Below are positions 1-64,000 of a DNA stretch of 64,000 bases, piece by piece. The DNA lies in contig CAZHAK010000003.1 of assembly GCA_964530625.1 (NCBI GenBank), forward strand, positions 35,476-99,475. The letters run 5' to 3'. The stretch is from an uncultured Alphaproteobacteria bacterium (GTDB taxonomy: Bacteria > Electryoneota > RPQS01). Positions within the stretch are counted from its first letter, which is position 1, and the number at the start of each line of letters is the position of its first letter. Under the pieces are notes generated by a model, which ran no database searches, had not been told where the DNA came from, and saw nothing but the letters and a program-made list of their open reading frames with translations. The translations under genes were made by a program, and so were the position numbers.

Positions 1-451
1 TCGAGTCGCCGGGAAAATAGTCCAGCAGAAGCACCGAAGCGACCGAATCAATCAGCGTATCCTGCCACGTCGTGTCCCGTACCCAAACAGTATCCACAAA
101 CGTCGAATCAATAAACCTGATTGAATCAAGATACACCGAATCACGCTCAAGAATCAACTGCAAGTCCCTGACCCACGGATGAGTTATCGTCACGCCCACG
201 TCCACGTCTTCCACGTTGAACGACGTTGGCACGTCAATGACAGCCACAATCGTCGAAGCATCCGGAATCGGAATCGGCGTGTCCCGACAGGTATAAAGGT
301 CGTCCAGCGAGCGCTCGGGCACGCGCACATTCTGCTGCTGCGGCAGCGAGCGCCCAGCATGCTTCTGCGGCTCGGCAGGCTTATTGGCCCAAGCGAACGC
401 GATTAGAAGCACACAAATGACGAGAGCGAGTTTACTCTTTTGAGAGATCAA
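1..451 (-). CDS. secreted protein with proprotein-convertase P-domain-like region (N-terminal part only; gene runs off the window start)
   Basis: Absent from the ORF track because there is no stop inside the window. My minus-strand translation from about 451 gives (TTG)ISQKSKLALVICVLLIAFAWA, a signal-like N-terminus. It continues ...VIDVPTSFNVEDVDVGVTITHPWVRDLQLILERDSVYL, which fits the P-domain pattern. The frame stays open to position 1. The start codon is uncertain. Confidence 0.45.
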   Translation of the reverse strand, partial: MISQKSKLALVICVLLIAFAWANKPAEPQKHAGRSLPQQQNVRVPERSLDDLYTCRDTPIPIPDASTIVAVIDVPTSFNVEDVDVGVTITHPWVRDLQLILERDSVYLDSIRFIDSTFVDTVWVRDTTWQDTLIDSVASVLLLDYFPGDS

Positions 452-917
452 TGGAATAGAGGATGCGGCCGACTGAATCGGCTTTGTAATAATCGAAGAG
501 GTACTGGGCAACCATGTTCATGTTTTCCACGGTGCAATCAATATGCGTGTACTTGGCTTTCTTCGCCCAGCGGATGGCATGATCAAATAGCTGCCGGCCA
601 AAGCCTTTCTCGCGCTGTGAAGGCCGCACGAACATGTCCAGAATCGTGGGGACACGCTGCGCTTCGAGAGTCGAAGGTGTCAAATACATCAGCAGAAATC
701 CAACCGGAACTCCGCTCGAGGTGCGACCGATGAAAACCTGTCCCAAACGGTCGTTTTCTAAAATCTCTGTCAGATAGTCCTGATTGACTTTATCCGGAAG
801 AGCCTCAAATTCTTCGCCGTCGGCTTGGTATTCGGCGATCAGCTCGAGGAGCTGAGTAATGTCCGCTATCGTCGCGGTGCTGACAATCATTGGGTTCATT
901 ACGGTGCCAGGCGGCAC
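432..917 (-). CDS. GNAT family N-acetyltransferase
   Basis: 161-aa ORF. Acetyl-CoA binding motif region FVRPSQREKGFGRQLFDHAIRWAKK (R/Q-x-x-G-x-G/A). Confidence 0.85.
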   Translation of the reverse strand: MPPGTVMNPMIVSTATIADITQLLELIAEYQADGEEFEALPDKVNQDYLTEILENDRLGQVFIGRTSSGVPVGFLLMYLTPSTLEAQRVPTILDMFVRPSQREKGFGRQLFDHAIRWAKKAKYTHIDCTVENMNMVAQYLFDYYKADSVGRILYSIDLSKE

Positions 918-1015
918 CTAAAGTTCTTTCTGAAAGGTGGTTAAGGGTTGTAAGAAATTACAAAGCGAAGATTATGCCAACTTACGGTTATTTTAGCAAA
1001 ATCTCCAGACCCATC

Positions 1016-2218
1016 TTAGTTTATATTTTCCAGTAACATAGCTTGCCCCTGCCCGACTCCAACGCAGAGACTGGCAATCCCCCACTTCGTCCCGGCATCT
1101 CGCATACTGCGTGCAAGGGTGCCTAAAATGCGCGCACCCGACATCCCCAGAGGGTGCCCGATCGCAATCGCCCCGCCCTTGGGATTCACCCGGTCAATCG
1201 GCGGATCCAGCTCGGCAATCACCGCCAAAACCTGCACCGCGAAGGCCTCGTTTATCTCCCACAGCCCGACCTCAAAGCGCGTCAATCCGGTCCGAGTCAG
1301 CAATTTCTCCACCGCATTCACCGGCCCGATTCCCATATAGCGCGGGTCCACGCCCGCCGAGGCCGAGCCTACTATCCGCGCCAGTGGTTTTAGATTGTGC
1401 TCTTTGACGAAATTTTCCGAGCAAATCAGCAGCGCTCCCGCGCCGTCATTCAGGCTCGACGAGTTTCCAGCCGTGACCGTACCGCCCTTGCGGAAAACCG
1501 GACGAAGAGTGGAAAGTTTCTCGAGCGTTGTGTCTTTGCGCGGACCTTCGTCGCGGTCAACAATTATCGGATCACCCTTGCGCTGCGGAATCTCGACCGG
1601 AATAATCTCGTCTTTGAACAATCCGGCTTCCTGAGCGGCGACCGCCTTTTGATGCGACTCATAGGCGAAGGTGTCCTGCATTTCCCGCGCGATATTCCAC
1701 TTTTCGTAGATATTCTCCGCCGTCTCGCCCATGGATTCGAGCGGGAACAGCTCTTTCATCGCCGGATTCGGGTAGCGCCAGCCCAAAGTCGTGTCCCACG
1801 CAGTCAGATTCCCGAAGGAAAATCCGCCTTCAAGCTTCGGCACACTGAAGGGCGCGCGGGTCATGGATTCCACCCCTCCTGCAATGTAACAATTGCCTTC
1901 GCCGGATGCAATGGCCCGATAAGACAGGGCCGCGGCTTCCAATCCCGAAGCGCACAGCCGATTGACCGTCACCGCCGGAACTGAGTGCGGAAATCCCGCC
2001 AGCAGCACCGCCATCCGCGCCACATTGCGGTTATCTTCACCCGCCTGATTCGCGCAGCCCAAATACACTTCATCCACCAAACCCGGATCAAGTTTGTTGC
2101 GCTCGACTATTTTTTTCAAAACCAGCGCCGCCATGTCATCAGGCCGCACCGATTTCAATACACCATTATGCTTGCCCACCGGAGTCCGGAGAGCGTCCAC
2201 CAAAAATACGTTTGTCAT
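1016..2218 (-). CDS. acetyl-CoA C-acetyltransferase / thiolase
   Basis: 400 aa. Thiolase signatures VNRLCASGLEA (active-site Cys), GHPLGMSGARI and CVGVGQG near the C-terminus. Confidence 0.95.
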   Translation of the reverse strand: MTNVFLVDALRTPVGKHNGVLKSVRPDDMAALVLKKIVERNKLDPGLVDEVYLGCANQAGEDNRNVARMAVLLAGFPHSVPAVTVNRLCASGLEAAALSYRAIASGEGNCYIAGGVESMTRAPFSVPKLEGGFSFGNLTAWDTTLGWRYPNPAMKELFPLESMGETAENIYEKWNIAREMQDTFAYESHQKAVAAQEAGLFKDEIIPVEIPQRKGDPIIVDRDEGPRKDTTLEKLSTLRPVFRKGGTVTAGNSSSLNDGAGALLICSENFVKEHNLKPLARIVGSASAGVDPRYMGIGPVNAVEKLLTRTGLTRFEVGLWEINEAFAVQVLAVIAELDPPIDRVNPKGGAIAIGHPLGMSGARILGTLARSMRDAGTKWGIASLCVGVGQGQAMLLENIN

Positions 2219-2306
2219 GAAACTCTGTCTATGTGAAATGAAAAATTAGATACGAAAGAAAATCGAGAGCGTAGCGGCTGCCCCTGTGGCTGCCGATACA
2301 AAATAA

Positions 2307-3182
2307 CTAACTCCCGAACAACACCACCCGGAATCCCCAGCCCCACCCGAACTGCTCCTTGAAAACCTGCTGGCCCTTTTGGTTTCCAGCCATCATGGAT
2401 GAGTAGAGCGCAAGAGACGCGTGTTTGCCCGGCAAAACGATGCCCACAAGATTCCGGTAATACTGATTGTCAGGAGTCTTCCGAGAAAGATTTCCGCTCC
2501 ATGGTTTAACTGTGCCAATCAGATATTCCCAATAATGGGACATGAACGGGTATACATCCTCGCTGAGTTTCCAGCGGGCAATCAGCTCCGCGCCGGGGCC
2601 GTGCGTGTAAGCTTTGTCTTCAATAGCTTCGCCAAGAAAAATCTTGTCCTGCACCCGCACATCAATGCTCGCTTTGTCCCACGGTATCCGCACTGCGGCC
2701 TCAGGCATGACGTAATCTCCGATGTGAGGGGGGGAGTCATAATAGTACGGAGAGTAGTCATATCCGTGATCCGATTCGTGCCGCGCAGATACACCTACTT
2801 CAATCTTGCCTCCGTCCCCCAACTGTTTCTCGGCAAACCTATCCAATGAAATCATTGCCGAGAGCCCGAACAAACCGCGCCACATTTCCACTGAGTGATC
2901 AGCTCCGGGAACCGGATCTGTTTCATCGTTGTCTGACTCCAGCTCAAACATTCCGAAAAACCCGAATCGCAAAGACGTGTGCTTGCCGTGCAATGCTCCA
3001 AACCCGAAGTCGGCTCCACCAGTCCGTGTTTCCCGAGGAAGATATTGCCACGACGGATGTCCCGCGTCCCGCGTCGCACTGAGTCCGTTGCCGATTGCGC
3101 GCGAGGCTCCCGGCATCGTCTCCCAAGTCGCGGCAAACAAACTCGTCGTGCAAAACAGCAGTAATAAAATAGCGTGCTTCAT
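2307..3182 (-). CDS. secreted hypothetical protein, probable outer-membrane beta-barrel
   Basis: Signal peptide MKHAILLLLFCTTSLFAATW. Alternating aromatic/Gly-rich segments and C-terminal GWGWGFRVVLFGS. Contains RHESDHG (H-x-S-x-x-G). Its start overlaps the upstream gene's stop by 4 nt. Confidence 0.6.
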   Translation of the reverse strand: MKHAILLLLFCTTSLFAATWETMPGASRAIGNGLSATRDAGHPSWQYLPRETRTGGADFGFGALHGKHTSLRFGFFGMFELESDNDETDPVPGADHSVEMWRGLFGLSAMISLDRFAEKQLGDGGKIEVGVSARHESDHGYDYSPYYYDSPPHIGDYVMPEAAVRIPWDKASIDVRVQDKIFLGEAIEDKAYTHGPGAELIARWKLSEDVYPFMSHYWEYLIGTVKPWSGNLSRKTPDNQYYRNLVGIVLPGKHASLALYSSMMAGNQKGQQVFKEQFGWGWGFRVVLFGS

Positions 3183-4228
3183 CTGTCGTAAAACTCAAAC
3201 TCAGTCAAATGCAGCCCCGGCCCGCTCTCTTCCTGCTGACTCCAGTAGCTGATCAGAATCGTCTTCCCGCCGTCACGTTCGTACTCGGGATGCTGATAAA
3301 GGTTTTTGATCCAGAAGTTGCGTGGCGGGAAAGCAACACTCACGGGAAACTCAAAACCGTAATCTTGAATATATTGACGACGGGATTTCGCAAACCAAAT
3401 TGAATTCTCCCAATAGTAGGAACGTATTACGATGTATGCGTCCAAATACGCATTACTTGCGATCGAGGTATTTGGTGCCCATGAACTGCGGCAAGCTTCA
3501 AATGACAAATGGGACCATCTATCATCGCAGTTGTAGAATTCATATGCCTCATAAAACTCAATACTATCCTGCCTGAATCTGCCTGCAAAGCCTGCGTAAT
3601 CTGGATTATCGCGCGCCTCTTTTCCCTGCATGTAGATATATCCATCTTCGTCTAATCGCGCGCCATATCCCCAAATCATACCAAATGAGCTTAGTCGGGT
3701 AGCGCTAAGTGACTCGTCCAGTCTCACGAGAAACGAATACCAATGTGAAACATCAAAGTATGAGACCATCCCCGCCTTTAGTACAAATATATAGGTGAAC
3801 TCACCAATTCTTACGCCGCCAATTGGCCATAAGCGGTATTGATAAGGCGCGTTCGGATCACTGTTCCATTCCAATTCAAAGTCGTTATAAGGAATCAACT
3901 GCTTCAAATTCCCCGAAGAATCCGTAATCCATTCCAGAGCGTCCCCCACCGGAGCGCCGCGCCCCCGATGAATTCCAGCGCTGTTTGACAGGGCATGAAA
4001 CCCGATTTCGCTTGAATCCGCAAGTAACGTCTCACCAAAAACCCACAGCGACTCATCATCATTCAGCGGAATCGAGAATGCTCCTTCTTGCGTCAGCGCG
4101 CCGGGATACATATTCATCACACCCAATTCGCGCGTTTCGCCAAATGTGTACTCATCCTCATCCCAGTTCTTCAGGCAACCCGTAAGAAGCATTGAAACAA
4201 TGGCAAGTAGTGTGATAACTTGTTTCAT
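3179..4228 (-). CDS. lipoprotein, possibly DUF4185-like beta-propeller
   Basis: Lipobox MLLTGC. The SLWVFGETLLADS motif is reminiscent of DUF4185. Sits 3 nt downstream of the patatin gene. Confidence 0.6.
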   Translation of the reverse strand: MKQVITLLAIVSMLLTGCLKNWDEDEYTFGETRELGVMNMYPGALTQEGAFSIPLNDDESLWVFGETLLADSSEIGFHALSNSAGIHRGRGAPVGDALEWITDSSGNLKQLIPYNDFELEWNSDPNAPYQYRLWPIGGVRIGEFTYIFVLKAGMVSYFDVSHWYSFLVRLDESLSATRLSSFGMIWGYGARLDEDGYIYMQGKEARDNPDYAGFAGRFRQDSIEFYEAYEFYNCDDRWSHLSFEACRSSWAPNTSIASNAYLDAYIVIRSYYWENSIWFAKSRRQYIQDYGFEFPVSVAFPPRNFWIKNLYQHPEYERDGGKTILISYWSQQEESGPGLHLTEFEFYDR

Positions 4229-4230
4229 CT

Positions 4231-5343
4231 TTACCTCGGCAATCCCGGAACATCGTCCCGAAACAAAACCACTTCGAGCAAATAGTCGTCTTTATTCTTC
4301 AGAAAATCCGCCATGCGTCGGCGCCCCAGTCTGATGCCCTCCTTGACTGCCGACTTGCTGAAGCTGCGCGCGGAATCAGAGAATTTTCCCATCTCACTTT
4401 TCGACGGGCCGATGACATAAATGTCAATCAGCGAATAGTGGGAACGAAACTCCGCGAACGCCGACAGCACGTCCGGTGAGGCTTTCGACAGTGTTTCATC
4501 GAGACGAGATGCAAACTCATTGATCATCGCCGCGCGCGTGTAGTCTTCGCGATCCGTGTTGTCCACGAAAATTTCCAGCGTGCGCTCAATGATAGAAACA
4601 ACACGATTATATGTGCCCGGTTGCGGCGACGGAAACGCCGACGCGCGCATAATGTGCAGTTCCTGCGGCGCGACTGCGAAACCCGACGACACATGTCGGT
4701 TGCGCGCTTTGCGAAACTGCCCGAACACCTCGCTGAGCGGCGTCACGTCCGTCACGCCGCCGTCCACATAGCCCTTCACCGGCGGAAACACAATCGGGAT
4801 CGCCGCCGACGCCATCACCGCGTCAACCGCCGTCATACCCTGCGGCGGATGCGCCAGCGGTATCTCGACAAATTCACCCTGCTCCAAATGCACGGCCCCC
4901 ACGCGCACCGCGTCGTGCCACTTCTTGCCGTTTAAGTGTTTCTCAACGATCTTCCGCAGCGGTTTCGTGTCATAAACCGAATCCGTCTTGCGCAAAACAG
5001 CCACCGCCAAATCACCGTGCAAATTCTTGCCGAGCAATCTGCGCGCGCCTTCGGTCAACAATCCGGATGTTTCGCGCGGCACATAAATCGATGCGTCAGA
5101 TGAAATTTCTTTCTCCCACAGCTCGACCAACTGCGCGGCATTCTGCGCCTGTTGTGCTCTGCTGGTGCCGAGGTCTCCGTCACTCGTGCCAAACAACTGC
5201 GCCACGTTTAACCCGCCGACGGAAACCCCGTATCCACCGTCATAAGCCTGCCCGCCCAACGCAAAATACTCAGCCAGCATTCCCGCCTGATAAGACCCGT
5301 ACGCGCCGCCGCCCTGCATCGCCAACAAAAGATAAGGATTCAT
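4231..5343 (-). CDS. patatin-like phospholipase
   Basis: Oxyanion GGGAYG, nucleophile elbow GVSVGG (G-x-S-x-G) and catalytic-Asp motif YVDGGV. Confidence 0.85.
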   Translation of the reverse strand: MNPYLLLAMQGGGAYGSYQAGMLAEYFALGGQAYDGGYGVSVGGLNVAQLFGTSDGDLGTSRAQQAQNAAQLVELWEKEISSDASIYVPRETSGLLTEGARRLLGKNLHGDLAVAVLRKTDSVYDTKPLRKIVEKHLNGKKWHDAVRVGAVHLEQGEFVEIPLAHPPQGMTAVDAVMASAAIPIVFPPVKGYVDGGVTDVTPLSEVFGQFRKARNRHVSSGFAVAPQELHIMRASAFPSPQPGTYNRVVSIIERTLEIFVDNTDREDYTRAAMINEFASRLDETLSKASPDVLSAFAEFRSHYSLIDIYVIGPSKSEMGKFSDSARSFSKSAVKEGIRLGRRRMADFLKNKDDYLLEVVLFRDDVPGLPR

Positions 5344-5347
5344 TCGC

Positions 5348-6262
5348 TCAGGCCGTCGCTTCTATCGCAAACGTCATCGGAATCTCCGGCTCGCCGTCGG
5401 GTAATCTGTATAAATCCCCGCCGCACTCAATCATATTCGCGAACGGCTTAAAACAGCACGTCGGATACTCTTCAAACTGCTTGATCGTCAATCCCGCGCG
5501 GGTTAAGGCGCGCATCACGTCAGCCAAACTCCATTGCCATTCGAGCGTGCGTGACTTCGGCGTATAGGAGCGATCCGCATAATCGGGCATCGGCGGCAGC
5601 GACACCCCCTCTTCGCAATGAAAATATCCATACTTGCGCTCAATCTTCTCATTCTCCCAATCAAATATCATCATCGTCGGATGAATCTCGACCATCACAA
5701 ATCGTCCCCCCGGCGCAAGCAGATTCCGAATCACCTCACCCCAGCGATACAAATCCGACAGCCAGTTGATCACACCGTAACTCGTAAAAATAACATCGAA
5801 CTTTTCGCCCGCATCTCGCCGTTGTGGGTCTCCAGACTTGTCCTCGAACGAAGTGAAGGACCCGCAATGGCGATCCAACTCGAGCACATCGCACTCCAAA
5901 AACGAAACCCGATCAGTAACCCCCGCCTTCTCCGCCAACTCCCGCGCCGTCTTGATGGCCACCGGTGAAAAATCCACCCCCACCACCTGCGCCGCCCCGC
6001 GCCGGGCAATCTCAATCGTGCTCTTGCCGAAATGGCACTGCAAATGCGCCACGCGCTTACCTGCAACATCCCCCAGCCAATCCAACTCCAATCGGTCAAG
6101 AGCGGACTTCCCTTGCAAAAATCCCTCGATGTCATAAAACTCGCTGGCCGCGTGAACCGGCATGACCTCGTCCCACCACGCGCGATTCAGCGCATGCCCC
6201 GGGTGGGCAAGCGGACTGCGAGGGTCGTTTTCTAAGTGATTTAATGTGGACATGTTATTCAA
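5348..6262 (-). CDS. class I SAM-dependent methyltransferase
   Basis: 304 aa. SAM-binding region VAHLQCHFGKSTIEIARRGAAQVVGVDFSPVAI. Confidence 0.8.
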   Translation of the reverse strand: MNNMSTLNHLENDPRSPLAHPGHALNRAWWDEVMPVHAASEFYDIEGFLQGKSALDRLELDWLGDVAGKRVAHLQCHFGKSTIEIARRGAAQVVGVDFSPVAIKTARELAEKAGVTDRVSFLECDVLELDRHCGSFTSFEDKSGDPQRRDAGEKFDVIFTSYGVINWLSDLYRWGEVIRNLLAPGGRFVMVEIHPTMMIFDWENEKIERKYGYFHCEEGVSLPPMPDYADRSYTPKSRTLEWQWSLADVMRALTRAGLTIKQFEEYPTCCFKPFANMIECGGDLYRLPDGEPEIPMTFAIEATA

Positions 6263-6404
6263 GGATTTACTTCAAAAATGTACGGGTTTTTGAGCAGGGT
6301 TGCAAGCCTGCCAAGATCATAAATGCCTCTTGAAAAACACGCTGAATTTCACTAACTTACACCCCTATGCTCTGGGGAACACGACGAAACTCTGAAAGGC
6401 AATC

Positions 6405-7529
6405 ATGTACGATCCTCGTCACAAGAAACTCGCGGAAGTGCTGGTCAAACACTCGATCAAAGCGCAGCCCGGCGACAAAGTGCTGGTCGAATGCACCGAC
6501 ACTCCGCCCGAATTTATCTCCGTACTCGTGCAGGAGATCTCCGACGCCGGTGCGATTCCGGTGCTGGAATACAAATTCCAATCGGTGCAGCGCAAACTGA
6601 TCATGAATGCGACGGAAGCAAGCATGAAAGTCTGTGCCGACGCCGAACTCTACCGCATGAAGCAGATGGACTGCTACATCGCCGTGCGCGGAATTTTCAA
6701 CTCGAAAGAGATCAGCGATATTCCCGGCGACAAAATGTCCCTCTGGGAAAAGCATTGGCTCAAACCCGTTCACCTGAAACACCGCGTCGAAGAAACCCGC
6801 TGGGTGATTCTGAAATATCCCACTCCGCAAATGGCGCAAATGGCGAAGATGAGTCACGAAGCCTTTGAAGAGTTCTTCTATCGTGTCTGCTGTGACGTGG
6901 ATTGGAAGAAAGCCAATGACGCCATGGTCCCTGCCAAAAAATTCTTGGAGAAAGCCGACAAAGTTCACATTAATGGGCCCGGCACCGATTTGCAATTCTC
7001 CGTCAAGGGCATCCCCTGGAAACCCTGCGGCGGCGAGTTTAACATTCCTGATCTGGAAATCTTCTCCGCCCCCGTCCGCACGTCCGTTAACGGTAAAATC
7101 AGCTACAACACCGCGTCGAGCTATCGCGGATTCACCTTTGAAAATGTCGTGCTCGAATTCAAAGACGGTAAAATCGTCAACGCGACCTCCAACGACAACA
7201 AGCGCATCAACGACATCTTCGACTCGGACGAAGGTGCGCGCTATATCGGCGAATTCGCCTTGGGATTTCATCCCTTTGTGCTCGACCCGATGGACGATAT
7301 TCTCTTCGACGAAAAAATCGCGGGCTCCTTCCATTTCACTCCCGGGCAAGCCTACGAAAAGGACGCTGACAACGGCAACCGCAGCCAGATTCACTGGGAC
7401 TTGGTCTGCATTCAGCGCCCCGAATACGGCGGCGGCGAAATCTGGATGGATGGACAACTCATCCGCAAAGACGGCATCTTCGTTCACGAAGCCTTCTTAG
7501 CCATGAACCCCGACAAACTGGTGAAATAG
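6405..7529 (+). CDS. M29 family aminopeptidase (AmpS/PepS-like)
   Basis: 374 aa. The N-terminus MYDPRHKKLAEVLVKHSIKAQPGDKVLV and overall length are typical of aminopeptidase T/S family proteins. The long antisense ORF 6357..7487 is judged spurious. Confidence 0.85.
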   Translation: MYDPRHKKLAEVLVKHSIKAQPGDKVLVECTDTPPEFISVLVQEISDAGAIPVLEYKFQSVQRKLIMNATEASMKVCADAELYRMKQMDCYIAVRGIFNSKEISDIPGDKMSLWEKHWLKPVHLKHRVEETRWVILKYPTPQMAQMAKMSHEAFEEFFYRVCCDVDWKKANDAMVPAKKFLEKADKVHINGPGTDLQFSVKGIPWKPCGGEFNIPDLEIFSAPVRTSVNGKISYNTASSYRGFTFENVVLEFKDGKIVNATSNDNKRINDIFDSDEGARYIGEFALGFHPFVLDPMDDILFDEKIAGSFHFTPGQAYEKDADNGNRSQIHWDLVCIQRPEYGGGEIWMDGQLIRKDGIFVHEAFLAMNPDKLVK

Positions 7530-7536
7530 GCCGACT

Positions 7537-8610
7537 TTGAATACAAAGGATGATCCTATGAGCAACAACGAGTATCAAAACGCGGTCGGAATTCTTCGTG
7601 AAGCGATGGTGAACATTCAGAATGTTCGGTCATATAATGAAGACTTCATCCATCGCGATTCTGTTCTAGCTCGCTATCAGCCGGTATTTGCCACCAACCA
7701 TTTGTCGAAGCTAACAAAGGAGGAGTTCTATAGCTTTCTCCTACCTGAAAACAATCATCATTGGAGCGGACTTTATCGTACTGGCGCGCGAACTTGTAAT
7801 GATATGCCCGCCCTGCGAAAGGCTCTTGCCATACTGCTTGACAAGGCGCAACCTGTTGACTCGCGAATTGACAAGTCTGTTTCCATGATAGATGGAATGG
7901 GAAAGAACATTTCGACTGCAATTCTGCTGGTTAGCCAACCGGACAGCTTCGGTGTTTGGAATAGCCGATCAGAAGCGGCCATGAAACGGCTCGGAATCTG
8001 GCCAGATTTCGAACGCGGAAGTACTCTGGGAGAACGGTATCTCAAGGTCAATGAGATTCTAAGAAAGCTTCGTGATGATATTAGAACGGATTTGTGGACC
8101 CTTGACAGCCTATTTTGGTTTATAGATGAATATGAGTCAAACGGTTATGCCGCTCCTTCGGAATCTGCTGCTCCAACATTGCATTCGATGTCTGCGGAAC
8201 AGAGCTTTGGATTGGAACGACATCTTCACGAGTTTCTTCGCGACAATTGGAACCGCCTAGATATTGGCAAAGAGTGGGATATCTTCGCCGAGCCTGGTGA
8301 CGATGAAGCTGGATACGAGTACCCGTGTGACGTTGGTCGAATTGATATTCTCGCTAAACACAAGATGCGGCCAGCTTGGTTGGTTATCGAGCTAAAGCGA
8401 AACCAAACCAGTGATCAGACAGTTGGTCAACTGCTTCGATACATTGGTTGGGTCAAGCAACACCTTGCCCAGAATGGCGAGGATGTTGAGGGTTTGATAG
8501 TCGGGCGCGAGGCAGATAAAGGCCTTAGATATGCTCTCAGTCAAGTCCCAGGTGCCAAACTAATGTTTTATGAAGTGGAATTCCGCCTAGTGTCGCCAAG
8601 AGATTTTTGA
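7537..8610 (+). CDS. NucS/DUF91-like PD-(D/E)xK nuclease domain protein with an N-terminal helical domain
   Basis: C-terminal GRIDILAKHKMRPAWLVIELKRNQTSDQTVGQLLRYIGWV matches the NucS-type nuclease core (D...E-x-K, then QL.RY). The likely true start is ATG 7558 (MSNNEYQ). Confidence 0.7.
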   Translation: MNTKDDPMSNNEYQNAVGILREAMVNIQNVRSYNEDFIHRDSVLARYQPVFATNHLSKLTKEEFYSFLLPENNHHWSGLYRTGARTCNDMPALRKALAILLDKAQPVDSRIDKSVSMIDGMGKNISTAILLVSQPDSFGVWNSRSEAAMKRLGIWPDFERGSTLGERYLKVNEILRKLRDDIRTDLWTLDSLFWFIDEYESNGYAAPSESAAPTLHSMSAEQSFGLERHLHEFLRDNWNRLDIGKEWDIFAEPGDDEAGYEYPCDVGRIDILAKHKMRPAWLVIELKRNQTSDQTVGQLLRYIGWVKQHLAQNGEDVEGLIVGREADKGLRYALSQVPGAKLMFYEVEFRLVSPRDF

Positions 8611-8633
8611 TAAGTGGATTGCAATGCTTTTTT

Positions 8634-8669
8634 TAAAAAGGCCCCGCGTGTTTTCGCGGGGCTTTTTCG
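8634..8669. terminator. bidirectional intrinsic terminator between convergent genes
   Basis: Hairpin gccccgcg-tgtttt-cgcggggc, flanked by an A-run upstream and a T-run downstream. Confidence 0.8.
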
Positions 8670-8687
8670 TTGTGCATATGGCAACAG

Positions 8688-9911
8688 CTATTTCAGCAGC
8701 AGCAGTTTCGTCACCGCAACTTCGCTCTTAGCATTCGACAATCTCGCAAAATAAACCCCGCTGGCAAAACCTTCCGCATTCACCTGCAAACTCCTCCGAA
8801 ACTCAATTCTTCCGCTAAACAATCGCGTCGTCTCCCGCCCGGTCAAGTCATACAAAATCACCTCGTAGATTCCAGATGTCACAACTTCAATCGTCAGCGT
8901 CGTCGTCGCATTAAACGGATTCGGATAAACCGTAATCGCATACTCGTTCGGCAACAACAAGTCAAGATCATCCACAGCCACCCCGTTCGTATCCGGCAGC
9001 GAATCCGGATGCATCGTCAGCCACGGAATAAACAACACACCGTTCCCCACAGGCGTCCCCTGTCCCTCAGGATTTAAGTTCGCATGATTCGGCCCCGTGC
9101 TATCCCCCCACCAATTCTCTCTCACGTCAAAATACGGCCCACTCGACTCCGCCGCGATGCCCGGCTCCAGATATGAGTTATAGCGCGCGTGAATCGTGTC
9201 AACAAAAAGGCCAGACGCATACACGTTAGGCATTGGATCCGGGCCGAGATCTTGAAACGTATTGCCGACGAGATCAACAGAAGCGCCTGCACGTATTCCT
9301 GATGTAAGAATGGACGACCCGTCACGAAACTCATTTTCTTCAATAACTCCGAAGTAACAGTAGGATTGATCCTGCGGAAGCAAACGAATAGCGGTCGTCC
9401 CCTGTGCCGGAGATACTCCGTGATAGTTCAAGAACCTATTCCCGCGGATCGTGATAGGTACTCCCTCTGGCCCGGGGCAATCCATGTTGATTTCTATCAA
9501 ACTGCTCGATCGCTCTATGCCCTCAAAAACGCAATCCTCGATCCGGCAATTGCCCTGCGTGTATGCACGTAGAATCGGAAAAAGGCCATAGCACGGGCCA
9601 AACCGACAGCCAACTACCTCAATATTTGCGCCAACAATGGAAAGCAAGTCCGTTCTATTCTCACTGCAAACAAATGTACAATTGCGTATGGAAGATCCAC
9701 TGAAACAACGCATGAGCCACGTTCCCCGACCGCCGTCGAAAAAACAACGCTCAGCATCAACGGAACCAAAATTGCTGGGGTGAAGACCCAATGTTGTACA
9801 TTTATCAAATACGCAGTCTCGGGCGACAATTCTGTTCCCCCCATAGACTGCCCGCGAAACAGTATCAAAGCGGCAATGCTCAAGACGAAGTAGATTGCCT
9901 TGAAAAAGCAC
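8688..9911 (-). CDS. right-handed parallel beta-helix repeat protein with T9SS C-terminal sorting domain (main body)
   Basis: Repeated beta-helix segments, NWWGDSTGP motif, and a Por-secretion tail ...VYPNPFNATTTLTIEV...GVYFARLSNAKSEVAVTKLLLLK. Confidence 0.8.
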   Translation of the reverse strand: MLFQGNLLRLEHCRFDTVSRAVYGGNRIVARDCVFDKCTTLGLHPSNFGSVDAERCFFDGGRGTWLMRCFSGSSIRNCTFVCSENRTDLLSIVGANIEVVGCRFGPCYGLFPILRAYTQGNCRIEDCVFEGIERSSSLIEINMDCPGPEGVPITIRGNRFLNYHGVSPAQGTTAIRLLPQDQSYCYFGVIEENEFRDGSSILTSGIRAGASVDLVGNTFQDLGPDPMPNVYASGLFVDTIHARYNSYLEPGIAAESSGPYFDVRENWWGDSTGPNHANLNPEGQGTPVGNGVLFIPWLTMHPDSLPDTNGVAVDDLDLLLPNEYAITVYPNPFNATTTLTIEVVTSGIYEVILYDLTGRETTRLFSGRIEFRRSLQVNAEGFASGVYFARLSNAKSEVAVTKLLLLK

Positions 9912-10283
9912 GCCCCTGTGCGCGTGGCGAACCCCTCCTGCCGCATTTCCGGACGGTTGTAAAAAGCAAAATTTCGTATGACTACAGAGTCACCGTAAAA
10001 GATCGCGACGGACGGAGTGTCCGGACCGTCTGGTATCGGATCCAACAGAGTTCTCAACTCAACCAATGTATCTCCCGAATACCAACCGGTAAGAACCAAG
10101 GGATGCTGCGGCCCCGATAAAAACTTATGATACACTCCCGGCGCCACTCGAACCGTGTCTCCCGCCGTCGTGGCTTCAAGCGCGCCTTGAATCGTTGCGT
10201 ACTGCTCTGGTACGGAAAGCGTCTCGCATAACTGAAATACCAAAGACTATGGTGAACAGCAGAATTGTAAATGGCGCTTTCAT
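9905..10283 (-). pseudogene. N-terminal fragments of the same beta-helix gene in two other frames (apparent frameshifts)
   Basis: ATG at 10283 gives the signal peptide MKAPFTILLFTIVFGISV, then a stop after 35 codons. Frame 2 (ORF 9614..10243) carries EQYATIQGALEATTAGDTVRVAPGVY, the typical beta-helix N-terminus. Frame 3 continues as the 8688..9911 ORF. The junctions lie near homopolymer runs at about 10230 and 9905-9915. Confidence 0.55.
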
Positions 10284-10792
10284 CACAGTGTGCAGGGCGT
10301 GGTTGATGGTCCAAAGGAAAGACAGCCGACCGCCACACAGGATGCATTACACTGACTGCAATCTTCTGTGTAAATCGGACAGTTGATCTGGCAGACGTAC
10401 ATGACATATGTGCCGTTTGAGTTCAGAGACACAACTGCGCCGCAGTCGGTTTCGCAGTCGTCAGATGCGCACAAATGCGTATGGCAGTTGGCAATCAGTG
10501 TCTCCGTCGTTCCCTCCAACTTAAAAATATTTACGCAGCTATAGCACTTTTCGCAAACATCCCCGCATGATGTGACAGCGGCGTATAACGCGTAAGTCCC
10601 ATCACAGTCGGGTGAAAACACAGTTCGTGTGCAATCAGTCGTGAGGTACTCATCGCAATCGTCGTTCGATGAACATGTCGCGCCAGTAAAACATATGCAA
10701 TCCGTACACGCCCAACCCTGATCCGTCATCCCCAGACACAAAAAAGCCGCAAGCATCATCGCTGCGGCAATCGTGGAAACTGCTTTCTTCAT
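10283..10792 (-). CDS. small cysteine-rich secreted protein (uncharacterised)
   Basis: Signal peptide MKKAVSTIAAAMMLAAF and AGGAGG 6 nt upstream of the ATG. About 22 Cys in the mature part by my count. Internal duplication around GTYALY...CEKCYSC and GTYVMY...CSQCNASC. The stop TGA overlaps the next ATG (TGATG). Confidence 0.7.
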   Translation of the reverse strand: MKKAVSTIAAAMMLAAFLCLGMTDQGWACTDCICFTGATCSSNDDCDEYLTTDCTRTVFSPDCDGTYALYAAVTSCGDVCEKCYSCVNIFKLEGTTETLIANCHTHLCASDDCETDCGAVVSLNSNGTYVMYVCQINCPIYTEDCSQCNASCVAVGCLSFGPSTTPCTL

Positions 10793-10966
10793 GGCCAGCC
10801 TCCTGAACTAAGGGTTTTCATGGCGCACTGTCCATCAGCGCGCCATCCATCAGCGCACCGTAATTGCTATCAATATACTCTCACAGGTTCACTTTGTTAA
10901 GCATTTTCCCCACTCCCAAAAGTATGGATAAGTCACGCCAAGCCAACTTTCAATAATTCAATCACA

Positions 10967-11593
10967 TCACCTCCGCAGAAGCGCAAACGCAAACTCCCGG
11001 CCGTGCCCTTCCTCGTAAGCTAACTTAATCCACAACATCGCCAACGATTCAAGATGACGAGCCATCGAAAGCGGCCCGGCATCCACCGCGTCAAATCCCA
11101 ATTCATCAGCCAGCAATTTTACCGACGATTTCGCCACCGCGTCACCGCCGCAATACAACATCACACTCTTCTGCTTGCCGTATACCGGATTTGTCATATT
11201 GTTAAACCCGGTCGTGTTGAAACACTTCACCACATGCGCCTGCGGACGGAGCTTTTGCAATTCTTCCGCCCCGGACGTGTCCCCACTGACCGAGAGCCCC
11301 GTCAGCCCCGGCGCGATCGGATTGGTCGCGTCCACCAACACCTTCCTCGGCAACGGCCCGGAATTCGCCAGCACCTTAAGCGCCGCCTCATAAGGAACCG
11401 CCAACACGATAATCTCACCCCATTCCACGGCCTCCTCAATCGTCGAAATCCGCACCGGCTTGTGCTCCTGATCCACGGCGTACTTGTCCGCCGTCGGCTT
11501 CCGCACGCCGTACATCACCTCATGCGGCCCCTCGTTCCAGCGAAAGCCCAGCGCTTTGCCCACGTTGCCCATGCCGATAATCGAGATTTTCAT
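10967..11593 (-). CDS. NADPH-dependent F420 reductase-like / NADP oxidoreductase (F420_oxidored family)
   Basis: Rossmann start MKISIIGMGNVGKALG, with GGAGG upstream of ATG 11593. The ORF-track extension to 11704 is probably not translated. Confidence 0.8.
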   Translation of the reverse strand: MKISIIGMGNVGKALGFRWNEGPHEVMYGVRKPTADKYAVDQEHKPVRISTIEEAVEWGEIIVLAVPYEAALKVLANSGPLPRKVLVDATNPIAPGLTGLSVSGDTSGAEELQKLRPQAHVVKCFNTTGFNNMTNPVYGKQKSVMLYCGGDAVAKSSVKLLADELGFDAVDAGPLSMARHLESLAMLWIKLAYEEGHGREFAFALLRR

Positions 11594-11945
11594 GCCGCAC
11601 CTCCGGAGGGTATGTTCATAGAAAAGAGGGACTTGCTTATACTCTTGAGACGCACTGAGACGGGTAATGGTTCCGCTTTGGAGAAAACCGTTTGCTAATC
11701 TCACCGCCCAGTTTTCTACATTCGCCAGAATGCATGGAGCGAGTTTTCAATTCCTTGCTACGAGAAAAAGTACGTAAATTGTAACAGTGTTACAATTGTC
11801 CAATTTCGCCTGAAGTCTTGCACCATCCCAATTGATTTCGATCAAAGAATTCGTTTGCTTATACTTGGGCAAAGTCACCTTGCAAGCGAAGGGCTCTTGC
11901 CATTTTCGAGTAGAGGCGCAAAAACTAACAAATCGGATAACGTAA

Positions 11946-12740
11946 ATGAAAAAAAAACAGCTTCTTACAGGAATACTAGTGACCTTACTGTCCCTTATGT
12001 GGGGTTGCCAGTTCAGTGAGTCAGATAATGACAAGATTCTAACAAGTGGCAGCGAAAGCAGACGAAGCCAAGCGATGAACCTTGATGATGATTGGGAAAT
12101 AGCAGGCATTGACCACAATCGTGGTATGGTCTTCTTAGACAAATGGCTGGAGACGAATTACGACAGCACATGGTCTCTTTCAACACTTCAACTGCAAGTC
12201 AGATACGCCGCTGAAGAATTTATGGAAGACAGCACTTCGTACGATCTTACTATTGCTAAGTCGGCGATGGACAGAGTCGCAGTTATGGAAATTTCTTTTA
12301 ACTATTTGTCCGCGTGTGTCGATACGCTTATCACAAATGAGTATGTCTCAGCGCTTGAAGAAACATATATCAGGCGACTCCTTAGTTTCGTTTACAAAGA
12401 TTCTTTGAGCACATATAGTTTTCAAGATAGTCTCGATCTGTTTGTTGGTGACGTAAAATGTGTTGAATGGAAAGAAGATGAGATTCTATGCCTTGCTTTT
12501 GCCGCAGTTCTCGTCTACAGTTGGGACTATCAAGTAGCAGGCGGCTGGAACTTCAATCCTGACCCCAATGATCCCATTTTCTGGAACGGAAGAAGAACAG
12601 GTGCAGCCGATCTTGCTGGTGCTGTTGCAGGTGGGCTGATAGGTGCTGCTGGAGGGGGCGCTGGAGCGTTGCCAGGTGCTGTCGGAGGTGGTCTTGGGGC
12701 TTCTGCCGCTGACTGTGTTCTCCAAATGTGTGGATTCTAG
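11946..12740 (+). CDS. lipoprotein with C-terminal glycine-zipper / bacteriocin-like Gly-Ala tail
   Basis: Lipobox LSLMWGC. C-terminus GAADLAGAVAGGLIGAAGGGAGALPGAVGGGLGASAADCVLQMCGF. Confidence 0.65.
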   Translation: MKKKQLLTGILVTLLSLMWGCQFSESDNDKILTSGSESRRSQAMNLDDDWEIAGIDHNRGMVFLDKWLETNYDSTWSLSTLQLQVRYAAEEFMEDSTSYDLTIAKSAMDRVAVMEISFNYLSACVDTLITNEYVSALEETYIRRLLSFVYKDSLSTYSFQDSLDLFVGDVKCVEWKEDEILCLAFAAVLVYSWDYQVAGGWNFNPDPNDPIFWNGRRTGAADLAGAVAGGLIGAAGGGAGALPGAVGGGLGASAADCVLQMCGF

Positions 12741-12753
12741 AGAGGAGTTTCAA

Positions 12754-13062
12754 ATGCAATGGACGGTGATGATTCTTGGCACTCTTTTCGCGTTCTTGGC
12801 AGCAGTCATTGTGCTTAAGCTTTCAAAGCGCTTGGAGAAGAAAATGTCGTATGAGGAATTGAGAAGGGACAGAGACGTGTCCGTTTTCGTCCTAGCATTC
12901 GTCGTTTTTTGGATGGTGATCGTCGCGTGGCGAATTGATCTTAGTTTCCTTGAATATTGGGCGGGAGTTGTTTACGCTGTCGGTTTTGTTTTAGTGTATT
13001 CCGCCGTTCGTTTCCTCTACCGGGTTACTTATCCGTCTATTAAACAAGAGGAAAGCGGATAG
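12754..13062 (+). CDS. small membrane protein with about 3 predicted TM helices
   Basis: ATG 12754 is preceded by agaggag. Hydrophobic segments MILGTLFAFLAAVIVL, VFVLAFVVFWMVIVAW and AGVVYAVGFVLVYSAV. Starts 14 nt after the upstream gene. Confidence 0.6.
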   Translation: MQWTVMILGTLFAFLAAVIVLKLSKRLEKKMSYEELRRDRDVSVFVLAFVVFWMVIVAWRIDLSFLEYWAGVVYAVGFVLVYSAVRFLYRVTYPSIKQEESG

Positions 13063-13095
13063 CCCTGATGTAAGCATAGAGTTACAAGCGTAGAA

Positions 13096-13127
13096 AGCTG
13101 CCCTCATGTCTGAGGGCTGCTTTTTTT
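13096..13127 (+). terminator. intrinsic terminator
   Basis: Hairpin gctgccctc-atgtct-gagggctgc followed by ttttttt. Confidence 0.75.
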
Positions 13128-13209
13128 CGTCCGTGCTCGATTGCTTGCTAATCTCGCTGCCGTGGCGTAACTTTCAGCTTGACAGTTAGAAACTAACGGG
13201 AGAACCCGC

Positions 13210-13761
13210 ATGGGATTTTTCATTTTCTTGGGCCTGCTGGCCGTGGCCGTGATCTGGGTGATTGGCATCTTCAATGGCTTGGTTACCCTGCGCAATCAGG
13301 TCAAAGGAGCCTGGGCACAGATTGACGTCCAGTTGAAGCGCCGCCACGACCTGATCCCCAATTTGGTCGAAGTGGTCAAGGACTACATGTCCTATGAGCA
13401 GGAGACCTTGCAAAAGGTCATCGAAGCCCGCAATGGCGCCATTTCCGCATCAGGCCCTGCCGCCGTCTCGGCTGCTGAAAATCAGGTCACCGGAGCCTTG
13501 CGCCAACTGTTCGCCCTGTTCGAGAGCTATCCCGACTTGAAAGCTAATCAAAATGTGATGAAACTTCAAGAAGAACTGACCTCGACCGAAAATAAAATTG
13601 CCTTCGCGCGGCAATACTACAATGATTCCGTCATGACTTACAACATGAAACAGGAATTGTTCCCCGCCAACCTGATTGCCGCCAACTTGGGCTTCAAGAA
13701 GGAAGAGTACTATCAGGTGCCCGAAGAAGAAAAGCAGAATGTGAAGGTTGACTTGCGGTGA
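13210..13761 (+). CDS. lemA: LemA family protein
   Basis: 183 aa. N-terminal TM helix, then NGLVTLRNQVKGAWAQIDVQLKRRHDLIPNLV, the typical LemA core. Confidence 0.9.
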   Translation: MGFFIFLGLLAVAVIWVIGIFNGLVTLRNQVKGAWAQIDVQLKRRHDLIPNLVEVVKDYMSYEQETLQKVIEARNGAISASGPAAVSAAENQVTGALRQLFALFESYPDLKANQNVMKLQEELTSTENKIAFARQYYNDSVMTYNMKQELFPANLIAANLGFKKEEYYQVPEEEKQNVKVDLR

Positions 13762-14729
13762 GCGACTACCGCCGCGATTTTGCCGCAGAGATTCGCGCCA
13801 ACAAGCGGAAGTCGGTGATCCTGTTCATCGGGCTTCCGCTTTTGCTTTTGCTGTTGTGCTGGGTGATTGGCCGCTCCTATGACTTCGGAAACATCGGTCT
13901 GCCCATCGGTTTTCTGCTCGCGGTGTTCGTCATGCTCATCACCTATTTCCTCGGTGATGATATTGTGCTGGGTTTCACCGGCGCGCGCGAAGCCACATGG
14001 GAGTCCGATCAGGTCCTGTTTAATGTCGTCGATGAAATGCGCATCGCTTCGGGCCTGCCCATGCCGCGTGTCTATGTGATTGATTCCTTCGCGCTGAATG
14101 CTTTTGCGACCGGCTGGAGTCCCGAAGATTCCGCCATCGCCGTCACGCGCGGGATGTTGGAAAATTTAAATCGCGATGAGTTGCAGGGTGTCGTCGCACA
14201 CGAAATGGCACACATCGCAAATCTTGATATCCGTTACATGCTGTTGGTTTCGACTATGGTTGGAGCCATCGCCTTGATTGCCGACGGCTATCGCCGAAGC
14301 CTATGGTACGGCAGCGGCAGAACAGGACGCGCCGCTACCAAAGGAAGCTCACGCGGAGCATTTTTTGTCATCGGCATCGTGCTCTCCATTCTTGCTCCCT
14401 TCGCCGCGCTTGTCATGCAAGCGTCCATCTCCAGAAAGCGCGAGTATCTGGCCGACGCAACCTCCGCCAGACTCACCCGCAATCCGCTTGGACTCGCCGG
14501 CGCGCTCGCCAAAATCGAACAGTCCATGTTCGTCAATCCCCTCCCGTGGATCAACCGCGCAACCGTCCACCTCTTCATCGTCAATCCCCTCCGCAACGAC
14601 GAAATGCAAAAAGGCATCATCTTCTCCACACATCCTCCCACCAAAGACCGCATCCAAAGACTCCGCGCCATGGCCAGTCTGCAAGGCATGATGGGGGCGG
14701 AAGACGGAGCAGCAACGCACTCAGATTAA
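13758..14729 (+). CDS. M48 family zinc metallopeptidase (HtpX-like)
   Basis: HEMAHI zinc motif and multiple TM helices. The GTGA start overlaps the lemA stop. Confidence 0.9.
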   Translation: MSDYRRDFAAEIRANKRKSVILFIGLPLLLLLLCWVIGRSYDFGNIGLPIGFLLAVFVMLITYFLGDDIVLGFTGAREATWESDQVLFNVVDEMRIASGLPMPRVYVIDSFALNAFATGWSPEDSAIAVTRGMLENLNRDELQGVVAHEMAHIANLDIRYMLLVSTMVGAIALIADGYRRSLWYGSGRTGRAATKGSSRGAFFVIGIVLSILAPFAALVMQASISRKREYLADATSARLTRNPLGLAGALAKIEQSMFVNPLPWINRATVHLFIVNPLRNDEMQKGIIFSTHPPTKDRIQRLRAMASLQGMMGAEDGAATHSD

Positions 14730-14731
14730 GT

Positions 14732-14757
14732 ACGGCCACGACATAGTCGTGGCCGCA
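14732..14757. terminator. bidirectional terminator hairpin
   Basis: cggccacgac-ata-gtcgtggccg, located between convergent genes. Confidence 0.65.
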
Positions 14758-14808
14758 TTTGCTTAGTCCGCCGTTGTGGATCTCCGAACCCGTAATAGTA
14801 AGTGATAC

Positions 14809-15300
14809 TTACTTCTTCAACAACTCGTCCAGTTTCTCGAACATCTGAGCCCAGCCTTCGTTGGATCCCATCGCCAGAATCTTGTCGCGCCCTTCGTTCG
14901 TTTCAAATTTCGAAACAATTGTCATCTTGGTTTTATTGCCGTGATCTTCCAGCGTGAGCGTCATCTTGCTGCTCGGAGGAGGGCCACCCGGTCCCCAAAA
15001 CTCTCCGTCAATCACTTTGTCCGTCATCACGAGTTTTTCGATGGGAACAATCTCTTCGAAAATAAAATGGCAAGGATATTCTCCCCCGTCTTCGCCGACC
15101 ATCGTAATCAGAAAATTGCCTTTCAGCTTCAACTCCAAACTGCAATTCTTGTTCGTATAGCCATGCGGCCCCCACCACTGAAGCAAGTGCTCTTTCTTCG
15201 TCCACGCGTCCCACACCAATTGCCGCGGCGCGTCAAACATCCGCGTAAACACAATCTCCCGATCATTGACATCCACCTGCATTTTTGATAATGCGCTCAT
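14809..15300 (-). CDS. SRPBCC domain protein (AHSA1/START-like)
   Basis: 163 aa. VWDAWTKKEHLLQWWGPHG is typical of the Aha1-like SRPBCC family. Last gene of the ArsR operon. Confidence 0.8.
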   Translation of the reverse strand: MSALSKMQVDVNDREIVFTRMFDAPRQLVWDAWTKKEHLLQWWGPHGYTNKNCSLELKLKGNFLITMVGEDGGEYPCHFIFEEIVPIEKLVMTDKVIDGEFWGPGGPPPSSKMTLTLEDHGNKTKMTIVSKFETNEGRDKILAMGSNEGWAQMFEKLDELLKK

Positions 15301-15680
15301 GGCTTCCTCGATACTTTGTTTGCTATTCGCTGTATTTCTTTCGCTTCATTTTCCTGCATCCGCGTCTTCACAATCTTCTTCACCAACCTGACCGGCAATG
15401 GTTTTTCTATCGTGAATTGAATCGTCCCTTTTGATGTCTTGAAACTTGCCAGATCTTCCTTGAAACTTGTATTCAAATTCGCGCTTCCGGTAAACAGACT
15501 CAAGTGAGATTTGAAGGCGGCATAGTGAACTAGGTTGCCTTTATAGAAGACGGTCGGAATGCCGTATGACATCTTCTCTTCCGCTCCTTTTGCTACCGAG
15601 AGAATCGTGGTACGAAGCCTCTCAAGTGCTTCGCGCTGCGCATCCGGCAGAGACTTCAGGTAATGGTCAACGCCGCTCAT
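15297..15680 (-). CDS. DUF1801 (YdhG-like) domain protein
   Basis: 127 aa. 4-nt overlaps with both neighbours. Family assignment is by sequence resemblance. Confidence 0.7.
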   Translation of the reverse strand: MSGVDHYLKSLPDAQREALERLRTTILSVAKGAEEKMSYGIPTVFYKGNLVHYAAFKSHLSLFTGSANLNTSFKEDLASFKTSKGTIQFTIEKPLPVRLVKKIVKTRMQENEAKEIQRIANKVSRKP

Positions 15681-16174
15681 TTCCCTTCAAACGCCCGCTT
15701 AAGCTCAGCGATGTCGAGCTTTTTCATCCCGAGCATTGCTTGCATCGCCCGCGACGACTTCGCTTTGTCTTTGTTGTTGATGATGTTCGCCCACTCCTTC
15801 GGGACAATTTGCCAGGACAAACCATATTTGTCCTTTAACCATCCGCACGCACTTTCTTGGCCACCATGAGCAGTCAAGGTATTCCAGTAGTGATCGATCT
15901 CTTCCTGTGTTTCGCAATCTACCATGATGGAAATGGCTTCGGAAAATTTGAACACCGGGCCGCCGTTCAAGCCCATGAACTTGTGACCGTTCAACTCGAA
16001 CACCACGGTCAACACGCTGCCCTCCGGCATGCCTGAAGCCTTCGATGCAGCCTCATCATAGCGCGAAACATCAAGAATACGCGAATTTGGAAAAATCGAG
16101 ATGTAGTAGTTTGCCGCTTCTTCCGCCGCGGTGTCGAACCAGAGACAGGTTGAGAGAGATACATTGTTATTCAT
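15677..16174 (-). CDS. VOC family protein (PhnB/3-demethylubiquinone-9 3-methyltransferase-like domain)
   Basis: The N-terminus CLWFDTAAEEAANYYISIFPNSRI is characteristic of this VOC subfamily. Confidence 0.8.
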   Translation of the reverse strand: MNNNVSLSTCLWFDTAAEEAANYYISIFPNSRILDVSRYDEAASKASGMPEGSVLTVVFELNGHKFMGLNGGPVFKFSEAISIMVDCETQEEIDHYWNTLTAHGGQESACGWLKDKYGLSWQIVPKEWANIINNKDKAKSSRAMQAMLGMKKLDIAELKRAFEGK

Positions 16175-16532
16175 TTGGTGTCTTGCCTTTCTTGCTTGCA
16201 GCCTGAATCTTTTTCAAATAGTCGTCCAATCTGTCAAATCGCGCCTCCCAAATCTGGCGGTACTGCTCAATCCAGTCCGAGGCTTCCTTCAGAGGCTGAG
16301 CCTCAAGCTTGGCGGGACGCCACTGCGCCTGCCGTGACCGAGATATCAGCCCAGCCTTCTCCAACACTTTCAAGTGTTTCGTCACAGCTGGAGCCGTCAT
16401 TTGAAACGGCTTGGCCAGCTCGTTTACGGACATTTCTCCGCTCGAGAGTTGCGCTAAAATCGCTCGCCGAGTCGGGTCTGAAAGTGCTGAAAATGTTTGA
16501 CTTAATCTATCTTGCATAATTCTGGTTAACAA
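16167..16532 (-). CDS. ArsR/SmtB family transcriptional regulator
   Basis: FSALSDPTRRAILAQLSSGEMSVNELA winged-helix motif. First gene of a 4-gene overlapping operon. Confidence 0.9.
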   Translation of the reverse strand: MLTRIMQDRLSQTFSALSDPTRRAILAQLSSGEMSVNELAKPFQMTAPAVTKHLKVLEKAGLISRSRQAQWRPAKLEAQPLKEASDWIEQYRQIWEARFDRLDDYLKKIQAASKKGKTPNE

Positions 16533-16576
16533 TAAGGTTAATTAACTTATTGGTAATATACAAAACCTAGCTTCGT

Positions 16577-17365
16577 TTGTCAAGTCAAGTTGCGAAGCTC
16601 AAAATTTCTCCCCACTTTGAAGATTATGGCTTGCCACGCTCTCACCTTACCGACCCGACCATGATCCTTGCGACACCTGTCCGGCCCGAAAGCGCCGCGC
16701 TCGAAATTCCCAAATTCAAGCGGCTGCCCAAGCACGTCGCCTTCATTCCCGACGGCAACCGCCGCTGGGCCGTGGATCGCGGCATGAGCAAGGACGAAGG
16801 CTATGCCTACGGCTTGGGACCGGGCTTCGAGCTGTATCATCTGGCCGTCGCGCTCGGAATTGAAGAGCTTTCTGTCTATGGCTTCACGAGCGACAACACC
16901 AAGCGGCCGCCCGAGCAAACCGTCGCCTTTCGCCAAGCCTGCGTCGAAGCGGTCGAAGGACTTTCCAAACTCGACGCGGCTTTGTTAGTCGTCGGCAATG
17001 ACGACTCCCCGCTCTTTCCGTCTGAACTGAAAAAATACCGGACGCGCCAAATCATTGGCGGCGGCATCATCAAAGTAAATTTTTTAGTCAATTATGATTG
17101 GCACTGGGATTTGAACAAAGCTGGGAACCAGAACGGCGGCGGCTCTAGAAAATCTTTCATGGAGAGTATTGGCTCGTCCGAAGTTTCCAGAATCGACTTG
17201 GTGGTGAGGTGGGGAGGACGAAGGAGATTGAGCGGGTTACTGCCGGTGCAGTCGGTCTATTCGGATTTTTTCATACTTAACGAACTTTGGCCCGACTTCG
17301 AACCGGATCATTTCTTCCAAGCTCTTAAGTGGTACGAATCCCAAGACGTAACGCTCGGGGGGTAG
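16577..17365 (+). CDS. isoprenyl transferase (cis-prenyltransferase, UppS family)
   Basis: HVAFIPDGNRRWA, LSVYGFTSDNTKRP and DLVVRWGGRRRLSGLLPVQSVYSDFFILNELWPDF match UppS family motifs. The start may be ATG 16661. Confidence 0.85.
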   Translation: MSSQVAKLKISPHFEDYGLPRSHLTDPTMILATPVRPESAALEIPKFKRLPKHVAFIPDGNRRWAVDRGMSKDEGYAYGLGPGFELYHLAVALGIEELSVYGFTSDNTKRPPEQTVAFRQACVEAVEGLSKLDAALLVVGNDDSPLFPSELKKYRTRQIIGGGIIKVNFLVNYDWHWDLNKAGNQNGGGSRKSFMESIGSSEVSRIDLVVRWGGRRRLSGLLPVQSVYSDFFILNELWPDFEPDHFFQALKWYESQDVTLGG

Positions 17366-17392
17366 GAAGATAATAAGAATAGGGGAATTCAG

Positions 17393-17420
17393 AAACGGCG
17401 GCCATTGGCTGTCGTTTTTC
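17393..17420 (+). terminator. probable intrinsic terminator
   Basis: Imperfect hairpin acggcggcc-att-ggctgtcgt (two G-U pairs) followed by ttttc. Confidence 0.45.
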
Positions 17421-17520
17421 TTTGCGATGTCTGCTAAAATAATAATTCGTTTTCACCCGTTCTGAGTTACTTGAAGTTACTAGCACGACAAATTTCTTGC
17501 TGACCTTCTTTACCCTCGCT

Positions 17521-17589
17521 CCCTGTCGAGCCGGAGGCTCGACCTAGTGTTTTGGGTTTGTCCCTGTCGAGCCGGAGGCTCGACCTAGT
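17521..17589. repeat. two tandem copies of a 28-nt hairpin unit
   Basis: ccctgtcgagccggaggctcgacctagt occurs at 17521-17548 and identically at 17562-17589. Each copy has an 8-bp stem (gtcgagcc/ggctcgac). Confidence 0.9.
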
Positions 17590-17793
17590 AATATTGGGAG
17601 ACACACTTCAGGCCGGTCACGGTTGATCACTCCGCCGGGTTCCTCTGTGGGTGGTTTGGTTGGTTAGCTGTGCATAATATACGACATGAACGGGCGTTTG
17701 TCAAGTGTATTTTGTATTTTATTGGAGCTAGTAAACGTTTGTTCAAGATGGAGTTGAGGAGAAATTTGGATTTTGAGGAGGCTTTCTGGGGTG

Positions 17794-17824
17794 CCATTGC
17801 GGGTCTGGAGACCCACAACGGCGA
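17794..17824 (+). repeat. dispersed repeat family A, short form
   Basis: ccattgcgggtctggagacccacaacggcga, identical to 19862-19892. Related to the long forms at 28678 and 31707. Confidence 0.9.
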
Positions 17825-17934
17825 GGGGGGGGGATGGAGACGAGGCCCCTATCCCCGGCCCCTTTTGCTTCACTTCGTTCGAGCACAGGCTCCCGTGAAC
17901 GGAGAAGAGGGAGCGCGGAAGAGGGGGCAACCAG

Positions 17935-17970
17935 CCCTACAGGGACAGGCTTGGGTGCCGCCGCGAATGA
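17935..17970 (+). repeat. dispersed repeat family C (ccctacagggacaggc...ccgccgcgaat)
   Basis: ccctacagggacaggcttgggtgccgccgcgaatga. Related copies at 24926-24956 and, in part, 19618-19644. Confidence 0.7.
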
Positions 17971-18004
17971 GAAAACGCAGCCCCAGTCCATAAGACGGGG
18001 GCTG
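17971..18004 (-). terminator. intrinsic terminator of the fasciclin gene
   Basis: Minus-strand hairpin cagcccc-gtcttatggact-ggggctg followed by cgttttctc. Confidence 0.7.
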
Positions 18005-18048
18005 TTCTCTTCCTGATCGCAATTGTTGCGCGCGGCGACGAGGAGTAT

Positions 18049-18621
18049 CTATTTCATACTTCGGCCATACAGCATCTGCGGCATCAGCACTTCGTCCACG
18101 ACATGAACGACTCCGTTGTCTGCCGTCATTTCAGAGCCCGTGATCTTGGCGCTGCCCACCCAGACGACTCGATTTTCAATTGTGATCGGCAGTTGATCGC
18201 CCATCACTGTCGTAAGTGACTGCCCGCTCATCTTTATCAAATCATCATACGTTAGTGTTGTGCCGACCACGATATGATTCTGCAGAGCGATTTTCAGTTT
18301 TCCTTTGTCGGAAAGTTTCTGTATCTCGGTTTCGGCGCATACTTCAAAAGCTTCGTTTGTCGGAGCAAACACCGTATACGGTCCTCTTGACTCCAACACA
18401 CCTTGAAGCCCCGCAGTCCTTGCCTTCTGAGCGAACTTGCTCAACTCACTTTCTGAATTGACGACTGCAAACACGGTACCTGGACGAGCCTTGTTCTGCG
18501 TGATCGCCGGAGTTTCTCTGGCCGCTTGATTCTGGCCGTCGGATTGAGCGAAAAGCACTCCTCCTGCAATCAGCATTGCCGCGAGGGTCGCGGCGATGAT
18601 GCGATCTCTCATGATGTCCAT
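18049..18621 (-). CDS. fasciclin (FAS1) domain protein
   Basis: Signal/TM anchor, then YTVFAPTNEAFE and NGVVHVVDEVLMP, the FAS1 H1/H2 motifs. Confidence 0.9.
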   Translation of the reverse strand: MDIMRDRIIAATLAAMLIAGGVLFAQSDGQNQAARETPAITQNKARPGTVFAVVNSESELSKFAQKARTAGLQGVLESRGPYTVFAPTNEAFEVCAETEIQKLSDKGKLKIALQNHIVVGTTLTYDDLIKMSGQSLTTVMGDQLPITIENRVVWVGSAKITGSEMTADNGVVHVVDEVLMPQMLYGRSMK

Positions 18622-18955
18622 CCTTTCCGCAGTTGACTAAACTGCACCTGTTCATAGATAATCATCAACACGCTTAAGTGCGCGCTATTGTTTCAACCTC
18701 AAAAAAACGCTCGTGGTTCCACAAGAGAACGTGTAACAACTCATGATTGAACTGCACACAGTATATTTAATGAACACTATATAGACTATTGATTTGCAGT
18801 AATTTACAAAATAAAAAAAATACTTAGGAACTTTGACGACCCGTGGACTCGTTTAATAAGTTAAGGACGGGAAAGCAATCTAGAGTAATGCTCGATGCGG
18901 ATAGCACAAAATGAGCATTCAAGATGAAATAGACGGACATTACGCAGGAGGCCGT

Positions 18956-19168
18956 ATGAAAACGCTTGGAATCGTGCTAGCTATTATCGGGGCGCTGTTC
19001 TTTATTTTTGATTCGATAGACTTCGAGCGGGATAAGAAGATCATTGATCTCGGAGACATTGAAGTGACGACGAAGGACACCGATTCGATCGAGCTGAACA
19101 AGTTGGTAGGAGGAGTCGTGATCTTTGCAGGCTTAGGGCTGATCTTAGTTTCCACGAAACGGAAGTAA
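18956..19168 (+). CDS. small two-TM membrane protein
   Basis: ATG 18956 is preceded by aggagg. MKTLGIVLAIIGALFFIF ... VGGVVIFAGLGLILVS. Confidence 0.55.
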   Translation: MKTLGIVLAIIGALFFIFDSIDFERDKKIIDLGDIEVTTKDTDSIELNKLVGGVVIFAGLGLILVSTKRK

Positions 19169-19196
19169 GAAAACAAACTGTGAAGGGTGGTGAAGT

Positions 19197-19346
19197 ATGT
19201 TGTGGACGATTTTTGTCATACTTATGATCCTGTGGTTACTCGGAGTAGTGAGTTCCTACACGATCGGCGGATTCATTCATATTCTATTGGTGATTGCAAT
19301 TGCGATGGTGTTGATTCGAGTGATACGGGGTGAAAAGCCTATTTAG
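19197..19346 (+). CDS. lmo0937-family small membrane protein (49 aa)
   Basis: Below the ORF-track length cutoff. My translation is MLWTIFVILMILWLLGVVSSYTIGGFIHILLVIAIAMVLIRVIRGEKPI, which closely resembles the conserved lmo0937 family pattern (MLWTI..IL.ILWLLG....GG.IH.LLVIA). Confidence 0.7.
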   Translation: MLWTIFVILMILWLLGVVSSYTIGGFIHILLVIAIAMVLIRVIRGEKPI

Positions 19347-19378
19347 GATTACTGTCGAAATTGTGGATCACAAAAGTG

Positions 19379-19411
19379 GGGCGAGCCAAGTGGCTCGCCT
19401 CGTCCATTTTG
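19379..19411 (+). terminator. probable terminator hairpin
   Basis: ggcgagcc-aagt-ggctcgcc, then tcgtccatttt, about 30 nt after the small ORF. Confidence 0.5.
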
Positions 19412-19617
19412 CTTGATTTGGCAACCCTCTAAAGAAACTTGCCACCGCAAGGCCGGATGATGGTCATGCTTGGAAGCACGACCTAGTATCTCTTGATTGA
19501 ACGGGGAGATTAGAGCGGGCGAATTACCATCCGCCCCTACATTTATTGGGTTTGACGACTGGGTTGGGGCGAACTCTTGAGATTGTTGCGTTCGCACCGA
19601 GATCCTTCACTTCGCTT

Positions 19618-19644
19618 CCCTACAGGGACAGGCAGGATGACGAG
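19618..19644 (+). repeat. repeat family C, partial copy
   Basis: ccctacagggacaggcaggatgacgag shares its 5' half with the copies at 17935 and 24926. Confidence 0.6.
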
Positions 19645-19682
19645 TGGTTTACGTTTTCGGGATGTGCTTGGGTTGAGTGCGT

Positions 19683-19710
19683 CCTTTGAATAGATCCTTC
19701 CAGGATGATA
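19683..19710 (+). repeat. dispersed repeat family B (diverged copy)
   Basis: cctttgaatagatccttccaggatgata. Compare 19751, 23703 and 24857. Confidence 0.7.
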
Positions 19711-19750
19711 AGCGGTGTCAAGTTGTGGTCATCGAGTTAGATGTTAACGT

Positions 19751-19778
19751 CCTTTGGATAGGTCCCTGCGGGATGACA
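19751..19778 (+). repeat. dispersed repeat family B
   Basis: cctttggataggtccctgcgggatgaca. The core tccc-tgc-ggga forms a small palindrome. Confidence 0.8.
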
Positions 19779-19861
19779 GAAGGGGGGCACAACATGGTGT
19801 GCCCCTACGATTGTGGAATTCGATTAGCGCGGGGGCGGGTCGGGACCCGCCCTTTCGTTTG

Positions 19862-19892
19862 CCATTGCGGGTCTGGAGACCCACAACGGCGA
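19862..19892 (+). repeat. dispersed repeat family A, short form
   Basis: 31/31 nt identical to 17794-17824. Lies about 130 nt upstream of tRNA-Arg. Confidence 0.9.
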
Positions 19893-20019
19893 AGTTTGGC
19901 GCATGCGAAGCGCACGGGAGGTGCGTGTCACGCACCTTGACTTTATTCCTCAAATTTCATATACTTGGGTTTACTTGCGGTATTTTCGAAAGGTATGTTT
20001 TTCGAGAAGTTGCGTGTAT

Positions 20020-20093
20020 GCGCCCGTAGCTCAACTGGATAGAGCGTCTGGCTACGGACCAGAAGGTTTGGGGTTCGAATCCCTACGGGCGTA
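20020..20093 (+). tRNA. tRNA-Arg (anticodon ACG)
   Basis: Hand-folded cloverleaf. Acceptor GCGCCCG/CGGGCGT, D arm GCTC..GAGC, anticodon stem TCTGG/CCAGA, loop CTACGGA and T arm TGGGG-TTCGAAT-CCCTA. CCA is not encoded. Confidence 0.9.
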
Positions 20094-20155
20094 CTACCGA
20101 ATGATGAAGGCGGAATGATGAATGATGAATGGAAGCGGCTTGCCGCTTTTCACTT

Positions 20156-20665
20156 ATGACGGATAGCCTGCTGGAAACATTTGGAAAACCTGATCATGAC
20201 CGCTGGATGGGGGCGGCATTGGCGGAAGCGGAAAAGGCTTTCGAACGGGACGAAGTTCCGATCGGATGTGTGATTGTCCATAACGGTATGGTCATCGGGC
20301 GGGGGCATAACCTGACTGAAAACCACCAGGACCCCACCGCACACGCTGAGATGATTGCGATAACGGCGGCGGCTGAAGCACTCGGCAGCCGCCGTTTGTT
20401 AGATTGTACCCTCTATGTCACGCTGGAACCGTGCGCGATGTGCGCCGGAGCGATTGTTCTCGCGCGAATTCCGTATATTGTCTATGGCGCACCCGACCCC
20501 AAAGCGGGAGCCTGCGACACCCTCTATACCTTGCTTTCCGACCCGCGGCTGAATCATCGCGCCCACCTCGTGCGCAAAGTCCGCGAACAGGAATGCGCAG
20601 CACTTCTCTCCGCTTTTTTCGCCCACAAACGAGACGAGAAAAAACTTGGCAAGTCCGATTCCTAA
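20156..20665 (+). CDS. tadA: tRNA-specific adenosine deaminase
   Basis: CDA-fold zinc motifs HAEMIAI and PCAMCAGA. The ORF-track start 20129 overlaps a small hairpin plus T-run after the tRNA, so ATG 20156 is preferred. Confidence 0.9.
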   Translation: MTDSLLETFGKPDHDRWMGAALAEAEKAFERDEVPIGCVIVHNGMVIGRGHNLTENHQDPTAHAEMIAITAAAEALGSRRLLDCTLYVTLEPCAMCAGAIVLARIPYIVYGAPDPKAGACDTLYTLLSDPRLNHRAHLVRKVREQECAALLSAFFAHKRDEKKLGKSDS

Positions 20666-22247
20666 TCCCATTGAGCAATTGCGCGCGCGACTTTCGCAGC
20701 GCGCTGAAAGCAGTATTCCTGTTTGGCCCGTGGCGGTGCGTCCATGCGCGGAACGAAACTCGCTGGCGCTGTTGTTGGGAACGCTGCTCGGGAAATTGCC
20801 GAATGACGATATCTCGCCCTTAGTGCGGCCCGTGCTGTTGGAGCAGGCCGAGAACGGCAGTTGGAGGAATGATGTTTCGTTGACGCTGGAAGTGGTGCAG
20901 GCTCTGTCGCAATCGCAGCGACCGGAAACACGGCCCGCGCTCGACCAAGCGGTGACGTGGCTTGAGGAGTATCCGAATCGCCGGCAGCTTCGCGCGGAGA
21001 CGTTGCTATTGTTGGGACACACGACGGGACTCGGCGCGCCGATCCGATTTAAGAGTTTTTTGAAGCCGGCTTTGCACGCGGCGATTGGCTGGAGTTTTCG
21101 CAATCATCATACGTCGCGCAGATTGTCCGCGCACTTGTTGATGACCGAAGCCGGAGTGGACTCAGCGCGGATGTCGCAACTGATTCGCAGACAACTTTCG
21201 GACGGCTCGTGGGACGGTAACGTGCGCTCGACGGCTTTGGCGATGGCGGCATTGAGACAGGCTGGATTACCCGCGAGCGACAGTTTGTTTGAGCGCGGCT
21301 TTCGGTTTATGCGCGTCTTGCAGCAGTGGGACGGAAAAGATTTGTTGCAGGCGCCGTGCGACGTGTCGAACGCGCTGCATGCGACGACGGTGCGCTCGCT
21401 GCTGCTGGCGGGAGCGGACACGAATGACGTCGCGCCGTCGGCGATGCTGCTTTTGCATCATCAGGATTCGAGCGGGGGATGGAGTATCGGCAGCGGACAG
21501 CCGGTGGACGTGATGACGACGGCGATGGCGCTGGACGCGCTGTCGTTGTTTGGAGATAATCCGCTTGAGACGCGCTGGACTCGGCGGCGCGCGGTAGAGT
21601 TCTTGCTTTCGGCGCAGCATACGGACGGCAGTTTTGCGTTGATGTCAAACAACAAGTGGTTTACGCATCGCGGGGCGCGCAATCGTGCGAGTTTGGATGC
21701 TACTTGTATGGCGCTGCTGGCATTGTGTGAGAGCGGGGAGTATAACGCGCTGCCGGCAATGTACAAGGCGGCGCGGTTTATTCAGCGCGAGCAGCTTGCT
21801 GACGGATCGTTTCCGCAATCGAGTTTGAAATCGAAGCATTATACGACGGTATTGGCAGCGGAGGCGTTGGACGCGTTCGGCGCAAATCGCCGTCCGGTCG
21901 AGCGCGCACTGAGTTGGGTTGTCGCTCAGCAGCACACGCTCGGAGGGTTTTGCGACGAGCACGGCTTGACATCTTGGCATACAGCGATTGCGATTCGCGG
22001 ATTGAGTTTGCGTCCGGCGAGGTACGCCAACGAGTTGGCTTCGGCGCGCGCGCACTTGCTGTTAAGGCAGGATGACGAGACGAAATGGTGGGATGACGCG
22101 GCGGCGAATTTGTTTGTGCCGAATCTGAGTCGTTGTTTGAGCGTGACGGAACTGACGGCGATGGCCGCGCTGGAAGCACTGCACACGGGCAGTCGGGTTC
22201 GCGCGATGCGCACGCGCAAGCTGCGTGCCGCCACGCCGCGAGGATGA
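20646..22247 (+). CDS. prenyltransferase/squalene-oxidase repeat protein (alpha/alpha-toroid, terpene-cyclase fold)
   Basis: At least six QW-like repeats: ENGSWRND, QLSDGSWDGN, HQDSSGGWSIG, QHTDGSFAL, EQLADGSFPQ and QHTLGGFCDE. I found no DxDD or DDxxD motif. TTG start overlaps the tadA end. Confidence 0.7.
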   Translation: MASPIPNPIEQLRARLSQRAESSIPVWPVAVRPCAERNSLALLLGTLLGKLPNDDISPLVRPVLLEQAENGSWRNDVSLTLEVVQALSQSQRPETRPALDQAVTWLEEYPNRRQLRAETLLLLGHTTGLGAPIRFKSFLKPALHAAIGWSFRNHHTSRRLSAHLLMTEAGVDSARMSQLIRRQLSDGSWDGNVRSTALAMAALRQAGLPASDSLFERGFRFMRVLQQWDGKDLLQAPCDVSNALHATTVRSLLLAGADTNDVAPSAMLLLHHQDSSGGWSIGSGQPVDVMTTAMALDALSLFGDNPLETRWTRRRAVEFLLSAQHTDGSFALMSNNKWFTHRGARNRASLDATCMALLALCESGEYNALPAMYKAARFIQREQLADGSFPQSSLKSKHYTTVLAAEALDAFGANRRPVERALSWVVAQQHTLGGFCDEHGLTSWHTAIAIRGLSLRPARYANELASARAHLLLRQDDETKWWDDAAANLFVPNLSRCLSVTELTAMAALEALHTGSRVRAMRTRKLRAATPRG

Positions 22248-22253
22248 TTTCGC

Positions 22254-23522
22254 GTGACGCTCTTTGAAGAATTCAGTTGGCGCGGGTTGGTTTTTGACGT
22301 GACTGCGGAAACTGCGGAAGCGGTGAAGAGTCCGCTGACAGTTTATTCGGGATTTGATCCGACGGCGAAGAGTTTGCACGTGGGAAGTTTGGTTCCTTTG
22401 CTGCAGTTGCGCCGCTGTCAGTTGTTTGGTCATACGCCGATCGCGCTTGCTGGCGGCGGGACGGGAATGATTGGTGATCCATCGGGGAAATCGGCTGAGC
22501 GGAATTTGCAGACGATGGAGCAGATTGCCGAGAACATGGCGGGTATGGCGAAGCAGCTCCGGCACTTTTTGGATTTTGACGCGAAGGGCAATCCTGCTAA
22601 GCTTGTCAACAACGCCGAATGGCTCAACAGCGTGACGATGGTGGAGTTCTTGCGCGAGATTGGCAAGAATTTTTCGGTTAACGTGATGCTGCAGAAGGAA
22701 TCCGTGCGGCGCAGACTGGAAAGCGAAGACGGAATTTCTTATACGGAGTTCACGTACAGTCTGATGCAGGCGTACGACTATCTGATGCTGTTTGACCGTC
22801 ATAACTGCACGCTGCAGATTGGCGGCAGTGATCAGTGGGGGAACATCACGGCGGGTACGGATTTGATTCGGCGCAAGCGGCAGGGCAAGGCGCACGCGAT
22901 GGTGTTTCCGCTCTTGACGACGTCGAGCGGACAGAAATTCGGCAAGACGGAAGCGGGGAATATCTGGCTCGATGCCGAGATGACGTCGCCTTATCAGTTT
23001 TATCAGTATTGGTACAACACCGACGACCGCGACGTGGATCGTTGTTTGAAAACGTTTACGTTTTTGCCGCAGGAGAGGATCGCTGAGCTTGCGAAGCTTG
23101 TGGAAAATGAGCCGCAGAAACGTGAGGCGCAGACGGAGCTTGCGCGGGAGGTTACGAAGCTGGTGCATGGGGAGGCGGGCGTGCAGGCTGCCGAACGCGC
23201 CGCGAAGGTATTGTTCGGGGGAGAGCTTGACGGGCTATCGGCGAAGGATGTGTCGGGGATTTTTTCGGATGTACCGTCGTTTGCAATTCAGCGCGGAGAT
23301 ATTCAGAACGGCAAGAACGTCGTGGACTTGATTGTCGAAGCGGGGTTGTTCAAATCCAAAGGCGAAGCGCGGCGGATGATTGAGTCGGGCGGGGTGTATG
23401 TCAATAACGTGCGTGTCGGGGATGCTGCGCACACCGTCGTGATTGATCACGCGATTGAGGGGGAACTGTTGGTGCTCAGGAAAGGGAAAAAGGAGTATTT
23501 GGTGGTGAGGGTTTCTTCGTGA
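22254..23522 (+). CDS. tyrS: tyrosine--tRNA ligase
   Basis: GFDPTAKSLHVGSLVPL (HIGH-type), KFGKTE (KMSKS-type) and a C-terminal S4-like domain. GTG start. Confidence 0.95.
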   Translation: MTLFEEFSWRGLVFDVTAETAEAVKSPLTVYSGFDPTAKSLHVGSLVPLLQLRRCQLFGHTPIALAGGGTGMIGDPSGKSAERNLQTMEQIAENMAGMAKQLRHFLDFDAKGNPAKLVNNAEWLNSVTMVEFLREIGKNFSVNVMLQKESVRRRLESEDGISYTEFTYSLMQAYDYLMLFDRHNCTLQIGGSDQWGNITAGTDLIRRKRQGKAHAMVFPLLTTSSGQKFGKTEAGNIWLDAEMTSPYQFYQYWYNTDDRDVDRCLKTFTFLPQERIAELAKLVENEPQKREAQTELAREVTKLVHGEAGVQAAERAAKVLFGGELDGLSAKDVSGIFSDVPSFAIQRGDIQNGKNVVDLIVEAGLFKSKGEARRMIESGGVYVNNVRVGDAAHTVVIDHAIEGELLVLRKGKKEYLVVRVSS

Positions 23523-23702
23523 TGACAGACATGAAGACGGCCAGAGGCCGCCGCTAGCGATGTAGGCAGACCAAGGTCTGCCACTACGCCGGTCGGCAAT
23601 TCCTGTGGGATGATAGCCTGAATTGCAGCTCTGAGGGGTTCTTCACTACGTTCAGAATGACGAGTTGATTGGGATTTGTGGTTGCGCTTGAGATAGTTGC
23701 GC

Positions 23703-23730
23703 ACTTTGATGAGATCCCTGCGGGATGACA
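23703..23730 (+). repeat. dispersed repeat family B
   Basis: actttgatgagatccctgcgggatgaca. Confidence 0.8.
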
Positions 23731-23814
23731 GAATAGGGAAGAGTGGTGAGTTCGCTGGGGGATTTGGCGCTGCGAGCAGGGCGCTACAATTGTTTGAGCA
23801 GCGGTTCAGCTTGG

Positions 23815-23852
23815 GACAAAATAAAAGCCTCGCGCTCTTGAAACGCGAGGGC
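23815..23852 (-). terminator. intrinsic terminator of the cupin gene
   Basis: Minus-strand hairpin ccctcgcg-tttcaagag-cgcgagg followed by cttttatttt. Confidence 0.7.
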
Positions 23853-23878
23853 AGTTATTCTCACATGAACTATCGAAC

Positions 23879-24319
23879 TTACTTTGATTTGGAGTATTCC
23901 GTCATCCCGTGCCAATCAATCAGGACGACCGGCTCGTCTCCGACAACCCAAGCGTCGTGGCCAGGAGGCAACATCGAGACATCGCCAGGCTTGCAGTCAA
24001 ACTCAGTTCCGTCGTCCATTTTAACATGAAGCACTCCTGAGACGTGATACTGAAAGTGCGGCGCTTCACAACTTTCTGTCTTGGACGCCTCTTTCAGCGA
24101 GGTTGACCATTTCCAGCCCGGCTCAAAGACTGCTCGACCAATGGTTACTCCGTCAACTTCAACGAGTTCGAGTTGCCCTTTGGGGAAGGCGCGAACCTCG
24201 CCCGGCTTCGCAAAGCTCTTATGTACTGCACTTTTCGAGGCAGGTTCCTCTGCTTTGGACGGCGCGGCAGCGGTCGCGATAAACATACATAAGCATGATA
24301 CCAAGCACAAAGTTTTCAT
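23879..24319 (-). CDS. secreted cupin domain protein
   Basis: ATG 24319 is preceded by GGAGAAAAC. Signal peptide MKTLCLVSCLCMFIATAAAPSKA. Cupin core HFQYHVSGVLHVKMDDGTEFDCKPGDV. Confidence 0.75.
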   Translation of the reverse strand: MKTLCLVSCLCMFIATAAAPSKAEEPASKSAVHKSFAKPGEVRAFPKGQLELVEVDGVTIGRAVFEPGWKWSTSLKEASKTESCEAPHFQYHVSGVLHVKMDDGTEFDCKPGDVSMLPPGHDAWVVGDEPVVLIDWHGMTEYSKSK

Positions 24320-24433
24320 GTTTTCTCCAATTCCTTTTTTGTTGCGGCTCTGACTTATTGATAGTCGCCCTGCGACCCTAACTCCTGTTTTCAATGTAAC
24401 GACCGCTTTTCCTAAAAGCAAGACCTTACAAAT

Positions 24434-24808
24434 TTGTTACATAGTGCCAAAAAGTATACCGGGGCAGGAGCTATGTTTAGAGTTCAGGATCAAGAATTTG
24501 ATTGCTATATCGAATTTACCCTCAAGATAATCGGGGGTAAATGGAAAACGCTAATTCTCTGGAATCTTCGGGACGGAACGAAGCGCTTTGGCGAGTTAAA
24601 GAAGCTGATGCCCGGATGCACGCAAAGAATGCTGATTCGTCAACTGCGAGAACTTGAAAGCGACGGAATTGTCAAGCGAGTGGTTTACGCGCAAGTTCCC
24701 CCGAAAGTTGACTATTCTCTGACAGAACGTGGGGAAACTCTGAGACCGATTTTGGAGCTTGCGTGCAACTGGGGTGTTAATCGAGTAAATGAGCTTAATG
24801 CAGCCTGA
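24434..24808 (+). CDS. HxlR family transcriptional regulator
   Basis: [49 protein letters not shown] is a canonical HxlR wHTH. Divergent from the cupin gene. The start may be ATG 24473. Confidence 0.9.
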
Positions 24809-24856
24809 CAGTAGTATGTTGGTGCGATTCTCATTTTGCGCTTCACTCTGTTGGCT

Positions 24857-24884
24857 TCTTTGAATAGATCCCTGCGGGATGACA
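24857..24884 (+). repeat. dispersed repeat family B
   Basis: tctttgaatagatccctgcgggatgaca. Confidence 0.8.
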
Positions 24885-24925
24885 ACACGATAGAAACTTT
24901 TGATATTAGGGGCAGGTGAAGACAT

Positions 24926-24956
24926 CCTTACGAGGACAGGCCTGCCGCCGCGAATA
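24926..24956 (+). repeat. dispersed repeat family C
   Basis: ccttacgaggacaggcctgccgccgcgaata. Compare 17935-17970. Confidence 0.7.
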
Positions 24957-24974
24957 ACGTAAGGGGTAAGATTT

Positions 24975-25784
24975 ATGAAATCAGTTTTCGTATCCATTTT
25001 GTGTTTGGCGTCACTGGCGTTTGGCGCTGATCTTGAAGCTTTGCTGAAGGATGCGCGGGCGTATCATGACGGCAAACTGGCCAAGATTGAAGACATGGTG
25101 CTGGAATATACGGGCACGTTCATGGGGCCGGGCGGGGAAGGCGCGGGGATGAAGTCCACGCTCACGCGCAAGGGCGAGAAGTGGCGCATGGAAGCGACGA
25201 TGAACATGGGCGGCGGTAAGATGACGATGAACGGCGAAGAAGTGGACGCGGGCGGCGGCATGGAAACGACCGTGTTGTTCGACGGCAAGGATATGTGGAC
25301 GTCCACGATGGGGATGAAGATGAAAATGCCGCAGGACAAAGCGATGGAGCAAATGTCTTTTACGCAATATTGGAACGAGCCGCCGGCAGGGTCCAGCTTG
25401 ACCGGTGAAGAGAGTGTCAACGGCCGCAACTGCTACGTCGTGATCTATCCCGAAAACGACGTGACCGAAGCGCCGTCCAAGATGTGGATTGACAAAGAGT
25501 GGTACGTGAACGTGCGTTCGGAATCACATTTGAGCGGCAAAGTCATCAAAACGGATTTCAGCGACTTCAAAGCGGTTTCCGACGGTTACATGATTCCGCA
25601 TAAGGCTGTCGTGTACAGCGGCGATCAGAAAACCATGGACGTGACTATCACGAAAGTTGAAGTCAATCAAGGCGTGGAGGAAAGTTTGTTCGACGCGGCT
25701 TCACTCGGCGGCAGCGCAATGGATATGGATATTGAGAAACTGATGAAGCAAGCCGAAGAGATGCAAAAGCAGTACGGGAAATAG
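24975..25784 (+). CDS. LolA-like / outer-membrane lipoprotein-sorting-like secreted protein, paralog 1 (Met-rich)
   Basis: Signal peptide. Shares the YWNEPPAGSSLTGEESVNGRNCYVV and DFSDFKAVSDGYMIPHK blocks with paralog 2. Carries Met-rich inserts (MNMGGGKMTMNGEE, MWTSTMGMKMKMPQDKAMEQM). Confidence 0.7.
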   Translation: MKSVFVSILCLASLAFGADLEALLKDARAYHDGKLAKIEDMVLEYTGTFMGPGGEGAGMKSTLTRKGEKWRMEATMNMGGGKMTMNGEEVDAGGGMETTVLFDGKDMWTSTMGMKMKMPQDKAMEQMSFTQYWNEPPAGSSLTGEESVNGRNCYVVIYPENDVTEAPSKMWIDKEWYVNVRSESHLSGKVIKTDFSDFKAVSDGYMIPHKAVVYSGDQKTMDVTITKVEVNQGVEESLFDAASLGGSAMDMDIEKLMKQAEEMQKQYGK

Positions 25785-25858
25785 CCAGCGCAGGCGCTGG
25801 ACCCAATGACGCTGGCGCGTGGCGTTTTGGATTTTGATGAATTGTTAGCGGAGGGGAT

Positions 25859-26668
25859 ATGAAGTTTTTAGTTTGGATTTGCGCGGTTGCTCTTTGTCAT
25901 ACTACGTTCGCGTATGACATCGCGGAGTTTGAGCATGACGCAAAGGCACATCATACGCGGCACTTGAAGGGCATGAACGGGCTTGCGCTCGATGTGCGAG
26001 GGACGATTACGCAGCCGGATCACGACGTTTACACGATTGACGCGACGTATTCTACGCGCGGCAATAAATGGCGTACGGATGCTGTGCTCAAAAATGAAAA
26101 CGCGGATGAGGGCTTTCCGATTACCGTGCTCTTTGACGGACAGCAGACGTGGGCGCAAGTTGTCGGGATGAAGCTCAAGATTCGACCAAGCGACGTGGAT
26201 AACCGGATACGCGGGTACGTCTATTGGGATGAGCCTGCCGCCGGTTCGCAGATTGTGGGCGAAGAGACGGTTCAGGGTCGTTCGTGCTGGGTGATTTCGA
26301 CGCCGCTGAAGGAAGAGGACGGTACCGACGTCACGATGAAGAGCTGGTACGACAAAGAGTACTTTGTCCTTGTGCAGTCGGAATCTACGCTGGACGCAAA
26401 ACCCGTCCGCATGGAGTTCTCGGATTTTCGCGGCGTGAACGGAACTTACGTCATTCCGCACAAAATGCGGGCGGTGCAGGACGGCGTGCAGATTGTTGAT
26501 GCGCAAGTTCTGAAGGCGAGTTCGGGCAGCACTCTTCGCGACGCACTTTTTGACGCTGAATATCTCGACGGCGGAGACTTTCCCGATATGGGCGAATTGA
26601 TGCGCACCATGCAAATTTTCGGCAAGGTTTTTACGAACGAAGTTTCCAAGCTCCTGAAGAGCGACTGA
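25859..26668 (+). CDS. LolA-like secreted protein, paralog 2
   Basis: Same length (269 aa) as paralog 1. YWDEPAAGSQIVGEETVQGRSCWVI and EFSDFRGVNGTYVIPHK. Confidence 0.7.
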   Translation: MKFLVWICAVALCHTTFAYDIAEFEHDAKAHHTRHLKGMNGLALDVRGTITQPDHDVYTIDATYSTRGNKWRTDAVLKNENADEGFPITVLFDGQQTWAQVVGMKLKIRPSDVDNRIRGYVYWDEPAAGSQIVGEETVQGRSCWVISTPLKEEDGTDVTMKSWYDKEYFVLVQSESTLDAKPVRMEFSDFRGVNGTYVIPHKMRAVQDGVQIVDAQVLKASSGSTLRDALFDAEYLDGGDFPDMGELMRTMQIFGKVFTNEVSKLLKSD

Positions 26669-26711
26669 TTCGCCGCTGCGGTGGTTTCTTCTCAATGAAG
26701 GTGAAACAATC

Positions 26712-27431
26712 GTGATTGCAAGACTTCTGCTTTGTATTTTCCTTTTGTCCGCGGCGGGACAGTGCGCCGACATGACAAAGGAAGATTCGCTGGTTATCTT
26801 CTCGATTCACGACGAGTTTGAGAAGCTGGTCAGCGACGTCGCTGACATTCGGGCCGTCCGCGAAATGCTCGACGTGAGCAAACGCAAGGAAAAGCGCACG
26901 GTGCAGGTCGCTTACGTGCTGGGAAGTATGGCGCGATTGGAAATTCGCAGCCACGCCACGGAAGGCAGAATGAGAGCTATGATCCTGCACGACGGGAGCA
27001 ACTCTTGGCTGCTTCTGCCGATATTGGGCAAACGGCGTGTCAAAGAAGAAGACTTTCTCTTGCAGCCGCTGCGCTGGGTGTCGTGGGCGTTGGTAGATGA
27101 ACGGGCGCGCGTCGAAGGAACAGAGAGCATAAACGGACGCGAGTGCTGGAAATTGCGACTGGGCCGCCGCACAGGTTACGCGCATTTGCATCTTTGGATT
27201 GATCAGCAAGATCTTAGCGCGATTCAGGGGCAATCCGTTGATTATAACGGCGACACGCTTTCGTGGAAACATGCGGACTACCGCACCGTTTTTAAGGACT
27301 ATACATTTCCGTTTCAGACGGACACCTATCGAAACGGAGAGCACATCTCCATCGCGAAGATTCTCGAGATGGACGTCAACACGGGTTTGGATCCCGAGTT
27401 GTTTAATCTGAGCACAGCTAAACTGAAGTGA
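26712..27431 (+). CDS. LolA-like secreted protein, paralog 3 (diverged)
   Basis: Signal peptide MIARLLLCIFLLSAAGQCA. The block VEGTESINGRECWKL aligns with paralogs 1 and 2. GTG start. Confidence 0.6.
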   Translation: MIARLLLCIFLLSAAGQCADMTKEDSLVIFSIHDEFEKLVSDVADIRAVREMLDVSKRKEKRTVQVAYVLGSMARLEIRSHATEGRMRAMILHDGSNSWLLLPILGKRRVKEEDFLLQPLRWVSWALVDERARVEGTESINGRECWKLRLGRRTGYAHLHLWIDQQDLSAIQGQSVDYNGDTLSWKHADYRTVFKDYTFPFQTDTYRNGEHISIAKILEMDVNTGLDPELFNLSTAKLK

Positions 27432-27438
27432 GTGGGCC

Positions 27439-28623
27439 ATGCTACGTCAATGGGCTGCCATGCTGTTTTGCGGATTGCTGTTCTGGAGCGGCGTCGAATC
27501 CGCGAATGGCTATAACCTGCGCCGCTACACGTTTCCGACCAGCTCCTCGCAGGAAGCATTTATCAACGGCGCGTTCAACCTTTCGGGCGAATCGGAAGAC
27601 ACTACTCAGACGGGTTACAGCTTCAGCGGCACCGCCACGTACGACATGTTTTATCGCTCGCTGCCGTTCACGTACTTCATAAATTCGCGGGGCAACTTCG
27701 CTTTCATGCGCGCGACGCAAGACGACGCGGACGGCACGGAAGGCTTCGACGGATTGCTGCGCGTTCGAGGCAACAAGTATTTTACCCGCGAGCACAAATG
27801 GTTCGCGTTCGGAGCGTCGAAACTTGAATATCGTAAACTGCAATCCAGTTCTAAGGCGGACGATCCGTATTGGGACGTCACGGCGGGATTGGGTTACGGA
27901 CGCTCGATTGACGCGACGGTTTTGAAACAGGCGATTCGAATTAACCAGGACTTCAAACGGTTCGGCGTCATCAGCAGCGATATTCCTGAAGAATTTTTGC
28001 AGCAATTGGCGCGAGTGATTGACCGGCAATCGGAGTTTCGCAGTCTCTATGGAATTGTCGAGTATCGTAAGTACTGGTACGGGGCGATGGAAGACGTGAT
28101 CCGCGACGCGGGAGTTTTGATTGAAGACGGACTCGGCGCGGTCGGATTGATTCGCGTGCAGGAAGTTCTGGCAGAGCCGACGGGGCGCAGATTTCACGGC
28201 TGGGAAGTGCGCGGCGGCGGCGGCGTGGTGTTGTCGGATTTTTCCGGTGAAGCGGGCGATCCGTTAGCGTCGGCGGAGTTTGACTGGGCATTGCCGTACA
28301 CGATCAATTTGCAGTTCAGCAATAGTATTTATTCGCGCACTGTGTTTGCCGAGGACCAATCGTGGACGGCTGGCGATATTTTTCAAATCTATTACGAATT
28401 GACCAACCGTCTTGATTGGGATAACTCGCTGCAAGCGGAGTACAACGTCGCTGAGCCGCTGCCGGATTCGTGGGACGCGACGTTTACGAGCACGTTCATA
28501 TTTTATCTGGAAAATCAATTGACGTTTAATCCGTCGCTGATCGTGAATTACTTTGACGTGGACGGGCAGGACTCGAAATCAAACTGGACGCTGCTTGGCA
28601 GTATCAGTTATCGTCTGAAATAA
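27439..28623 (+). CDS. secreted hypothetical protein, probable outer-membrane beta-barrel with a helical insert
   Basis: Signal peptide. Alternating-pattern strands at both ends, C-terminal WTLLGSISYRLK, and a central helical segment (EEFLQQLARVIDRQSEFRSLYGIVEYRKYWYGAMEDVIRDAG). Confidence 0.55.
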   Translation: MLRQWAAMLFCGLLFWSGVESANGYNLRRYTFPTSSSQEAFINGAFNLSGESEDTTQTGYSFSGTATYDMFYRSLPFTYFINSRGNFAFMRATQDDADGTEGFDGLLRVRGNKYFTREHKWFAFGASKLEYRKLQSSSKADDPYWDVTAGLGYGRSIDATVLKQAIRINQDFKRFGVISSDIPEEFLQQLARVIDRQSEFRSLYGIVEYRKYWYGAMEDVIRDAGVLIEDGLGAVGLIRVQEVLAEPTGRRFHGWEVRGGGGVVLSDFSGEAGDPLASAEFDWALPYTINLQFSNSIYSRTVFAEDQSWTAGDIFQIYYELTNRLDWDNSLQAEYNVAEPLPDSWDATFTSTFIFYLENQLTFNPSLIVNYFDVDGQDSKSNWTLLGSISYRLK

Positions 28624-28677
28624 GGTTTATAGTTCGCGCAATTGCAAGGGCACTACGACCGGCCCCGCGCGACAGCT

Positions 28678-28730
28678 ATTGCGGGTCCTTCACTTCGTTC
28701 GAGGGCAAGTCCGGGGACCCACAACGGCGC
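28678..28730 (+). repeat. dispersed repeat family A, long form
   Basis: attgcgggtcc-ttcacttcgttcgagggcaagtccgg-ggacccacaacggcgc. A 10-bp stem (1 mismatch) with a loop of about 26 nt. Ends 10 nt before tRNA-Ser. Confidence 0.85.
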
Positions 28731-28739
28731 GTAGTTTCT

Positions 28740-28827
28740 GGAGAGGTGGCAGAGTGGTCGAATGCGGCAGCCTCGAAAGCTGTTGTACCGCTTGTCGGTA
28801 CCGGGGGTTCGAATCCCTCCCTCTCCG
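28740..28827 (+). tRNA. tRNA-Ser (anticodon CGA)
   Basis: Acceptor GGAGAGG/CCTCTCC, anticodon stem GCAGC/GCTGT, loop CTCGAAA, long variable arm and T loop TTCGAAT. Confidence 0.9.
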
Positions 28828-28914
28828 CAACGAGTGCGACGGAAGTTTTTCTGAAACACGAAGACTTCGCCGCACGAGAGAGTTTGTTTATGTTCGAGAA
28901 ACGAGTGAGGCGCT

Positions 28915-30045
28915 GTGCGCAAAATTCTCAAGGTCACAGCGTGGTTCTTTGTTATAGCTTGCGTTGTCCTGTTTTTACTCACGTATTTCAGCACGGATTT
29001 GTTCAGACAGTTCGGTAAGACTCCCGAGGGCGAACGCTTGCAAAGGATTCAGGCGTCGCCGCTCTATGACGGCAAGGCGCTGCAGAATCCGAGCACGTTC
29101 GGATCCGACGCCATGGGGCCGATGGCGGCGATGTTGAAGGAGATGCTATTCGGCGGGGAAATGCGCTCACCTGACGCGCCTGTTCACGCCGATGAGTTCG
29201 ATGCGCGAGCATTTGCGGCACGAGAGACGAGCGGTGTGCGGTTTGTGTGGATAGGGCACTCGACAATCTTGATTGAGGTTGACGGGTTTCGGATTCTGAC
29301 GGATCCGATTTTCAGTAAGCGTTGTTCACCGACGTCGCTGCTGGGGCCGGTGCGATTTCATGATGTCAAGATTCCGGAAGAAATTCTAAGGACAGTGGAT
29401 GTCGTGCTGATTTCGCATGATCATTTTGACCATCTTGATCTTCCTTCCATTAAGCGCTTTGCGGATATGCCGGCCAGATTCGTAGTTCCGCTTGGAATTG
29501 GAGCACACCTTGAGTCATGGGGCATTGATGCGAAGCGGATCCACGAGCGCGAATGGTGGCAGTCGGTTTCGTTATGGGACGGCGATCTTGAGTTAATTTG
29601 TACTCCCGCGCGGCACTTTTCAGGTCGCGCGATCACGCGCAATCAGACGTTGTGGGCGTCATGGGTGATTCGCACGGGAAAGCGCTCTCTCTATTTCAGC
29701 GGTGATACGGGATACTTTGAGGGATTCAAGGAGATTGGTGAAAAGTACGGGCCATTTGAATTTACGATGATTGAGATGGCCGCGTATCACGAAAAATTTT
29801 GGCCGAGTGTGCATATGTGGCCCGAGCAAGCGGTGCAAGCGCATTTAGATTTGCGCGGTGATGTGATGATGCCGATACATTGGGGCACGTTTAATCTTGC
29901 GTTTCATGCGTGGGATGAGCCGGCGGAGAGATTGGTGGCGGCTGCGAAGAGTGCGAATGTTTCCTTGATCACTCCACGTCCGGGGCAATTGGTCACCTTG
30001 GCGAACGTTCCTGCAGTCAATCCGTGGTGGCGCGAAACCCAGTAA
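28915..30045 (+). CDS. MBL-fold metallo-hydrolase (NAPE-PLD-like), N-terminal TM anchor
   Basis: The ISHDHFDHLD motif (H-x-H-x-D-H type). Resembles the Zn-dependent NAPE-PLD family. GTG start. Confidence 0.8.
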   Translation: MRKILKVTAWFFVIACVVLFLLTYFSTDLFRQFGKTPEGERLQRIQASPLYDGKALQNPSTFGSDAMGPMAAMLKEMLFGGEMRSPDAPVHADEFDARAFAARETSGVRFVWIGHSTILIEVDGFRILTDPIFSKRCSPTSLLGPVRFHDVKIPEEILRTVDVVLISHDHFDHLDLPSIKRFADMPARFVVPLGIGAHLESWGIDAKRIHEREWWQSVSLWDGDLELICTPARHFSGRAITRNQTLWASWVIRTGKRSLYFSGDTGYFEGFKEIGEKYGPFEFTMIEMAAYHEKFWPSVHMWPEQAVQAHLDLRGDVMMPIHWGTFNLAFHAWDEPAERLVAAAKSANVSLITPRPGQLVTLANVPAVNPWWRETQ

Positions 30046-30070
30046 GTCATAGGAAATTACGACACATTAT

Positions 30071-30547
30071 ATGACCACACCTGACTTACTTGCACAACTC
30101 GGCTTCTGCCATTTTTGCATCATCACGAATCTCGAAGAGATTACCGAAGAGCAAGCGCTGCGCGAGCCTTTGCCTTCGGGAAATCCGATCAATTATGTGC
30201 TGGGACATATTATCGCTTATCGGACGCATGTGTGCAAAGTGCTTGACGTCGCTCATCCGTGGAAAGACTCACAATTCAAAGTTTATGACGACACTTGGAG
30301 TCAGACGGACAGATCCAAGCTCTTGAGTTTAGCGAAACTCAAAGCCGATGAAGAGCACACGCACGCAATTTTGAAGACGGGCATCGAACAGTTCGCGGGC
30401 GACTGGGACGACTTTTGGCCAGAGCGCAAAGCAGGCAGCACGCAATCCTACGGGCGGCGCGTGCAATTCTTTTTGCAACACGAAGCGTATCACGCCGGAC
30501 AGTTGGGAAGTTTGCGACGTACACTTGGATTGCCGGGAAAGATTTAG
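30071..30547 (+). CDS. DinB family protein
   Basis: 158 aa. His triad context LGHIIAYRTH ... HEAYHAGQL. Confidence 0.8.
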   Translation: MTTPDLLAQLGFCHFCIITNLEEITEEQALREPLPSGNPINYVLGHIIAYRTHVCKVLDVAHPWKDSQFKVYDDTWSQTDRSKLLSLAKLKADEEHTHAILKTGIEQFAGDWDDFWPERKAGSTQSYGRRVQFFLQHEAYHAGQLGSLRRTLGLPGKI

Positions 30548-31693
30548 GTGAGCATTATGCCCAGAACCACAGTCAAACTTCAAGACGGCGAGAAATCAGT
30601 TTCGGCATACTTCAAGGAATTGCCGAAATCGCAGCGGGACATCGCGAAAGCTCTGCACACTCTGATTCTGAAAGTGATTCCGAAAGCGGAAGTGAAAATC
30701 AAGTGGGGCTATCCGTGGTATGAGTTGGACGGCGAGTCCTTCGCTTATCTGGCGGGAGTCGCGGACCGAGTCAACTTTGGTTTTCCTCGCGGCGCTGAGC
30801 TCTCGAGTGAGTTACTCGAAGGTACGGGCAAAGGCATGAGGCATATCAAAGTGCATTCGCTGGTGATGATTCAACCGCGCAAGTTTGCAATGTTATTGCG
30901 TGAAGCCGTACGATTGAACGAGGGAAAACCCGCGAAACCGGTCAAGAAAGTCGTTGCTCCCAAGAAAAGCAAGCCTGCGGTTAAAGTTGCATTGGCGCGC
31001 GTGGGCCGAGCGAGTCGCTGGTCGTTTGATCAGACGATGACCGCACTCAAACGCGCGGGTACTGCACAGAATGTTAAGATTTATAAGCGGCATGGGATGA
31101 TTGAGCCGCTGTATGGTGTGAGTTTTTCAAATCTGAATAGGTTTCAGAAGCAGATCAAAGTTGATCACTCACTTGCACAAAAATTGTGGGCGTCCCAAAA
31201 CGCCGACGCACGCAATCTTGCTGTAAAGATTGCCGATCCTACTTTGTTCACGGAGCAAGAGATTGAATCCTGGGTGAAGGATCAGAACTGGTACGGAAGT
31301 TGTGACATGCTGGCTGGACTGATTGGCAAAACCGTGTTTGCGCAGAAGAAAGCCGAGCAATGGATAAAGTCTAAAGACGAGTGGGCCAGCAGGACGGGTT
31401 GGAGTCTGATCGGCAGCTTGGCGCTGAATCATGCTAACGGACTTCCCGACAGCTACTTCGAGCAGCATCTACAAAGGATCGAAAAAGAAATTCACTCTGC
31501 AAAGAATTTCACGCGTCATGCGATGAATAACACGGTGATTTGCATCGGCGCGCGCAGCGAGAGTTTGCGTCAGCTCGCGATCGCCGCCGCAAAGCGTATA
31601 GGCAAAGTCGTGGTGGACCACGGTGAAACAGATTGTAAAACTCCGGAAGCAATTCCCTACATAGAAAAGATGTGGGCGAGGAAGAAAAAATAG
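30548..31693 (+). CDS. DUF1801 (YdhG-like) domain fused to a DNA alkylation repair (AlkC/AlkD-like HEAT) domain
   Basis: The N-terminal ~120 aa resemble the DUF1801 protein at 15297..15680. The C-terminal ~230 aa ([18 protein letters not shown]...[19 protein letters not shown]...) resemble the DNA_alkylation family. Confidence 0.7.
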
Positions 31694-31706
31694 TTTAGCG
31701 GTTTTG

Positions 31707-31761
31707 CCATTGTGGGTCCTTCACTTCGTTCGCGGACAAGTCTAGGGACCCACAACGGCGG
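31707..31761 (+). repeat. dispersed repeat family A, long form
   Basis: ccattgtgggtcc-ttcacttcgttcgcggacaagtctag-ggacccacaacggcgg. A perfect 10-bp stem. Ends 17 nt before the second tRNA-Ser. Confidence 0.85.
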
Positions 31762-31777
31762 AGCAGAAGTTTGGTTG

Positions 31778-31864
31778 GGAGAGGTGGCCGAGTGGTTGAA
31801 GGCACACGCTTGGAAGGCGTGCATACGGGAAATCGTATCGGGGGTTCGAATCCCCCTCTCTCCG
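31778..31864 (+). tRNA. tRNA-Ser (anticodon GGA)
   Basis: Acceptor GGAGAGG/TCTCTCC (one G-U pair), anticodon stem CACGC/GCGTG, loop TTGGAAG, long variable arm and T loop TTCGAAT. Confidence 0.9.
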
Positions 31865-31874
31865 CTGATGACTT

Positions 31875-31912
31875 AGCCCTTGACATGAGAATGTCAGGGG
31901 CTTTGTCTTTTT
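31875..31912 (+). terminator. intrinsic terminator after tRNA-Ser
   Basis: agcccttgacat-gaga-atgtcaggggct followed by ttgtcttttt. Confidence 0.8.
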
Positions 31913-32167
31913 AAACTGGCATGCATTGGTCGAGTGATTTCGGTGCTTTGGATAAGATCGCGCCTCAGATGTCGAACATCGACTCTTTGACTACATTTCC
32001 TTAAGAATTTGTTTCTATTACGATTAGAAAAGTGAGAATAGGCACCGTGACGGATTCATTTTACCTTGCACAGTTGCGGCGACGCTCCTCTATTGTTTTT
32101 CTCGCGGATTCTGAATACTGTGTAGATGGAGGAATTGGCTCAGGGATAGATTGATGACGAAGACAAC

Positions 32168-33997
32168 GTGCTGAAACTCGGGAAAATTGGTCGCCGCCTG
32201 TTGGGGTGGTTTCTTGTTGTAGCTCTGATTCCACTGGTATTTATGGGGGTTCAGGGCTACAATTCAGCGCGTCAGGCTATTGAGCAGGAGGCGTATCTGC
32301 ACATGCAAGCCGTTGCCGCGACGAAGGTCGCGCAGATTGAGATGTGGTTTGAAGAGCGTCGCCGCGATGTTTGGTTGCTCACAACGAATCCGCATTTGCT
32401 CGCCTCAGTCGAGGAGCTCGGTCGTAGTCACAGTGATAATGCAATTACACAGATAACCTCTGCACTTGAAGCCTATCGCCACCGTTCGCAAGCTTACGAC
32501 TATTTTTGCCTGTATAATGCCGCTGGAGTGCCGCTTTGCTGTACGATGGCTGGTACCGAGATGACGACAGACTTTGATCAAAGCACTTTGTTTAGGCGCG
32601 CGTCGGCAAGTGACGAGCCTGTCGTCAGTGACATCTATCTTCACGAAAGAATCGGCCCGGTCGTGCAAATTGCTGGACGATTCGCGGGCGCTGATGGTCG
32701 GACAAGGGGTTTGCTTGTTGCGACTCTGTCACTTTCGCAAACATTGAATCCGATCATTCTTGACTCAACAGGTTTAGGGCGCACGGGAGAAGCCTATATT
32801 GTGGATAGTGATCGCTGGATGTTGACACCATCGCGCTTTATGAATCATCCCGCACCGTTGACGCATCAAATGGACTCGGAAGGAATACGACGCGCGCTTG
32901 CCGGTGCTTCCGGCGCGTCGGTCTATGAGGGCTGGTACGGGGAGCCGGTGCTTGGCGCTTATTACTATATTGAAGACCGGAAATGGGCCCTGCTAGCGGA
33001 GATCAGTGCCAATGAAGCGTTCGCTCCACTTGCGACTTTTCGGCAAAGCATGATCATTGCGGCGCTTCTGACACTTGCGGCAATCCTCATAATAGTGATG
33101 TTTGTATCGCGCTCTATTAGCAATCCGATTCGTATTCTGGCCGAAGCAAGCAAACAAATATCGGCAGGAAATCTTCAGCAGACGGTGACTATACATTTGC
33201 GGGACGAGCTCGGAGATCTTGCTGAGCGGTTTAACTTCATGGTGAAATCGCTGAGAGAATCACGTGAATCCGAACGCGTGTCGTATGAATCACTCGTTCT
33301 CGCCCGTGAAGATCTATTGCGCGCGGAAAAGCTCGCGGCCGTCGGAGAGATTGCGGCGAGTATTGTGCATGAAGTCCGTAACCCACTCTCGTCAGTTAAG
33401 ATGAATTTGCAAATACTCGAGTCGCGTTTGTCTTCTGATGCCACACTTTCTGAGCACACTCGTTTGGCTCTGATGCAGACAATTCGGCTGGAAAGACTTT
33501 TGAACGAATTGTTAGATTTTTCCAGACCCATCGGCCTTGACAGATCTAAACTCTCGCTCTCTGAAATAGTAGCAGAGGCCGTTAAAACTTTTCGTACCTC
33601 CGTGGACCTTGGAGCACGACAGCTGATGGTTACTGATCACGCCGACAAATTGCTTGCAAACGCTGATCGCGATAAAGTGCATCAGATATTACTGAATTTG
33701 TTGTTGAATGCGGCACAGGCGACTGATGAACAGGGGATAATTGAGATTTCTATTGACCGGGTATTTGTTGAGTCGCGGCGAATGATTAAGATTTCTGTTC
33801 GCGACAATGGGCGCGGTATTCCTAACAGCAAATTGGAAAAGGTGTTCGAACCATTCTTTACAACCCGCAAAGACGGGACGGGACTTGGTCTGTCTAACGC
33901 GAAGAAAATTGTAGAGGCACATGGCGGCGAGATGCATATTCAAAGCGCTGTTAACGTCGGGACGACAATTGAATTTACCTTACCGGAGGCAAACTGA
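32168..33997 (+). CDS. sensor histidine kinase (periplasmic Cache-like domain, HAMP, HisKA, HATPase_c)
   Basis: Two TM helices flank a ~270-aa sensor domain. H-box HEVRNPLSS, N box LLLNAAQAT, G boxes RDNGRGI and GTGLGLS. Confidence 0.9.
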   Translation: MLKLGKIGRRLLGWFLVVALIPLVFMGVQGYNSARQAIEQEAYLHMQAVAATKVAQIEMWFEERRRDVWLLTTNPHLLASVEELGRSHSDNAITQITSALEAYRHRSQAYDYFCLYNAAGVPLCCTMAGTEMTTDFDQSTLFRRASASDEPVVSDIYLHERIGPVVQIAGRFAGADGRTRGLLVATLSLSQTLNPIILDSTGLGRTGEAYIVDSDRWMLTPSRFMNHPAPLTHQMDSEGIRRALAGASGASVYEGWYGEPVLGAYYYIEDRKWALLAEISANEAFAPLATFRQSMIIAALLTLAAILIIVMFVSRSISNPIRILAEASKQISAGNLQQTVTIHLRDELGDLAERFNFMVKSLRESRESERVSYESLVLAREDLLRAEKLAAVGEIAASIVHEVRNPLSSVKMNLQILESRLSSDATLSEHTRLALMQTIRLERLLNELLDFSRPIGLDRSKLSLSEIVAEAVKTFRTSVDLGARQLMVTDHADKLLANADRDKVHQILLNLLLNAAQATDEQGIIEISIDRVFVESRRMIKISVRDNGRGIPNSKLEKVFEPFFTTRKDGTGLGLSNAKKIVEAHGGEMHIQSAVNVGTTIEFTLPEAN

Positions 33998-34000
33998 CCT

Positions 34001-35329
34001 ATGCCCGGGCTTCTGATAATTGACGACGATGACGGGATTCGCCGTACACTTGAGCTTCACTTGAAGGACAGCTTCAGCGAGGTTACAACGGCTGATTCAC
34101 TCGCGCACGGAAAAAGTGCGTGGACTTCGCAGAGTCCCGATATCGTCATCCTTGATTTAATGTTGCCGGACGGAACAGGCTTGCAGTTACTTCAGCAGAT
34201 GTATGAAGCGAACAGCACTGCGGTAGTGATCATGATTACCGGCCAACATGAAATGGAGTATGCAGTTGAAGCCATGAAGCACGGCGCATTCAACTACATT
34301 AATAAACCGCTTGATATTCACGAACTCAACTCAGCTCTTGATTCGGCACAACAGCAAATCAGCGCACGAAGCAGATCATATCTTTTGCCCATCGGCGGAG
34401 ATTATCGGCCCCACCGGATTGTCGGAACAAGCCGCACGATTCTTGATATTCACAAACAAATCGGACTTGCGGCGAAATCGCGTGTAAATGTTTTGATTGA
34501 AGGCGAGAGCGGAACCGGTAAAGAGCTTGTAGCACGCGCGATTCATGAGCATTCAATCGCCAACATGCCGTTCGTGGCCGTCAATTGCTCGGCCATTGTT
34601 CCCACGCTTGCAGAGTCTGAGTTGTTTGGCCATGAGCGCGGAGCATTCACCGGAGCACACGCGAAAAAAATCGGCAAACTGGAACTTGCTGGTAAAGGAA
34701 CATTGTTTCTCGATGAAATTGCTGACATGCCGATTGACCTGCAAGCCAAGTTATTACGTGTGATTCAGGAGCGATCCTTTGAGCGCGTTGGCGGTCGCGA
34801 ATCAATACGCTTTGAAGCAAGGGTTGTTTCAGCGACCAACAAGAGCTTGGACGCGCTCGTAGCGGATGAACTTTTTCGCGAGGATCTGTATTTTCGAATC
34901 AAGGTCATGGGAATTAAGATTCCTCCTTTGCGTGAGCGCATCGAGGATATTCCTGAACTTGTAGAGTATTTACTCGAGAAAATCAACCGGGATTTACATC
35001 GAAAAGTCACTCGTATCTCCGGCGACGTGTTGCGTGAGTTTCAAACCTATCGCTGGCCGGGGAATGTGCGTGAGCTTGAAAATGTTTTGACGCAAGCTGT
35101 GGTACGCACTGCCGGAGATGTTCTTTCACGAGTATCAATAAACGAGGGGAGGAATTCCGCATCTGTGGAAGCGGACGATTTGCGCTCGCTTGCTGAGGTG
35201 GAGAAGGAGCACATCATTCATGTTCTGAAACAGATTGACGGAAATCTTGGCCGAGCCTGTGAGATTCTTGGTATTACCCGACCGACCTTGCGCAAAAAAA
35301 TGGATGACTACGGGCTTCGTGAGTCTTAA
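34001..35329 (+). CDS. sigma-54-dependent response regulator (NtrC/ZraR type)
   Basis: Receiver domain (DIVILDLMLPDG), AAA+ Walker A GESGTGKE, sigma-54 contact loop GAFTGA and a C-terminal Fis-type HTH. Confidence 0.95.
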   Translation: MPGLLIIDDDDGIRRTLELHLKDSFSEVTTADSLAHGKSAWTSQSPDIVILDLMLPDGTGLQLLQQMYEANSTAVVIMITGQHEMEYAVEAMKHGAFNYINKPLDIHELNSALDSAQQQISARSRSYLLPIGGDYRPHRIVGTSRTILDIHKQIGLAAKSRVNVLIEGESGTGKELVARAIHEHSIANMPFVAVNCSAIVPTLAESELFGHERGAFTGAHAKKIGKLELAGKGTLFLDEIADMPIDLQAKLLRVIQERSFERVGGRESIRFEARVVSATNKSLDALVADELFREDLYFRIKVMGIKIPPLRERIEDIPELVEYLLEKINRDLHRKVTRISGDVLREFQTYRWPGNVRELENVLTQAVVRTAGDVLSRVSINEGRNSASVEADDLRSLAEVEKEHIIHVLKQIDGNLGRACEILGITRPTLRKKMDDYGLRES

Positions 35330-35381
35330 AGCGACGTAACTGGCTGAAAATAGCTTTCACTTTAGATTGAAAGAATCTTTC

Positions 35382-35412
35382 AAAAGGACGCCAAATCGGA
35401 GTCCTTTTTTTT
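35382..35412 (+). terminator. intrinsic terminator after the regulator gene
   Basis: aaaaggac-gccaaatcgga-gtcctttt followed by a T-run. Confidence 0.75.
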
Positions 35413-35454
35413 ATTACCTTTGTAAAAAACAGTATGATAGCGCTTTTGTAAAGC

Positions 35455-35471
35455 CTGGTCCATGTCTTGCT
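35455..35471 (+). promoter_or_regulatory. candidate sigma-54 (-24/-12) promoter of the first RND operon
   Basis: cTGGtccatgtcTTGCt. GG (35457-58) and GC (35469-70) are 12 nt apart, as in the TGGCAC-N5-TTGC consensus. It lies only about 13 nt before ATG 35484. Confidence 0.45.
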
Positions 35472-35483
35472 TTATGCTATGAC

Positions 35484-36743
35484 ATGAACGCAATTCTCTA
35501 CACCCTCATTCTCTGCGCGGCAGCCGCCAGCACTAAGGCAGATACATTGCTGGACCGCTACATTGCCGAAGCCGTGCAGAATAACCCTTCCTATGCGTCT
35601 GCGCTCGAACGTGCCGCAGCTTACGATGAACGAATTCCGCAAGCGAGCGCCTTGCCGGATCCCATGATCACTTTCAGTTTGTCCAACATTCCGGTTGACA
35701 CGTGGAAGCTCAACCAAGATCTCATGACACAAAAGGAGATTATGGTCAGCCAGAGCTTTCCGTTTCCGGGAATTCGATCTCTTAGGCGACAGCGTGCAGG
35801 TGACGAGCGGGGCGCACAAGCCGCGTTGTCTGACGATGCAAAGCTCGCTCTGATTCAGCAAGTCAGCGAGACGTATTATCGCTGGGCGGGACTGCGCGAA
35901 ACCATCTCCATCACCCGACAGACTCAAATCGTCATGACTCAAATGGCAGATGTGGCGATTGCCGCCTATAAGATCGGGAAAGGGACGCAGCAGAATATCC
36001 TGCGAGCTCAAAATGAGGTGCTGATGCTGGATGATCGGCTGCTGGAATTGACTCAGCTGGAGACCACACAGCGGAAGCGAATCCTGACTCTGCTAAATCG
36101 TGAACTTGATGACTCACTTGCCGCACCCAAGTCGCTGCCAGCCGCGAAACCGGAGTCATCGTTAGACAGCTTGAACGCCGTGCTTGAAACGAATAGTCCG
36201 CGTCTGCGAGCGATCACATTTCGACTTGAAGCCGCACAAAAAGAGCAGCGCATCGCAAGAAAGCAAAACTTTCCGATGTTTACATTGGGTGCAGGCTACA
36301 TGCGAAGTGAAAGCACTCCGGCAGGAGGGCCGCGCAGTGGTTTCGTGACCCTACAGGCCGGGACGACTCTTCCAATATTTGGTCGAAGCAAGCAACGCCC
36401 TCTTGTTAGGCAGCGGCAAATCGAAACCCGCCAAGTCGAACATGAGCGCGAGAGCTTGCTCACTCAACTGCGATTCAGAACCATGGACTTGCACGATCAG
36501 CGTGTTAGACTGACAAAACAAGAAGATATCTATTTGTCTGCTATCATTCCACAATCCAGACAGGTGTTTGACGCGGCGCTGGCCGATTATCAGAACGGCA
36601 GAGGTGACTTTGACGCGCTGGTTTTGGCGCAACGGGATCTCCTGCGAAATCAACAGATGCTGATTGACCGCCGCGCAAATTTGTTGATTGTGGATTCACA
36701 ACTTGATGAACTTGTCGGCGCACTGCCGAAAGGGGATAACTAA
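35484..36743 (+). CDS. cusC: TolC-family outer-membrane efflux protein (CusC/CzcC-like)
   Basis: Signal peptide MNAILYTLILCAAAASTKA from ATG 35484. Two-repeat OEP architecture. First gene of a C-B-A operon. Confidence 0.8.
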   Translation: MNAILYTLILCAAAASTKADTLLDRYIAEAVQNNPSYASALERAAAYDERIPQASALPDPMITFSLSNIPVDTWKLNQDLMTQKEIMVSQSFPFPGIRSLRRQRAGDERGAQAALSDDAKLALIQQVSETYYRWAGLRETISITRQTQIVMTQMADVAIAAYKIGKGTQQNILRAQNEVLMLDDRLLELTQLETTQRKRILTLLNRELDDSLAAPKSLPAAKPESSLDSLNAVLETNSPRLRAITFRLEAAQKEQRIARKQNFPMFTLGAGYMRSESTPAGGPRSGFVTLQAGTTLPIFGRSKQRPLVRQRQIETRQVEHERESLLTQLRFRTMDLHDQRVRLTKQEDIYLSAIIPQSRQVFDAALADYQNGRGDFDALVLAQRDLLRNQQMLIDRRANLLIVDSQLDELVGALPKGDN

Positions 36744-36744
36744 C

Positions 36745-38358
36745 ATGAACTCAAAGCTACTTATCATTATCCTCGCCGTGCTGCTGGCGCTTAGTTTAGG
36801 ATACAATTTTCTCGGCGGTACGTCGTCCGCGCCATCGCAGCCCTCGACGTCAAGCGGCGAAGATGAAAAACAGCTATGGACTTGCGGGATGCACCCGAAC
36901 GTTATTCTTGATCATCCCGGAATCTGCCCGATTTGTGAAATGAATCTTGTTCCGCTCAAAACGGATAAGAACAAGAAGCCGGGCGAGATTTCAATTGATC
37001 CGGTTGTATCGCAGAACATCGGCGTGCGAACTGCGTCCGTTTCCCGGCAAAATATTGGCCGAACCATTCGTACCAACGGCAAAGTGATGGTTGACGAGTC
37101 CCGCACATATACGATTAATCCAAAAATTTCAGGGTGGATCGAAAAGCTATACGTGGACAAAACTGGCCAGGAAGTGAAGCGAGGCGCGCCACTGTTTGAA
37201 ATTTACAGTCCGGAGCTTGTGGCCGCGCAGGAAGAGTACTTGCTCGCACTTTCTTCTGTCAAGACTGCCGAAATGTCCGGCGTTGAATCCCTTGAGAATA
37301 GCTCGCAAAAGATGCTTGATGCTGCGCGAGACCGACTGCGCAATTGGGATTTCAGCACAAAGCAGATTTTACAACTTGAAGAGAGCGGCAAGGCTTCGAG
37401 AGTGACAACATATTATAGCCCGGGTGACGGGATTGTGATGTATAAAAATGCCGTGGAAGGTGATCGCGTGAATGCAGGATCTGACTTGATGCAGCTTGCA
37501 AATCTAAAAGCGATTTGGGTTGAAGCGGAAGTCTATGAATACGAACTGCCGTGGCTTGAGATCGGAAGCTCTGTGAAAATTCTTTCTCCTTATGATCCAA
37601 CTGTCACAATCACTTCGCAGATTAGCTATATTTATCCGTATTTGAATTCGCAAAACCGCGCAGCAAAAGTTCGACTGCAAGTTGAAAACTCGTCACTCAC
37701 TTTCAAGCCCGGAATGTTTGTTGACCTGCATCTCGACGCGCGAACCATTGAGAACGCTGTGGTGCTTCCACGTGAAGCGGTCGTGCGCTCAGGGAAATAC
37801 AATTTGGTGTTTCTGGCGAAAGGCGAAGGAAAATTCGAACCACGCAAGGTCGAGTTAGGTCTTGAAGGAGACGGTGGGATGTTTGAGATTCGCTCTGGCG
37901 TCGAGGCGGGTGAGACAGTCGTCACGTCGGCGCAATTCCTGATTGACAGCGAACGACAACTGAAGGAAGCCCTGGAAAAATTGCTCGCGGATGGTGGAAC
38001 TGAAGAAGATTTGCACAGATCTATGGGACATGATCATTCGTCAACGAGCAAAAGCGAGAAAAAGGGTGTGACGGAAAGGAGCGAGGCACCTGGTCCAACG
38101 ATGGAGGCTGTCTTCACCAGCGACTCGCTTTATGCCTGCCCCAACCATGATCATGTGATAACCGCGGAGTCCAATACAATTTGCCCTCTGGACAAAGTGC
38201 CACTCGTGGCGATGACTTCAGAAGTCATAAGCACTTTGCGCGATTCTGAACCCTACGCCTGCGTGATGTGTCCGATTGTTCATCCCGGCTCCGAGAAAGA
38301 CGAGCGTTGCGCGATCTGCAACATGAAGTTGAAGCCGATTCCACGCGAGACTAACTGA
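36745..38358 (+). CDS. cusB: efflux RND periplasmic adaptor (CusB-like) with N- and C-terminal Cys-rich heavy-metal-binding modules
   Basis: HlyD_D23-type core. N-terminal WTCGMHPNVILDHPGICPICEMNLVP. C-terminal YACPNHDHVITAESNTICPLDKVPLV and YACVMCPIVHPGSEKDERCAICNMKLKP. Confidence 0.9.
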   Translation: MNSKLLIIILAVLLALSLGYNFLGGTSSAPSQPSTSSGEDEKQLWTCGMHPNVILDHPGICPICEMNLVPLKTDKNKKPGEISIDPVVSQNIGVRTASVSRQNIGRTIRTNGKVMVDESRTYTINPKISGWIEKLYVDKTGQEVKRGAPLFEIYSPELVAAQEEYLLALSSVKTAEMSGVESLENSSQKMLDAARDRLRNWDFSTKQILQLEESGKASRVTTYYSPGDGIVMYKNAVEGDRVNAGSDLMQLANLKAIWVEAEVYEYELPWLEIGSSVKILSPYDPTVTITSQISYIYPYLNSQNRAAKVRLQVENSSLTFKPGMFVDLHLDARTIENAVVLPREAVVRSGKYNLVFLAKGEGKFEPRKVELGLEGDGGMFEIRSGVEAGETVVTSAQFLIDSERQLKEALEKLLADGGTEEDLHRSMGHDHSSTSKSEKKGVTERSEAPGPTMEAVFTSDSLYACPNHDHVITAESNTICPLDKVPLVAMTSEVISTLRDSEPYACVMCPIVHPGSEKDERCAICNMKLKPIPRETN

Positions 38359-38368
38359 AGAATACCTC

Positions 38369-41300
38369 ATGCTTGAAAGAATTATTGACAGCTCTGTTCG
38401 GCATCGTTCCGTTGTCATCTTGATTTCGATCGCGGTCGTGGTGCTCGGCATTTACAGCATGTGGACCATCCCGGTGGACGCGATTCCTGATCTCTCTGAC
38501 GTGCAAGTGATTGTGGTCGTGGATTATCCTGGACAGGCTCCGCAGGTGGTTGAAGATCAAGTGGTGTACCCGCTCACAACGGCGCTGCTATCCGTTCCTT
38601 ATGTCAAAGACGTGCGCGGATTTTCAGGGTTCAGTGTCGGTATGGTCTATCTGATCTTTGAAGACGGCACCGACATCTATTGGGCGCGCAGCAGAGTTCT
38701 CGAGTATCTAAACACTGCACAAAAAGATTTGCCTGAGGGAGTCATTCCTCGTCTTGGCCCGGACGCAACCGGTCTTGGTTGGGTTTATGAATGGACATTG
38801 CAATCAGATAATCACGATCTCGCCGAGCTGCGTTCACTTCAAGATTGGTACATTCGCCAGGAAGTTCAGTCCGTTTCGGGCATCTCGGAAGTCGCGTCGA
38901 TTGGAGGATTCGTCAAGCAATATCAAGTGGTTGTTGATCCCGATGCCTTGGCATCGTTTGGGATCTCTATTACTGACGTTAAAATGGCGCTCAAAGAGTC
39001 AAATAATGACGTTGGTGGCCGCCTGATTGAAATGGCAGAGACGGAGTTCTTTGTTCGTGGTCTCGGCTACATTAAAGGCAAGAACGACGAAGAGCGTATT
39101 CAGCAGATAGAGAATATTCCCTTGCGCGCTGATCCGTCGGGGAGTCCTGTTCGGCTGAAACAGGTTGCTCACGTGCGGGTTGGCCCTGAATTGCGGCGAG
39201 GCATCGTTGATTGGAACGGTGAAGGCGAAGTGGTCGGCGGAATCGCCATTATGCGCTATGGTGAAAATGCGTTAGCGACGATCAGCCGTGTCAAAGCGAA
39301 ACTGAATTCGTTGAAAAAGGGATTGCCTGAAGGTGTTGAGATCGTCGAAGCGTATGACCGCTCCGCATTGATTCATCGAGCTATTGACACGTTGCGGGAG
39401 AAATTGACGGAAGAAATGATCGTCGTCGCGTTGGTTATTCTGATCTTTCTCTTGCACTTCCGCAGCTCGTTTGTCGCGATAATGGCATTGCCCGTTGGTG
39501 TGCTCGTGTCATTTATTGCGATGCGAGCGCTGGGCATAAACGCAAATATTATGTCGTTGGGAGGTATTGCGATTGCCATTGGAGTGATGGTGGATGCCTC
39601 CGTGGTGATGGTTGAGAACGCGCATAAACATTTGGAGCGATCCGACGGAAGCAAGTCGCGTATTGATCTTATTGCCGAGGCAGCGAAGGAGGTTGGTCCA
39701 GCTCTATTCTTTAGCTTATTGATCATCACAGTGAGTTTTCTCCCTATCTTCGCACTGCAATCACAGGAAGGAAGATTGTTCTCGCCGCTTGCCTATACAA
39801 AGACATTTGCGATGGCGGCGTCGGCCCTCATTTCTGTAACGATTATTCCGGCGTTGATGGTGATATTCATTCGCGGAAATATCAGATCTGAAGCAGCCAA
39901 TCCGATCAGCAGATTCTTCATCGGGCTCTATCGGCCTGTCATTCGATTTACGCTGAAGCAACCCTTTGTTATCATCATGATCTCAGTATTTATTCTGGGA
40001 ATCACGATTATTCCGTGGTCGCGCATCGGCTCTGAGTTCATGCCGCCGCTGAACGAGGGTGACTTGCTCTATATGCCGACTACGCCACCGGGAATTTCAC
40101 CGGTCAAGGCTCGGGAGTTGCTGCAGCAAACAGACAGGATTATCAAGAGTTTTCCGGAAGTCAAGCATGTCTTCGGTAAGAGCGGGCGAGCGGAAACAGC
40201 CACGGATCCCGCGCCACTCTCTATGTTTGAGACAACCATTATGCTTGAGCAAGACCATTCTAAGTGGCGGCCCGGTGTGACGATTGATTCGCTTATATTG
40301 GAGCTTGATGCAGCAGTGCAGATACCCGGTCTTACAAACGCGTGGACGATGCCGATTCGCACTCGCGTTGACATGCTCTCCACTGGTATCAAGACTCCCG
40401 TCGGTATCAAAATAATGGGCGACAATCTTGACACGCTCTCGAAAGTTGGTCAGGAGATTGAGGCCGTCATGCGCGGTGTGCCCGGCACTTCGTCTGTTTT
40501 TTCGGAACGACTGGTTGGTGGTAGATACATTGATATTGAAATAGATCGCGAGGCGGCTGCGCGATATGGACTTCGAGTCGAACATATCAATGACGTGATT
40601 GCGTCCGCATTGGGCGGCATGAATGTGATGAACACTGTGGAAGGCAATGCACGCTATCCTGTAAACGTTCGCTATCCCGATGAACGCCGCAATGACATCG
40701 AAAGTTTGAAACGTATTCTTGTAATGACTCCGCAAGGGTATCATGTGCCGCTTGGTCAGGTGACGACGATTAAGATTGCCGATGGTCCCCCGATGATCAA
40801 GACAGAGAATGCACGCAAGACGGCGTGGGTGTTCGTGGACGTACGAGACAGCGACATCGGCGGATATGTCAAGAAAGCGCAGCACATTGTCGGAGACCAC
40901 ATTACGCTGCCTGAAGGCTACAGCCTCGTATGGTCAGGTCAGTTTGAATATATGGAGCGTGTCCGTAAGAGCATGATGCTCATCATACCGCTCACGCTTC
41001 TGGTCATTTTCTTTCTTCTGTACATTCATTTCAGACGAGTGGATCAATCGCTGCTCCTGCTTGTGCCGCTTCCGTTCGCATTGGTCGGCGGGATTTGGCT
41101 GATGTATCTTCTTGATTACAATCTCTCCGTAGCTGCCGCAGTCGGCATGATCGCGATGGCGGGAATCGCCGCCGAAACGGGAGTTGTGATGGAAGTCTAC
41201 TTGCAGGAAGCCTACAATCGCTATGAACGAGAAGGACGGATGAAAACGCGCAGCGATCTGAAAGCCGCGATTATGGAAGGCGCTGTGGATCGTGTGCGTC

Positions 41301-41506
41301 CCAAGCTCATGACTGTTGCGACAACATTGATCGGTCTCCTTCCTATTATGTTCGGCAGTACAACCGGCTCTGAAATCATGAAGAGAATTGCGGCACCGAT
41401 GGTTGGAGGGCTTGTCACTTCGACACTTCACGTCCTGATTTTGATTCCGGCCATTTACTATTTCCTCCGCCGTCCGTCGGTTGCGCCGGACAGCAAACCC
41501 GATTAA
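38369..41506 (+). CDS. cusA: heavy-metal efflux RND pump, CusA-like
   Basis: 1045 aa with 12-TM RND architecture. The TM4 motif GGIAIAIGVMVDASVVMVENAHK resembles the CusA-type A-I-G...D-A...E-N signature. Confidence 0.9.
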   Translation: MLERIIDSSVRHRSVVILISIAVVVLGIYSMWTIPVDAIPDLSDVQVIVVVDYPGQAPQVVEDQVVYPLTTALLSVPYVKDVRGFSGFSVGMVYLIFEDGTDIYWARSRVLEYLNTAQKDLPEGVIPRLGPDATGLGWVYEWTLQSDNHDLAELRSLQDWYIRQEVQSVSGISEVASIGGFVKQYQVVVDPDALASFGISITDVKMALKESNNDVGGRLIEMAETEFFVRGLGYIKGKNDEERIQQIENIPLRADPSGSPVRLKQVAHVRVGPELRRGIVDWNGEGEVVGGIAIMRYGENALATISRVKAKLNSLKKGLPEGVEIVEAYDRSALIHRAIDTLREKLTEEMIVVALVILIFLLHFRSSFVAIMALPVGVLVSFIAMRALGINANIMSLGGIAIAIGVMVDASVVMVENAHKHLERSDGSKSRIDLIAEAAKEVGPALFFSLLIITVSFLPIFALQSQEGRLFSPLAYTKTFAMAASALISVTIIPALMVIFIRGNIRSEAANPISRFFIGLYRPVIRFTLKQPFVIIMISVFILGITIIPWSRIGSEFMPPLNEGDLLYMPTTPPGISPVKARELLQQTDRIIKSFPEVKHVFGKSGRAETATDPAPLSMFETTIMLEQDHSKWRPGVTIDSLILELDAAVQIPGLTNAWTMPIRTRVDMLSTGIKTPVGIKIMGDNLDTLSKVGQEIEAVMRGVPGTSSVFSERLVGGRYIDIEIDREAAARYGLRVEHINDVIASALGGMNVMNTVEGNARYPVNVRYPDERRNDIESLKRILVMTPQGYHVPLGQVTTIKIADGPPMIKTENARKTAWVFVDVRDSDIGGYVKKAQHIVGDHITLPEGYSLVWSGQFEYMERVRKSMMLIIPLTLLVIFFLLYIHFRRVDQSLLLLVPLPFALVGGIWLMYLLDYNLSVAAAVGMIAMAGIAAETGVVMEVYLQEAYNRYEREGRMKTRSDLKAAIMEGAVDRVRPKLMTVATTLIGLLPIMFGSTTGSEIMKRIAAPMVGGLVTSTLHVLILIPAIYYFLRRPSVAPDSKPD

Positions 41507-41552
41507 GTTCGAAACAGAATCCGTAATAACAAATAATCTGAAGGAAACAACT

Positions 41553-42092
41553 ATGAAGCGAACACTTTTGTTGCTGGCCAATGCGCTATTGATCGTAGGA
41601 TCTATAGCAATGGCAGACGAAACTACAGCCATGTCTGACTCAATGATGATGAAAGGGGATTATCCTATCGATGTCTGTATCGTGAGTGGCGAGAAACTCG
41701 GAAGCATGGGCGATCCGATTGTACATGACTATGAAGGACGCGAGGTTAAGTTCTGTTGCAAAAACTGTGTTGCGACATTTGAAAAAGAGCCAGCCAAGTA
41801 TCTTGAAGCGCTCGACAAGGCCATTGTTAAAAAGCAAGGCGACAACTACCCGCTCTCAACTTGCGTGGTTAGCGGCGAAAAGTTTGGCGAGATGGGCAAA
41901 GCCGTTGAGATCGTGTATGACAACGAACTTGTGCGCCTTTGCTGCAACGGGTGCAAGAAAGACTTTGCCAAGGATCCGGACAAGTATATGAAGAAGATTC
42001 ATGACGCTCGGCAAGAGCAGATGATGAAGGGTGACAAGATGATAGAGAGCGAAGCGGGCTCGCAGGACGGCCATAGCGATCATCATCACTAA
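41553..42092 (+). CDS. periplasmic protein with two YHS/TRASH-like Cys modules and a His-rich tail
   Basis: Signal peptide from ATG 41553. Duplicated block C(I/V)VSGEK(L/F)G.MG....V.Y.....(F/L)CC..C...F.K(E/D)P.KY. C-terminal GHSDHHH. Confidence 0.7.
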   Translation: MKRTLLLLANALLIVGSIAMADETTAMSDSMMMKGDYPIDVCIVSGEKLGSMGDPIVHDYEGREVKFCCKNCVATFEKEPAKYLEALDKAIVKKQGDNYPLSTCVVSGEKFGEMGKAVEIVYDNELVRLCCNGCKKDFAKDPDKYMKKIHDARQEQMMKGDKMIESEAGSQDGHSDHHH

Positions 42093-42097
42093 GGCCC

Positions 42098-42553
42098 ATG
42101 TACGACATTCCCGTCACACACCCACTGATTAATCATTTTCCTATTGCCTTTTTGCTCTTGGCAGGCGGGACGGTTCTTGTTTGGCTATTGACCGGGCGTC
42201 CGTTTTGGCGGCAGTCAACATTGTTGCTAACGGCGCTCGGTGCAGCCGCCACCGTTGCCGCAATCGTAACAGGAAATACAATGAAAGAGTTTTCGGGCGG
42301 ACGCGCAATCGTTAAACAATTAGTTGAGCGCCACAAATTCCTTGCTTACGGAAGTTTAATTACAGCTTCCATCGCTCTACTTACACTACTCGGAGTCCGG
42401 TGGTGGGCGCATCGTTCACACAACAATCAGTTCGTGGACAGCTTTAAAGTTAGACTTGTCGTTTCTGTGCTTCTGGTTATTGCAGCAATTCTTGTGGGAC
42501 TTACCGGACATCTTGGCGGCACGATGACATGGGGAGAGCTTAGTCTCAAGTAA
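42098..42553 (+). CDS. DUF2231 family membrane protein
   Basis: The N-terminus HPLINHFPIAFLL is typical of DUF2231. Four TM helices. Confidence 0.7.
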   Translation: MYDIPVTHPLINHFPIAFLLLAGGTVLVWLLTGRPFWRQSTLLLTALGAAATVAAIVTGNTMKEFSGGRAIVKQLVERHKFLAYGSLITASIALLTLLGVRWWAHRSHNNQFVDSFKVRLVVSVLLVIAAILVGLTGHLGGTMTWGELSLK

Positions 42554-42601
42554 CTCTTGTCAGGCGCACACGAAAAACATATCCCAAGCGGGAGACAAAT
42601 C

Positions 42602-42964
42602 ATGCGTAAAATACAATTCGCAATCCTTCTCGTTTTTATTCTCGTGTTAGGCGCGGCTTCTTCCTTATCGGCGACTCCGCGCTTTAGGAAGATAGCTATC
42701 CGTATACAGCTCACTAACGGCGCACCATTAATCAACGCGGAAAATGTCGTAAATAGAAATCCTGACAAAGTGATTCATCCTACAATGCTCGGTCCTACTC
42801 GTTACTCCGTGTGGAACAGCACAAAGGATTCTGAATCTGCCTTGCCAATACTCGAAGCCTCCGCTTACAATCACTCCTCCATGCGTAGCAGCCACAACTC
42901 ACTATTGGCTGCGGTCGGTATGGTCGCAGTCATGGCCGTAGTCATGGTCGTAGTGATGCGATAG
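42602..42964 (+). CDS. hypothetical secreted/anchored protein
   Basis: Signal-like [24 protein letters not shown] and a C-terminal hydrophobic Met/Val tail [18 protein letters not shown]. No recognisable family. Confidence 0.4.
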
Positions 42965-42996
42965 CCTCCACCTCATCAGATAACCCATTCACAACT

Positions 42997-45231
42997 ATGT
43001 CTCAAAATCATACAAACCACGGCGAGCACGACGAGCACTCGCACCATCATTCTGCGACCTCGGGCGCATCACAGTCGCAGGAGATAATCGCCAAGAGTGT
43101 TCCCAGTGAAGGGAGCGTTTACACTTGCCCGATGCACCCTGAAGTGCGACAAATCGGGCCGGGTTCATGCCCGATTTGCGGCATGGCCCTGGAACCTGTT
43201 GCTCCTTCTTTAGAAGACGAGGGCGAAGACTCTGAACTGATTGACATGACGCGCCGATTCTGGTTCAGCGCACTGCTCTCGCTTCCTTTGCTTGTGATAG
43301 CCATGTGGGATCACATTTTCAGTATGCCAATCTCGAGCATCTTTCAGGAGCAAGCGCTGGTCTGGGCGCAACTCTTGCTTGCGACACCCGTTGTGATTTG
43401 GGGCGGCTGGCCTTTTTTTGTGCGAGGCTGGCACTCAGTGCTAAACATCAGTCCCAACATGTTCACGCTTATCGCGATCGGCGTCGGCGCGGCCTATCTT
43501 TACAGTCTTGTTGCAGCGCTCTTCCCAAGTGTGTTTCCTGCGTCGATGCAATCTGAATCCGGATTTGTTGAGCTATATTTTGAACCCGCGGCAGTGATCG
43601 TGGCGTTGGTACTGTTGGGGCAGGTTCTTGAGTTACGCGCGCGCAGCAATACCTCGCGAGCCATCAAGGCGTTGCTTGGCCTTGCGCCCAAAACCGCTCG
43701 ACTCATTCATGCCAACGGGCAGGAAATGGACATCCCATTATCTGACGTTCATGTCGGGAATTTTTTGCGCGTCCGGCCCGGTGATAAGGTGCCTGTTGAC
43801 GGCGTTGTTGAGGACGGTAAGAGCAACGTGGACGAATCTATGATTTCCGGCGAGCCTGTGCCTGTAACGAAAGAAAAGGGCGACGCTGTTATCGGCGGCA
43901 CGTTGAACGGGACGGGGAGCCTGATAATGAAGGCGACCAAAGTCGGTTCAGAGACTCTCCTTGCACAAATCGTTCGCATGGTCAGCGAGGCGCAGCGAAG
44001 CAGAGCGCCGGTTCAACGACTGGTGGATGTCGTGTCCGCGTGGTTTGTTCCGGCTGTCATTGTAGTTGCCATATTAACGTTCTTTATCTGGCTGATATGG
44101 GGACCTGACCCTGCGTTAAGTTTTGCGATTGTAAATGCCGTTGCTGTTTTGATTATCGCCTGTCCTTGCGCGTTGGGATTAGCGACACCCATGTCAATCA
44201 TGGTAGGCACGGGGCGCGGGGCCTTGGAGGGTGTTCTGATCAAGAACGCGCAAGCGCTTGAGGTCATGGAGAAAGTCGACACTCTGGTGGTGGATAAAAC
44301 CGGTACTCTGACGGAAGGAAAACCCAAGCTTGTCAGTGTTGTCGCGATGGACGGCTTTGACGAGGATCGTGTATTGTACTTGGCCGCGTCACTTGAACAG
44401 AGCAGCGAGCATCCCCTGGCTTCTGCCGTTGTGCACGGAGCGCATCAGCGAAACGTCCAACTATTGAAAGCCACTGATTTTCAGTCTACTACCGGCCAGG
44501 GCGTTCAAGGAATTGTGGGGGGGCATCGCGTAGCTATTGGAAACATGAAACTTCTTGAAGCCCACAAGCTGGATCCTACGCCACTTTACGCTCGCGCCGA
44601 GGCAAAGCGCGGTGAAGGACAGACTGTGATGTATGTTAGCGTGGACGATGCGGTGGCAGGAATCCTCGGAGTCGCCGATCCCATTAAGGAGAGTGCGCGG
44701 GAAGCTCTTAGACTGCTGCGTGAAGAGGGTCTCGAGATAATCATGCTTACTGGCGACTATCGCACCACGGCAGAAACAGTTGGACGACAACTTGGAATTG
44801 AACGGATTAAGTCTGATGTTCTGCCTGAACAAAAGAGTGAGTTTATCCGGGAGTTGCAATCTAAGGGACGTATCGTTGCTATGGCAGGCGACGGAGTGAA
44901 CGACGCGCCGGCTTTAGCGTTGGCACATATCGGCATTGCGATGGGAACCGGTACTGATATCGCTATGGAGAGTGCGCATGTCACGCTGATAAAAGGCGAT
45001 CTCCGGGGGATTGTGCGCGCGAGAAAACTCAGCCACGCAACTATGAAGAATATTCGACAGAATCTCTTCTTCGCGTTCATCTACAATGCACTGGGTGTGC
45101 CAGTTGCCGCCGGGGTTTTGTATCCATGGTTCGGACTGCTTTTGAGTCCAATCATCGCCAGCGCCGCCATGACTTTTAGCTCCGTTTCGGTTATTGCAAA
45201 TGCGCTGAGACTTAACCGTGTGAAGCTTTAG
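42997..45231 (+). CDS. copA: P1B-1 type Cu(I)/Ag(I)-translocating P-type ATPase
   Basis: [23 protein letters not shown]6 CPC, TM7 N-x6-YN-x4-P ([14 protein letters not shown]) and TM8 P-x6-M-x2-SS ([12 protein letters not shown]). N-terminal His-rich stretch plus [26 protein letters not shown]. Confidence 0.95.
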
Positions 45232-45418
45232 TTTCCACTTTGAATATGGAAACGAGCCGACGACATGCGATGAAGACGCACGCTATTGTTCCGACACTTG
45301 AGGTAAGCCCCCTCGCATTTGAAGACAGCCCTTGATCGGAATTTTCAGGGTCCAACTTGTTTTGGAATCGCTCATTGATTGAGCACTACACATATTAGTT
45401 AAACAGGAAGTTAATCTT

Positions 45419-46393
45419 ATGAAAGCAGCCGTTTATACAAAATATGGTCCGCCGGATGTTCTTCGGATTAGGGAGATCGAAAAACCTGCTCCCAAAGACA
45501 ACGAGATTCTGATCAAAGTTCATGCAACTACTGTCACCTCTGGGGATGCACGTATGCGAGGCTTCAATGTCCCTCCGGGATTCTGGCTACCCGCGCGGCT
45601 TGGGATGGGAATCACCGGGCCGAGAGCAACCGTGCTTGGAACCGAGCTGGCCGGAGAGGTTGAAGCTGTTGGAAAGCACGTGACGCTCTTCAAAACAGGT
45701 GACAAAGTGTTTGCCGGAACAGGTATGAGTTTGGGCGCAAATGTCGAGTACAAAAGTTTGCCGGAAGACGCGGCTGTTACTCTGATGCCAAGCAATATGA
45801 GCTACGACGAAGCCGCGACCATTCCGTTCGGTGCGACGACGGCGCTCTACTTTCTAAAGCACAAAGGGAATATCCAGAGTGATGAGAAAGTCTTGGTCTA
45901 TGGCGCGTCGGGGTCTTTGGGCACGGCAGGAGTCCAATTGGCAAGATACTTCGGCTGCGAAGTCACGGGAGTTTGCAGTACAGGAAATCTGGATTTGGTG
46001 AAATCACTCGGTGCGGACAAAGTGATTGATTACACTAAACAAGATTTTACGAAATCCAGTGCGACTTACGACATCATCTTCGATACGGTGGGCAAGACCT
46101 CGTTTTCCGGCTGCAAAAAGTCATTGACGGCAGCGGGCCGTTACGCTGCCGCGGTGGCCGGATTGCCTGTGTTCGGGCGAATGCTTAGGAATTCGATCTT
46201 TGGTGGCAGGAAAGTGATTGCGGGAGTTGCCAGCGAGCGCAAGGAGGATCTCGAGTTCCTGAAAGGGATTGTTGAGGCCGGGGCCTATCGGTCGGTGATT
46301 GATAGGCGGTTCCCGTTTGAAAAGATTGCCGAGGCACACCGGTACGTTGAATTGGGGCACAAAAAGGGAAACGTGGTACTTACAATTTGTTGA
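45419..46393 (+). CDS. NAD(P)-dependent medium-chain dehydrogenase/quinone oxidoreductase
   Basis: 324 aa. MDR fold with the nucleotide-binding motif VYGASGSLGTAGVQLA. Confidence 0.85.
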   Translation: MKAAVYTKYGPPDVLRIREIEKPAPKDNEILIKVHATTVTSGDARMRGFNVPPGFWLPARLGMGITGPRATVLGTELAGEVEAVGKHVTLFKTGDKVFAGTGMSLGANVEYKSLPEDAAVTLMPSNMSYDEAATIPFGATTALYFLKHKGNIQSDEKVLVYGASGSLGTAGVQLARYFGCEVTGVCSTGNLDLVKSLGADKVIDYTKQDFTKSSATYDIIFDTVGKTSFSGCKKSLTAAGRYAAAVAGLPVFGRMLRNSIFGGRKVIAGVASERKEDLEFLKGIVEAGAYRSVIDRRFPFEKIAEAHRYVELGHKKGNVVLTIC

Positions 46394-46519
46394 ACACTTG
46401 AACAATTTCACAGGTGTAAAGGTAAAAGAACCTTGTAGGATGCATTATTTGAAATTTGCGGAGGGGAACGCACAGCTTGAATCTCAAGTTCAATTGGCGT
46501 ATGTTTGTACATGGCCAAT

Positions 46520-46535
46520 CGGCACGGGTCTTGCG
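46520..46535 (+). promoter_or_regulatory. candidate sigma-54 (-24/-12) promoter of the second RND operon
   Basis: cGGCACGggtcTTGCg matches TGGCACG-N4-TTGCW at 11 of 12 defined positions. Lies about 55 nt upstream of ATG 46589. Confidence 0.65.
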
Positions 46536-46588
46536 CATTCTATAGTGTTACGAATTGGATGCCATTTGCCACAATCAAACCCCATGAA

Positions 46589-46888
46589 ATGCTGAATATT
46601 GCGCGACTCATTTTACTGCTGGCGGTGTTAACGTCAGCCGGTGTGCCCTCCATCTTGGAGTATTGGCACCATGATGACGCGCACCATCATCATGCGGAAG
46701 AGACTTCCGAATGTTCAGATACTCAGTGTGATTGCGGGTGCGTTGGCCACTCTGGCACTTCGGCGGTGATAGAAACTCATGGCTTTGATTTCTTGTTTGC
46801 GATTAACTTAACTGAGGAAAACTATTCTTCTTTTGTTCTGGACATAGCTCCGGAACAGCCGGACCGACCTCCACGACTGTTCTCCTAA
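46589..46888 (+). CDS. small His/Cys-rich exported or anchored protein
   Basis: MLNIARLILLLAVLTSAGVPS, then EYWHHDDAHHHHAEETSECSDTQCDCGCVGHSG. First ORF after the sigma-54 promoter. Confidence 0.5.
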   Translation: MLNIARLILLLAVLTSAGVPSILEYWHHDDAHHHHAEETSECSDTQCDCGCVGHSGTSAVIETHGFDFLFAINLTEENYSSFVLDIAPEQPDRPPRLFS

Positions 46889-46952
46889 TTCCATTGACGC
46901 CAATACTCCGTGACTTCACGGTGGGTTTGTTTATGACTTAAGGAGAACAGGT

Positions 46953-48200
46953 ATGCGAGTCCCTCATCGGGATACGCCGCTCACTGTTCGAGCGGCTTTT
47001 TTGTTTTTAATATCTTCGATTGCAGTAGTTTCGGCGGAAGCGAAGGATTTGTCCGATCTTTTTGCCGCGATGGACTCGCAATCAGTTGTGATTGCACAGG
47101 CGCGAACAGAGTTGGCCGACGTGCAAAGACAGTATCAGGCGAGTCGGGCTATTCCCAATCCGTCACTCGGTTTTGATCATGAGCGGATAGAAGTGAACGA
47201 TGTCACGGAGAAGGAAACCGTGTACTCGATTACTCAGCCGCTTGGCTTCCTATGGACCTATGGCGCGAGTCGCGCAGGTGCGAAGCATGCGTTGGAGTCG
47301 GCGGCGGCACGCTATGAGGAAACACGAAAAGACACGTATGTGCAAGCCGTTGCCGCCGCGCTCGATGTGAAGGCGACCGCCAAACAAATGACTTACGCTG
47401 ACACGGTGTTGAACCGGACACGCGGTCTCGTCAACGCGATGCAAAAGCGGTTAGAGTTTGGAGACGTGTCTGAGTTTGAATTGAATAGATTGCAAGCGGA
47501 ACTATTGCTGACGGAACAGGAACGACAAGAGTTGCTGAGCGAGTATCAGAACGCTGCACGACTGTTTACACAAGTTTCCGGACTACCTGTCTCTTGGTGC
47601 GAAATGTTATCTCTGACAGAATCACTTGATGTGCCATTTACTTCGGAAGATGACGCGGTCAGTCACGCGTTGAACAATAGAGCAATTCTGAAGCAGGCTT
47701 TGGCAAACGAAGCCTCTGCTGTGTCTTATCACTCGACGGCCAAGCGAAATCGCCTACCGGACATTAGCGCGAGCATCGGGCGCAAGACGGTCGCACCGAG
47801 TTTCGACGGAATGGTCGTCGGAGCAGAAATTGAAGTACCGATATTTTCGCAAAGGCGAAGCGACGTGCAGTTCACACGGGCGCGGCTCTATGAATCCAAG
47901 TTGCAAAGTTCTGCGGCAGCGACGCGTGTCGAACAGGAAACTCGGCAAGCTTATCGCATTTGGCAGAGCAGTCGAGACAGAAGGCTGGAAACGAGCAGCG
48001 GAGAGCAAAGCATACTTGCAAACCTCGACCGTGGACTTTCCATGTACGCACAAGGCGAACTTTCCGCAATGGAACTCGTCGACGTTCTGCGAAGCGGTTC
48101 TGATGTCCTTGCGGCACGGAACAGCTTCGACAACTTGCGGCTTCTGTCCGCGCTCGAATTGCGCCGAATCACCGGACTATCTTTGGAGGGTGGACAATGA
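46953..48200 (+). CDS. TolC-family outer-membrane efflux protein (CzcC-like)
   Basis: Signal peptide and OEP two-repeat architecture. AAGGAG RBS. Overlaps the next gene by 4 nt. Confidence 0.8.
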   Translation: MRVPHRDTPLTVRAAFLFLISSIAVVSAEAKDLSDLFAAMDSQSVVIAQARTELADVQRQYQASRAIPNPSLGFDHERIEVNDVTEKETVYSITQPLGFLWTYGASRAGAKHALESAAARYEETRKDTYVQAVAAALDVKATAKQMTYADTVLNRTRGLVNAMQKRLEFGDVSEFELNRLQAELLLTEQERQELLSEYQNAARLFTQVSGLPVSWCEMLSLTESLDVPFTSEDDAVSHALNNRAILKQALANEASAVSYHSTAKRNRLPDISASIGRKTVAPSFDGMVVGAEIEVPIFSQRRSDVQFTRARLYESKLQSSAAATRVEQETRQAYRIWQSSRDRRLETSSGEQSILANLDRGLSMYAQGELSAMELVDVLRSGSDVLAARNSFDNLRLLSALELRRITGLSLEGGQ

Positions 48201-49807
48201 AACAGAGTTTTCTCATTCTAATATATTTTCTCTTCCTCGTGATGGCAATCGCAACCGGATGCCAGCAGGATGCTTCACAAACGAAGAAAGCGGAAAGCGA
48301 TAGCCATGCAGGTCATGAACACAATGGCCACGATGATCATGCGGGCCATGACGATCACGGGGGCCACGATCACGACGGTCATGCAGATGGTGAAAGCGTC
48401 GTCGTCGAGACGATTTGGCAGGATGGTTTGGAAATGTTCGGAGAGTGGCCTCCTTTCGAAGCGGGTCATAGCTCACGAGCAGTCTTGCACTTCACGAGTC
48501 TGGAATCTTTTCAACCCGCAACGGAAGGGCCGCTCACGATTAGCTGGCTTACCGGTGACGAGATCGTCAAGTCGCAAGTCGTTGAATCTGTTACACGCGC
48601 CGGAATCTTTATCGTTGACATCGCACCGCCTGCTGCCGGGACATATCGCCTGACGATGAGCTTGGCTTCTCCGCAAATGAGCGGAACCATCACTCTGCCT
48701 TTGGTGCGAGTCTTTGCGGATCATGCGCCACCTATAGCACTGAGCGGCCATGGCGAAGAAGAAATTTCATTCTTGAAAGAACAGCAGTGGATATTAGGCA
48801 CGAAGATCGAGAAAGTTGAGCGCAGAGATATTCACGACAATGTGCGCGCGCCCGGCGAGTTGAAACCTGCCGGTAACAAGACATCCGAAGTGTACGCTTC
48901 GTTTGCCGGAGTTCTGCTGCCCGACCCAACGAATGGAGCCGTTCGGCATGGCCAAACCGTGCGCAAGGGGCAAGCCCTGGCGATGATTTCACCTTCGCCT
49001 AATGCGGAGAACAGCTGGTACGAACTGCAAGGTGAGTATCGCTTGGCGAAAGCGGAGTTGGCCCGCGTTGAACGTCTATTTGATGAGAGCGCCGTTTCTA
49101 AACGAAGGTTGGAAGAAGCCCGCCAGTTACTAACTGTCAAGAGAGCACAATTGAACGCAGCGCTTGGCGGAGCTGAGCTGGAAGAAGAAGATGGCGAGGT
49201 GCCGTATTTTACGATTCGCTCGCCGCGTGATGGAGTTATCGCGGACCATGACGCGGCCTATGGCGCGTATGTCCATTCCGGTCAAAAGCTATTCAGCGTT
49301 GTCGACCCCGATATCGTGTGGCTGGACGTTCAAGTCGCCGCCGCGGATGTTCGCAACGAGCGCAATATCCGTAGCGCATACTTCCAGTTGAACGGAACCG
49401 AGCAGATTTATTCAACCGATCAGTTCGACGGAAAAGTCATCGCATCGGGAACCGTGCTCGATCCGCAGACGCGGCGTATTCCCGTGACGTTTGAACTGAA
49501 CAATTCCGACGGAGTGCTCCGCGTCGGAGAATTTGTTCAAGTGGATTTGCAAACTTCTGCCTCTCGAAACGCAGTCGTTGTGCCGAAAACTTCAATTGTC
49601 GAGGACGGCGGTGCGCCAGTCGCGTATGTTCAGACAGGCGGCGAGTCGTTTGAGCGGCGCATCGTGGTTACGGGAGCCACTGACGGCCCGTGGGTGGAAA
49701 TTCTCTCCGGAGTGAAAGTAGGCGAGCGAGTGGTCACGGCTGGTGCTTACAAAATTAAACTTGCAACGAGCAGTACCGGCGAAATCGGTCACGGCCATGC
49801 ACACTAA
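48197..49807 (+). CDS. efflux RND periplasmic adaptor with a His-rich N-terminal tract
   Basis: Lipobox-like AIATGC, HAGHEHNGHDDHAGHDDHGGHDHDGHADGE, HlyD-type core and C-terminal GEIGHGHAH. Confidence 0.9.
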   Translation: MKQSFLILIYFLFLVMAIATGCQQDASQTKKAESDSHAGHEHNGHDDHAGHDDHGGHDHDGHADGESVVVETIWQDGLEMFGEWPPFEAGHSSRAVLHFTSLESFQPATEGPLTISWLTGDEIVKSQVVESVTRAGIFIVDIAPPAAGTYRLTMSLASPQMSGTITLPLVRVFADHAPPIALSGHGEEEISFLKEQQWILGTKIEKVERRDIHDNVRAPGELKPAGNKTSEVYASFAGVLLPDPTNGAVRHGQTVRKGQALAMISPSPNAENSWYELQGEYRLAKAELARVERLFDESAVSKRRLEEARQLLTVKRAQLNAALGGAELEEEDGEVPYFTIRSPRDGVIADHDAAYGAYVHSGQKLFSVVDPDIVWLDVQVAAADVRNERNIRSAYFQLNGTEQIYSTDQFDGKVIASGTVLDPQTRRIPVTFELNNSDGVLRVGEFVQVDLQTSASRNAVVVPKTSIVEDGGAPVAYVQTGGESFERRIVVTGATDGPWVEILSGVKVGERVVTAGAYKIKLATSSTGEIGHGHAH

Positions 49808-49816
49808 GGGGGCCGC

Positions 49817-52800
49817 ATGTTTAATTATATAATTCGTAAATCGCTTGAAAAACGGTTTCACGTTCTATTGACCGCTTTAGCGATTCTGATTGCCGGAACG
49901 TACATCGCGCAGAAAATGCCGATTGATATTTTTCCAGAACTGACGGCTCCCACAGTGTCTGTACTCGCCGATGTTCATGGACTTGCGCCGGAAGAAATCG
50001 AAAATTTGGTCGCTTTCCCGATTGAATCGGCAATGAACGGAGCAACCGGCGTGCGCCGTGTGAGATCTTCCATCTCGGCGGGAATGGCAATTGTCTGGGT
50101 AGAATTTACGTGGGGTACCGACATCTTGCAGGCGCGTCAGATTGTGACGGAGAGATTGCAATCCGTCATGGGAAACTTGCCGCCTGACATGACGCCGCCG
50201 ATGCTTGCACCGATTGCCTCCATCATGGGCGAAGTAATGCTCATCAGTGTCCGCAGCGATTCGCTAAGCGGACCGGACTTGCGCTCGTATTCTGATAATG
50301 TTTTGCGCAAACGATTGCTGGCAATTCCCGGCGTCGCGCAAGTTGTTTCCATAGGGATGCAAGTTAAGCAGTATCAGATTATCGTTAAACCTGAGCAACT
50401 GCTCGCATATCACGTATCGCTCGAGGAAGTTTTGGAAGCCGCGCGGATGTCGAGCGAAAACACGACCGGCGGCTTTTTGATTCAGGGTGGGCAAGAGCAT
50501 TTGATTCGAGGCATCGGACGAGTGAAATCTGTTGATGACATCGGCAGAACAGTTGTTACGATGCGTGACGGCGCGCCCATTCTCATTGATCAAGTTGCCG
50601 ATGTGCGGATTGGCGGAAGCATTCCAACGGGAACGGCCTCCGTGCAAGGTAAGGATGCCGTCCTCTTGACCGTGCAAAAGCAGCCGGGCGCCAACACACT
50701 TGAACTGACTAAGCGTGTTGACATTGTGGCGGCGGAACTGCAAAAACTAGCGCCCGCCGATATCAAAGTTCGCACGGACGTTTTCCGGCAGGCAAGCTTT
50801 ATCGAGATCGCGGTTCGTAACGTAATGAACGCCTTGCGAGACGGTGCGATTTTGGTGACGATCATCCTGCTGCTATTTTTAGGAAATCTGCGAACGACGT
50901 TTATCAGCTTGTTGGCGATTCCCCTGTCCGTTGTGTTGGCGATTTTTGTCCTGAATTTGATGGGCAGTACGATCAACACTATGACCTTGGGTGGATTGGC
51001 GATTGCCATCGGCTTGCTTGTGGACGACGCGATCATTGACGTCGAGAACGTTTATCGGCGATTGCGGCTGAATGCGCTGAAACCCGCGGCAGAGCGTAAC
51101 TCTCGATTCGACGTTATCTACCGAGCCTCGCTCGAAGTGCGAAAGCCGATTGTCGTCGCGACGTTGATCATCATTGCCGTCTTCACTCCGTTGTTCTTTC
51201 TGTCCGGAGTTGAAGGCCGCTTACTAAGGCCACTTGGAGTCTCCTTCGTCATCTCCATTCTTGGATCACTGCTGGTCGCTGTCACGGTCGTGCCTGCGCT
51301 GTCCTATTATTTGTTGGGAAAGTTTAAGCAGCATCAAATTGAGCACGAGCCGTGGCTGGTTCGCAAGCTAAAGGCGCTTTATCGTCCGATACTGGACTTT
51401 GCTCTGAAACATGCTATGTCTGTTATCACGTTTTCCGTGCTGCTGTTGGTCGTGTCGGTCGTGCTCTATTCACGTTTCGGCCAAGCCTTTCTGCCCGAGT
51501 TTAACGAGGGTTCGCTGACGGTTATCTCTGTATCCCCACCCGGTACCTCGCTTCAGGAGTCGCATGAAATTGCTCGAATGATCGAGGAAATCGTAATGGC
51601 GCAACCCGGCGTGGCAAGCGTGGCCCGCCGCACCGGACGTGGCGAGTTGGATGAACACGCTCTGGGATCGAACGCGAGTGAAATGGAGGCTCGTCTTGAC
51701 GACGGTATTGACAAGGAACAATTGCTGGAAGAGTTGCGCAGTAAACTAACAATTGTGCCTGGTACCAATATCAGTTTGGGTCAGCCGATTTCGCATCGCA
51801 TTGATCATATGCTCAGCGGGACTCAAGCCGCCATCGCTGTGAAATTGTATGGCGATAATCTGACGGAACTGAGACGAACGGCGGATCTCATCAAAGAAGA
51901 GATGATGCAAGTCGACGGTATTGTTGATTTGGCGGTAGAGCCGCAAATCGAAGTTCCGCAGTTGCGAATCGAAATGAATCGGGAAGCAATGAGCCAATAC
52001 GGCGTCAGACCCGTGGAACTTGCTGAAGCAATTGAAACGGCTTTTAACGGACAAATTGTTGGTCGTGTCTTGGAAGGACAAAATGCGTACGACATGATTG
52101 TACGATACGATGAAAGCGCGAAAGCAGATACCGCGGCAATCGTCAGAACGCCGTTCCATACGTCTTATGGTCATTTTGTAATGCTGAGAGATTTGGCGAC
52201 GATTTACGCTTCCACCGGGCCGAACATGATCTCGCGCGAAAAAGTCAGCCGTAAAATTGTTGTCCAAGCGAACGTCGCCGGCCGAGACCTCGGGAGTGTC
52301 GTTCGTGACGTGCAGGATCGCGTGACCAAAAACGTAACGCTTCCGGAAGGATACTTTGTCTCCTATGGCGGCCAATTTGAAAGTGCTGAGAGTGCCAGCA
52401 GAATCATCGGACTCCTGACCGTATTAGCGATTGCTGCCATCTTTATGCTGCTGTTTTCTGAGTTCGGGAATTTCCGCGATGCGCTGTTGGTGATGGTGAA
52501 TCTGCCTTTGGCGTTGATCGGCGGCGTGTTTGCGATTGGTATGAGTGACGGCATTGTTTCCATTGCATCATTGGTCGGCTTTGTGACCCTGTTTGGGATT
52601 GCCGCACGTAACGGGATTCTCCTGATTTCACATTACCGCAATCTCATGCGCGATGAAAATCTGCCTTTACATGAAGCGGTTGTTCGCGGCAGTCTCGAGC
52701 GCATGAATCCGATCCTGATGACGGCGTTGTGCGCCGGATTGGCGCTGGTTCCACTTGCCGCTGCCGGAACTCAGCCGGGAAATGAAATCCAATCTCCGAT

Positions 52801-52900
52801 GGCTATTGTTATCTTGGGTGGACTCATGTCCTCTACTATACTGAATATGGTTGTCGTGCCGACTTTGTTTGCGCGATTCGGCAAACCCGAAGCACAGTAG
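49817..52900 (+). CDS. heavy-metal efflux RND pump (CzcA/CusA superfamily, second paralog)
   Basis: 1027 aa with RND architecture. Its TM4 motif GGLAIAIGLLVDDAIIDVENVYRR differs from that of the first pump. Confidence 0.9.
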   Translation: MFNYIIRKSLEKRFHVLLTALAILIAGTYIAQKMPIDIFPELTAPTVSVLADVHGLAPEEIENLVAFPIESAMNGATGVRRVRSSISAGMAIVWVEFTWGTDILQARQIVTERLQSVMGNLPPDMTPPMLAPIASIMGEVMLISVRSDSLSGPDLRSYSDNVLRKRLLAIPGVAQVVSIGMQVKQYQIIVKPEQLLAYHVSLEEVLEAARMSSENTTGGFLIQGGQEHLIRGIGRVKSVDDIGRTVVTMRDGAPILIDQVADVRIGGSIPTGTASVQGKDAVLLTVQKQPGANTLELTKRVDIVAAELQKLAPADIKVRTDVFRQASFIEIAVRNVMNALRDGAILVTIILLLFLGNLRTTFISLLAIPLSVVLAIFVLNLMGSTINTMTLGGLAIAIGLLVDDAIIDVENVYRRLRLNALKPAAERNSRFDVIYRASLEVRKPIVVATLIIIAVFTPLFFLSGVEGRLLRPLGVSFVISILGSLLVAVTVVPALSYYLLGKFKQHQIEHEPWLVRKLKALYRPILDFALKHAMSVITFSVLLLVVSVVLYSRFGQAFLPEFNEGSLTVISVSPPGTSLQESHEIARMIEEIVMAQPGVASVARRTGRGELDEHALGSNASEMEARLDDGIDKEQLLEELRSKLTIVPGTNISLGQPISHRIDHMLSGTQAAIAVKLYGDNLTELRRTADLIKEEMMQVDGIVDLAVEPQIEVPQLRIEMNREAMSQYGVRPVELAEAIETAFNGQIVGRVLEGQNAYDMIVRYDESAKADTAAIVRTPFHTSYGHFVMLRDLATIYASTGPNMISREKVSRKIVVQANVAGRDLGSVVRDVQDRVTKNVTLPEGYFVSYGGQFESAESASRIIGLLTVLAIAAIFMLLFSEFGNFRDALLVMVNLPLALIGGVFAIGMSDGIVSIASLVGFVTLFGIAARNGILLISHYRNLMRDENLPLHEAVVRGSLERMNPILMTALCAGLALVPLAAAGTQPGNEIQSPMAIVILGGLMSSTILNMVVVPTLFARFGKPEAQ

Positions 52901-52923
52901 CTAAAAGGCGAACGTTCAAAATG

Positions 52924-52956
52924 AAAAGCCCTTGACACAACGTCAAGGGCTTTCTG
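52924..52956. terminator. bidirectional terminator between convergent operons
   Basis: aaaagcccttgac-acaac-gtcaagggctttc. Confidence 0.8.
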
Positions 52957-52975
52957 CTTTAGAAGGATGCCGCAG

Positions 52976-54559
52976 TTAAAAACGATATCCCAGCGCGACA
53001 TTCATCAGCGTGACGTCGCGGCCATCGCCGAAGCCTTGCTCAAGCTCAAGCGAAGCATAGGTGCGTCGAGCCAAATCAAAATCGAACATCACGGCAAGCC
53101 ACTGTTGTGACACCGTTGTTGACGTCGTGTTCAATTCATAGTCGTTGGTTCCGCCTTCGACACCGACTCGCAGCCATGTCGCCGCTTCGCGTGAGACAAA
53201 AAGCGAAGGTTGTGTTCCCGTGCTGTACTGCGAATCAAACCAGCGGAATCGTGCAAATATAGAGATTGCGGAAGCGCCGAGACTAGTCGTGCCCAGCCTA
53301 AGCCAACCGCTCGTTGCTTGAGCTTTGTTTCCGTCTCTGTCGCGCAGACCAATTCCTGCTTCAGCAGTATACGATTTCCCAAATCGCGAGTCCAGACTTG
53401 CGCGAAAGCCCTGCCGTTGCGCGCTGTCGAAAAGGCTGTCCGGAATCGTGCGAGTTTCGGCAGTGTAGTAGTTTGTTCGGTTGTCATAGCCTAGTGAAAC
53501 GGATAACTCGCGCGCGAAACTGTAGCGCGCGTCCAACAGCACGGATGCAAGTGTGATGGACGACCCTTCTGCGTCTTTCAACCACCCCCGATTCAAATTG
53601 ATTTCCGTGCTTTCAAACAGCCGTAGCTTGCCGCCGGAAACAAATGAGAGTTGTTGATAGATGAACTCGCGGCTGACTTCACCCTTCAGATAGCGCCCGG
53701 CAAGCGATGCGGTGGTTTGCAAGGATTGTGAATTAGACAACTTCTGTTTGTAGGCAACGAATGCGCCGACTTTGGTCACGTCAGTTTGGATGCGCGTATT
53801 TTGTAAGTCCGGCTCGAGTCCGCCGACGGCGCCGAGTGCGAAACTGTGGTTCAAGTCGTACTTTACGTAGGCTCCGTCCAGATAGCCCATGCCGCGAGTT
53901 TCGCGACGCAGCACTCGTCCCGCGCCCGCCTGAATCGGCTTATCTTTAGGTTCGTAGGCGATGAGCGCCTCATAGATGCGATTTGTTGACGCGCTGCGAT
54001 CGTCACTTGCGCGCATTGTTCGGCGTAGTCTTAAATTTGTCCGTGCAGAGAAATCGCTTCCACCGATTCTTCTGAGCGAGGCGCGTAAGCTCATCGCAGG
54101 TTCGGTATAATCATAATTGACGGCTCCTTGATCATCCTGTATTGTGTACTCAACACCAATTCTGCCTGTCAGTTCATTGGCGTGTCCAATTGTGAACAGT
54201 TCTGTTTGTTGAGCATCTGTCGCTTGTACTGGCATTACTGTTTCGACTTCAGCAGGAACTGGAGCGGCGGATGTCTCAGCTCCAGAGGCGAACACCAGCG
54301 CCACATCGTCCCGCGCAATGATTCCGGCGAGATTCTTCATTTCACATGAAGAAGAATTCTCTGAGACAAAACTGACAATGATGCGAGCGAGTTCTGCTTC
54401 ACCGCGAGAAATGACTACCGAGTCACCAGGCGTAATTCCCGCTGCGCGGCCTGCAGAAAGATAAACCGTTGTCGCTGACACATATTGAACCGTAGTCTTG
54501 ATCTCAACGGCGAACGCTACAGAGATTGATGCAAGTAGAGCTATGAGTGATACTCTCAC
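52976..54559 (-). CDS. outer-membrane beta-barrel protein (candidate porin of the cytochrome cluster)
   Basis: Signal peptide MRVSLIALLASISVAFA and a ~95-aa N-terminal soluble domain. Then long alternating-pattern strands rich in Y/G/R. The terminal sequence ...VALGYRF has the aromatic last residue typical of OMPs. The GTGA start overlaps the upstream cytochrome stop. Confidence 0.7.
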   Translation of the reverse strand: MRVSLIALLASISVAFAVEIKTTVQYVSATTVYLSAGRAAGITPGDSVVISRGEAELARIIVSFVSENSSSCEMKNLAGIIARDDVALVFASGAETSAAPVPAEVETVMPVQATDAQQTELFTIGHANELTGRIGVEYTIQDDQGAVNYDYTEPAMSLRASLRRIGGSDFSARTNLRLRRTMRASDDRSASTNRIYEALIAYEPKDKPIQAGAGRVLRRETRGMGYLDGAYVKYDLNHSFALGAVGGLEPDLQNTRIQTDVTKVGAFVAYKQKLSNSQSLQTTASLAGRYLKGEVSREFIYQQLSFVSGGKLRLFESTEINLNRGWLKDAEGSSITLASVLLDARYSFARELSVSLGYDNRTNYYTAETRTIPDSLFDSAQRQGFRASLDSRFGKSYTAEAGIGLRDRDGNKAQATSGWLRLGTTSLGASAISIFARFRWFDSQYSTGTQPSLFVSREAATWLRVGVEGGTNDYELNTTSTTVSQQWLAVMFDFDLARRTYASLELEQGFGDGRDVTLMNVALGYRF

Positions 54560-56751
54560 TTCTGCACCTCTGCTTTTGTCGGCTGCACTCTGCGCGGCGG
54601 ATTTGTACGACGGTTGGGCCGCCCATCACCGTCGGGATGGCACTCAAAGCAAGATGTCGGTGTGTAAGCGTAACCGCCGACGTCTTCATGATCGTCGTCC
54701 ACGTCGCCTTGGTCGCTGTGTTCATGACACTCGATGCAACTGAACAAAATGAAACTGCCGTTTGTCGTGTGGCATTCGATGCATTGATTCCATTCATCAC
54801 GATGGCGGCCCGAGTAGATCGGGAAATGCTGCTGATCGTGATCGAATGTCGAGTTCCAGTTGTTCGTCGTATGACAGTCCACGCACTCTTGCGGGTAGCC
54901 GGCGTTGTGATCCGGTGACGCGCTATTGAAGTCCGATTGATGGCAGAACCAGCAGTCCGTCGGGGTGTTTTCAAACTGACCACCGACGTGACAAGCGAGA
55001 CAACTGACGGAAATATGAGCGCCGGTCAAGGGAAAGTCTGTGCCGTTGTGATTGAAGTCGCTATCCCAATCAGTCGTATTATGGCACTGTGAGCAATCGT
55101 GCGGATAGTTCGCTTGGACGTGATCGTCCGCGTCGTTGTAATCCGCTTCGTGGCATGACCAGCAGTCGGTTGGTGTGCCTGTGTATTGTCCGCCGATGTG
55201 GCACTGTGCGCAGTCTGTTTGGACATGTGCTCCTGTCAATGGAAAATTGGTCAATGCGTGATCAAACGTGGTCTCCGTCCAGTTGTCCGTGGAGTGACAA
55301 ACCGTGCAGGTATGCGGGTACATTTCTGTAGCGTGATTCGGATCCGTTGTGTTCGTGTAGTCTTGTTCATGGCAGGACCAACAGTCTGTAGGAGTGCCGG
55401 TGAACTGCCCGTTGATATGGCACTCAGCACAATCGATCAAGATATGCGCCCCGGTCAAGGGGAAGTCGGACAGGTTGTGATCAAACGTTGTTTCTGTCCA
55501 ATTGTTTGTGGAGTGACAGTCCGTGCACGTTTGCGGGTACTGTCCTGCCGCATGATCTGGATCCGTTGTCTCTGAATAATCGGTTTCGTGACAAGACCAG
55601 CAGTCTATCGGTGTTCCCGTGAACTGTCCGCCGGCATGACACTGCGCGCAATCAGTCTGAATGTGCGCACCTGTCAACGGAAACAGAGTCAGGTCGTGAT
55701 TCATAAATTCAGCGGGGCGCCATGCCGTTGTGGTGTGACACTGATCACATGCATTTGGAAACGCGTTACCCGTGTGAGTGGGATTTGTTGCTGATGTATA
55801 ATCCGTTGAATGGCAGTCGACACATACGGTTGTCGTTCCCGTGTATTGTCCGCCGACGTGGCATTGCGCGCAGTCCGTTTGCACATGTGCGCCCGTCAAC
55901 GGAAAGGAAGTCTGGTTGTGATTTTCAAATTGCGCGGGCCGCCACGCCGTGGTAGTGTGACACTGTTCGCATGTATTCGGGAATGCGGATTCGTCGTGGG
56001 TTGGATTTACCGCTGTTGTGTAATCTGTCGAATGGCACTCAATACACGCGCCGCCTGTGTTCGCAAATCCTGACGTGTGACAGGCTTGACAGTCGTTCAA
56101 CGCGTGCCCGCCTGTCAAGGGAAAGGCTTGCGGATGCGAGAACGCTGCATTCTTCCATTGCGCCACCGTTACATCGTGACATTCGCTGCAAGTCCTTGAG
56201 AAACCTGCGTTCAAATGATTCGGATTTGTTGTGCCCGCGAACTCAGCGGCATGGCAGCTTCCACAGTCCGTGGCAAGCGCCGTATATTGACCCGTCGCAT
56301 GACAGCTTTGACAATCGAGCGTGCCATGAACACCGATCAAGGGCATGCGCGTCGTCTCGTGCAGTCTGCGAAAGTGTCCGTCGTCGGCCCACTGAATCGG
56401 TGTATGGCACTCGCTGCAATTTGCCGAAAACTGTCCGCGATGGACGTCGGTGTGGCAATCCAGGCACTCACTACCCGCGTCGCTGAACACGAGAGACGTA
56501 TGGCACGAGATACAAGCGACGTTCGAGTGCCGTCCCACCAGTGGATACTGGGTTTGCGTCTCATGTGAAAACTCCATTTCAGTTCGCAACTGCTTCCAGC
56601 CGGCAGTCGAGTGGCACTGCTGACAATCCAACGTCAGTTTGCCGTGCGGAGACTCCAACGCAGCTTCAGTGCTGACGCAAATCGTAAGCATTGTAAGGCA
56701 AAGAGGCAGAAACAAACGCGCGCGAAGTAGCTTAACGAGTATATGTCTCAT
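54556..56751 (-). CDS. multihaem c-type cytochrome, 28 CxxCH motifs
   Basis: Signal peptide. I counted 28 CxxCH in 731 aa. It is built from ~70-74-aa tandem modules, each starting (F/Y/M)PL(T/V/I)G.H. Confidence 0.9.
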   Translation of the reverse strand: MRHILVKLLRARLFLPLCLTMLTICVSTEAALESPHGKLTLDCQQCHSTAGWKQLRTEMEFSHETQTQYPLVGRHSNVACISCHTSLVFSDAGSECLDCHTDVHRGQFSANCSECHTPIQWADDGHFRRLHETTRMPLIGVHGTLDCQSCHATGQYTALATDCGSCHAAEFAGTTNPNHLNAGFSRTCSECHDVTVAQWKNAAFSHPQAFPLTGGHALNDCQACHTSGFANTGGACIECHSTDYTTAVNPTHDESAFPNTCEQCHTTTAWRPAQFENHNQTSFPLTGAHVQTDCAQCHVGGQYTGTTTVCVDCHSTDYTSATNPTHTGNAFPNACDQCHTTTAWRPAEFMNHDLTLFPLTGAHIQTDCAQCHAGGQFTGTPIDCWSCHETDYSETTDPDHAAGQYPQTCTDCHSTNNWTETTFDHNLSDFPLTGAHILIDCAECHINGQFTGTPTDCWSCHEQDYTNTTDPNHATEMYPHTCTVCHSTDNWTETTFDHALTNFPLTGAHVQTDCAQCHIGGQYTGTPTDCWSCHEADYNDADDHVQANYPHDCSQCHNTTDWDSDFNHNGTDFPLTGAHISVSCLACHVGGQFENTPTDCWFCHQSDFNSASPDHNAGYPQECVDCHTTNNWNSTFDHDQQHFPIYSGRHRDEWNQCIECHTTNGSFILFSCIECHEHSDQGDVDDDHEDVGGYAYTPTSCFECHPDGDGRPNRRTNPPRRVQPTKAEVQK

Positions 56752-58439
56752 GGTTGTGAGAGAGTTGTTCCGCCGTGACAGTCACTACACGCGGAAGGGA
56801 GGGGACGATATATTACGTAGCTGCCTTCAGAGTCGGGGTGACTCTTGTGGCAGGAGTTGCAAGCGACGTTTTGATGTGCGCCATCAAGCGTCCAACGCGA
56901 ATCGCGATTGTGATCGAATGTGAGAATGTTCCATGCTTCCGGCGTGTGACAGCGCTGGCAATCATTGGTGACAGCTTCCGCCGAATCTAAAACGAATTGT
57001 CCGCGGTGCGGATCAGCGTGACAGAGTTCGCATTGCCGCGCTAACGGTGACATGCGAATCAGCTCCGATTCCGTGCCAACATTTTCGCGGACATGACAGC
57101 CCACGCAAGCAGTTTGGTCATGTCTTCCGACTAAGGGGAATCTCGTGGAGTCGTGGTTGAACGTCACTTGACGCCAGCTCTCCACGTTGTGGCAGAATTC
57201 GCAGCCCCCGCTTTGCGTATAACTGTCAAGCTGTCCACGGTGTACATCCGAGTGACAACCTTTGCAGCTCTGATCTGCGAAATTAAATCGCGCGTATTGA
57301 CCAAGCTTGTCAGAAAGTTCCGATGCGTGACAGGCGATGCAGGGAATCGCCAAGTGGCTGCCCGCGAGCGGAAACTTCGATTTCCCATGTTCAGCAATAC
57401 CATACCGCGCCGGTACAAATCCATCCACGGTGTGACATGACTCGCAAGCTCCCTTATCCACTCGGTCGGCAAACTGACTCCGATGCCGGTCTTTGTGACA
57501 GTCTTTGCACGCGGTATGGGAGAGCGGATCTGTCATCTTTCCGGATGTATGACACTTCACGCACTGTACGCCAACGTGCCTTCCAGTCAGTGGAAAGTCT
57601 GTCTTATTATGATCAAAGTCCGTGGCCATGCGCGCCACCGCGAAACTTTCCGTCGTGTGGCATCCAGCGCAGTTCGATCCGAATTTGCCTTTGTGAATGT
57701 CGTTATGGCACGACTTGCAAGTTGAAAAGTCAAGGCCTTGATAGGTTGTTCGTAAAAGGGGATGACTCGGATCCGGAATGCGATTGGCCACAGCCTCTGT
57801 AACCTGTTCAGCCTTATGACACTTTGCGCATTCCACGCGAGAATGCTTTCCCGTCAACGGATACTTGGATTTGTCATGGGAAAATAACGAAGCAGGAATC
57901 CATTTGTCCGCGTTATGGCAGGACGCACAGTCATTCGTCAATTGTTCAGCATGCTCGTCAGCGTGACACGATATGCAGTCCGGCGTAAGTCCGAGTAACG
58001 TTTCTGCGCTGCTTGTCGTTGAATCAAACGCGATCGCAAGACTGTTGTGATAAGCGGGAATATGACATGCCTGACACTTTTGCTTAGCATGCGCGCCCAC
58101 CAGCGCGTATCCCGTCAGCGAATGGTTAAACTTGTCCTGACCGTCATTCCAATAGACTAACTCAAAGTCGCGGCCAAAGTGCTCGCCGTGACACTTTGCG
58201 CAGCGCTGCGATTTCACCTCGGCGCTTGCATGATAGCCTTTATCCTCCTGCACTCTTTGGCCAATTGCGGTATGGCAGGATAGACATTTTGCGTCCGTCA
58301 CTTCCTCGCCCAAAACATGACACTGCGTACAATTGTTCAGCCCCTCAAGGTGCGCATGATAACGCGACAAATCGCCGGGTGAGATTTGCGCGGAAAGAGT
58401 CGACGCGAACGTAACTAAGGCGAGCCAGACAGTGCGCAT
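56748..58439 (-). CDS. multihaem c-type cytochrome, 20 CxxCH motifs
   Basis: Signal peptide MRTVWLALVTFASTLSAQ. 20 CxxCH in 563 aa. Same (F/Y)PL.G.H module logic. Confidence 0.9.
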   Translation of the reverse strand: MRTVWLALVTFASTLSAQISPGDLSRYHAHLEGLNNCTQCHVLGEEVTDAKCLSCHTAIGQRVQEDKGYHASAEVKSQRCAKCHGEHFGRDFELVYWNDGQDKFNHSLTGYALVGAHAKQKCQACHIPAYHNSLAIAFDSTTSSAETLLGLTPDCISCHADEHAEQLTNDCASCHNADKWIPASLFSHDKSKYPLTGKHSRVECAKCHKAEQVTEAVANRIPDPSHPLLRTTYQGLDFSTCKSCHNDIHKGKFGSNCAGCHTTESFAVARMATDFDHNKTDFPLTGRHVGVQCVKCHTSGKMTDPLSHTACKDCHKDRHRSQFADRVDKGACESCHTVDGFVPARYGIAEHGKSKFPLAGSHLAIPCIACHASELSDKLGQYARFNFADQSCKGCHSDVHRGQLDSYTQSGGCEFCHNVESWRQVTFNHDSTRFPLVGRHDQTACVGCHVRENVGTESELIRMSPLARQCELCHADPHRGQFVLDSAEAVTNDCQRCHTPEAWNILTFDHNRDSRWTLDGAHQNVACNSCHKSHPDSEGSYVIYRPLPSACSDCHGGTTLSQP

Positions 58440-58442
58440 TGC

Positions 58443-59027
58443 TTACGGATGAGTTGCAGGCTTTAGTTTAGGCAGCGCCCCGCGCGCGTACAGCGCGAGC
58501 GTGTCCTGCGGATGCAGCTGAATCAATTCAGCCCAGCTTTCACGCGCTGCGTCGTAATTGCCGCGATTAGCTTCTATTGCTCCCAAGTTGTAGAGCGCAC
58601 CTGCGTGACCCGGATGATCTCTTAACATTATCTTCAGCTCGCCGATGGCTTCGTCTGTGCGGCCGAGCGATGCAAGCGAGCGACTGATGTCCAACCGAAC
58701 AAGCCAGCCTTGCCTTGTTGTATCTGTCTTTAGGAATTCACGATAAAACTCAATTGCCTTTTCAAATTGGCCAGATGTGAAGTATAGATTTGCAAGTTCG
58801 AGCGCTATCGGACCATGCCCCGGAGCCGACTTCCACATCTCGAGCATTTGCTCCAAGGCCGGCTTCGCTGTCTGAGTGTGCTCGCGTGACATGGTTTCAA
58901 AACTCTGATCGCCACCCGACTGCGGAGCAGAATAGAGCCACACCAGCAATGCAGGAATAGCAAGCAACGCTATCGCAAACACCACGCGCGTTCTCTTCTG
59001 AGATGTTTGCGGAGACCCGTTACTCAT
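58443..59027 (-). CDS. membrane-anchored periplasmic TPR repeat protein
   Basis: KRTR followed by the TM helix VVFAIALLAIPALLVWLY, then TPR-like repeats (ANLYFTSGQFEKAIEFYREFL, ASLGRTDEAIGELKIML, GAIEANRGNYDAARESWAELI). Confidence 0.8.
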   Translation of the reverse strand: MSNGSPQTSQKRTRVVFAIALLAIPALLVWLYSAPQSGGDQSFETMSREHTQTAKPALEQMLEMWKSAPGHGPIALELANLYFTSGQFEKAIEFYREFLKTDTTRQGWLVRLDISRSLASLGRTDEAIGELKIMLRDHPGHAGALYNLGAIEANRGNYDAARESWAELIQLHPQDTLALYARGALPKLKPATHP

Positions 59028-59030
59028 AGA

Positions 59031-60341
59031 TTAGGCGGATCCAAATTTACGCTCAAATTCAATCCCGATACTCTGCAAGAATTCCGTTGGCAGCACGCCG
59101 CCGATCAAAACAAACACTTGGTCGTTTGTTAGCGTGACTTCTGTGCCCGCTTGATCAAGTACCACTCGCGCAGATTCAATCTGAGTCACATTGGAATTCA
59201 GGAGCAGCGTGACGCGCCCTTCTTCCACGGCTTTTTCGAGTCGCTCGCGATTGCCTTCCTTGATGCGGAAGATTTTATCTCCGCGATATGACAGATGTAC
59301 GGTATTGCCCGCTTGAGTTGAAAGAGCCGTCGCCGCTTCGACCGCGCTGTCACCGCCACCCACGACGAGAATCTTCTTGTGATGATACTTTGCGGGATCA
59401 AGCAGGCGGTAAGTTACCTTGTCGCGCTTTTCACCCGGACAACCAATTTTGCGCGGCGTTCCCCTGCGGCCAATAGCGAGCAATACCTTGCGCGTGACAT
59501 ACTCACCGCCCGAGGTCGTCACTTTGAAATGACCGTTCGTGCGTTCGATACTGATAACGCGTTCACCTTCGTGAATGTCTAGGTCATGTTTCCGCACGAC
59601 ATCGGACAACAGCTGCAGTAAAGGTTCCTTCTCAACCTCTCGCAGCTTCACCGTTCCATGAATCGGAAGCTCCATCGGTTGAAGCATGACGATCTTTTGG
59701 CGAGGATACGTGAAAATTGTCCCACCCAAATCATCCTGATCAACCGTCACATAGTGTAAACCCTGCTTTTTCGCTTGCAACGACGCTGAAATTCCGGCGG
59801 GGCCTGCGCCTACGATGACAAGATCAAGTGCTTCACCAACACGATCTATTTCAATTTGTTTGGAAAGATTTTCAACAGCCTGCCGTCCTTGCGAAACAGC
59901 GTTGCGAATCAAACCCATCCCGCCGAGCTCGCCCGCGATAAATACACCGGGCACATTGGTTTCAAATGTTCCTTTGACGTGCGGAATATCCACGCCGCGC
60001 TGTTCGGTGCCGAACACGAGCGTAATCGCATCCACCGGGCAGGCGCGTTGACACTCTCCGTGACCAATGCAGCGCGCCGGATTTACCAGCGCGGCCTTGC
60101 CATTAATCATTTGCAGAATGCCTTGCTCCGGACAAGCCTTGGTACAGGAGCCTGAGCCGATACAAACATCTGCATCAATCACCGGATGCAGTGAAACAGG
60201 TTGATCGAGTCCGGCCAGTGTGGACTGCTCCAATATAGTAGCCGCTCGTACGCTGCTCTTGCGCGCTCTTAATATGTAGAGTACCGGGAGTCCAACGACC
60301 AACATGCCAGTGACAACATAGATCAGTGTCTCAAGACTCAT
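59031..60341 (-). CDS. membrane-anchored ferredoxin-domain / FAD-NAD(P)-binding oxidoreductase (thioredoxin-reductase-like)
   Basis: N-terminal TM helix followed by RARK. Two Fe-S motifs, CIGSGSCTKACP and CIGHGECQRACP. Dinucleotide folds VIVGAGPAGISASL and ILVVGGGDSAVEAA. Confidence 0.85.
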   Translation of the reverse strand: MSLETLIYVVTGMLVVGLPVLYILRARKSSVRAATILEQSTLAGLDQPVSLHPVIDADVCIGSGSCTKACPEQGILQMINGKAALVNPARCIGHGECQRACPVDAITLVFGTEQRGVDIPHVKGTFETNVPGVFIAGELGGMGLIRNAVSQGRQAVENLSKQIEIDRVGEALDLVIVGAGPAGISASLQAKKQGLHYVTVDQDDLGGTIFTYPRQKIVMLQPMELPIHGTVKLREVEKEPLLQLLSDVVRKHDLDIHEGERVISIERTNGHFKVTTSGGEYVTRKVLLAIGRRGTPRKIGCPGEKRDKVTYRLLDPAKYHHKKILVVGGGDSAVEAATALSTQAGNTVHLSYRGDKIFRIKEGNRERLEKAVEEGRVTLLLNSNVTQIESARVVLDQAGTEVTLTNDQVFVLIGGVLPTEFLQSIGIEFERKFGSA

Positions 60342-60342
60342 G

Positions 60343-61203
60343 TCAGAAAATCCATGTGTAACCGAGTGTGACGGCGACCACGATATGCACCACCATGATA
60401 ATCAGCATAATGACGGCGAACGGTTTATGAAAAACGTGCCAGTGGTGGAGCAGTTTGCGCGCTGTCACCAAAAAAGCAATTCGGCGATCCAACGTAGCGC
60501 GTCTACGAGCGAGTGACACCAGATGCTTCGCGTCGTGCGCGGACAGCCCGGCGTCCTTCTGAAGGTTTGATTTCAATGCGCTGTAGCGGAGAATCGCGGT
60601 CATATCACGCATCAGCCACGTCATCATTCCTGCGCCTGCGTGGACGCTCTCGTTGGCAAACTCTTCAAGCAAATCAAGCGCCTTCGGATTGCCGCCTGCT
60701 TCCGCTGACAGTTGCGAGCGCACTTTGCTTTCGAGTTCCTGGAGTTCTGTCGCAGACATTTCCTCGCCGCTCAAGCTGCGCGGAATTTGCACATAAATAT
60801 ATCTTCCCACAACGCCACTTAGAGCGACTGCAATCATTGACCAAAAGGACACCGCGACAATTCCGCCGAACTTAAAGCTCGTATGAAACAGCACCAGTAT
60901 CGGCCCGGTCACGCCCATCCAGATGTGATAATTCAGCCAATAGCGGATGTCACCCCAGCCTTGCTGCATCGGGCGCCAACGCTTGCGCAAAGAGTACAGC
61001 AACATGATCACCATCAACGCGCTGCCCACGATGCCTGCGCCGTGCCCGATAAATCCGGACGGCTTCCACTCTTCATGCAAGTCATGTCGAGCGCGCTCCT
61101 GCATGGACAGCGCGTAATATTCGCTGCCGCCGTACGCGAGATAGACTGTCGCCAGCACGGTTAAGCTGTATAAAAATATGAGACTTAGACGATGCAATGA
61201 CAA
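60343..61203 (-). CDS. 5-TM membrane protein with two H-x13-H pairs (putative dihaem b-type electron carrier)
   Basis: TM3 YHIWMGVTGPILVLFHT (H93/H107) and TM5 FHKPFAVIMLIIMVVHIV (H259/H273). A ~110-aa charged loop separates TM4 and TM5. TTG start, uncertain. Confidence 0.65.
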   Translation of the reverse strand: MSLHRLSLIFLYSLTVLATVYLAYGGSEYYALSMQERARHDLHEEWKPSGFIGHGAGIVGSALMVIMLLYSLRKRWRPMQQGWGDIRYWLNYHIWMGVTGPILVLFHTSFKFGGIVAVSFWSMIAVALSGVVGRYIYVQIPRSLSGEEMSATELQELESKVRSQLSAEAGGNPKALDLLEEFANESVHAGAGMMTWLMRDMTAILRYSALKSNLQKDAGLSAHDAKHLVSLARRRATLDRRIAFLVTARKLLHHWHVFHKPFAVIMLIIMVVHIVVAVTLGYTWIF

Positions 61204-61235
61204 AGATATTCAGGGCAAAGACAAAGATATTCAGG
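61199..61235. promoter_or_regulatory. two 16-nt direct repeats phased 21 nt apart at the 5' end of the membrane-protein gene
   Basis: gacaaagatattcagg occurs at 61199-61214 and 61220-61235 (minus strand cctgaatatctttgtc x2), abutting the TTG start. Confidence 0.5.
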
Positions 61236-61600
61236 CGAAGTTAGTAGCAGATAAACTACGACTTTGTGGCTGTTTTTGCAACTGTTTACGGCATCAGATT
61301 ACATTATTGCTGCGCAAAGAAACGTCGCCGTTCGACACAGATATTGTCTTCAACATCCTATTTCAAATGCCGTGCCTGCCACTGAAGCCATAAATTTCAA
61401 AAGATCCACAATACTCCCGTATTCTCACCTAATTTCATAGGGAATTTAGGCGTTCGATTGCTCAATGCCTGTTTGTTGTAGTATGAACTGTGGCCTCGGC
61501 GCCTCATGCGACATTGAGTGTACAATTTGTCAAAGTGCAAAGTCAATAAGAAACCCGAACATATTATCCGGGCTTCCTGCTTTATGGTGTTTATGCAAAT

Positions 61601-62824
61601 CTACTTGTCGCGATGGCAACGCACACATAACGCGCGGTCAGCAGACGCTATCATCAAAGGTTCTGCCGTCCAAGCATGCAGATCATGGCAACTCATGCAA
61701 CTCAGTGGACCACCGCGCACAGGATCAACCAACTCCGGACCCATGGGATGCGCGCCATGATGCTCGTGCTTATGACATTCGACGCATAGCTCTGCAGCAG
61801 GTTTGGTCAAATAACCCGCATTCTCATTGCCATGCGGATCGTGGCATTTCGCGCACGCGTATTTTGCGTGAGGATTGTCGCCGACGGTTTCCACACCCTT
61901 TGACGGATCGTGACATCTGACGCACAGATGTTTCGGCGCGGCGCTGAGCAAACTCTTCTGATCCGCTGCGTGAGGATTGTGGCACATCTCGCAAGCATTA
62001 TCTTCCGTCGCACCGTGCGGCATGTGTTTCGCAAAATGCTCGCCTTCGCTTTCGTGACAGTCACTGCAAACAGACTGAACGGAAGCCTTGAGCGGAAATG
62101 CGCCGCCAACTTGAGCCGCTACGTGACATGCCGCGCAGTCGTTATCGTCGAATGGAGCGTGTTTGTTACTCATCACTAAACCGGGCGCGTCACTTGCATG
62201 AGGATCGTGACATGCCGAGCAGCGCGAACCGATCGGGTCAAAGCTGGCGTGCCGTTCGCGCAACTTCGATTCGTTTCCGTGGCAGGTCATGCACAAGTCG
62301 CTGGTGTTCTTGGTCAATAAGTTGTCGAGGTCGCTGCCGTGAACGTCGTGGCACTTGTAACACTGTCCCACGCGCGCCGGCGCATGTACATTTGATCTCG
62401 CCAACCAATCCCGCACTTCCGTGTGGCAGGTCGCGCATAGCTCCTTGCTTGGCGCATTGAGCAGATTGTTATAATCCGACGCATGAGGATTGTGACAGCG
62501 CGTACATTCACCGCTTTCCACAGGAGCATGTTGATGCGACCTCTGCCGCCATTTTGCAGTTTCTTCGTGACAGCTTGCGCACATGGATCCTTCGCGATCC
62601 ACCAGCAGTTTCTCATGACGCGACGCGTGCGGCGCGTGGCAGGCGCTGCATTCACCGGAATTAAACGGCCCGTGAACGTCCGACTTGTTAAACTCCGTCT
62701 TGATGTCGTCATGACACTCGAGGCACGCGTTGTGCTGGTCAACTTTCGGCAACTCTTTTGCAAACAAGAGTGCGAAGCATGTGAGCGCAAAGGCGGCGAG
62801 CAGAATGAATACGCGGCGCTTCAT
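61601..62824 (-). CDS. multihaem c-type cytochrome, 16 CxxCH motifs
   Basis: Signal/anchor MKRRVFILLAAFALTCFALLFA. 16 CxxCH in 407 aa. Alternating CxxCH.PH(A/G)(S/N) and CxxCH(E/D) motifs (doubled-CXXCH style). Confidence 0.9.
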   Translation of the reverse strand: MKRRVFILLAAFALTCFALLFAKELPKVDQHNACLECHDDIKTEFNKSDVHGPFNSGECSACHAPHASRHEKLLVDREGSMCASCHEETAKWRQRSHQHAPVESGECTRCHNPHASDYNNLLNAPSKELCATCHTEVRDWLARSNVHAPARVGQCYKCHDVHGSDLDNLLTKNTSDLCMTCHGNESKLRERHASFDPIGSRCSACHDPHASDAPGLVMSNKHAPFDDNDCAACHVAAQVGGAFPLKASVQSVCSDCHESEGEHFAKHMPHGATEDNACEMCHNPHAADQKSLLSAAPKHLCVRCHDPSKGVETVGDNPHAKYACAKCHDPHGNENAGYLTKPAAELCVECHKHEHHGAHPMGPELVDPVRGGPLSCMSCHDLHAWTAEPLMIASADRALCVRCHRDK

Positions 62825-64000
62825 CTATTGACTCCTTCCGGTACGGCCACGTGGCAGGAAGCGCAATCACCCGATTCAAACGGCGCATGTTGGTTATTCA
62901 TAAGTAGTCTATCAATGTTTGATCCGTGCGCGTCGTGACACATTGCGCAGTTTATCGCGACTCCGTCCTGATTCAAGTGCGAGGCGCGAAACTCCGGCGT
63001 ATCCGTGTTGTGGCAATCCAAACACAGACCTGGTATCGCGTCAGTCAAGAGCGCCTTGTGTTTGCTCGTGTGCGCCGTATGACAATTCAAACACTCACCA
63101 GCGTTCGCGGGCGGATGTGAGAACGTCGCGTTGCGCGCGCTGTCAATGTCCGCATGACACGTAATGCAAAGGTGCGCCGCTCCGGCCAACAATAAGTTCT
63201 TGTTCGCGCTTTGGTGCGGATCGTGACAGGCCGTGCATTTTCCGTCGGCCACCGGCTGATGTACCGACGTCGCCGTCTTGATGGCGTCGGTGATATCCGA
63301 ATGGCACTCGCCACATGTCGCGGCGGTGGAATTCGTCAATAAACCGTCGTGATTTGAAGCGTGCGCCTGATGGCAATCCAAACACGCGCCATCCACAAAC
63401 GGAGGATGTACGGTGTTCCGTTCGTCCAACTTCATCGTCACAGAATGACAATCCGCGCAAAGTGAGTTGTCCGTGTCGCTCAGTAAGTGTTCGTGCTTCC
63501 CGCCGTGAACGTCGTGGCAGCTTCCGCATTCGCCGCGCAAGAAAGGCTGATGAACATCCTTCTTCGCAAACGAAGACTTCAAATCATCGTGGCAATCCAG
63601 ACACATGTCGCCTTGCCGCTTCAGCAGCAGACCTGCGCGATTCGTGCCGTGAGGATCATGACAGCTCCAACATTTCCCCATGGTGACCGCCGAGTGCGTC
63701 ACAGGTTGCTGAGTCGCCAGCTTGATGTCTTCATGGCACTGTAAACACTGGTCGTTGGATTTCGACTTGAGCAGTTTATCATTCGAGTTGCCGTGACCGT
63801 CATGACACGTCGTGCAGGCGTCACGGGCTGCTGAATGACCGTTAGCCAGTTTGGTCTTGTCAAGCTCTGTCGAGTGGCACTCACCGCAAACCTTCGCGTC
63901 GTCCGCCTTCAACAATGCCTCGGCGTGAGTGGTGTGTGGGTTATGGCATTCTATGCAACATTCGCTTTGTACTGGAGCGTGAGTCAAGTCTCCGTGTTTC
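62821..64000 (-). CDS. multihaem c-type cytochrome (C-terminal part; gene continues past the window end), at least 16 CxxCH
   Basis: The frame is open to position 64000, so the ORF-track Met at 63987 is an internal TTG. 16 CxxCH in the visible 393 codons, with the same doubled-CXXCH pattern. ATGA overlap with the next gene. Confidence 0.9.
   Translation of the reverse strand, partial: KHGDLTHAPVQSECCIECHNPHTTHAEALLKADDAKVCGECHSTELDKTKLANGHSAARDACTTCHDGHGNSNDKLLKSKSNDQCLQCHEDIKLATQQPVTHSAVTMGKCWSCHDPHGTNRAGLLLKRQGDMCLDCHDDLKSSFAKKDVHQPFLRGECGSCHDVHGGKHEHLLSDTDNSLCADCHSVTMKLDERNTVHPPFVDGACLDCHQAHASNHDGLLTNSTAATCGECHSDITDAIKTATSVHQPVADGKCTACHDPHQSANKNLLLAGAAHLCITCHADIDSARNATFSHPPANAGECLNCHTAHTSKHKALLTDAIPGLCLDCHNTDTPEFRASHLNQDGVAINCAMCHDAHGSNIDRLLMNNQHAPFESGDCASCHVAVPEGVNR

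Follow-up and report, generated by a model that had tools for sequence, protein, structure and literature searches.

A predicted PCC3-type multihaem conduit that may be wired to cytoplasmic NAD(P)H through a ferredoxin-flavoprotein

Gene content and transcription units

Eight genes occupy the minus strand at the end of the window (the whole 64,000-nucleotide stretch of DNA that was analysed). An earlier, sequence-only reading had placed eight minus-strand genes here, and an ORF check of the window confirmed every one at the same coordinates. In the order in which they would be transcribed, the genes and the two signals between them are:

62821..64000, minus strand: C-terminal 392 codons of a ~26-haem Paired_CXXCH cytochrome, with 16 CxxCH within the window and a start beyond it
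61601..62824, minus strand: 16-haem Paired_CXXCH cytochrome, 407 aa, 16 CxxCH
61578-61548, minus strand: terminator-like hairpin of 14 pairs, a consensus match only and not proof of function
61546-61517, minus strand: promoter-like site after the hairpin, likewise a match to a consensus rather than proof of function
60343..61203, minus strand: inner-membrane protein (IMP), 286 aa, TTG start, a predicted di-haem-b transmembrane electron wire
59031..60341, minus strand: ferredoxin-flavoprotein, 436 aa, with an N-terminal TM helix, an Fe-S domain and two Rossmann domains
58443..59027, minus strand: TPR protein, 194 aa, predicted to be inner-membrane-anchored and periplasmic (TPR_16 and TPR_14, ~1e-16)
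56748..58439, minus strand: 20-haem cytochrome c, 563 aa, with a Sec signal peptide and 20 CxxCH
54556..56751, minus strand: 28-haem cytochrome c, 731 aa, 28 CxxCH
52976..54559, minus strand: outer-membrane beta-barrel, 527 aa, by AF2 and Foldseek

The six genes from 60343-61203 down to 52976-54559 are packed as tightly as had been described. By their ORF coordinates, neighbouring genes overlap by 4 nt at 54556-54559 and 56748-56751, are separated by 3 nt at 58440-58442 and 59028-59030, and, in the case of the flavoprotein and IMP genes, lie a single nucleotide apart (60342). The two upstream cytochrome genes also overlap by 4 nt (62821-62824). The overlaps point to an operon whose genes are translationally coupled, and this is what should be understood by the "co-translation" of the sequence-only reading, whose observation of the packing stands but whose wording does not.

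Between the six-gene block and the two upstream cytochromes lie 397 nt (61204-61600) that contain the terminator-like hairpin and the promoter-like site (61517..61578), and these two signals likely mark the boundary of two transcription units. The earlier description of a single eight-gene unit is not upheld: the two upstream cytochromes lie behind the hairpin and nearly all related loci lack them, and for both reasons they are not counted in the conserved block. They constitute a separate, lineage-specific neighbour unit. Also next to the operon in the window are two RND systems of the heavy-metal type and a P-type ATPase that has a metal-binding domain.

Multihaem cytochromes

All four cytochromes carry one CxxCH per 24-28 residues in strict triplet or doublet periodicity, which is far beyond chance. 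Motif counts of at least 16, 16, 20 and 28 had been given and the same counts were found here. The associated total of at least 80 haem sites is correct as a lower bound, and becomes ~90 across the four proteins once the last ORF is extended on an identical public contig (L001, 6311-8338). The ORF is complete there, with 10 further CxxCH (~26 in total) and a hydrophobic N-terminal segment, a signal or an anchor, at its head. The 16-haem cytochrome is made up of eight Paired_CXXCH_1 units (Pfam, 7e-77). Both upstream cytochromes are missing from most of the 80 related loci described below.

The 20-haem cytochrome (28.1 aa per haem) is built of triheme repeats of ~74-89 aa. It matches only generic cytochrome c7/c3 families in Pfam, and sequence search found no solved homologue. 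The haem count of its orthologues is 20 at 48 loci and 17 at another 13. We propose that it is a periplasm-spanning wire, the counterpart of the 'periplasmic MHC' of PCC3 (see below); the signal peptide points to a periplasmic location. The 28-haem cytochrome (26.1 aa per haem, 13% Thr) consists of about eight tandem triheme repeats of ~73 aa, and its relatives range from 16 to 67 haems with a median of 28. It shows no evident lipobox or T9SS signal. In 16 related loci a small cytochrome of 8-12 haems precedes the barrel gene and aligns to residues ~472-711 of the 28-haem protein. For the latter we propose the role of a barrel-threading, outward-facing wire, corresponding to the 'extracellular MHC' of PCC3.

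The barrel and the TPR protein

The barrel protein begins with a signal peptide, a small N-terminal beta domain (18-91) and a disordered linker (93-124). Residues 129-526, which end in ...GYRF, are modelled by AF2 from 15 sequences as roughly 22 strands (pLDDT 76). The protein matches no Pfam family, and all 289 PDB matches returned by Foldseek for the model at E≤1e-3 are transmembrane barrels (FimD/PapC ushers, AlgE, porins). Model and fold search therefore agree with the 527-aa outer-membrane barrel of the sequence-only reading, and its broader claim that the multihaem cluster spans the envelope and includes a real barrel is supported.

The TPR protein has a TM helix at 15-33 with KRTR just before it and a weak match to TPR_CcmH_CycH (5.5e-4). 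It may serve as a scaffold or help in cytochrome maturation. Homologues turned up in only 10 of the 80 related loci; the protein is present in the close clade and lies outside the conserved block.

The inner-membrane protein and the flavoprotein

The IMP has five TM helices and a helical insert of ~110 aa (residues ~140-250; AF2, pLDDT 88). By the positive-inside rule its N terminus would be inside, its C terminus outside and the insert cytoplasmic. Three motifs are invariant in 35 homologues: W89-x3-H93-x13-H107 on TM3, S129-G130-x2-G133 on TM4 and W255-x3-H259-x13-H273 on TM5. Two further invariant histidines, H253 and H256, lie at the cytoplasmic membrane interface. The protein is predicted to bind two b haems on the strength of these residues. 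Its similarity to known families is slight: PF01794 (Ferric_reduct) scores 24.9 bits (E 2.3e-5), below the curated cut-off of 28, and within the family of 35 there are sub-threshold matches to Ferric_reduct in 19 members (E≤0.01) and to DUF4405 in 23, together with weak matches to Ni_hydr_CYTB in four. It is from the motifs and this weak similarity that the protein may be called 'FRD-like'. No PDB entry, NOX and STEAP included, was matched by fold (Foldseek) or by sequence (hmmsearch), and comparison with the single E. coli MsrQ sequence gave no homology (hhalign probability 0.1%). The IMP belongs to a large family, with 3344 clusters of homologues at 90% identity and 4034 at the 50% level, and the best 120 matches listed are all from FCB or Sphingomonadales.

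The partner protein combines a two-cluster, 4Fe-4S-type ferredoxin domain (Fer4_10, 3e-12) with the FAD and NAD(P)H Rossmann domains (Pyr_redox_3, 1.4e-45) of a thioredoxin-reductase/YpdA/TrxR-type FNR; the closest solved structure is YpdA/Bdr 7a7b (6e-30). Assignment as a YpdA/Bdr bacillithiol disulfide reductase was rejected (TIGR04018, 173 vs a cut-off of 340), with GPAG replacing the active-site GPCG, as was assignment as a thioredoxin reductase (92 vs 343 for the TrxR model), there being no CxxC and only a single, non-conserved Cys301. Both GxGxxG/A motifs are invariant among 56 orthologues, and so are S351-Y352-R353 and, in the Fe-S domain, six cysteines plus H94 (C-x2-H-x2-C-x3-CP); 53 of the 56 also have the TM helix. 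The flavoprotein is thus predicted to be membrane-anchored on the cytoplasmic side and to carry the cofactors that these motifs suggest.

Distribution and distant relatives

A search of 185,579 species genomes found 318 related loci, of which the best 80 were compared. A block of IMP, flavoprotein, 17/20-haem cytochrome, large variable cytochrome and barrel recurs in most of these 80. Their hosts belong to Calditrichota, Marinimicrobia, Zixibacteria, KSB1, Fidelibacterota, Delongbacteria, Electryoneota and other phyla, lineages that are mostly described as heterotrophs or fermenters. In the cultured Emticicia oligotrophica the same block is plasmid-borne. All 38 loci that are complete for both cytochromes and the barrel have the flavoprotein, whose gene occupies three positions (before the IMP gene, after the IMP gene or after the barrel gene). 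Permutation of this kind suggests that linkage has been selected rather than that gene order has been inherited.

More distant relatives of the IMP occur in Proteobacteria, and their homology to the window IMP is evident from hhalign probabilities of 99.5% and 97.9%. In six of six plasmid contexts examined a gene for an unrelated or rearranged FAD/NAD plus Fe-S protein lies directly upstream of the relative; in at least four of these contexts a c-type cytochrome gene follows directly downstream. The partner reductase is a plant-type FNR with 2Fe-2S in four contexts, a Pyr_redox, cNMP-binding and 4Fe-4S protein in Sphingobium, and in Legionella a protein known by its annotation name, 'FAD-binding oxidoreductase'. 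The RefSeq name of the Legionella IMP is 'iron reductase'. Several of these triads reside in copper/metal resistance islands, where genes for multicopper oxidase, CopB and a P-type ATPase are also found.

Electron entry and the proposed route

No NapC/NirT/CymA/NrfH, NrfD, CbcL or ImcH quinol dehydrogenase is found in the cluster at curated thresholds. The NrfH model hits generic haem motifs only (≤41 bits vs a cut-off of 134), nothing of the NrfD or cytochrome b/HydC type reaches threshold, and the 10 kb beyond position 64000 contain no match to a quinol dehydrogenase family. The absence of a canonical enzyme of this kind, asserted from the cluster itself, is borne out there and in the next 10 kb upstream, and comparative genomics favours the proposal that a flavoprotein and a His-paired membrane protein form the entry module. 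The constant presence of the flavoprotein suggests a feed from NAD(P)H rather than from membrane quinols.

We put the probability at roughly one half that the six genes make up a single operon for a PCC3-type conduit that crosses the entire envelope and is fed by NAD(P)H through the flavoprotein and the IMP. The entry module would be split and NOX-like, with electrons passing from NAD(P)H to FAD, Fe-S clusters, two b haems, the cytochrome chain, the barrel and the outside; it would resemble a split NADPH oxidase or ferric reductase such as E. coli Fre-MsrQ and would bypass the quinone pool. NAD(P)H would be oxidised at the FAD of the membrane-anchored cytoplasmic flavoprotein, whose two Fe-S clusters (an invariant histidine being in ligand position at one) would pass electrons to the cytoplasmic-side b haem of the IMP (H93/H259). 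The membrane would be crossed to the periplasmic-side b haem (H107/H273), and electrons would then enter the 20-haem cytochrome, which is long enough for the periplasm. From there they would move to the 28-haem cytochrome, whose C-terminal part of ~10 haems probably threads the roughly 22-strand barrel, and end on an extracellular or surface acceptor, for example a metal oxide, humic material or a partner cell.

What the analysis establishes is the gene content, the motifs, the barrel fold and the conservation and linkage of the genes. We infer cofactor binding, the partner contacts, the quinone bypass, the direction of flow and the acceptor, and the direction is argued from thermodynamics only. 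Outward flow would be helped by the membrane potential and would spend it, so that the role is likely to be electron disposal and not proton-pumping respiration; most likely the conduit is a disposal route that regenerates NAD(P)+. Whether it represents a widespread Gram-negative class, one that many FCB-group phyla possess, that has smaller relatives without a barrel in Proteobacteria and that is wired to cytoplasmic NAD(P)H with the quinone pool bypassed entirely, is a more tentative proposal, to which we give somewhat less than even odds.

Alternative readings

The same hardware could operate with the IMP exchanging electrons with the quinone pool and the flavoprotein as a side branch, for instance as a second input, as a reductase for regulation or repair, or as a ferredoxin link. 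To our knowledge, all characterised Gram-negative conduits are quinol-fed. The weak Pfam matches of the IMP fall in di-haem cytochrome b families with quinone-reactive members (Ni_hydr_CYTB, DUF4405), the related Ni_hydr_CYTB and the cytochrome b of bc1 react with quinones, the additional H253 and H256 sit at the cytoplasmic interface, and a quinone link is the model favoured by He et al. (PMC5566968). We nevertheless regard this arrangement as unlikely, given a flavoprotein that accompanies 38 of 38 complete loci while its gene position permutes, three different NAD(P)H-flavin-FeS architectures beside homologous proteobacterial IMPs, and a conserved ~110-aa cytoplasmic helical domain of the IMP that, in the model, looks like a docking platform. 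The quinone donor of MsrQ has itself been reconsidered in favour of Fre (PMC12525009).

Flow in the opposite direction, with Fe(II), Mn(II) or reduced minerals outside the cell, a cathode or a partner cell as the donor and the cytoplasm as the destination, appears more doubtful still. Multihaem wires are reversible. PCC3 first came to light in Proteobacteria that oxidise Fe(II) and Mn(II) (PMC5566968), and the inner-membrane gene of one of its copies goes up with iron oxidation in Sideroxydans CL21; in strain ES-1, however, the PCC3 genes are down-regulated on Fe(II) (PMC8788666), and the hosts considered here are mostly heterotrophs or fermenters by description. Inward transfer through a di-haem wire would also work against the membrane potential, and reduction of NAD(P)+ (about -320 mV) from Fe(II) would be strongly uphill, with no coupling site visible in the cluster. 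We see only a slim chance that the locus serves neither respiration nor electron disposal to the outside but encodes a metal-handling or detoxifying reductase, driven by NAD(P)H in the manner of the eukaryotic FRE/STEAP ferric or cupric reductases. Such a system would reduce metals, Cu(II) and Fe(III) among them, or oxidants, either at the cell surface or within the periplasm. The RND systems and P-type ATPase adjoining the operon in the window, the metal resistance islands that hold several proteobacterial triads and the 'iron reductase' name in Legionella would fit such a role, but RND genes adjoin only 6 of the 80 related loci, and a 48-haem chain with a dedicated barrel far exceeds the needs of a periplasmic metal reductase. 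As the small triads lack a barrel, they may not do what the full conduit does.

Comparison with known systems

The closest described system is PCC3, whose function is predicted and which is known from Sideroxydans (Slit_0867-0870 and Slit_1446-1449), Leptothrix and other Proteobacteria (He et al. 2017, PMC5566968). Its four genes encode a barrel, a ~21-haem (21-27) periplasmic cytochrome, a larger variable cytochrome (10-63 haems) and an IMP of ~300 aa, proposed to be quinone-active with inward flow for iron oxidation. The published IMP signature, common to PCC3 and PCC4, is five TM helices, SGxxG on TM4 and W-x3-H-x13-H on TM3 and TM5 (PMC5566968). The four core components of the operon match PCC3 as described in print, the comparison being with the published description and not with reference sequences: a barrel of roughly 22 strands (22 TM strands are predicted for the L. 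cholodnii PCC3 porin), a low-complexity repeat cytochrome of 20 haems vs ~21, a larger Thr-rich repeat cytochrome of 28 haems (16-67 in relatives) vs a Thr/Ser/Ala/Gly-rich one of 10-63, and an IMP of 286 aa vs ~300 with the exact motif set. The spacing of about 26-28 residues per haem is also shared. The sequence-only reading had stated that the gene content matches no described extracellular electron transfer system, and this is not so for the core (PMC5566968). What survives of the novelty is the obligatory ferredoxin-flavoprotein, a fifth component (38/38 loci) that is absent from the PCC3 description, together with the spread across FCB-group phyla where PCC3 hosts are Proteobacteria; the TPR protein of the close clade is a further difference. 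With regard to iron, the ES-1 PCC3 genes were not induced on Fe(II) but down-regulated (PMC8788666); in CL21, one of the PCC3 copies has an inner-membrane gene that went up along with iron oxidation.

With MtrCAB/MtoAB/PioAB the operon shares a barrel sheathing a multihaem wire and a division into periplasmic and outward-facing cytochromes. The barrel was rejected as MtrB/PioB (TIGR03509, 14.6 bits vs a cut-off of 240; roughly 22 strands vs 26) and the cytochromes as DmsE/MtrA decahaems (TIGR03508, cut-off 192), the scores being 60.7 for the 20-haem protein, 44 for the 28-haem protein and 160 and 183 for the upstream pair. OmcA/MtrC models stay below their cut-offs on the cluster cytochromes. 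The Mtr wires are decahaems, whereas 20 and 28 haems in triheme repeats are found here. Mtr is fed by the quinol dehydrogenase CymA. Geobacter Pcc/Ext cytochromes were likewise rejected: the GSU2203 decahaem model (NF041028) reaches at best 208 vs a cut-off of 325, and only on a non-conserved upstream cytochrome, while the ExtN and ExtO models score about 20 bits vs 200 on the cluster proteins. The family libraries used hold no model for OmbB-type barrels.

In its proposed entry module the operon resembles the ferric-reductase-domain (FRD) enzymes NOX/FRE and the two-component Fre-MsrQ system, in which a cytosolic NAD(P)H-flavin dehydrogenase serves a membrane protein with bis-His b haems on two helices and, through it, a periplasmic or external acceptor. 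In E. coli a cytosolic NAD(P)H reductase, Fre, feeds the FRD-type membrane protein MsrQ, for which the idea of a quinone donor has been revised (PMC12525009). The differences are a TrxR/YpdA-class dehydrogenase with a two-cluster ferredoxin in place of a plant-type FNR domain, an IMP of five helices with a cytoplasmic helical insert, and a 48-haem chain as acceptor instead of O2, Fe(III) chelates or MsrP. PCC4 includes a porin and no extracellular cytochrome (PMC5566968). PCC4 subgroup II, the 'MHC + IMP + redox protein' clusters and the plasmid triads all have a homologous or motif-sharing IMP beside an Fe-S/flavin protein and a periplasmic multihaem cytochrome. The triads differ from the operon in lacking an adjacent barrel gene, in cytochromes with 7-10 haems and in their partner folds (FNR plus 2Fe-2S, or Pyr_redox plus cNMP-binding plus 4Fe-4S).

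Flavin-based electron transfer in Listeria (Ndh2-DMK-EetAB-PplA) depends on demethylmenaquinone, operates in a Gram-positive cell without cytochromes or a barrel and has no homologous components, but the proposed role is alike, namely a dedicated, NADH-oxidising disposal of electrons outside fermentative cells. If the NAD(P)H-fed reading is correct, disposal by the present conduit would be assisted by the membrane potential, unlike that through the quinol-fed conduits of Shewanella (Mtr) and Geobacter.

Organization of the probable conduit genes

ORF listing with translation confirmed the eight minus-strand genes of the cluster at the coordinates assigned to them in the sequence-only reading, and likewise its CxxCH counts of at least 16, 16, 20 and 28. 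The motif occurs 28 times in a 731-aa protein, 20 times in a 563-aa protein, 16 times in a 407-aa protein (61601..62824) and 16 times in the in-window part of the last ORF, which has no start inside the window. On an identical public contig (L001, Logan assembly) this ORF extends upstream to about 26 CxxCH motifs behind a hydrophobic N-terminal segment.

The six downstream genes (60343..61203 down to 52976..54559) are as tightly packed as had been described, with 4-nt overlaps or 1-3-nt gaps at the junctions. A gap of 397 nt, carrying a terminator-like hairpin of 14 pairs and then a promoter-like site, separates them from the two upstream Paired_CXXCH cytochromes, which also lie outside the conserved block in the best 80 of 318 related loci. 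The gap with its hairpin and the synteny of related loci replace the proposed eight-gene unit with a six-gene operon and a separate upstream unit.

Immediately upstream, just past window position 64000 and on the minus strand of the window (L001:1-9558), is a second gene set that resembles a conduit. Its genes encode a cytochrome with 3 or more CxxCH motifs, a 694-aa barrel-like protein that ends in RF and matches no Pfam family, two lipoproteins (one GNA1162-like, one FlgO-like) and a PpiC-type rotamase, followed by the Paired_CXXCH cytochromes of ~26 and 16 haems. With its rotamase and doubled-CXXCH cytochromes, the set may be comparable to the Uet cluster of Ca. Tenderia.

Conservation of the block

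A scan with one genome per species gave 318 loci, and synteny was assessed by ORF calling and phmmer in the best 80. Among these 80, the recurring block consists of the inner-membrane protein (IMP), the flavoprotein, a 17- or 20-haem cytochrome, a large cytochrome of 16-67 haems and the barrel, often with a separate 8-12-haem cytochrome. Its hosts are Calditrichota, Marinimicrobia, Zixibacteria, KSB1, Fidelibacterota, Delongbacteria, Electryoneota, Krumholzibacteria and some Acidobacteriota. A further product of the window operon, a 194-aa TPR protein with an N-in membrane anchor, is encoded in 10 of the 80 loci and is not part of the conserved block. The flavoprotein is present in all 38 loci that hold both cytochromes and the barrel, two seeming exceptions being ORF-calling artefacts, and its gene takes three different positions relative to the other genes of the block.

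A complete copy of the conduit (NC_018749.1:78197-89995) resides on the 100-kb plasmid pEMTOL02 of Emticicia oligotrophica DSM 17448, an aerobic Bacteroidota isolate in culture. It encodes 23-haem and 40-haem cytochromes, the barrel, the IMP and the flavoprotein, directly follows a fused ccsA cytochrome-biogenesis gene, and is annotated just as hypothetical, NAD(P)-binding and cytochrome c3 family proteins. Caldithrix abyssi is probably a second cultured host, the locus coming from a MAG assigned to that species.

The flavoprotein

In the 436-aa flavoprotein (59031-60341, minus strand), RARK follows an N-terminal helix, and a ferredoxin-type domain leads on to a two-Rossmann flavoprotein part; by the positive-inside rule, RARK after the helix would place the bulk of the protein in the cytoplasm. 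Its nearest relatives are YpdA/Bdr, thioredoxin reductases and TrxR-type ferredoxin-NADP reductases, and it has neither the YpdA catalytic Cys nor any CxxC. All 56 orthologues keep the six Fe-S cysteines, the two dinucleotide motifs and, beyond the second Rossmann strand, an S-Y-R triplet. Together, these absences and invariant motifs identify it, by its sequence, as a dehydrogenase of the NAD(P)H type that carries an Fe-S relay of its own, and not as a disulfide reductase. Both Fe-S motifs, within residues 60-101, deviate from the classic C-x2-C-x2-C-x3-CP: the first has Ser in the window, where 33 orthologues have Cys and 21 have Ser or Thr, and the second (C-x2-H-x2-C-x3-CP) carries a His that is invariant in 56 of 56. 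These departures suggest that the relay has, at one of its ends, a cluster that is His-ligated or of the 3Fe type.

The inner-membrane protein and its distant relatives

The confident model of the 286-aa IMP (60343-61203, minus strand; pLDDT 88) has five membrane helices and a helical insert of ~110 residues. The public gene call (P0001, 271 aa) begins 15 codons downstream of the TTG at 61203; the longer form is probably the correct one, since homologues align from the TTG start (MSLHRLSL...). Judged by its charge distribution, the protein would have its N terminus, TM2-TM3 loop and insert on the cytoplasmic side; H93 and H259 would then lie close to the inner face and H107 and H273 close to the outer one, the geometry expected of two stacked b haems. 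The family comprises 3344 clusters at 90% identity and 4034 clusters at 50% identity, its closest members being named "hypothetical" wherever a source gives names; in a second homologue search the best 120 matches listed were all from Sphingomonadales.

Matches of the IMP to Pfam Ferric_reduct and DUF4405 are weak. Neither Foldseek against the PDB nor a profile search of PDB sequences matched it to NOX, STEAP or MsrQ, and hhalign found no match to E. coli MsrQ or YodB; the FRD label is kept as tentative. Fusions of IMP and flavoprotein were also rejected as Rosetta-stone evidence: the long matches (P0357, P0360, P0380, P0387, P0402 and an 809-aa ORF in locus L064) contain low-complexity junk and resemble gene calls produced by frameshift, read-through or chimerism.

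Proteobacterial plasmids encode distant homologues of the IMP (hhalign probability 99.5% and 97.9%). In six of the six contexts examined they lie immediately downstream of the gene for a different NAD(P)H-flavin-FeS protein, the Legionella partner by annotation only (just "FAD-binding oxidoreductase"). The partner is of the FNR type, accompanied by a 2Fe-2S domain or protein, in Alteromonas, Methylophaga, Roseomonas and Acetobacter (FAD_binding_6/NAD_binding_1 were found in those scanned), and in Sphingobium it is a Pyr_redox, cNMP-binding and 4Fe-4S protein homologous to the flavoprotein of the window. A gene for a 7-10-haem cytochrome c follows immediately downstream of the IMP homologue in at least four of the six. 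The recruitment of unrelated dehydrogenases to one membrane protein argues that the IMP takes its electrons from a cytoplasmic pyridine-nucleotide dehydrogenase. NOX/FRE enzymes follow the same donor logic, and Fre supplies E. coli MsrQ (PMC12525009). The reading "works like a split NOX" therefore has better support than "FRD family member", given the weak Pfam matches and the lack of a fold or sequence link to solved proteins in these searches.

Five of these contexts (L083, L084, L086, L088 and L089; Alteromonas, Methylophaga, Legionella, Roseomonas and Acetobacter) form a compact three-gene plasmid module of FNR-type flavoprotein with 2Fe-2S, ~250-aa IMP homologue and, where checked or recorded, a 7-haem or c3-family cytochrome c. 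The modules are often in copper or metal resistance islands or adjoin a [NiFe] hydrogenase, and the RefSeq name of one of their IMPs is "iron reductase". We know of no characterised function for this module.

The sequence-only reading had singled out the flavoprotein and a di-haem membrane protein as the input of the conduit. That part is supported by the obligate linkage with permuted gene order, the independent partners of the distant relatives and the lack of an alternative input; its claims of an eight-gene unit and of no described counterpart are not. A quinol dehydrogenase, whose presence just upstream of 64000 in the same operon would have refuted that reading by its own terms, is found neither in the operon nor within 10 kb past the window end, where the genes are those for the rotamase, the two lipoproteins, the 694-aa barrel-like protein and another cytochrome.

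Cytochromes and barrel

Only generic multihaem families of Pfam and NCBIfam match the 20- and 28-haem proteins, which are built of triheme repeats of ~73-89 residues, one haem falling on every 26-28 residues; Thr makes up 13% of the 28-haem protein. The separate 8-12-haem cytochrome of related loci aligns to residues ~472-710 of the 28-haem protein, which by this alignment is a fusion of the large and small cytochromes of its relatives. A characterised reductase system, which would have spoken against a conduit, is not matched at curated thresholds: nitrite, sulfite, hydroxylamine and tetrathionate reductases, Hmc and Nrf were rejected, the HmcA, NrfB and NrfH equivalogs scoring far under their cut-offs.

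No Pfam family matches the 527-aa protein (52976-54559, minus strand). AlphaFold, run on a 15-sequence alignment, predicts ~22 antiparallel strands preceded by a small N-terminal beta domain and a disordered linker (pLDDT 76), and Foldseek matches the model solely to transmembrane barrels, e.g. ushers, AlgE and porins. The protein is thus a barrel by both, and the objection that the sequence-only reading had set against itself, a protein not predicted to be a transmembrane barrel, does not apply. The N-terminal domain (residues 18-91) is well predicted, is followed by ~30 disordered residues rich in Ala, Pro and Thr, and could be a periplasmic docking or plug domain.

Direction of electron flow and possible roles

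Across a transmembrane haem pair, electrons moving outward go with the membrane potential and those moving inward go against it. NAD(P)H would be oxidised in the cytoplasm and its electrons passed outward, assisted by the membrane potential, to extracellular acceptors, a route of electron disposal. We favour outward flow, because electrons passing from Fe(II) to NAD(P)+ would have to go uphill on both counts, and the cluster shows no coupling device; disposal is also consistent with the largely heterotrophic or fermentative lineages that carry the block. Inward flow from donors of very low potential is a rival reading. The IMP may alternatively react with quinone, as He et al. (PMC5566968) guessed for the corresponding protein of the predicted porin-cytochrome cluster PCC3, a protein that they likened to ferric-reductase domains; the recruitment of unrelated dehydrogenases to distant IMPs argues for the pyridine-nucleotide donor.

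The conduit may instead serve in metal reduction or detoxification, a role suggested by the neighbourhoods of the plasmid modules and by a metal-resistance style island on the plus strand of the window (32168-52900):

within 32168-52900, plus strand: Cache/HAMP sensor kinase and sigma-54 response regulator
35367-41506 and 46953-52900, plus strand: two RND sets of OEP, HlyD (heavy-metal-binding domain) and AcrB
42997-45231, plus strand: P-type ATPase with heavy-metal-binding domain
within 32168-52900, plus strand: zinc-type alcohol dehydrogenase

RND adjacency, however, occurs in just 6 of the 80 loci, and a functional tie to the adjoining heavy-metal RND systems was set aside as local coincidence or a clade feature.

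To our knowledge, all characterised Gram-negative extracellular electron-transfer pathways begin at quinol. Electron disposal from NAD(P)H, if true, would alter models of electron disposal, energy yield and redox balance in uncultured lineages (among them Calditrichota, Marinimicrobia, Zixibacteria and KSB1) that are abundant in sediment, sludge and oxygen-minimum zones. The comparative evidence gives a "conserved hypothetical" membrane protein a specific candidate mechanism; as the variant occurs in cultured hosts it is testable now, E. oligotrophica being convenient for experiments.

Comparison with known porin-cytochrome systems

Membership in the Mtr, Pcc/Ext, Nrf and Hmc families was rejected at curated thresholds. 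The sequence-only reading had found no described system to match the gene content, but PCC3, known since 2017 and defined by He et al. in the genomes of iron oxidisers and other Proteobacteria (PMC5566968), fits its architecture. PCC3 comprises a porin, two cytochromes, one of them extracellular (median 34 haems) and the other periplasmic (median 21), and a five-helix inner-membrane protein of ~300 aa that bears SGxxG on helix 4 and W-x3-H-x13-H on helices 3 and 5 (PMC5566968). Both motifs occur in the IMP in exact PCC3 form, all invariant, and the haem numbers, residue-to-haem ratios and repeat structure of the window cluster also fit. Compared through the published description, the cluster is PCC3-type by architecture, and hence not a wholly new kind of conduit.

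The published PCC3 descriptions that were found make no mention of a flavoprotein. Later papers regard PCC3 as functionally unverified, and Fe(II) did not induce it in Sideroxydans ES-1 (PMC8788666). A literature search, which was not exhaustive, returned nothing specific on this variant in FCB phyla or on an NAD(P)H-fed or quinone-independent multihaem conduit. If the proposed donor is correct, the PCC3 model in iron-oxidiser genomics would need revision, and the PCC3/PCC4 inner-membrane protein, with more than 4000 clusters at 50% identity, would gain a concrete, testable function. The cluster is best filed as a variant of the predicted PCC3-type conduit that belongs to the FCB group and in which a ferredoxin-flavoprotein of the NAD(P)H type is obligatory.

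Follow-up and report, generated by a model that had tools for sequence, protein, structure and literature searches.

Gene content and conservation of the cluster

The window, that is, the whole 64,000-nucleotide stretch of DNA that was analysed, carries on its reverse strand the gene of an inner-membrane protein (A) and, after a gap of 1 nt, the gene of a membrane-anchored Fe-S flavoprotein (B), followed by genes for a TPR protein, two multihaem cytochromes c and a candidate outer-membrane barrel (Table 1). The start codon of A is TTG, and homologues spanning 100% of the query support it. Directly 3' of the cytochrome gene upstream of A lies a terminator-like hairpin with a 14-bp stem, and promoter-like boxes come next. 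These elements suggest that A opens its own transcription unit, which fits its place as the first cluster gene in most loci. In almost every locus the gene for the 20-haem cytochrome is found downstream of A/B. The TPR gene is a partly conserved companion of A and B, the third in their module; it adjoins them in loci of Calditrichota-like bacteria, Ignavibacteria and Acidobacteriota, and candidate roles of its product are a periplasmic scaffold or a CcmI-like apocytochrome chaperone. The 527-aa protein matches no Pfam family and has only a faint match to the MtrB/PioB family (TIGR03509, E 0.0083), which makes it a candidate barrel.

Table 1. Coordinates of genes and features of the A/B cluster in the window.
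Feature	Position	Strand	Basis or remark
Terminator-like hairpin (61578-61548) and promoter-like TTGACT-18-TACACT (61546-61517)	61517..61578	-	Consensus matches only
A, inner-membrane protein, 286 aa	60343..61203	-	ORF, five predicted TM helices
TM3 of A, residues 86-107	60883..60948	-	His93 predicted on cytoplasmic side, His107 on periplasmic side
Helical insert of A on the cytoplasmic side, residues 139-252	60448..60789	-	Between TM4 and TM5
TM5 of A, residues 258-281	60361..60432	-	Holds His259 and His273
B, membrane-anchored Fe-S flavoprotein, 436 aa	59031..60341	-	Pfam, PDB matches, model
Ferredoxin-like domain of B, residues 52-110	60012..60188	-	Two Fe-S motifs
Permuted segment of B, residues 111-168	59838..60011	-	Lies ahead of the GxGxxG motif
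Rossmann modules of B	59034..59828	-	FAD, GAGPAG 178-183; NAD(P)H, GGGDSA 328-333
TPR protein, 194 aa, N-terminal membrane anchor	58443..59027	-	Pfam TPR families, weak TPR_CcmH_CycH match
Multihaem cytochrome c, 563 aa	56748..58439	-	20 CXXCH, Sec-type signal; candidate periplasmic wire
Multihaem cytochrome c, 731 aa	54556..56751	-	28 CXXCH; candidate outer or extracellular cytochrome
Candidate outer-membrane barrel, 527 aa	52976..54559	-	Signal peptide, conserved position in other loci

The pairing of A and B, which the first-pass annotation proposed from this locus, recurs across genomes. B lies in the A cluster in 68 of 80 species loci, and the remainder are limited by their edges: 11 of the 12 loci without B end at a contig or locus edge, and the twelfth (L057) reaches only ~550 bp beyond the barrel gene, the position that B takes in the second of two gene orders. 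The linkage is therefore seen in every one of the 80 species loci that is long enough to judge. The two orders are A-B-(TPR)-MHC-MHC-OMP and A-MHC-MHC-OMP-B, and the second indicates that B is kept with the cluster even when it does not adjoin A. Linked A and B genes also occur in Acidobacteriota, reached by a homologue search seeded with the distant A member P0245, in KSB1 and one further genome (both from a B-seeded search), and on a plasmid of the cultured Emticicia oligotrophica DSM 17448, whose A homologue is WP_015031196.1. Hosts of the cluster are Calditrichota-like, FCB-group and Acidobacteriota, most of them organotrophic FCB-group bacteria, and the A/B pair is present in at least 565 species-level genomes and comprises thousands of protein clusters. 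The cluster in the window adjoins genes of two RND systems for heavy-metal efflux and of a metal P-type ATPase, a neighbourhood limited to the two closest relatives among the 80 loci.

Histidine pairs and topology of protein A

Protein A carries the motifs W89-x3-H93-x13-H107 in predicted TM3 and W255-x3-H259-x13-H273 in predicted TM5, together with S129-G-V-V-G133 (SGxxG) in TM4, and its translation contains no Cys. Both H-x13-H pairs noticed at first reading (His93/His107 and His259/His273) were found again in the translation, and they lie in helices three and five of the AlphaFold2 model (pLDDT 88.9, pTM 0.78). The modelled helices span residues 2–31, 51–75, 86–107, 115–138 and 222–283, and hydropathy agrees with five TM helices. 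The sidedness originally assigned by the positive-inside rule from the loop S71-LRKRWRP-78, which is confirmed in the translation, concurs with loop charges in 43 homologues. The loop 73–88 has a mean of 5.4 K+R versus 0.3 D+E, and the loop 27–52 has 2.5 K+R versus 3.4 D+E, in line with H93 and H259 on the cytoplasmic side and H107 and H273 on the periplasmic side. An LHHWH motif (H253, H256) before TM5 is conserved only in the FCB and Acidobacteriota subfamilies. The insert between TM4 and TM5 is basic (mean K+R 20) and is modelled with helices at 151–169, 173–187 and 193–217; we infer that its ~110 residues may form a docking platform for B.

The first-pass annotation had made its reading of A depend on conservation of the four His. 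They are invariant in 43/43 homologues (43–80% identity) and nearly so in the whole A family of 374 members, distant ones included, with H93 in 373/374 and H107 in 374/374 and, among aligned residues, H259 in 360/362 and H273 in 361/364, i.e., in at least 360 of the 374 relatives at each position. W255 is near-invariant in the same family, and the SGxxG residues are kept in 369/374 (S129), 373/374 (G130) and 374/374 (G133). The spacing of the His and their predicted topology fit two trans-membrane bis-His haems, and A is a candidate di-haem-b transmembrane electron carrier.

The signature of A and the idea of two haems b are already published, and the type of protein that A represents is known. 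He et al. (2017; Front Microbiol 8:1584, PMC5566968) described an inner membrane protein (IMP) conserved in PCC3/PCC4 porin-cytochrome clusters, with ~300 aa, five TM helices, two WX3HX13H motifs (TM3 and TM5) and SGXXG (TM4), whose gene accompanies those of a porin-like protein and of very large multihaem cytochromes, periplasmic as well as extracellular; the IMP was proposed to bind two b haems, to move electrons through the inner membrane and, as a quinone-active cytochrome b, to form the quinone link. By that published description, A has the size, the five TM helices, both WX3HX13H motifs, SGXXG, the cytochromes and a candidate barrel. The hosts differ: the PCC3/PCC4 cases are mostly Proteobacteria and iron oxidisers, whereas A is found in Calditrichota-like, FCB and Acidobacteriota hosts. 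He et al. (2017) also list clusters of "MHC + IMP + redox protein" but name no flavoprotein for PCC3, whereas B is a constant member of the cluster here. The A–B linkage, the anatomy of B and the independent flavoprotein partners of distant A homologues go beyond that work.

Membership of A in the NOX/FRE (ferric-reductase-domain) superfamily, which was put forward initially, found little backing. The Pfam family Ferric_reduct (PF01794) scores 24.9 bits on A against a cut-off of 28 and covers residues 56–117 only; it is matched weakly by 25 of 43 A homologues (best E 1e-5), and DUF4405 and Ni_hydr_CYTB are further sub-threshold matches. Searches of PDB sequences with A (phmmer) and with the A family profile returned no relevant chain. 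Foldseek with the model of A gave a best E of 0.23 against the PDB, to unrelated proteins and to none of the solved haem proteins there, and hhalign of A against E. coli MsrQ gave a probability of 0.08%. Such searches have difficulty with membrane folds that are all-helical and contain a large insert, and the negatives therefore weaken NOX/FRE membership, while a remote homology may still exist.

A permuted flavoprotein with two Fe-S motifs

Protein B consists, in order, of an N-terminal TM helix, a ferredoxin-like domain with two Fe-S motifs and a permuted TrxR/YpdA-fold FAD and NAD(P)H module; Pfam assigns Pyr_redox_3 (1.4e-45) and Fer4_10 (3.2e-12, 46.6 bits against a threshold of 25.5). 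The hydrophobic segment covers residues ~5–24 and is followed by R25-A-R-K28. Across 63 homologues, the 17 residues after the helix contain a mean of 6.2 K+R and the N-terminus 0.1, and a twin-arginine motif occurs in 0/63. This pattern places the bulk of B in the cytoplasm, as had been deduced from the single TM helix and RARK, and speaks against a periplasmic flavoprotein, which would have contradicted the proposed role.

The ferredoxin-like domain holds the motifs C60-IG-S63-GS-C66-TKA-C70-P and C91-IG-H94-GE-C97-QRA-C101-P. Compared with a canonical 2x[4Fe-4S] ferredoxin, which has eight Cys in two CxxCxxCxxxCP motifs, B retains six Cys only, with Ser63 and His94 at position II. The CxxSxxCxxxCP and CxxHxxCxxxCP forms read at the outset are present in the translation, and the replacement of the second Cys is fixed in one of the two. 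C60, C66, C70, P71, C91, H94, C97, C101 and P102 are invariant in the 63 homologues, and position 63 is Ser in 35, Cys in 17, Thr in 10 and Val in 1. His94 is thus a fixed feature of B and Ser63 a lineage variant, and the Cys found at this position in 17/63 homologues makes an ordinary or nearly ordinary [4Fe-4S] site likely for cluster 1.

The two dinucleotide folds attributed to B were recovered as GAGPAG at 178, GGGDSA at 328 and a TrxR-like fold by Foldseek. With the model of B (pLDDT 85.2), Foldseek matched Bdr, TrxR and FNR structures at E 1e-25 to 1e-17, Bdr/YpdA on top (E 2e-25, TM 0.67), and the best PDB sequence matches were Bdr 7a7b/7apr (E 5.8e-30) followed by TrxR-like FNRs. B is a circularly permuted TrxR/YpdA-fold flavoprotein. 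Its permuted segment is the counterpart of the C-terminal FAD-binding "GD-type" motif of TrxR/YpdA (ETNVPGVFIAGE), and residues 114–140 align with Bdr 268–294 in the PDB sequence search. When re-permuted, B aligns unbroken to Bdr 4–294, with a gain in score from 107.9 to 115.5 bits. Y352-R353, G178/G180/G183 and G328-G-G-D-S-A333 are invariant in the 63 homologues.

Assignment of B to YpdA/Bdr was rejected: TIGR04018 scores 173.3 bits against an NCBIfam cut-off of 339.9, and GAGPAG has Ala in place of the Cys of GGGPCG. Thioredoxin reductase was rejected likewise, the NADPH domain being devoid of a redox-active CxxC; the CxxC of low-Mr thioredoxin reductase was not found anywhere in B. The sole Cys outside the six of the Fe-S motifs, C301, is Val or Ile in 57/63 homologues. 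Without the TrxR CxxC and the YpdA Cys, and with intact FAD and NAD(P)H motifs besides the Fe-S motifs, B is best read as an electron-transfer flavoprotein rather than a disulfide reductase. It resembles the TrxR-type ferredoxin-NADP+ reductases in its two-Rossmann FAD/NAD(P)H fold and in lacking a redox-active disulfide, and it differs from these, from YpdA/Bdr and from TrxR in its circular permutation, N-terminal TM anchor and fused two-cluster ferredoxin domain.

Proposed electron route and its alternatives

Distant proteobacterial homologues of A have other flavoproteins beside them. Some lie beside a 7-haem cytochrome and a TM-anchored reductase composed of FAD_binding_6, NAD_binding_1 and [2Fe-2S] parts, and a Sphingobium homologue beside a Pyr_redox + cNMP-binding + 4Fe-4S protein and a 10-haem cytochrome. 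With B, one membrane-protein family is accompanied by three architectures of pyridine-nucleotide Fe-S flavoprotein. Several of the proteobacterial three-gene versions lack a barrel gene and are neighbours of multicopper oxidase or copper-resistance genes, and one homologue is annotated as "iron reductase".

The A–B linkage and the independent flavoprotein partners favour a chain from NAD(P)H through FAD, Fe-S and two haems b to multihaem cytochromes. From sequence and models, we consider it rather probable that A and B together act in the inner membrane as an NAD(P)H-fed, quinone-independent input module for a porin-cytochrome conduit of extracellular electron transfer. B, anchored by its single TM helix on the cytoplasmic face, would oxidise NAD(P)H, with NADPH the probable substrate, at an FAD site of the TrxR/YpdA fold that is stripped of redox cysteines, and would relay single electrons via two ferredoxin-type clusters. 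Cluster 1 would be bound by C60/S63/C66/C101 and cluster 2 by C91/H94/C97/C70, the latter being His-ligated and the likely exit site. A would carry two stacked b haems, an inner one on H93 and H259 and an outer one on H107 and H273, and would pass electrons to the 20-haem periplasmic cytochrome and from there to the 28-haem cytochrome, the 527-aa barrel and an extracellular acceptor. The A/B step would be electrogenic, helped by the membrane potential and conserving no energy, and would give organotrophs an NAD(P)+-regenerating electron outlet that bypasses quinones. The outward direction is argued from thermodynamics. That a conduit as costly as one of 48 haems should be entered solely through an NAD(P)H outlet that dissipates energy would be unusual, which counts against the proposal.

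Of the split NOX/FRE-like chain proposed in the first-pass annotation, the wiring remains the likeliest reading, with the A–B linkage and the flavoprotein partners of distant A on its side; NOX/FRE homology could not be demonstrated, and the dehydrogenase has a different fold. A shares with this superfamily (NOX/FRE, bacterial SpNOX, STEAP and MsrQ) the paired His ~13 residues apart on helices three and five, and the proposed A/B chain shares with it the haems stacked across the membrane and a cytoplasmic pyridine-nucleotide flavoprotein that feeds the outside. NOX/FRE proteins have a six-TM core and a fused FNR-fold dehydrogenase, whereas A has five TM helices with the cytoplasmic insert and B is a separate TrxR-fold protein with two Fe-S motifs. 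The acceptor in the superfamily is O2, an Fe(III) chelate or MsrP; for A, a multihaem cytochrome is proposed. Because the fold of B is of TrxR/YpdA and not of FNR type, the chain is NOX-like by analogy only. A passage of PMC12525009 presents MsrQ (YedZ) as a separate membrane haem protein that hands electrons to a periplasmic partner.

In pathway position, from cytoplasmic or membrane pools to periplasmic or extracellular carriers, A/B corresponds to CymA, ImcH, CbcL, CbcBA and the flavin-based Ndh2/EetAB route of Listeria. CymA, ImcH, CbcL, CbcBA and the Listeria route draw on (demethyl)menaquinol and have c-type haems or quinone sites, and di-haem cytochromes b of bacteria are usually quinone-reactive, which counts against a quinone-independent A; A may itself have a quinone site. 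To our knowledge, all characterised routes to outer-membrane conduits start at the quinone pool (CymA, ImcH, CbcL) or use a quinone intermediate (Listeria Ndh2). A is without c-type haem, and its presumed donor would be NAD(P)H, directly via the flavoprotein.

In the strongest alternative, which we regard as unlikely yet worth weighing, A would be a quinol-oxidising or quinone-reducing di-haem cytochrome b, with the conduit fed from the menaquinone pool and B acting as an A-anchored peripheral NAD(P)H:quinone-type dehydrogenase or as a regulatory or repair reductase. The characterised inner-membrane entries CymA, ImcH and CbcL are all quinol dehydrogenases, and the quinone-reactive cytochrome b family Ni_hydr_CYTB is among the weak Pfam matches of A. 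A quinone-fed A is also the published hypothesis for proteins of the same signature (PMC5566968). It leaves unexplained the three kinds of NAD(P)H Fe-S flavoprotein beside the A family, and also why B is separately anchored in the membrane and has an invariant His in its ferredoxin domain; moreover, no quinone-site motif was seen in A in a search that was not rigorous.

We think it improbable that electrons run inward, from low-potential extracellular donors (cathodes, Fe(0) or reduced minerals) through the cytochromes, A and B to NAD(P)+, which would yield reducing power and build membrane potential. The literature describes multihaem conduits as able to transfer electrons reversibly, PCC3 clusters of iron oxidisers contain a membrane protein of the A type (PMC5566968), and A homologues occur, as circumstantial evidence, in Prolixibacteraceae and "Candidatus Electryonea". 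Inward electrons would nevertheless oppose the inside-negative membrane potential and have to reach -320 mV, so that the flow would be feasible only for donors well below -320 mV, and the prevalence of organotrophic FCB-group hosts does not suit it either.

Less probable still is a non-respiratory module that sends reductant to the periplasm or cell surface to detoxify metals, acquire iron or repair oxidative damage, like MsrQ-MsrP and ferric reductases: the metal-efflux genes abutting the cluster, the barrel-free proteobacterial versions near copper-related genes and the "iron reductase" annotation point that way, but the efflux neighbours are confined to two close relatives, and the FCB cluster always comes with cytochromes of the 20- and 28-haem classes and with a barrel protein, a hallmark of trans-outer-membrane conduits that would be excessive for periplasmic repair.

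The NAD(P)H-fed input module thus remains our preferred reading. We give about an even chance to the broader claim, drawn from sequence comparisons, that A/B represents a widespread class of inner-membrane entries to extracellular electron transfer. These would be quinone-independent NAD(P)H:multihaem-cytochrome oxidoreductases, convergent with NADPH oxidases and composed of a di-haem-b membrane protein plus a separate Fe-S flavoprotein, and the membrane protein would have recruited at least three different pyridine-nucleotide Fe-S flavoproteins across phyla. If true, many organotrophic or fermentative FCB-group, Acidobacteriota and proteobacterial lineages could pass NAD(P)H electrons on to minerals or partners with no need of a respiratory chain, the energetics of such clusters would be re-read as redox balancing rather than respiration, and the quinone-based PCC3/PCC4 model in iron oxidisers would need revision. 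FCB-group bacteria such as Ignavibacteria, Bacteroidota and Calditrichota, which have porin-cytochrome clusters, occur in large numbers on anodes and in iron-rich sediments. Engineered cells could also use the pair as a compact module of two genes that connects cytoplasmic NAD(P)H to electrodes, and the presence of the pair on the plasmid of a cultured bacterium, E. oligotrophica DSM 17448, makes the hypothesis directly testable.

Linkage of the A-B gene pair to cytochrome clusters

The candidate inner-membrane protein A and the adjoining membrane-anchored Fe-S flavoprotein B are encoded beside genes for large multihaem cytochromes (Table). Between A and the two 16-haem cytochrome genes upstream lie a hairpin resembling a terminator and a site resembling a promoter. 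Thus, as read from these signals, A is probably the first gene of an 8.2-kb transcription unit ending at 52976. The upstream cytochromes lie outside the conserved cluster, with only weak matches in other genomes, and a 388-aa ORF among them may run past the window end. A 21-nt tandem duplication, CCTGAATATCTTTGTC(T/A)TTGC, holds the TTG start of A in its second copy, and in the first copy an in-frame TTG meets a stop four codons later. The duplication may be recent, or the two copies may form a direct repeat bound by a regulator.

Features at the locus and in compared loci (window positions unless a locus label, L0xx, is given)
Feature	Location	Strand	Remark
A, 286 aa, TTG start	60343-61203	-	ORF
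B, 436 aa	59031-60341	-	ORF; 1 nt downstream of A
TPR protein, 194 aa	58443-59027	-	same strand, past B
Cytochrome c, 563 aa, 20 CXXCH	after TPR gene	-	motif count
Cytochrome c, 731 aa, 28 CXXCH	after 563-aa cytochrome gene	-	motif count
527-aa signal-peptide protein	after 731-aa cytochrome gene	-	no Pfam family; faint MtrB/PioB-family match
Two 16-haem cytochromes	61601-63987	-	upstream of A; many Paired_CXXCH repeats
21-nt tandem duplication	61199-61235	-	two copies
Metal-resistance block	32168-52900	+	ends convergent with barrel gene
Emticicia oligotrophica DSM 17448 plasmid cluster	L081 6884-18682
~255-aa protein, Acidobacteriota	L089 8222-8998; L091 8240-9004
Sphingobium sp. TomMM15 plasmid partner region	L095 13615-16501 and 11087-13612

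Homologues of A are numerous (3344 detected in a 90%-identity collection; 4061 representative clusters at 50% identity), and the named ones among the matches listed are all 'hypothetical protein'. On contigs from one genome per species, at least 565 stretches carry a relative, of which the best 80 were taken for locus comparison. The hosts of these best 80 loci belong to Calditrichota, Ignavibacteriota, Bacteroidota (Saprospiraceae, Prolixibacteraceae, Maribellus), Marinimicrobia, Krumholzibacteria, Latescibacterota, Delongbacteria, and Thermoanaerobaculia. The first-pass annotation had proposed co-occurrence of the two genes as a check, and B is present in 68 of these best 80 loci; 11 of the 12 loci lacking it end before its expected position, and the twelfth (L057) ends ~550 bp past the candidate outer-membrane barrel gene. 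Two gene orders dominate, A-B-(TPR)-MHC-MHC-OMP and A-MHC-MHC-OMP-B (MHC, multihaem cytochrome; OMP, candidate barrel), and some loci place B first, so the association of B with the cluster survives rearrangement. In a divergent Acidobacteriota subfamily the order is MHC-MHC-551aa-258aa-A-B-TPR, and searches seeded with B rather than A gave the same linkage picture. On plasmid pEMTOL02 of Emticicia oligotrophica DSM 17448 the order is ccsA-A-B-cytochrome-cytochrome-hypothetical, with A (WP_015031196.1) annotated as 'hypothetical protein' and B (WP_015031197.1) as 'NAD(P)-binding domain-containing protein'.

The plasmid is 100 kb long, and its host is an aerobic member of the Cytophagales that is in culture. 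Directly ahead of the pair lies a gene for CcsA-type cytochrome c biogenesis (1028 aa), and an ECF sigma factor is near, a context suggesting that the module is mobile and carries its own haem-attachment machinery. In the Acidobacteriota clusters (L089, L091), a conserved protein of ~255 aa, with a signal peptide and no Pfam match, is encoded between the barrel gene and A, and in the database protein P0268 a similar region is apparently fused upstream of an A-like domain.

Architecture of flavoprotein B

The best matches of B are YpdA/Bdr and thioredoxin-reductase-like proteins, and its AlphaFold2 model (pLDDT 85.2) superposes on Bdr (E 2e-25, TM 0.67) and also on TrxR-type ferredoxin-NADP+ reductases. 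The two dinucleotide-binding folds recognized earlier are borne out by GAGPAG and GGGDSA motifs. YpdA has GGGPCG where B has GAGPAG, leaving Ala at the position of YpdA's Cys, and unlike thioredoxin reductase, B has no CxxC, its sole non-cluster Cys not being conserved. Because the catalytic cysteines are absent, a disulfide-reductase role for B, as bacillithiol or thioredoxin reductase, was rejected. The counterpart of the C-terminal FAD motif of Bdr (268-294) lies at residues 114-140 of B, ahead of residues 172-435, which match Bdr 4-271. Moving residues 111-168 behind 436 gave an unbroken alignment with Bdr 4-294 and with TrxRs over almost their whole length, and raised the score from 107.9 to 115.5 bits; judged from these alignments, B is circularly permuted. 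The S-Y-R that follows GGGDSA is invariant and lines up with the Y-R of Bdr, which uses NADPH, and with the HRR of TrxR; this makes NADPH the likelier nucleotide.

The flavin module is preceded by a TM helix and by a ferredoxin-type domain for two clusters (Fer4_10, 46.6 bits). This domain contains the motifs CIGSGSC...CP and CIGHGEC...CP, in which both replacements of the canonical second Cys had been singled out. All 63 homologues keep six Cys, two Pro, and His94, so the histidine replacement holds across the family; the serine is no fixed feature, as the Ser63 position is taken by Cys in 17 and by Thr in 10 of the 63. Following standard ferredoxin wiring, cluster 1 would be bound by C60, S/C63, C66, and C101, and cluster 2 by C91, H94, C97, and C70. 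The invariant His brings to mind the distal clusters with a His ligand at which electrons enter and leave hydrogenases and complex I, and cluster 2 may act in a similar way. The single TM helix of B is followed by RARK, as first described. Its N-terminus is acidic and the stretch after the helix strongly basic by alignment charge counts, and no Tat motif was found in B homologues; thus the redox domains face the cytoplasm, as had been expected for the bulk of the protein.

Membrane protein A and its published relatives

The histidine pairs of A, His93/His107 and His259/His273, have 13 residues between the members of each pair, as the first-pass annotation reported together with the SLRKRWRP loop. 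All that it stated about the two sequences was borne out, and its interpretation was supported in part. All four are invariant in 43 of 43 homologues (43–80% identity) and are kept in 360–374 of 374 family members, very distant ones included. Such conservation in A and in B indicates that the features of both are not due to chance. The AlphaFold2 model of A (pLDDT 88.9) places His93/His107 in the third membrane helix and His259/His273 in the fifth, and alignment charge counts place loop 73-88 and insert 139-252 in the cytoplasm and loop 27-52 outside. Together they agree with the proposed orientation, with H93 and H259 at the cytoplasmic face and H107 and H273 at the periplasmic face.

Kinship of A with NOX, FRE, or MsrQ is a lead rather than a result. 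No Pfam family exceeded its threshold: Ferric_reduct reached 24.9 bits (cut-off 28) over residues 56-117, and DUF4405 matched the last helix faintly. Among the 43 homologues, weak matches fell to Ferric_reduct (25), DUF4405 (26), and Ni_hydr_CYTB (4), models that we take to form one Pfam clan of di-haem cytochromes. Attempts to tie A to a solved haem protein failed: neither phmmer with the A sequence nor the family profile matched any PDB chain, the Foldseek comparison suggested earlier gave nothing significant in the PDB (best matches, F-BAR domains), and hhalign to E. coli MsrQ returned a probability of 0.08%. Thus, homology to NOX, FRE, or MsrQ is not claimed, and the 'NOX/FRE-like' label of the first-pass annotation is valid by analogy only.

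The class of A has been described in print. He et al. 2017 (PMC5566968) reported a 'conserved inner membrane protein' of the porin-cytochrome cluster types PCC3 and PCC4, with ~300 aa and five TM helices, of which TM3 and TM5 each bear WX3HX13H and TM4 bears SGXXG; they likened it to the ferric-reductase domain and suggested that it holds two b haems and exchanges with the quinone pool. A carries the exact signature (W89x3H93x13H107, S129GxxG133, W255x3H259x13H273), and its cluster shares the PCC3 layout, with one large cytochrome in the periplasm, a second that is larger, and a barrel; the Gallionellaceae PCC3 cytochromes have 21–27 and 10–35 haems. The membrane-protein class and the two-haem idea are therefore already published as predictions. 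Supplementary Table 6 of the same paper also lists, uninterpreted, 'MHC + IMP with two HX13H + other redox protein' clusters, and Shi et al. 2014 gave the Ignavibacterium album pcc cluster without remark on A- or B-type genes. Our literature searches for the A-B pair of the FCB group, to which most hosts belong, returned the membrane-protein class only (He et al. 2017). In the literature searched, the constant permuted TM-anchored Fe-S flavoprotein, its invariant His ligand, and the NAD(P)H-flavoprotein partners in three architectures appear to be undescribed. A homologue search for the proteobacterial PCC3 protein (distant seed P0245) reached the Acidobacteriota subfamily instead.

Several A-like proteins are apparent fusions: P0221 and P0247 continue into C-terminal cytochrome c7/c3 domains, P0252 joins fragments of A and B, and long N-terminal extensions occur among P0221, P0247, P0252, P0225, and P0268. 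The cytochrome fusions, if real, would confirm a periplasmic C-terminus. The fusions may have arisen through errors in gene calling or assembly; they were kept out of the evidence.

Proposed electron route from NAD(P)H and its alternatives

Distant relatives of A have other flavoprotein partners. A search of plasmids with tblastn found weak A homologues in Proteobacteria, in which the His pairs and SGxxG are retained. In Alteromonas, Legionella, Methylophaga, Roseomonas, and Acetobacter, the A-like gene lies beside a ~410–640-aa 2Fe-2S/FAD reductase, and its other flank, where annotated, is a c-type cytochrome (7 haems in Alteromonas). The Roseomonas and Alteromonas reductases contain FAD_binding_6, NAD_binding_1, and [2Fe-2S] domains, and the latter is TM-anchored. 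The Sphingobium partner is an 841-aa protein with Pyr_redox, two cNMP-binding, and 4Fe-4S domains, followed by a 10-haem cytochrome. All these loci correspond to the 'other redox protein' clusters of He et al. Three architectures of pyridine-nucleotide Fe-S flavoprotein recur beside one membrane-protein family, and this recurrence, read from gene neighbourhoods, argues most strongly for a link of the family's cytoplasmic partner to NAD(P)H and not to quinones.

The best explanation is that B and A wire NAD(P)H to the cytochromes, as the first-pass annotation had read the pair. Electrons would pass from NAD(P)H to the FAD of B, cluster 1, and the His-ligated cluster 2, then to the inner (H93/H259) and outer (H107/H273) haem b of A, and on through the 20-haem periplasmic cytochrome to the 28-haem cytochrome and barrel and an extracellular acceptor. 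The cofactors and the direction of flow are inferred, as are contact between A and B and quinone independence. Outward transfer through A would carry negative charge outward and leave the proton inside. The membrane potential would therefore drive the step rather than oppose it, and no energy would be conserved. The chain may serve as an outlet that regenerates NAD(P)+, which would fit organotrophs. We give even odds to its being a widespread way, independent of quinones, for NAD(P)H electrons to reach the cytochromes and so enter extracellular electron transfer.

The published model, in which A is quinone-reactive and B would be accessory, is unlikely given the three NAD(P)H-flavoprotein architectures. 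Inward electron uptake through the same chain is a good deal less probable, as it would need donors well under -320 mV. Slightly less probable still is a non-respiratory supply of periplasmic reductant, which would suit the metal-efflux genes beside the window cluster and the copper genes near some proteobacterial versions; however, the metal-efflux neighbourhood is not conserved, and FCB clusters always include giant cytochromes and a barrel. The neighbouring block encodes a Cache/HAMP histidine kinase, a sigma-54 response regulator, a heavy-metal P-type ATPase, a zinc-type alcohol dehydrogenase, and two OEP/HlyD(HMBD)/AcrB-type RND efflux systems. It accompanies the cytochrome cluster in the two closest relatives only, so a conserved association with a metal-efflux island was rejected.

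NAD(P)H-to-cytochrome wiring through B and A remains our preferred reading, and the partner loci show further variation. Six plasmid loci of Roseomonas, Alteromonas, Legionella, Methylophaga, and Acetobacter (L082-L086 and L088) carry a compact three-gene module without a barrel gene, with the 2Fe-2S/FAD reductase and an A-like protein of ~230–250 aa, in one case annotated 'iron reductase'; several include a small c-type cytochrome. The Roseomonas and Legionella fallonii modules adjoin multicopper oxidase or copper-resistance genes, and that of Alteromonas adjoins hydrogenase genes. The Sphingobium partner is TrxR-like with a multi-cluster Fe-S C-terminal region, and a cAMP phosphodiesterase gene follows its 10-haem cytochrome, which hints that this electron outlet may be under cyclic-nucleotide control.
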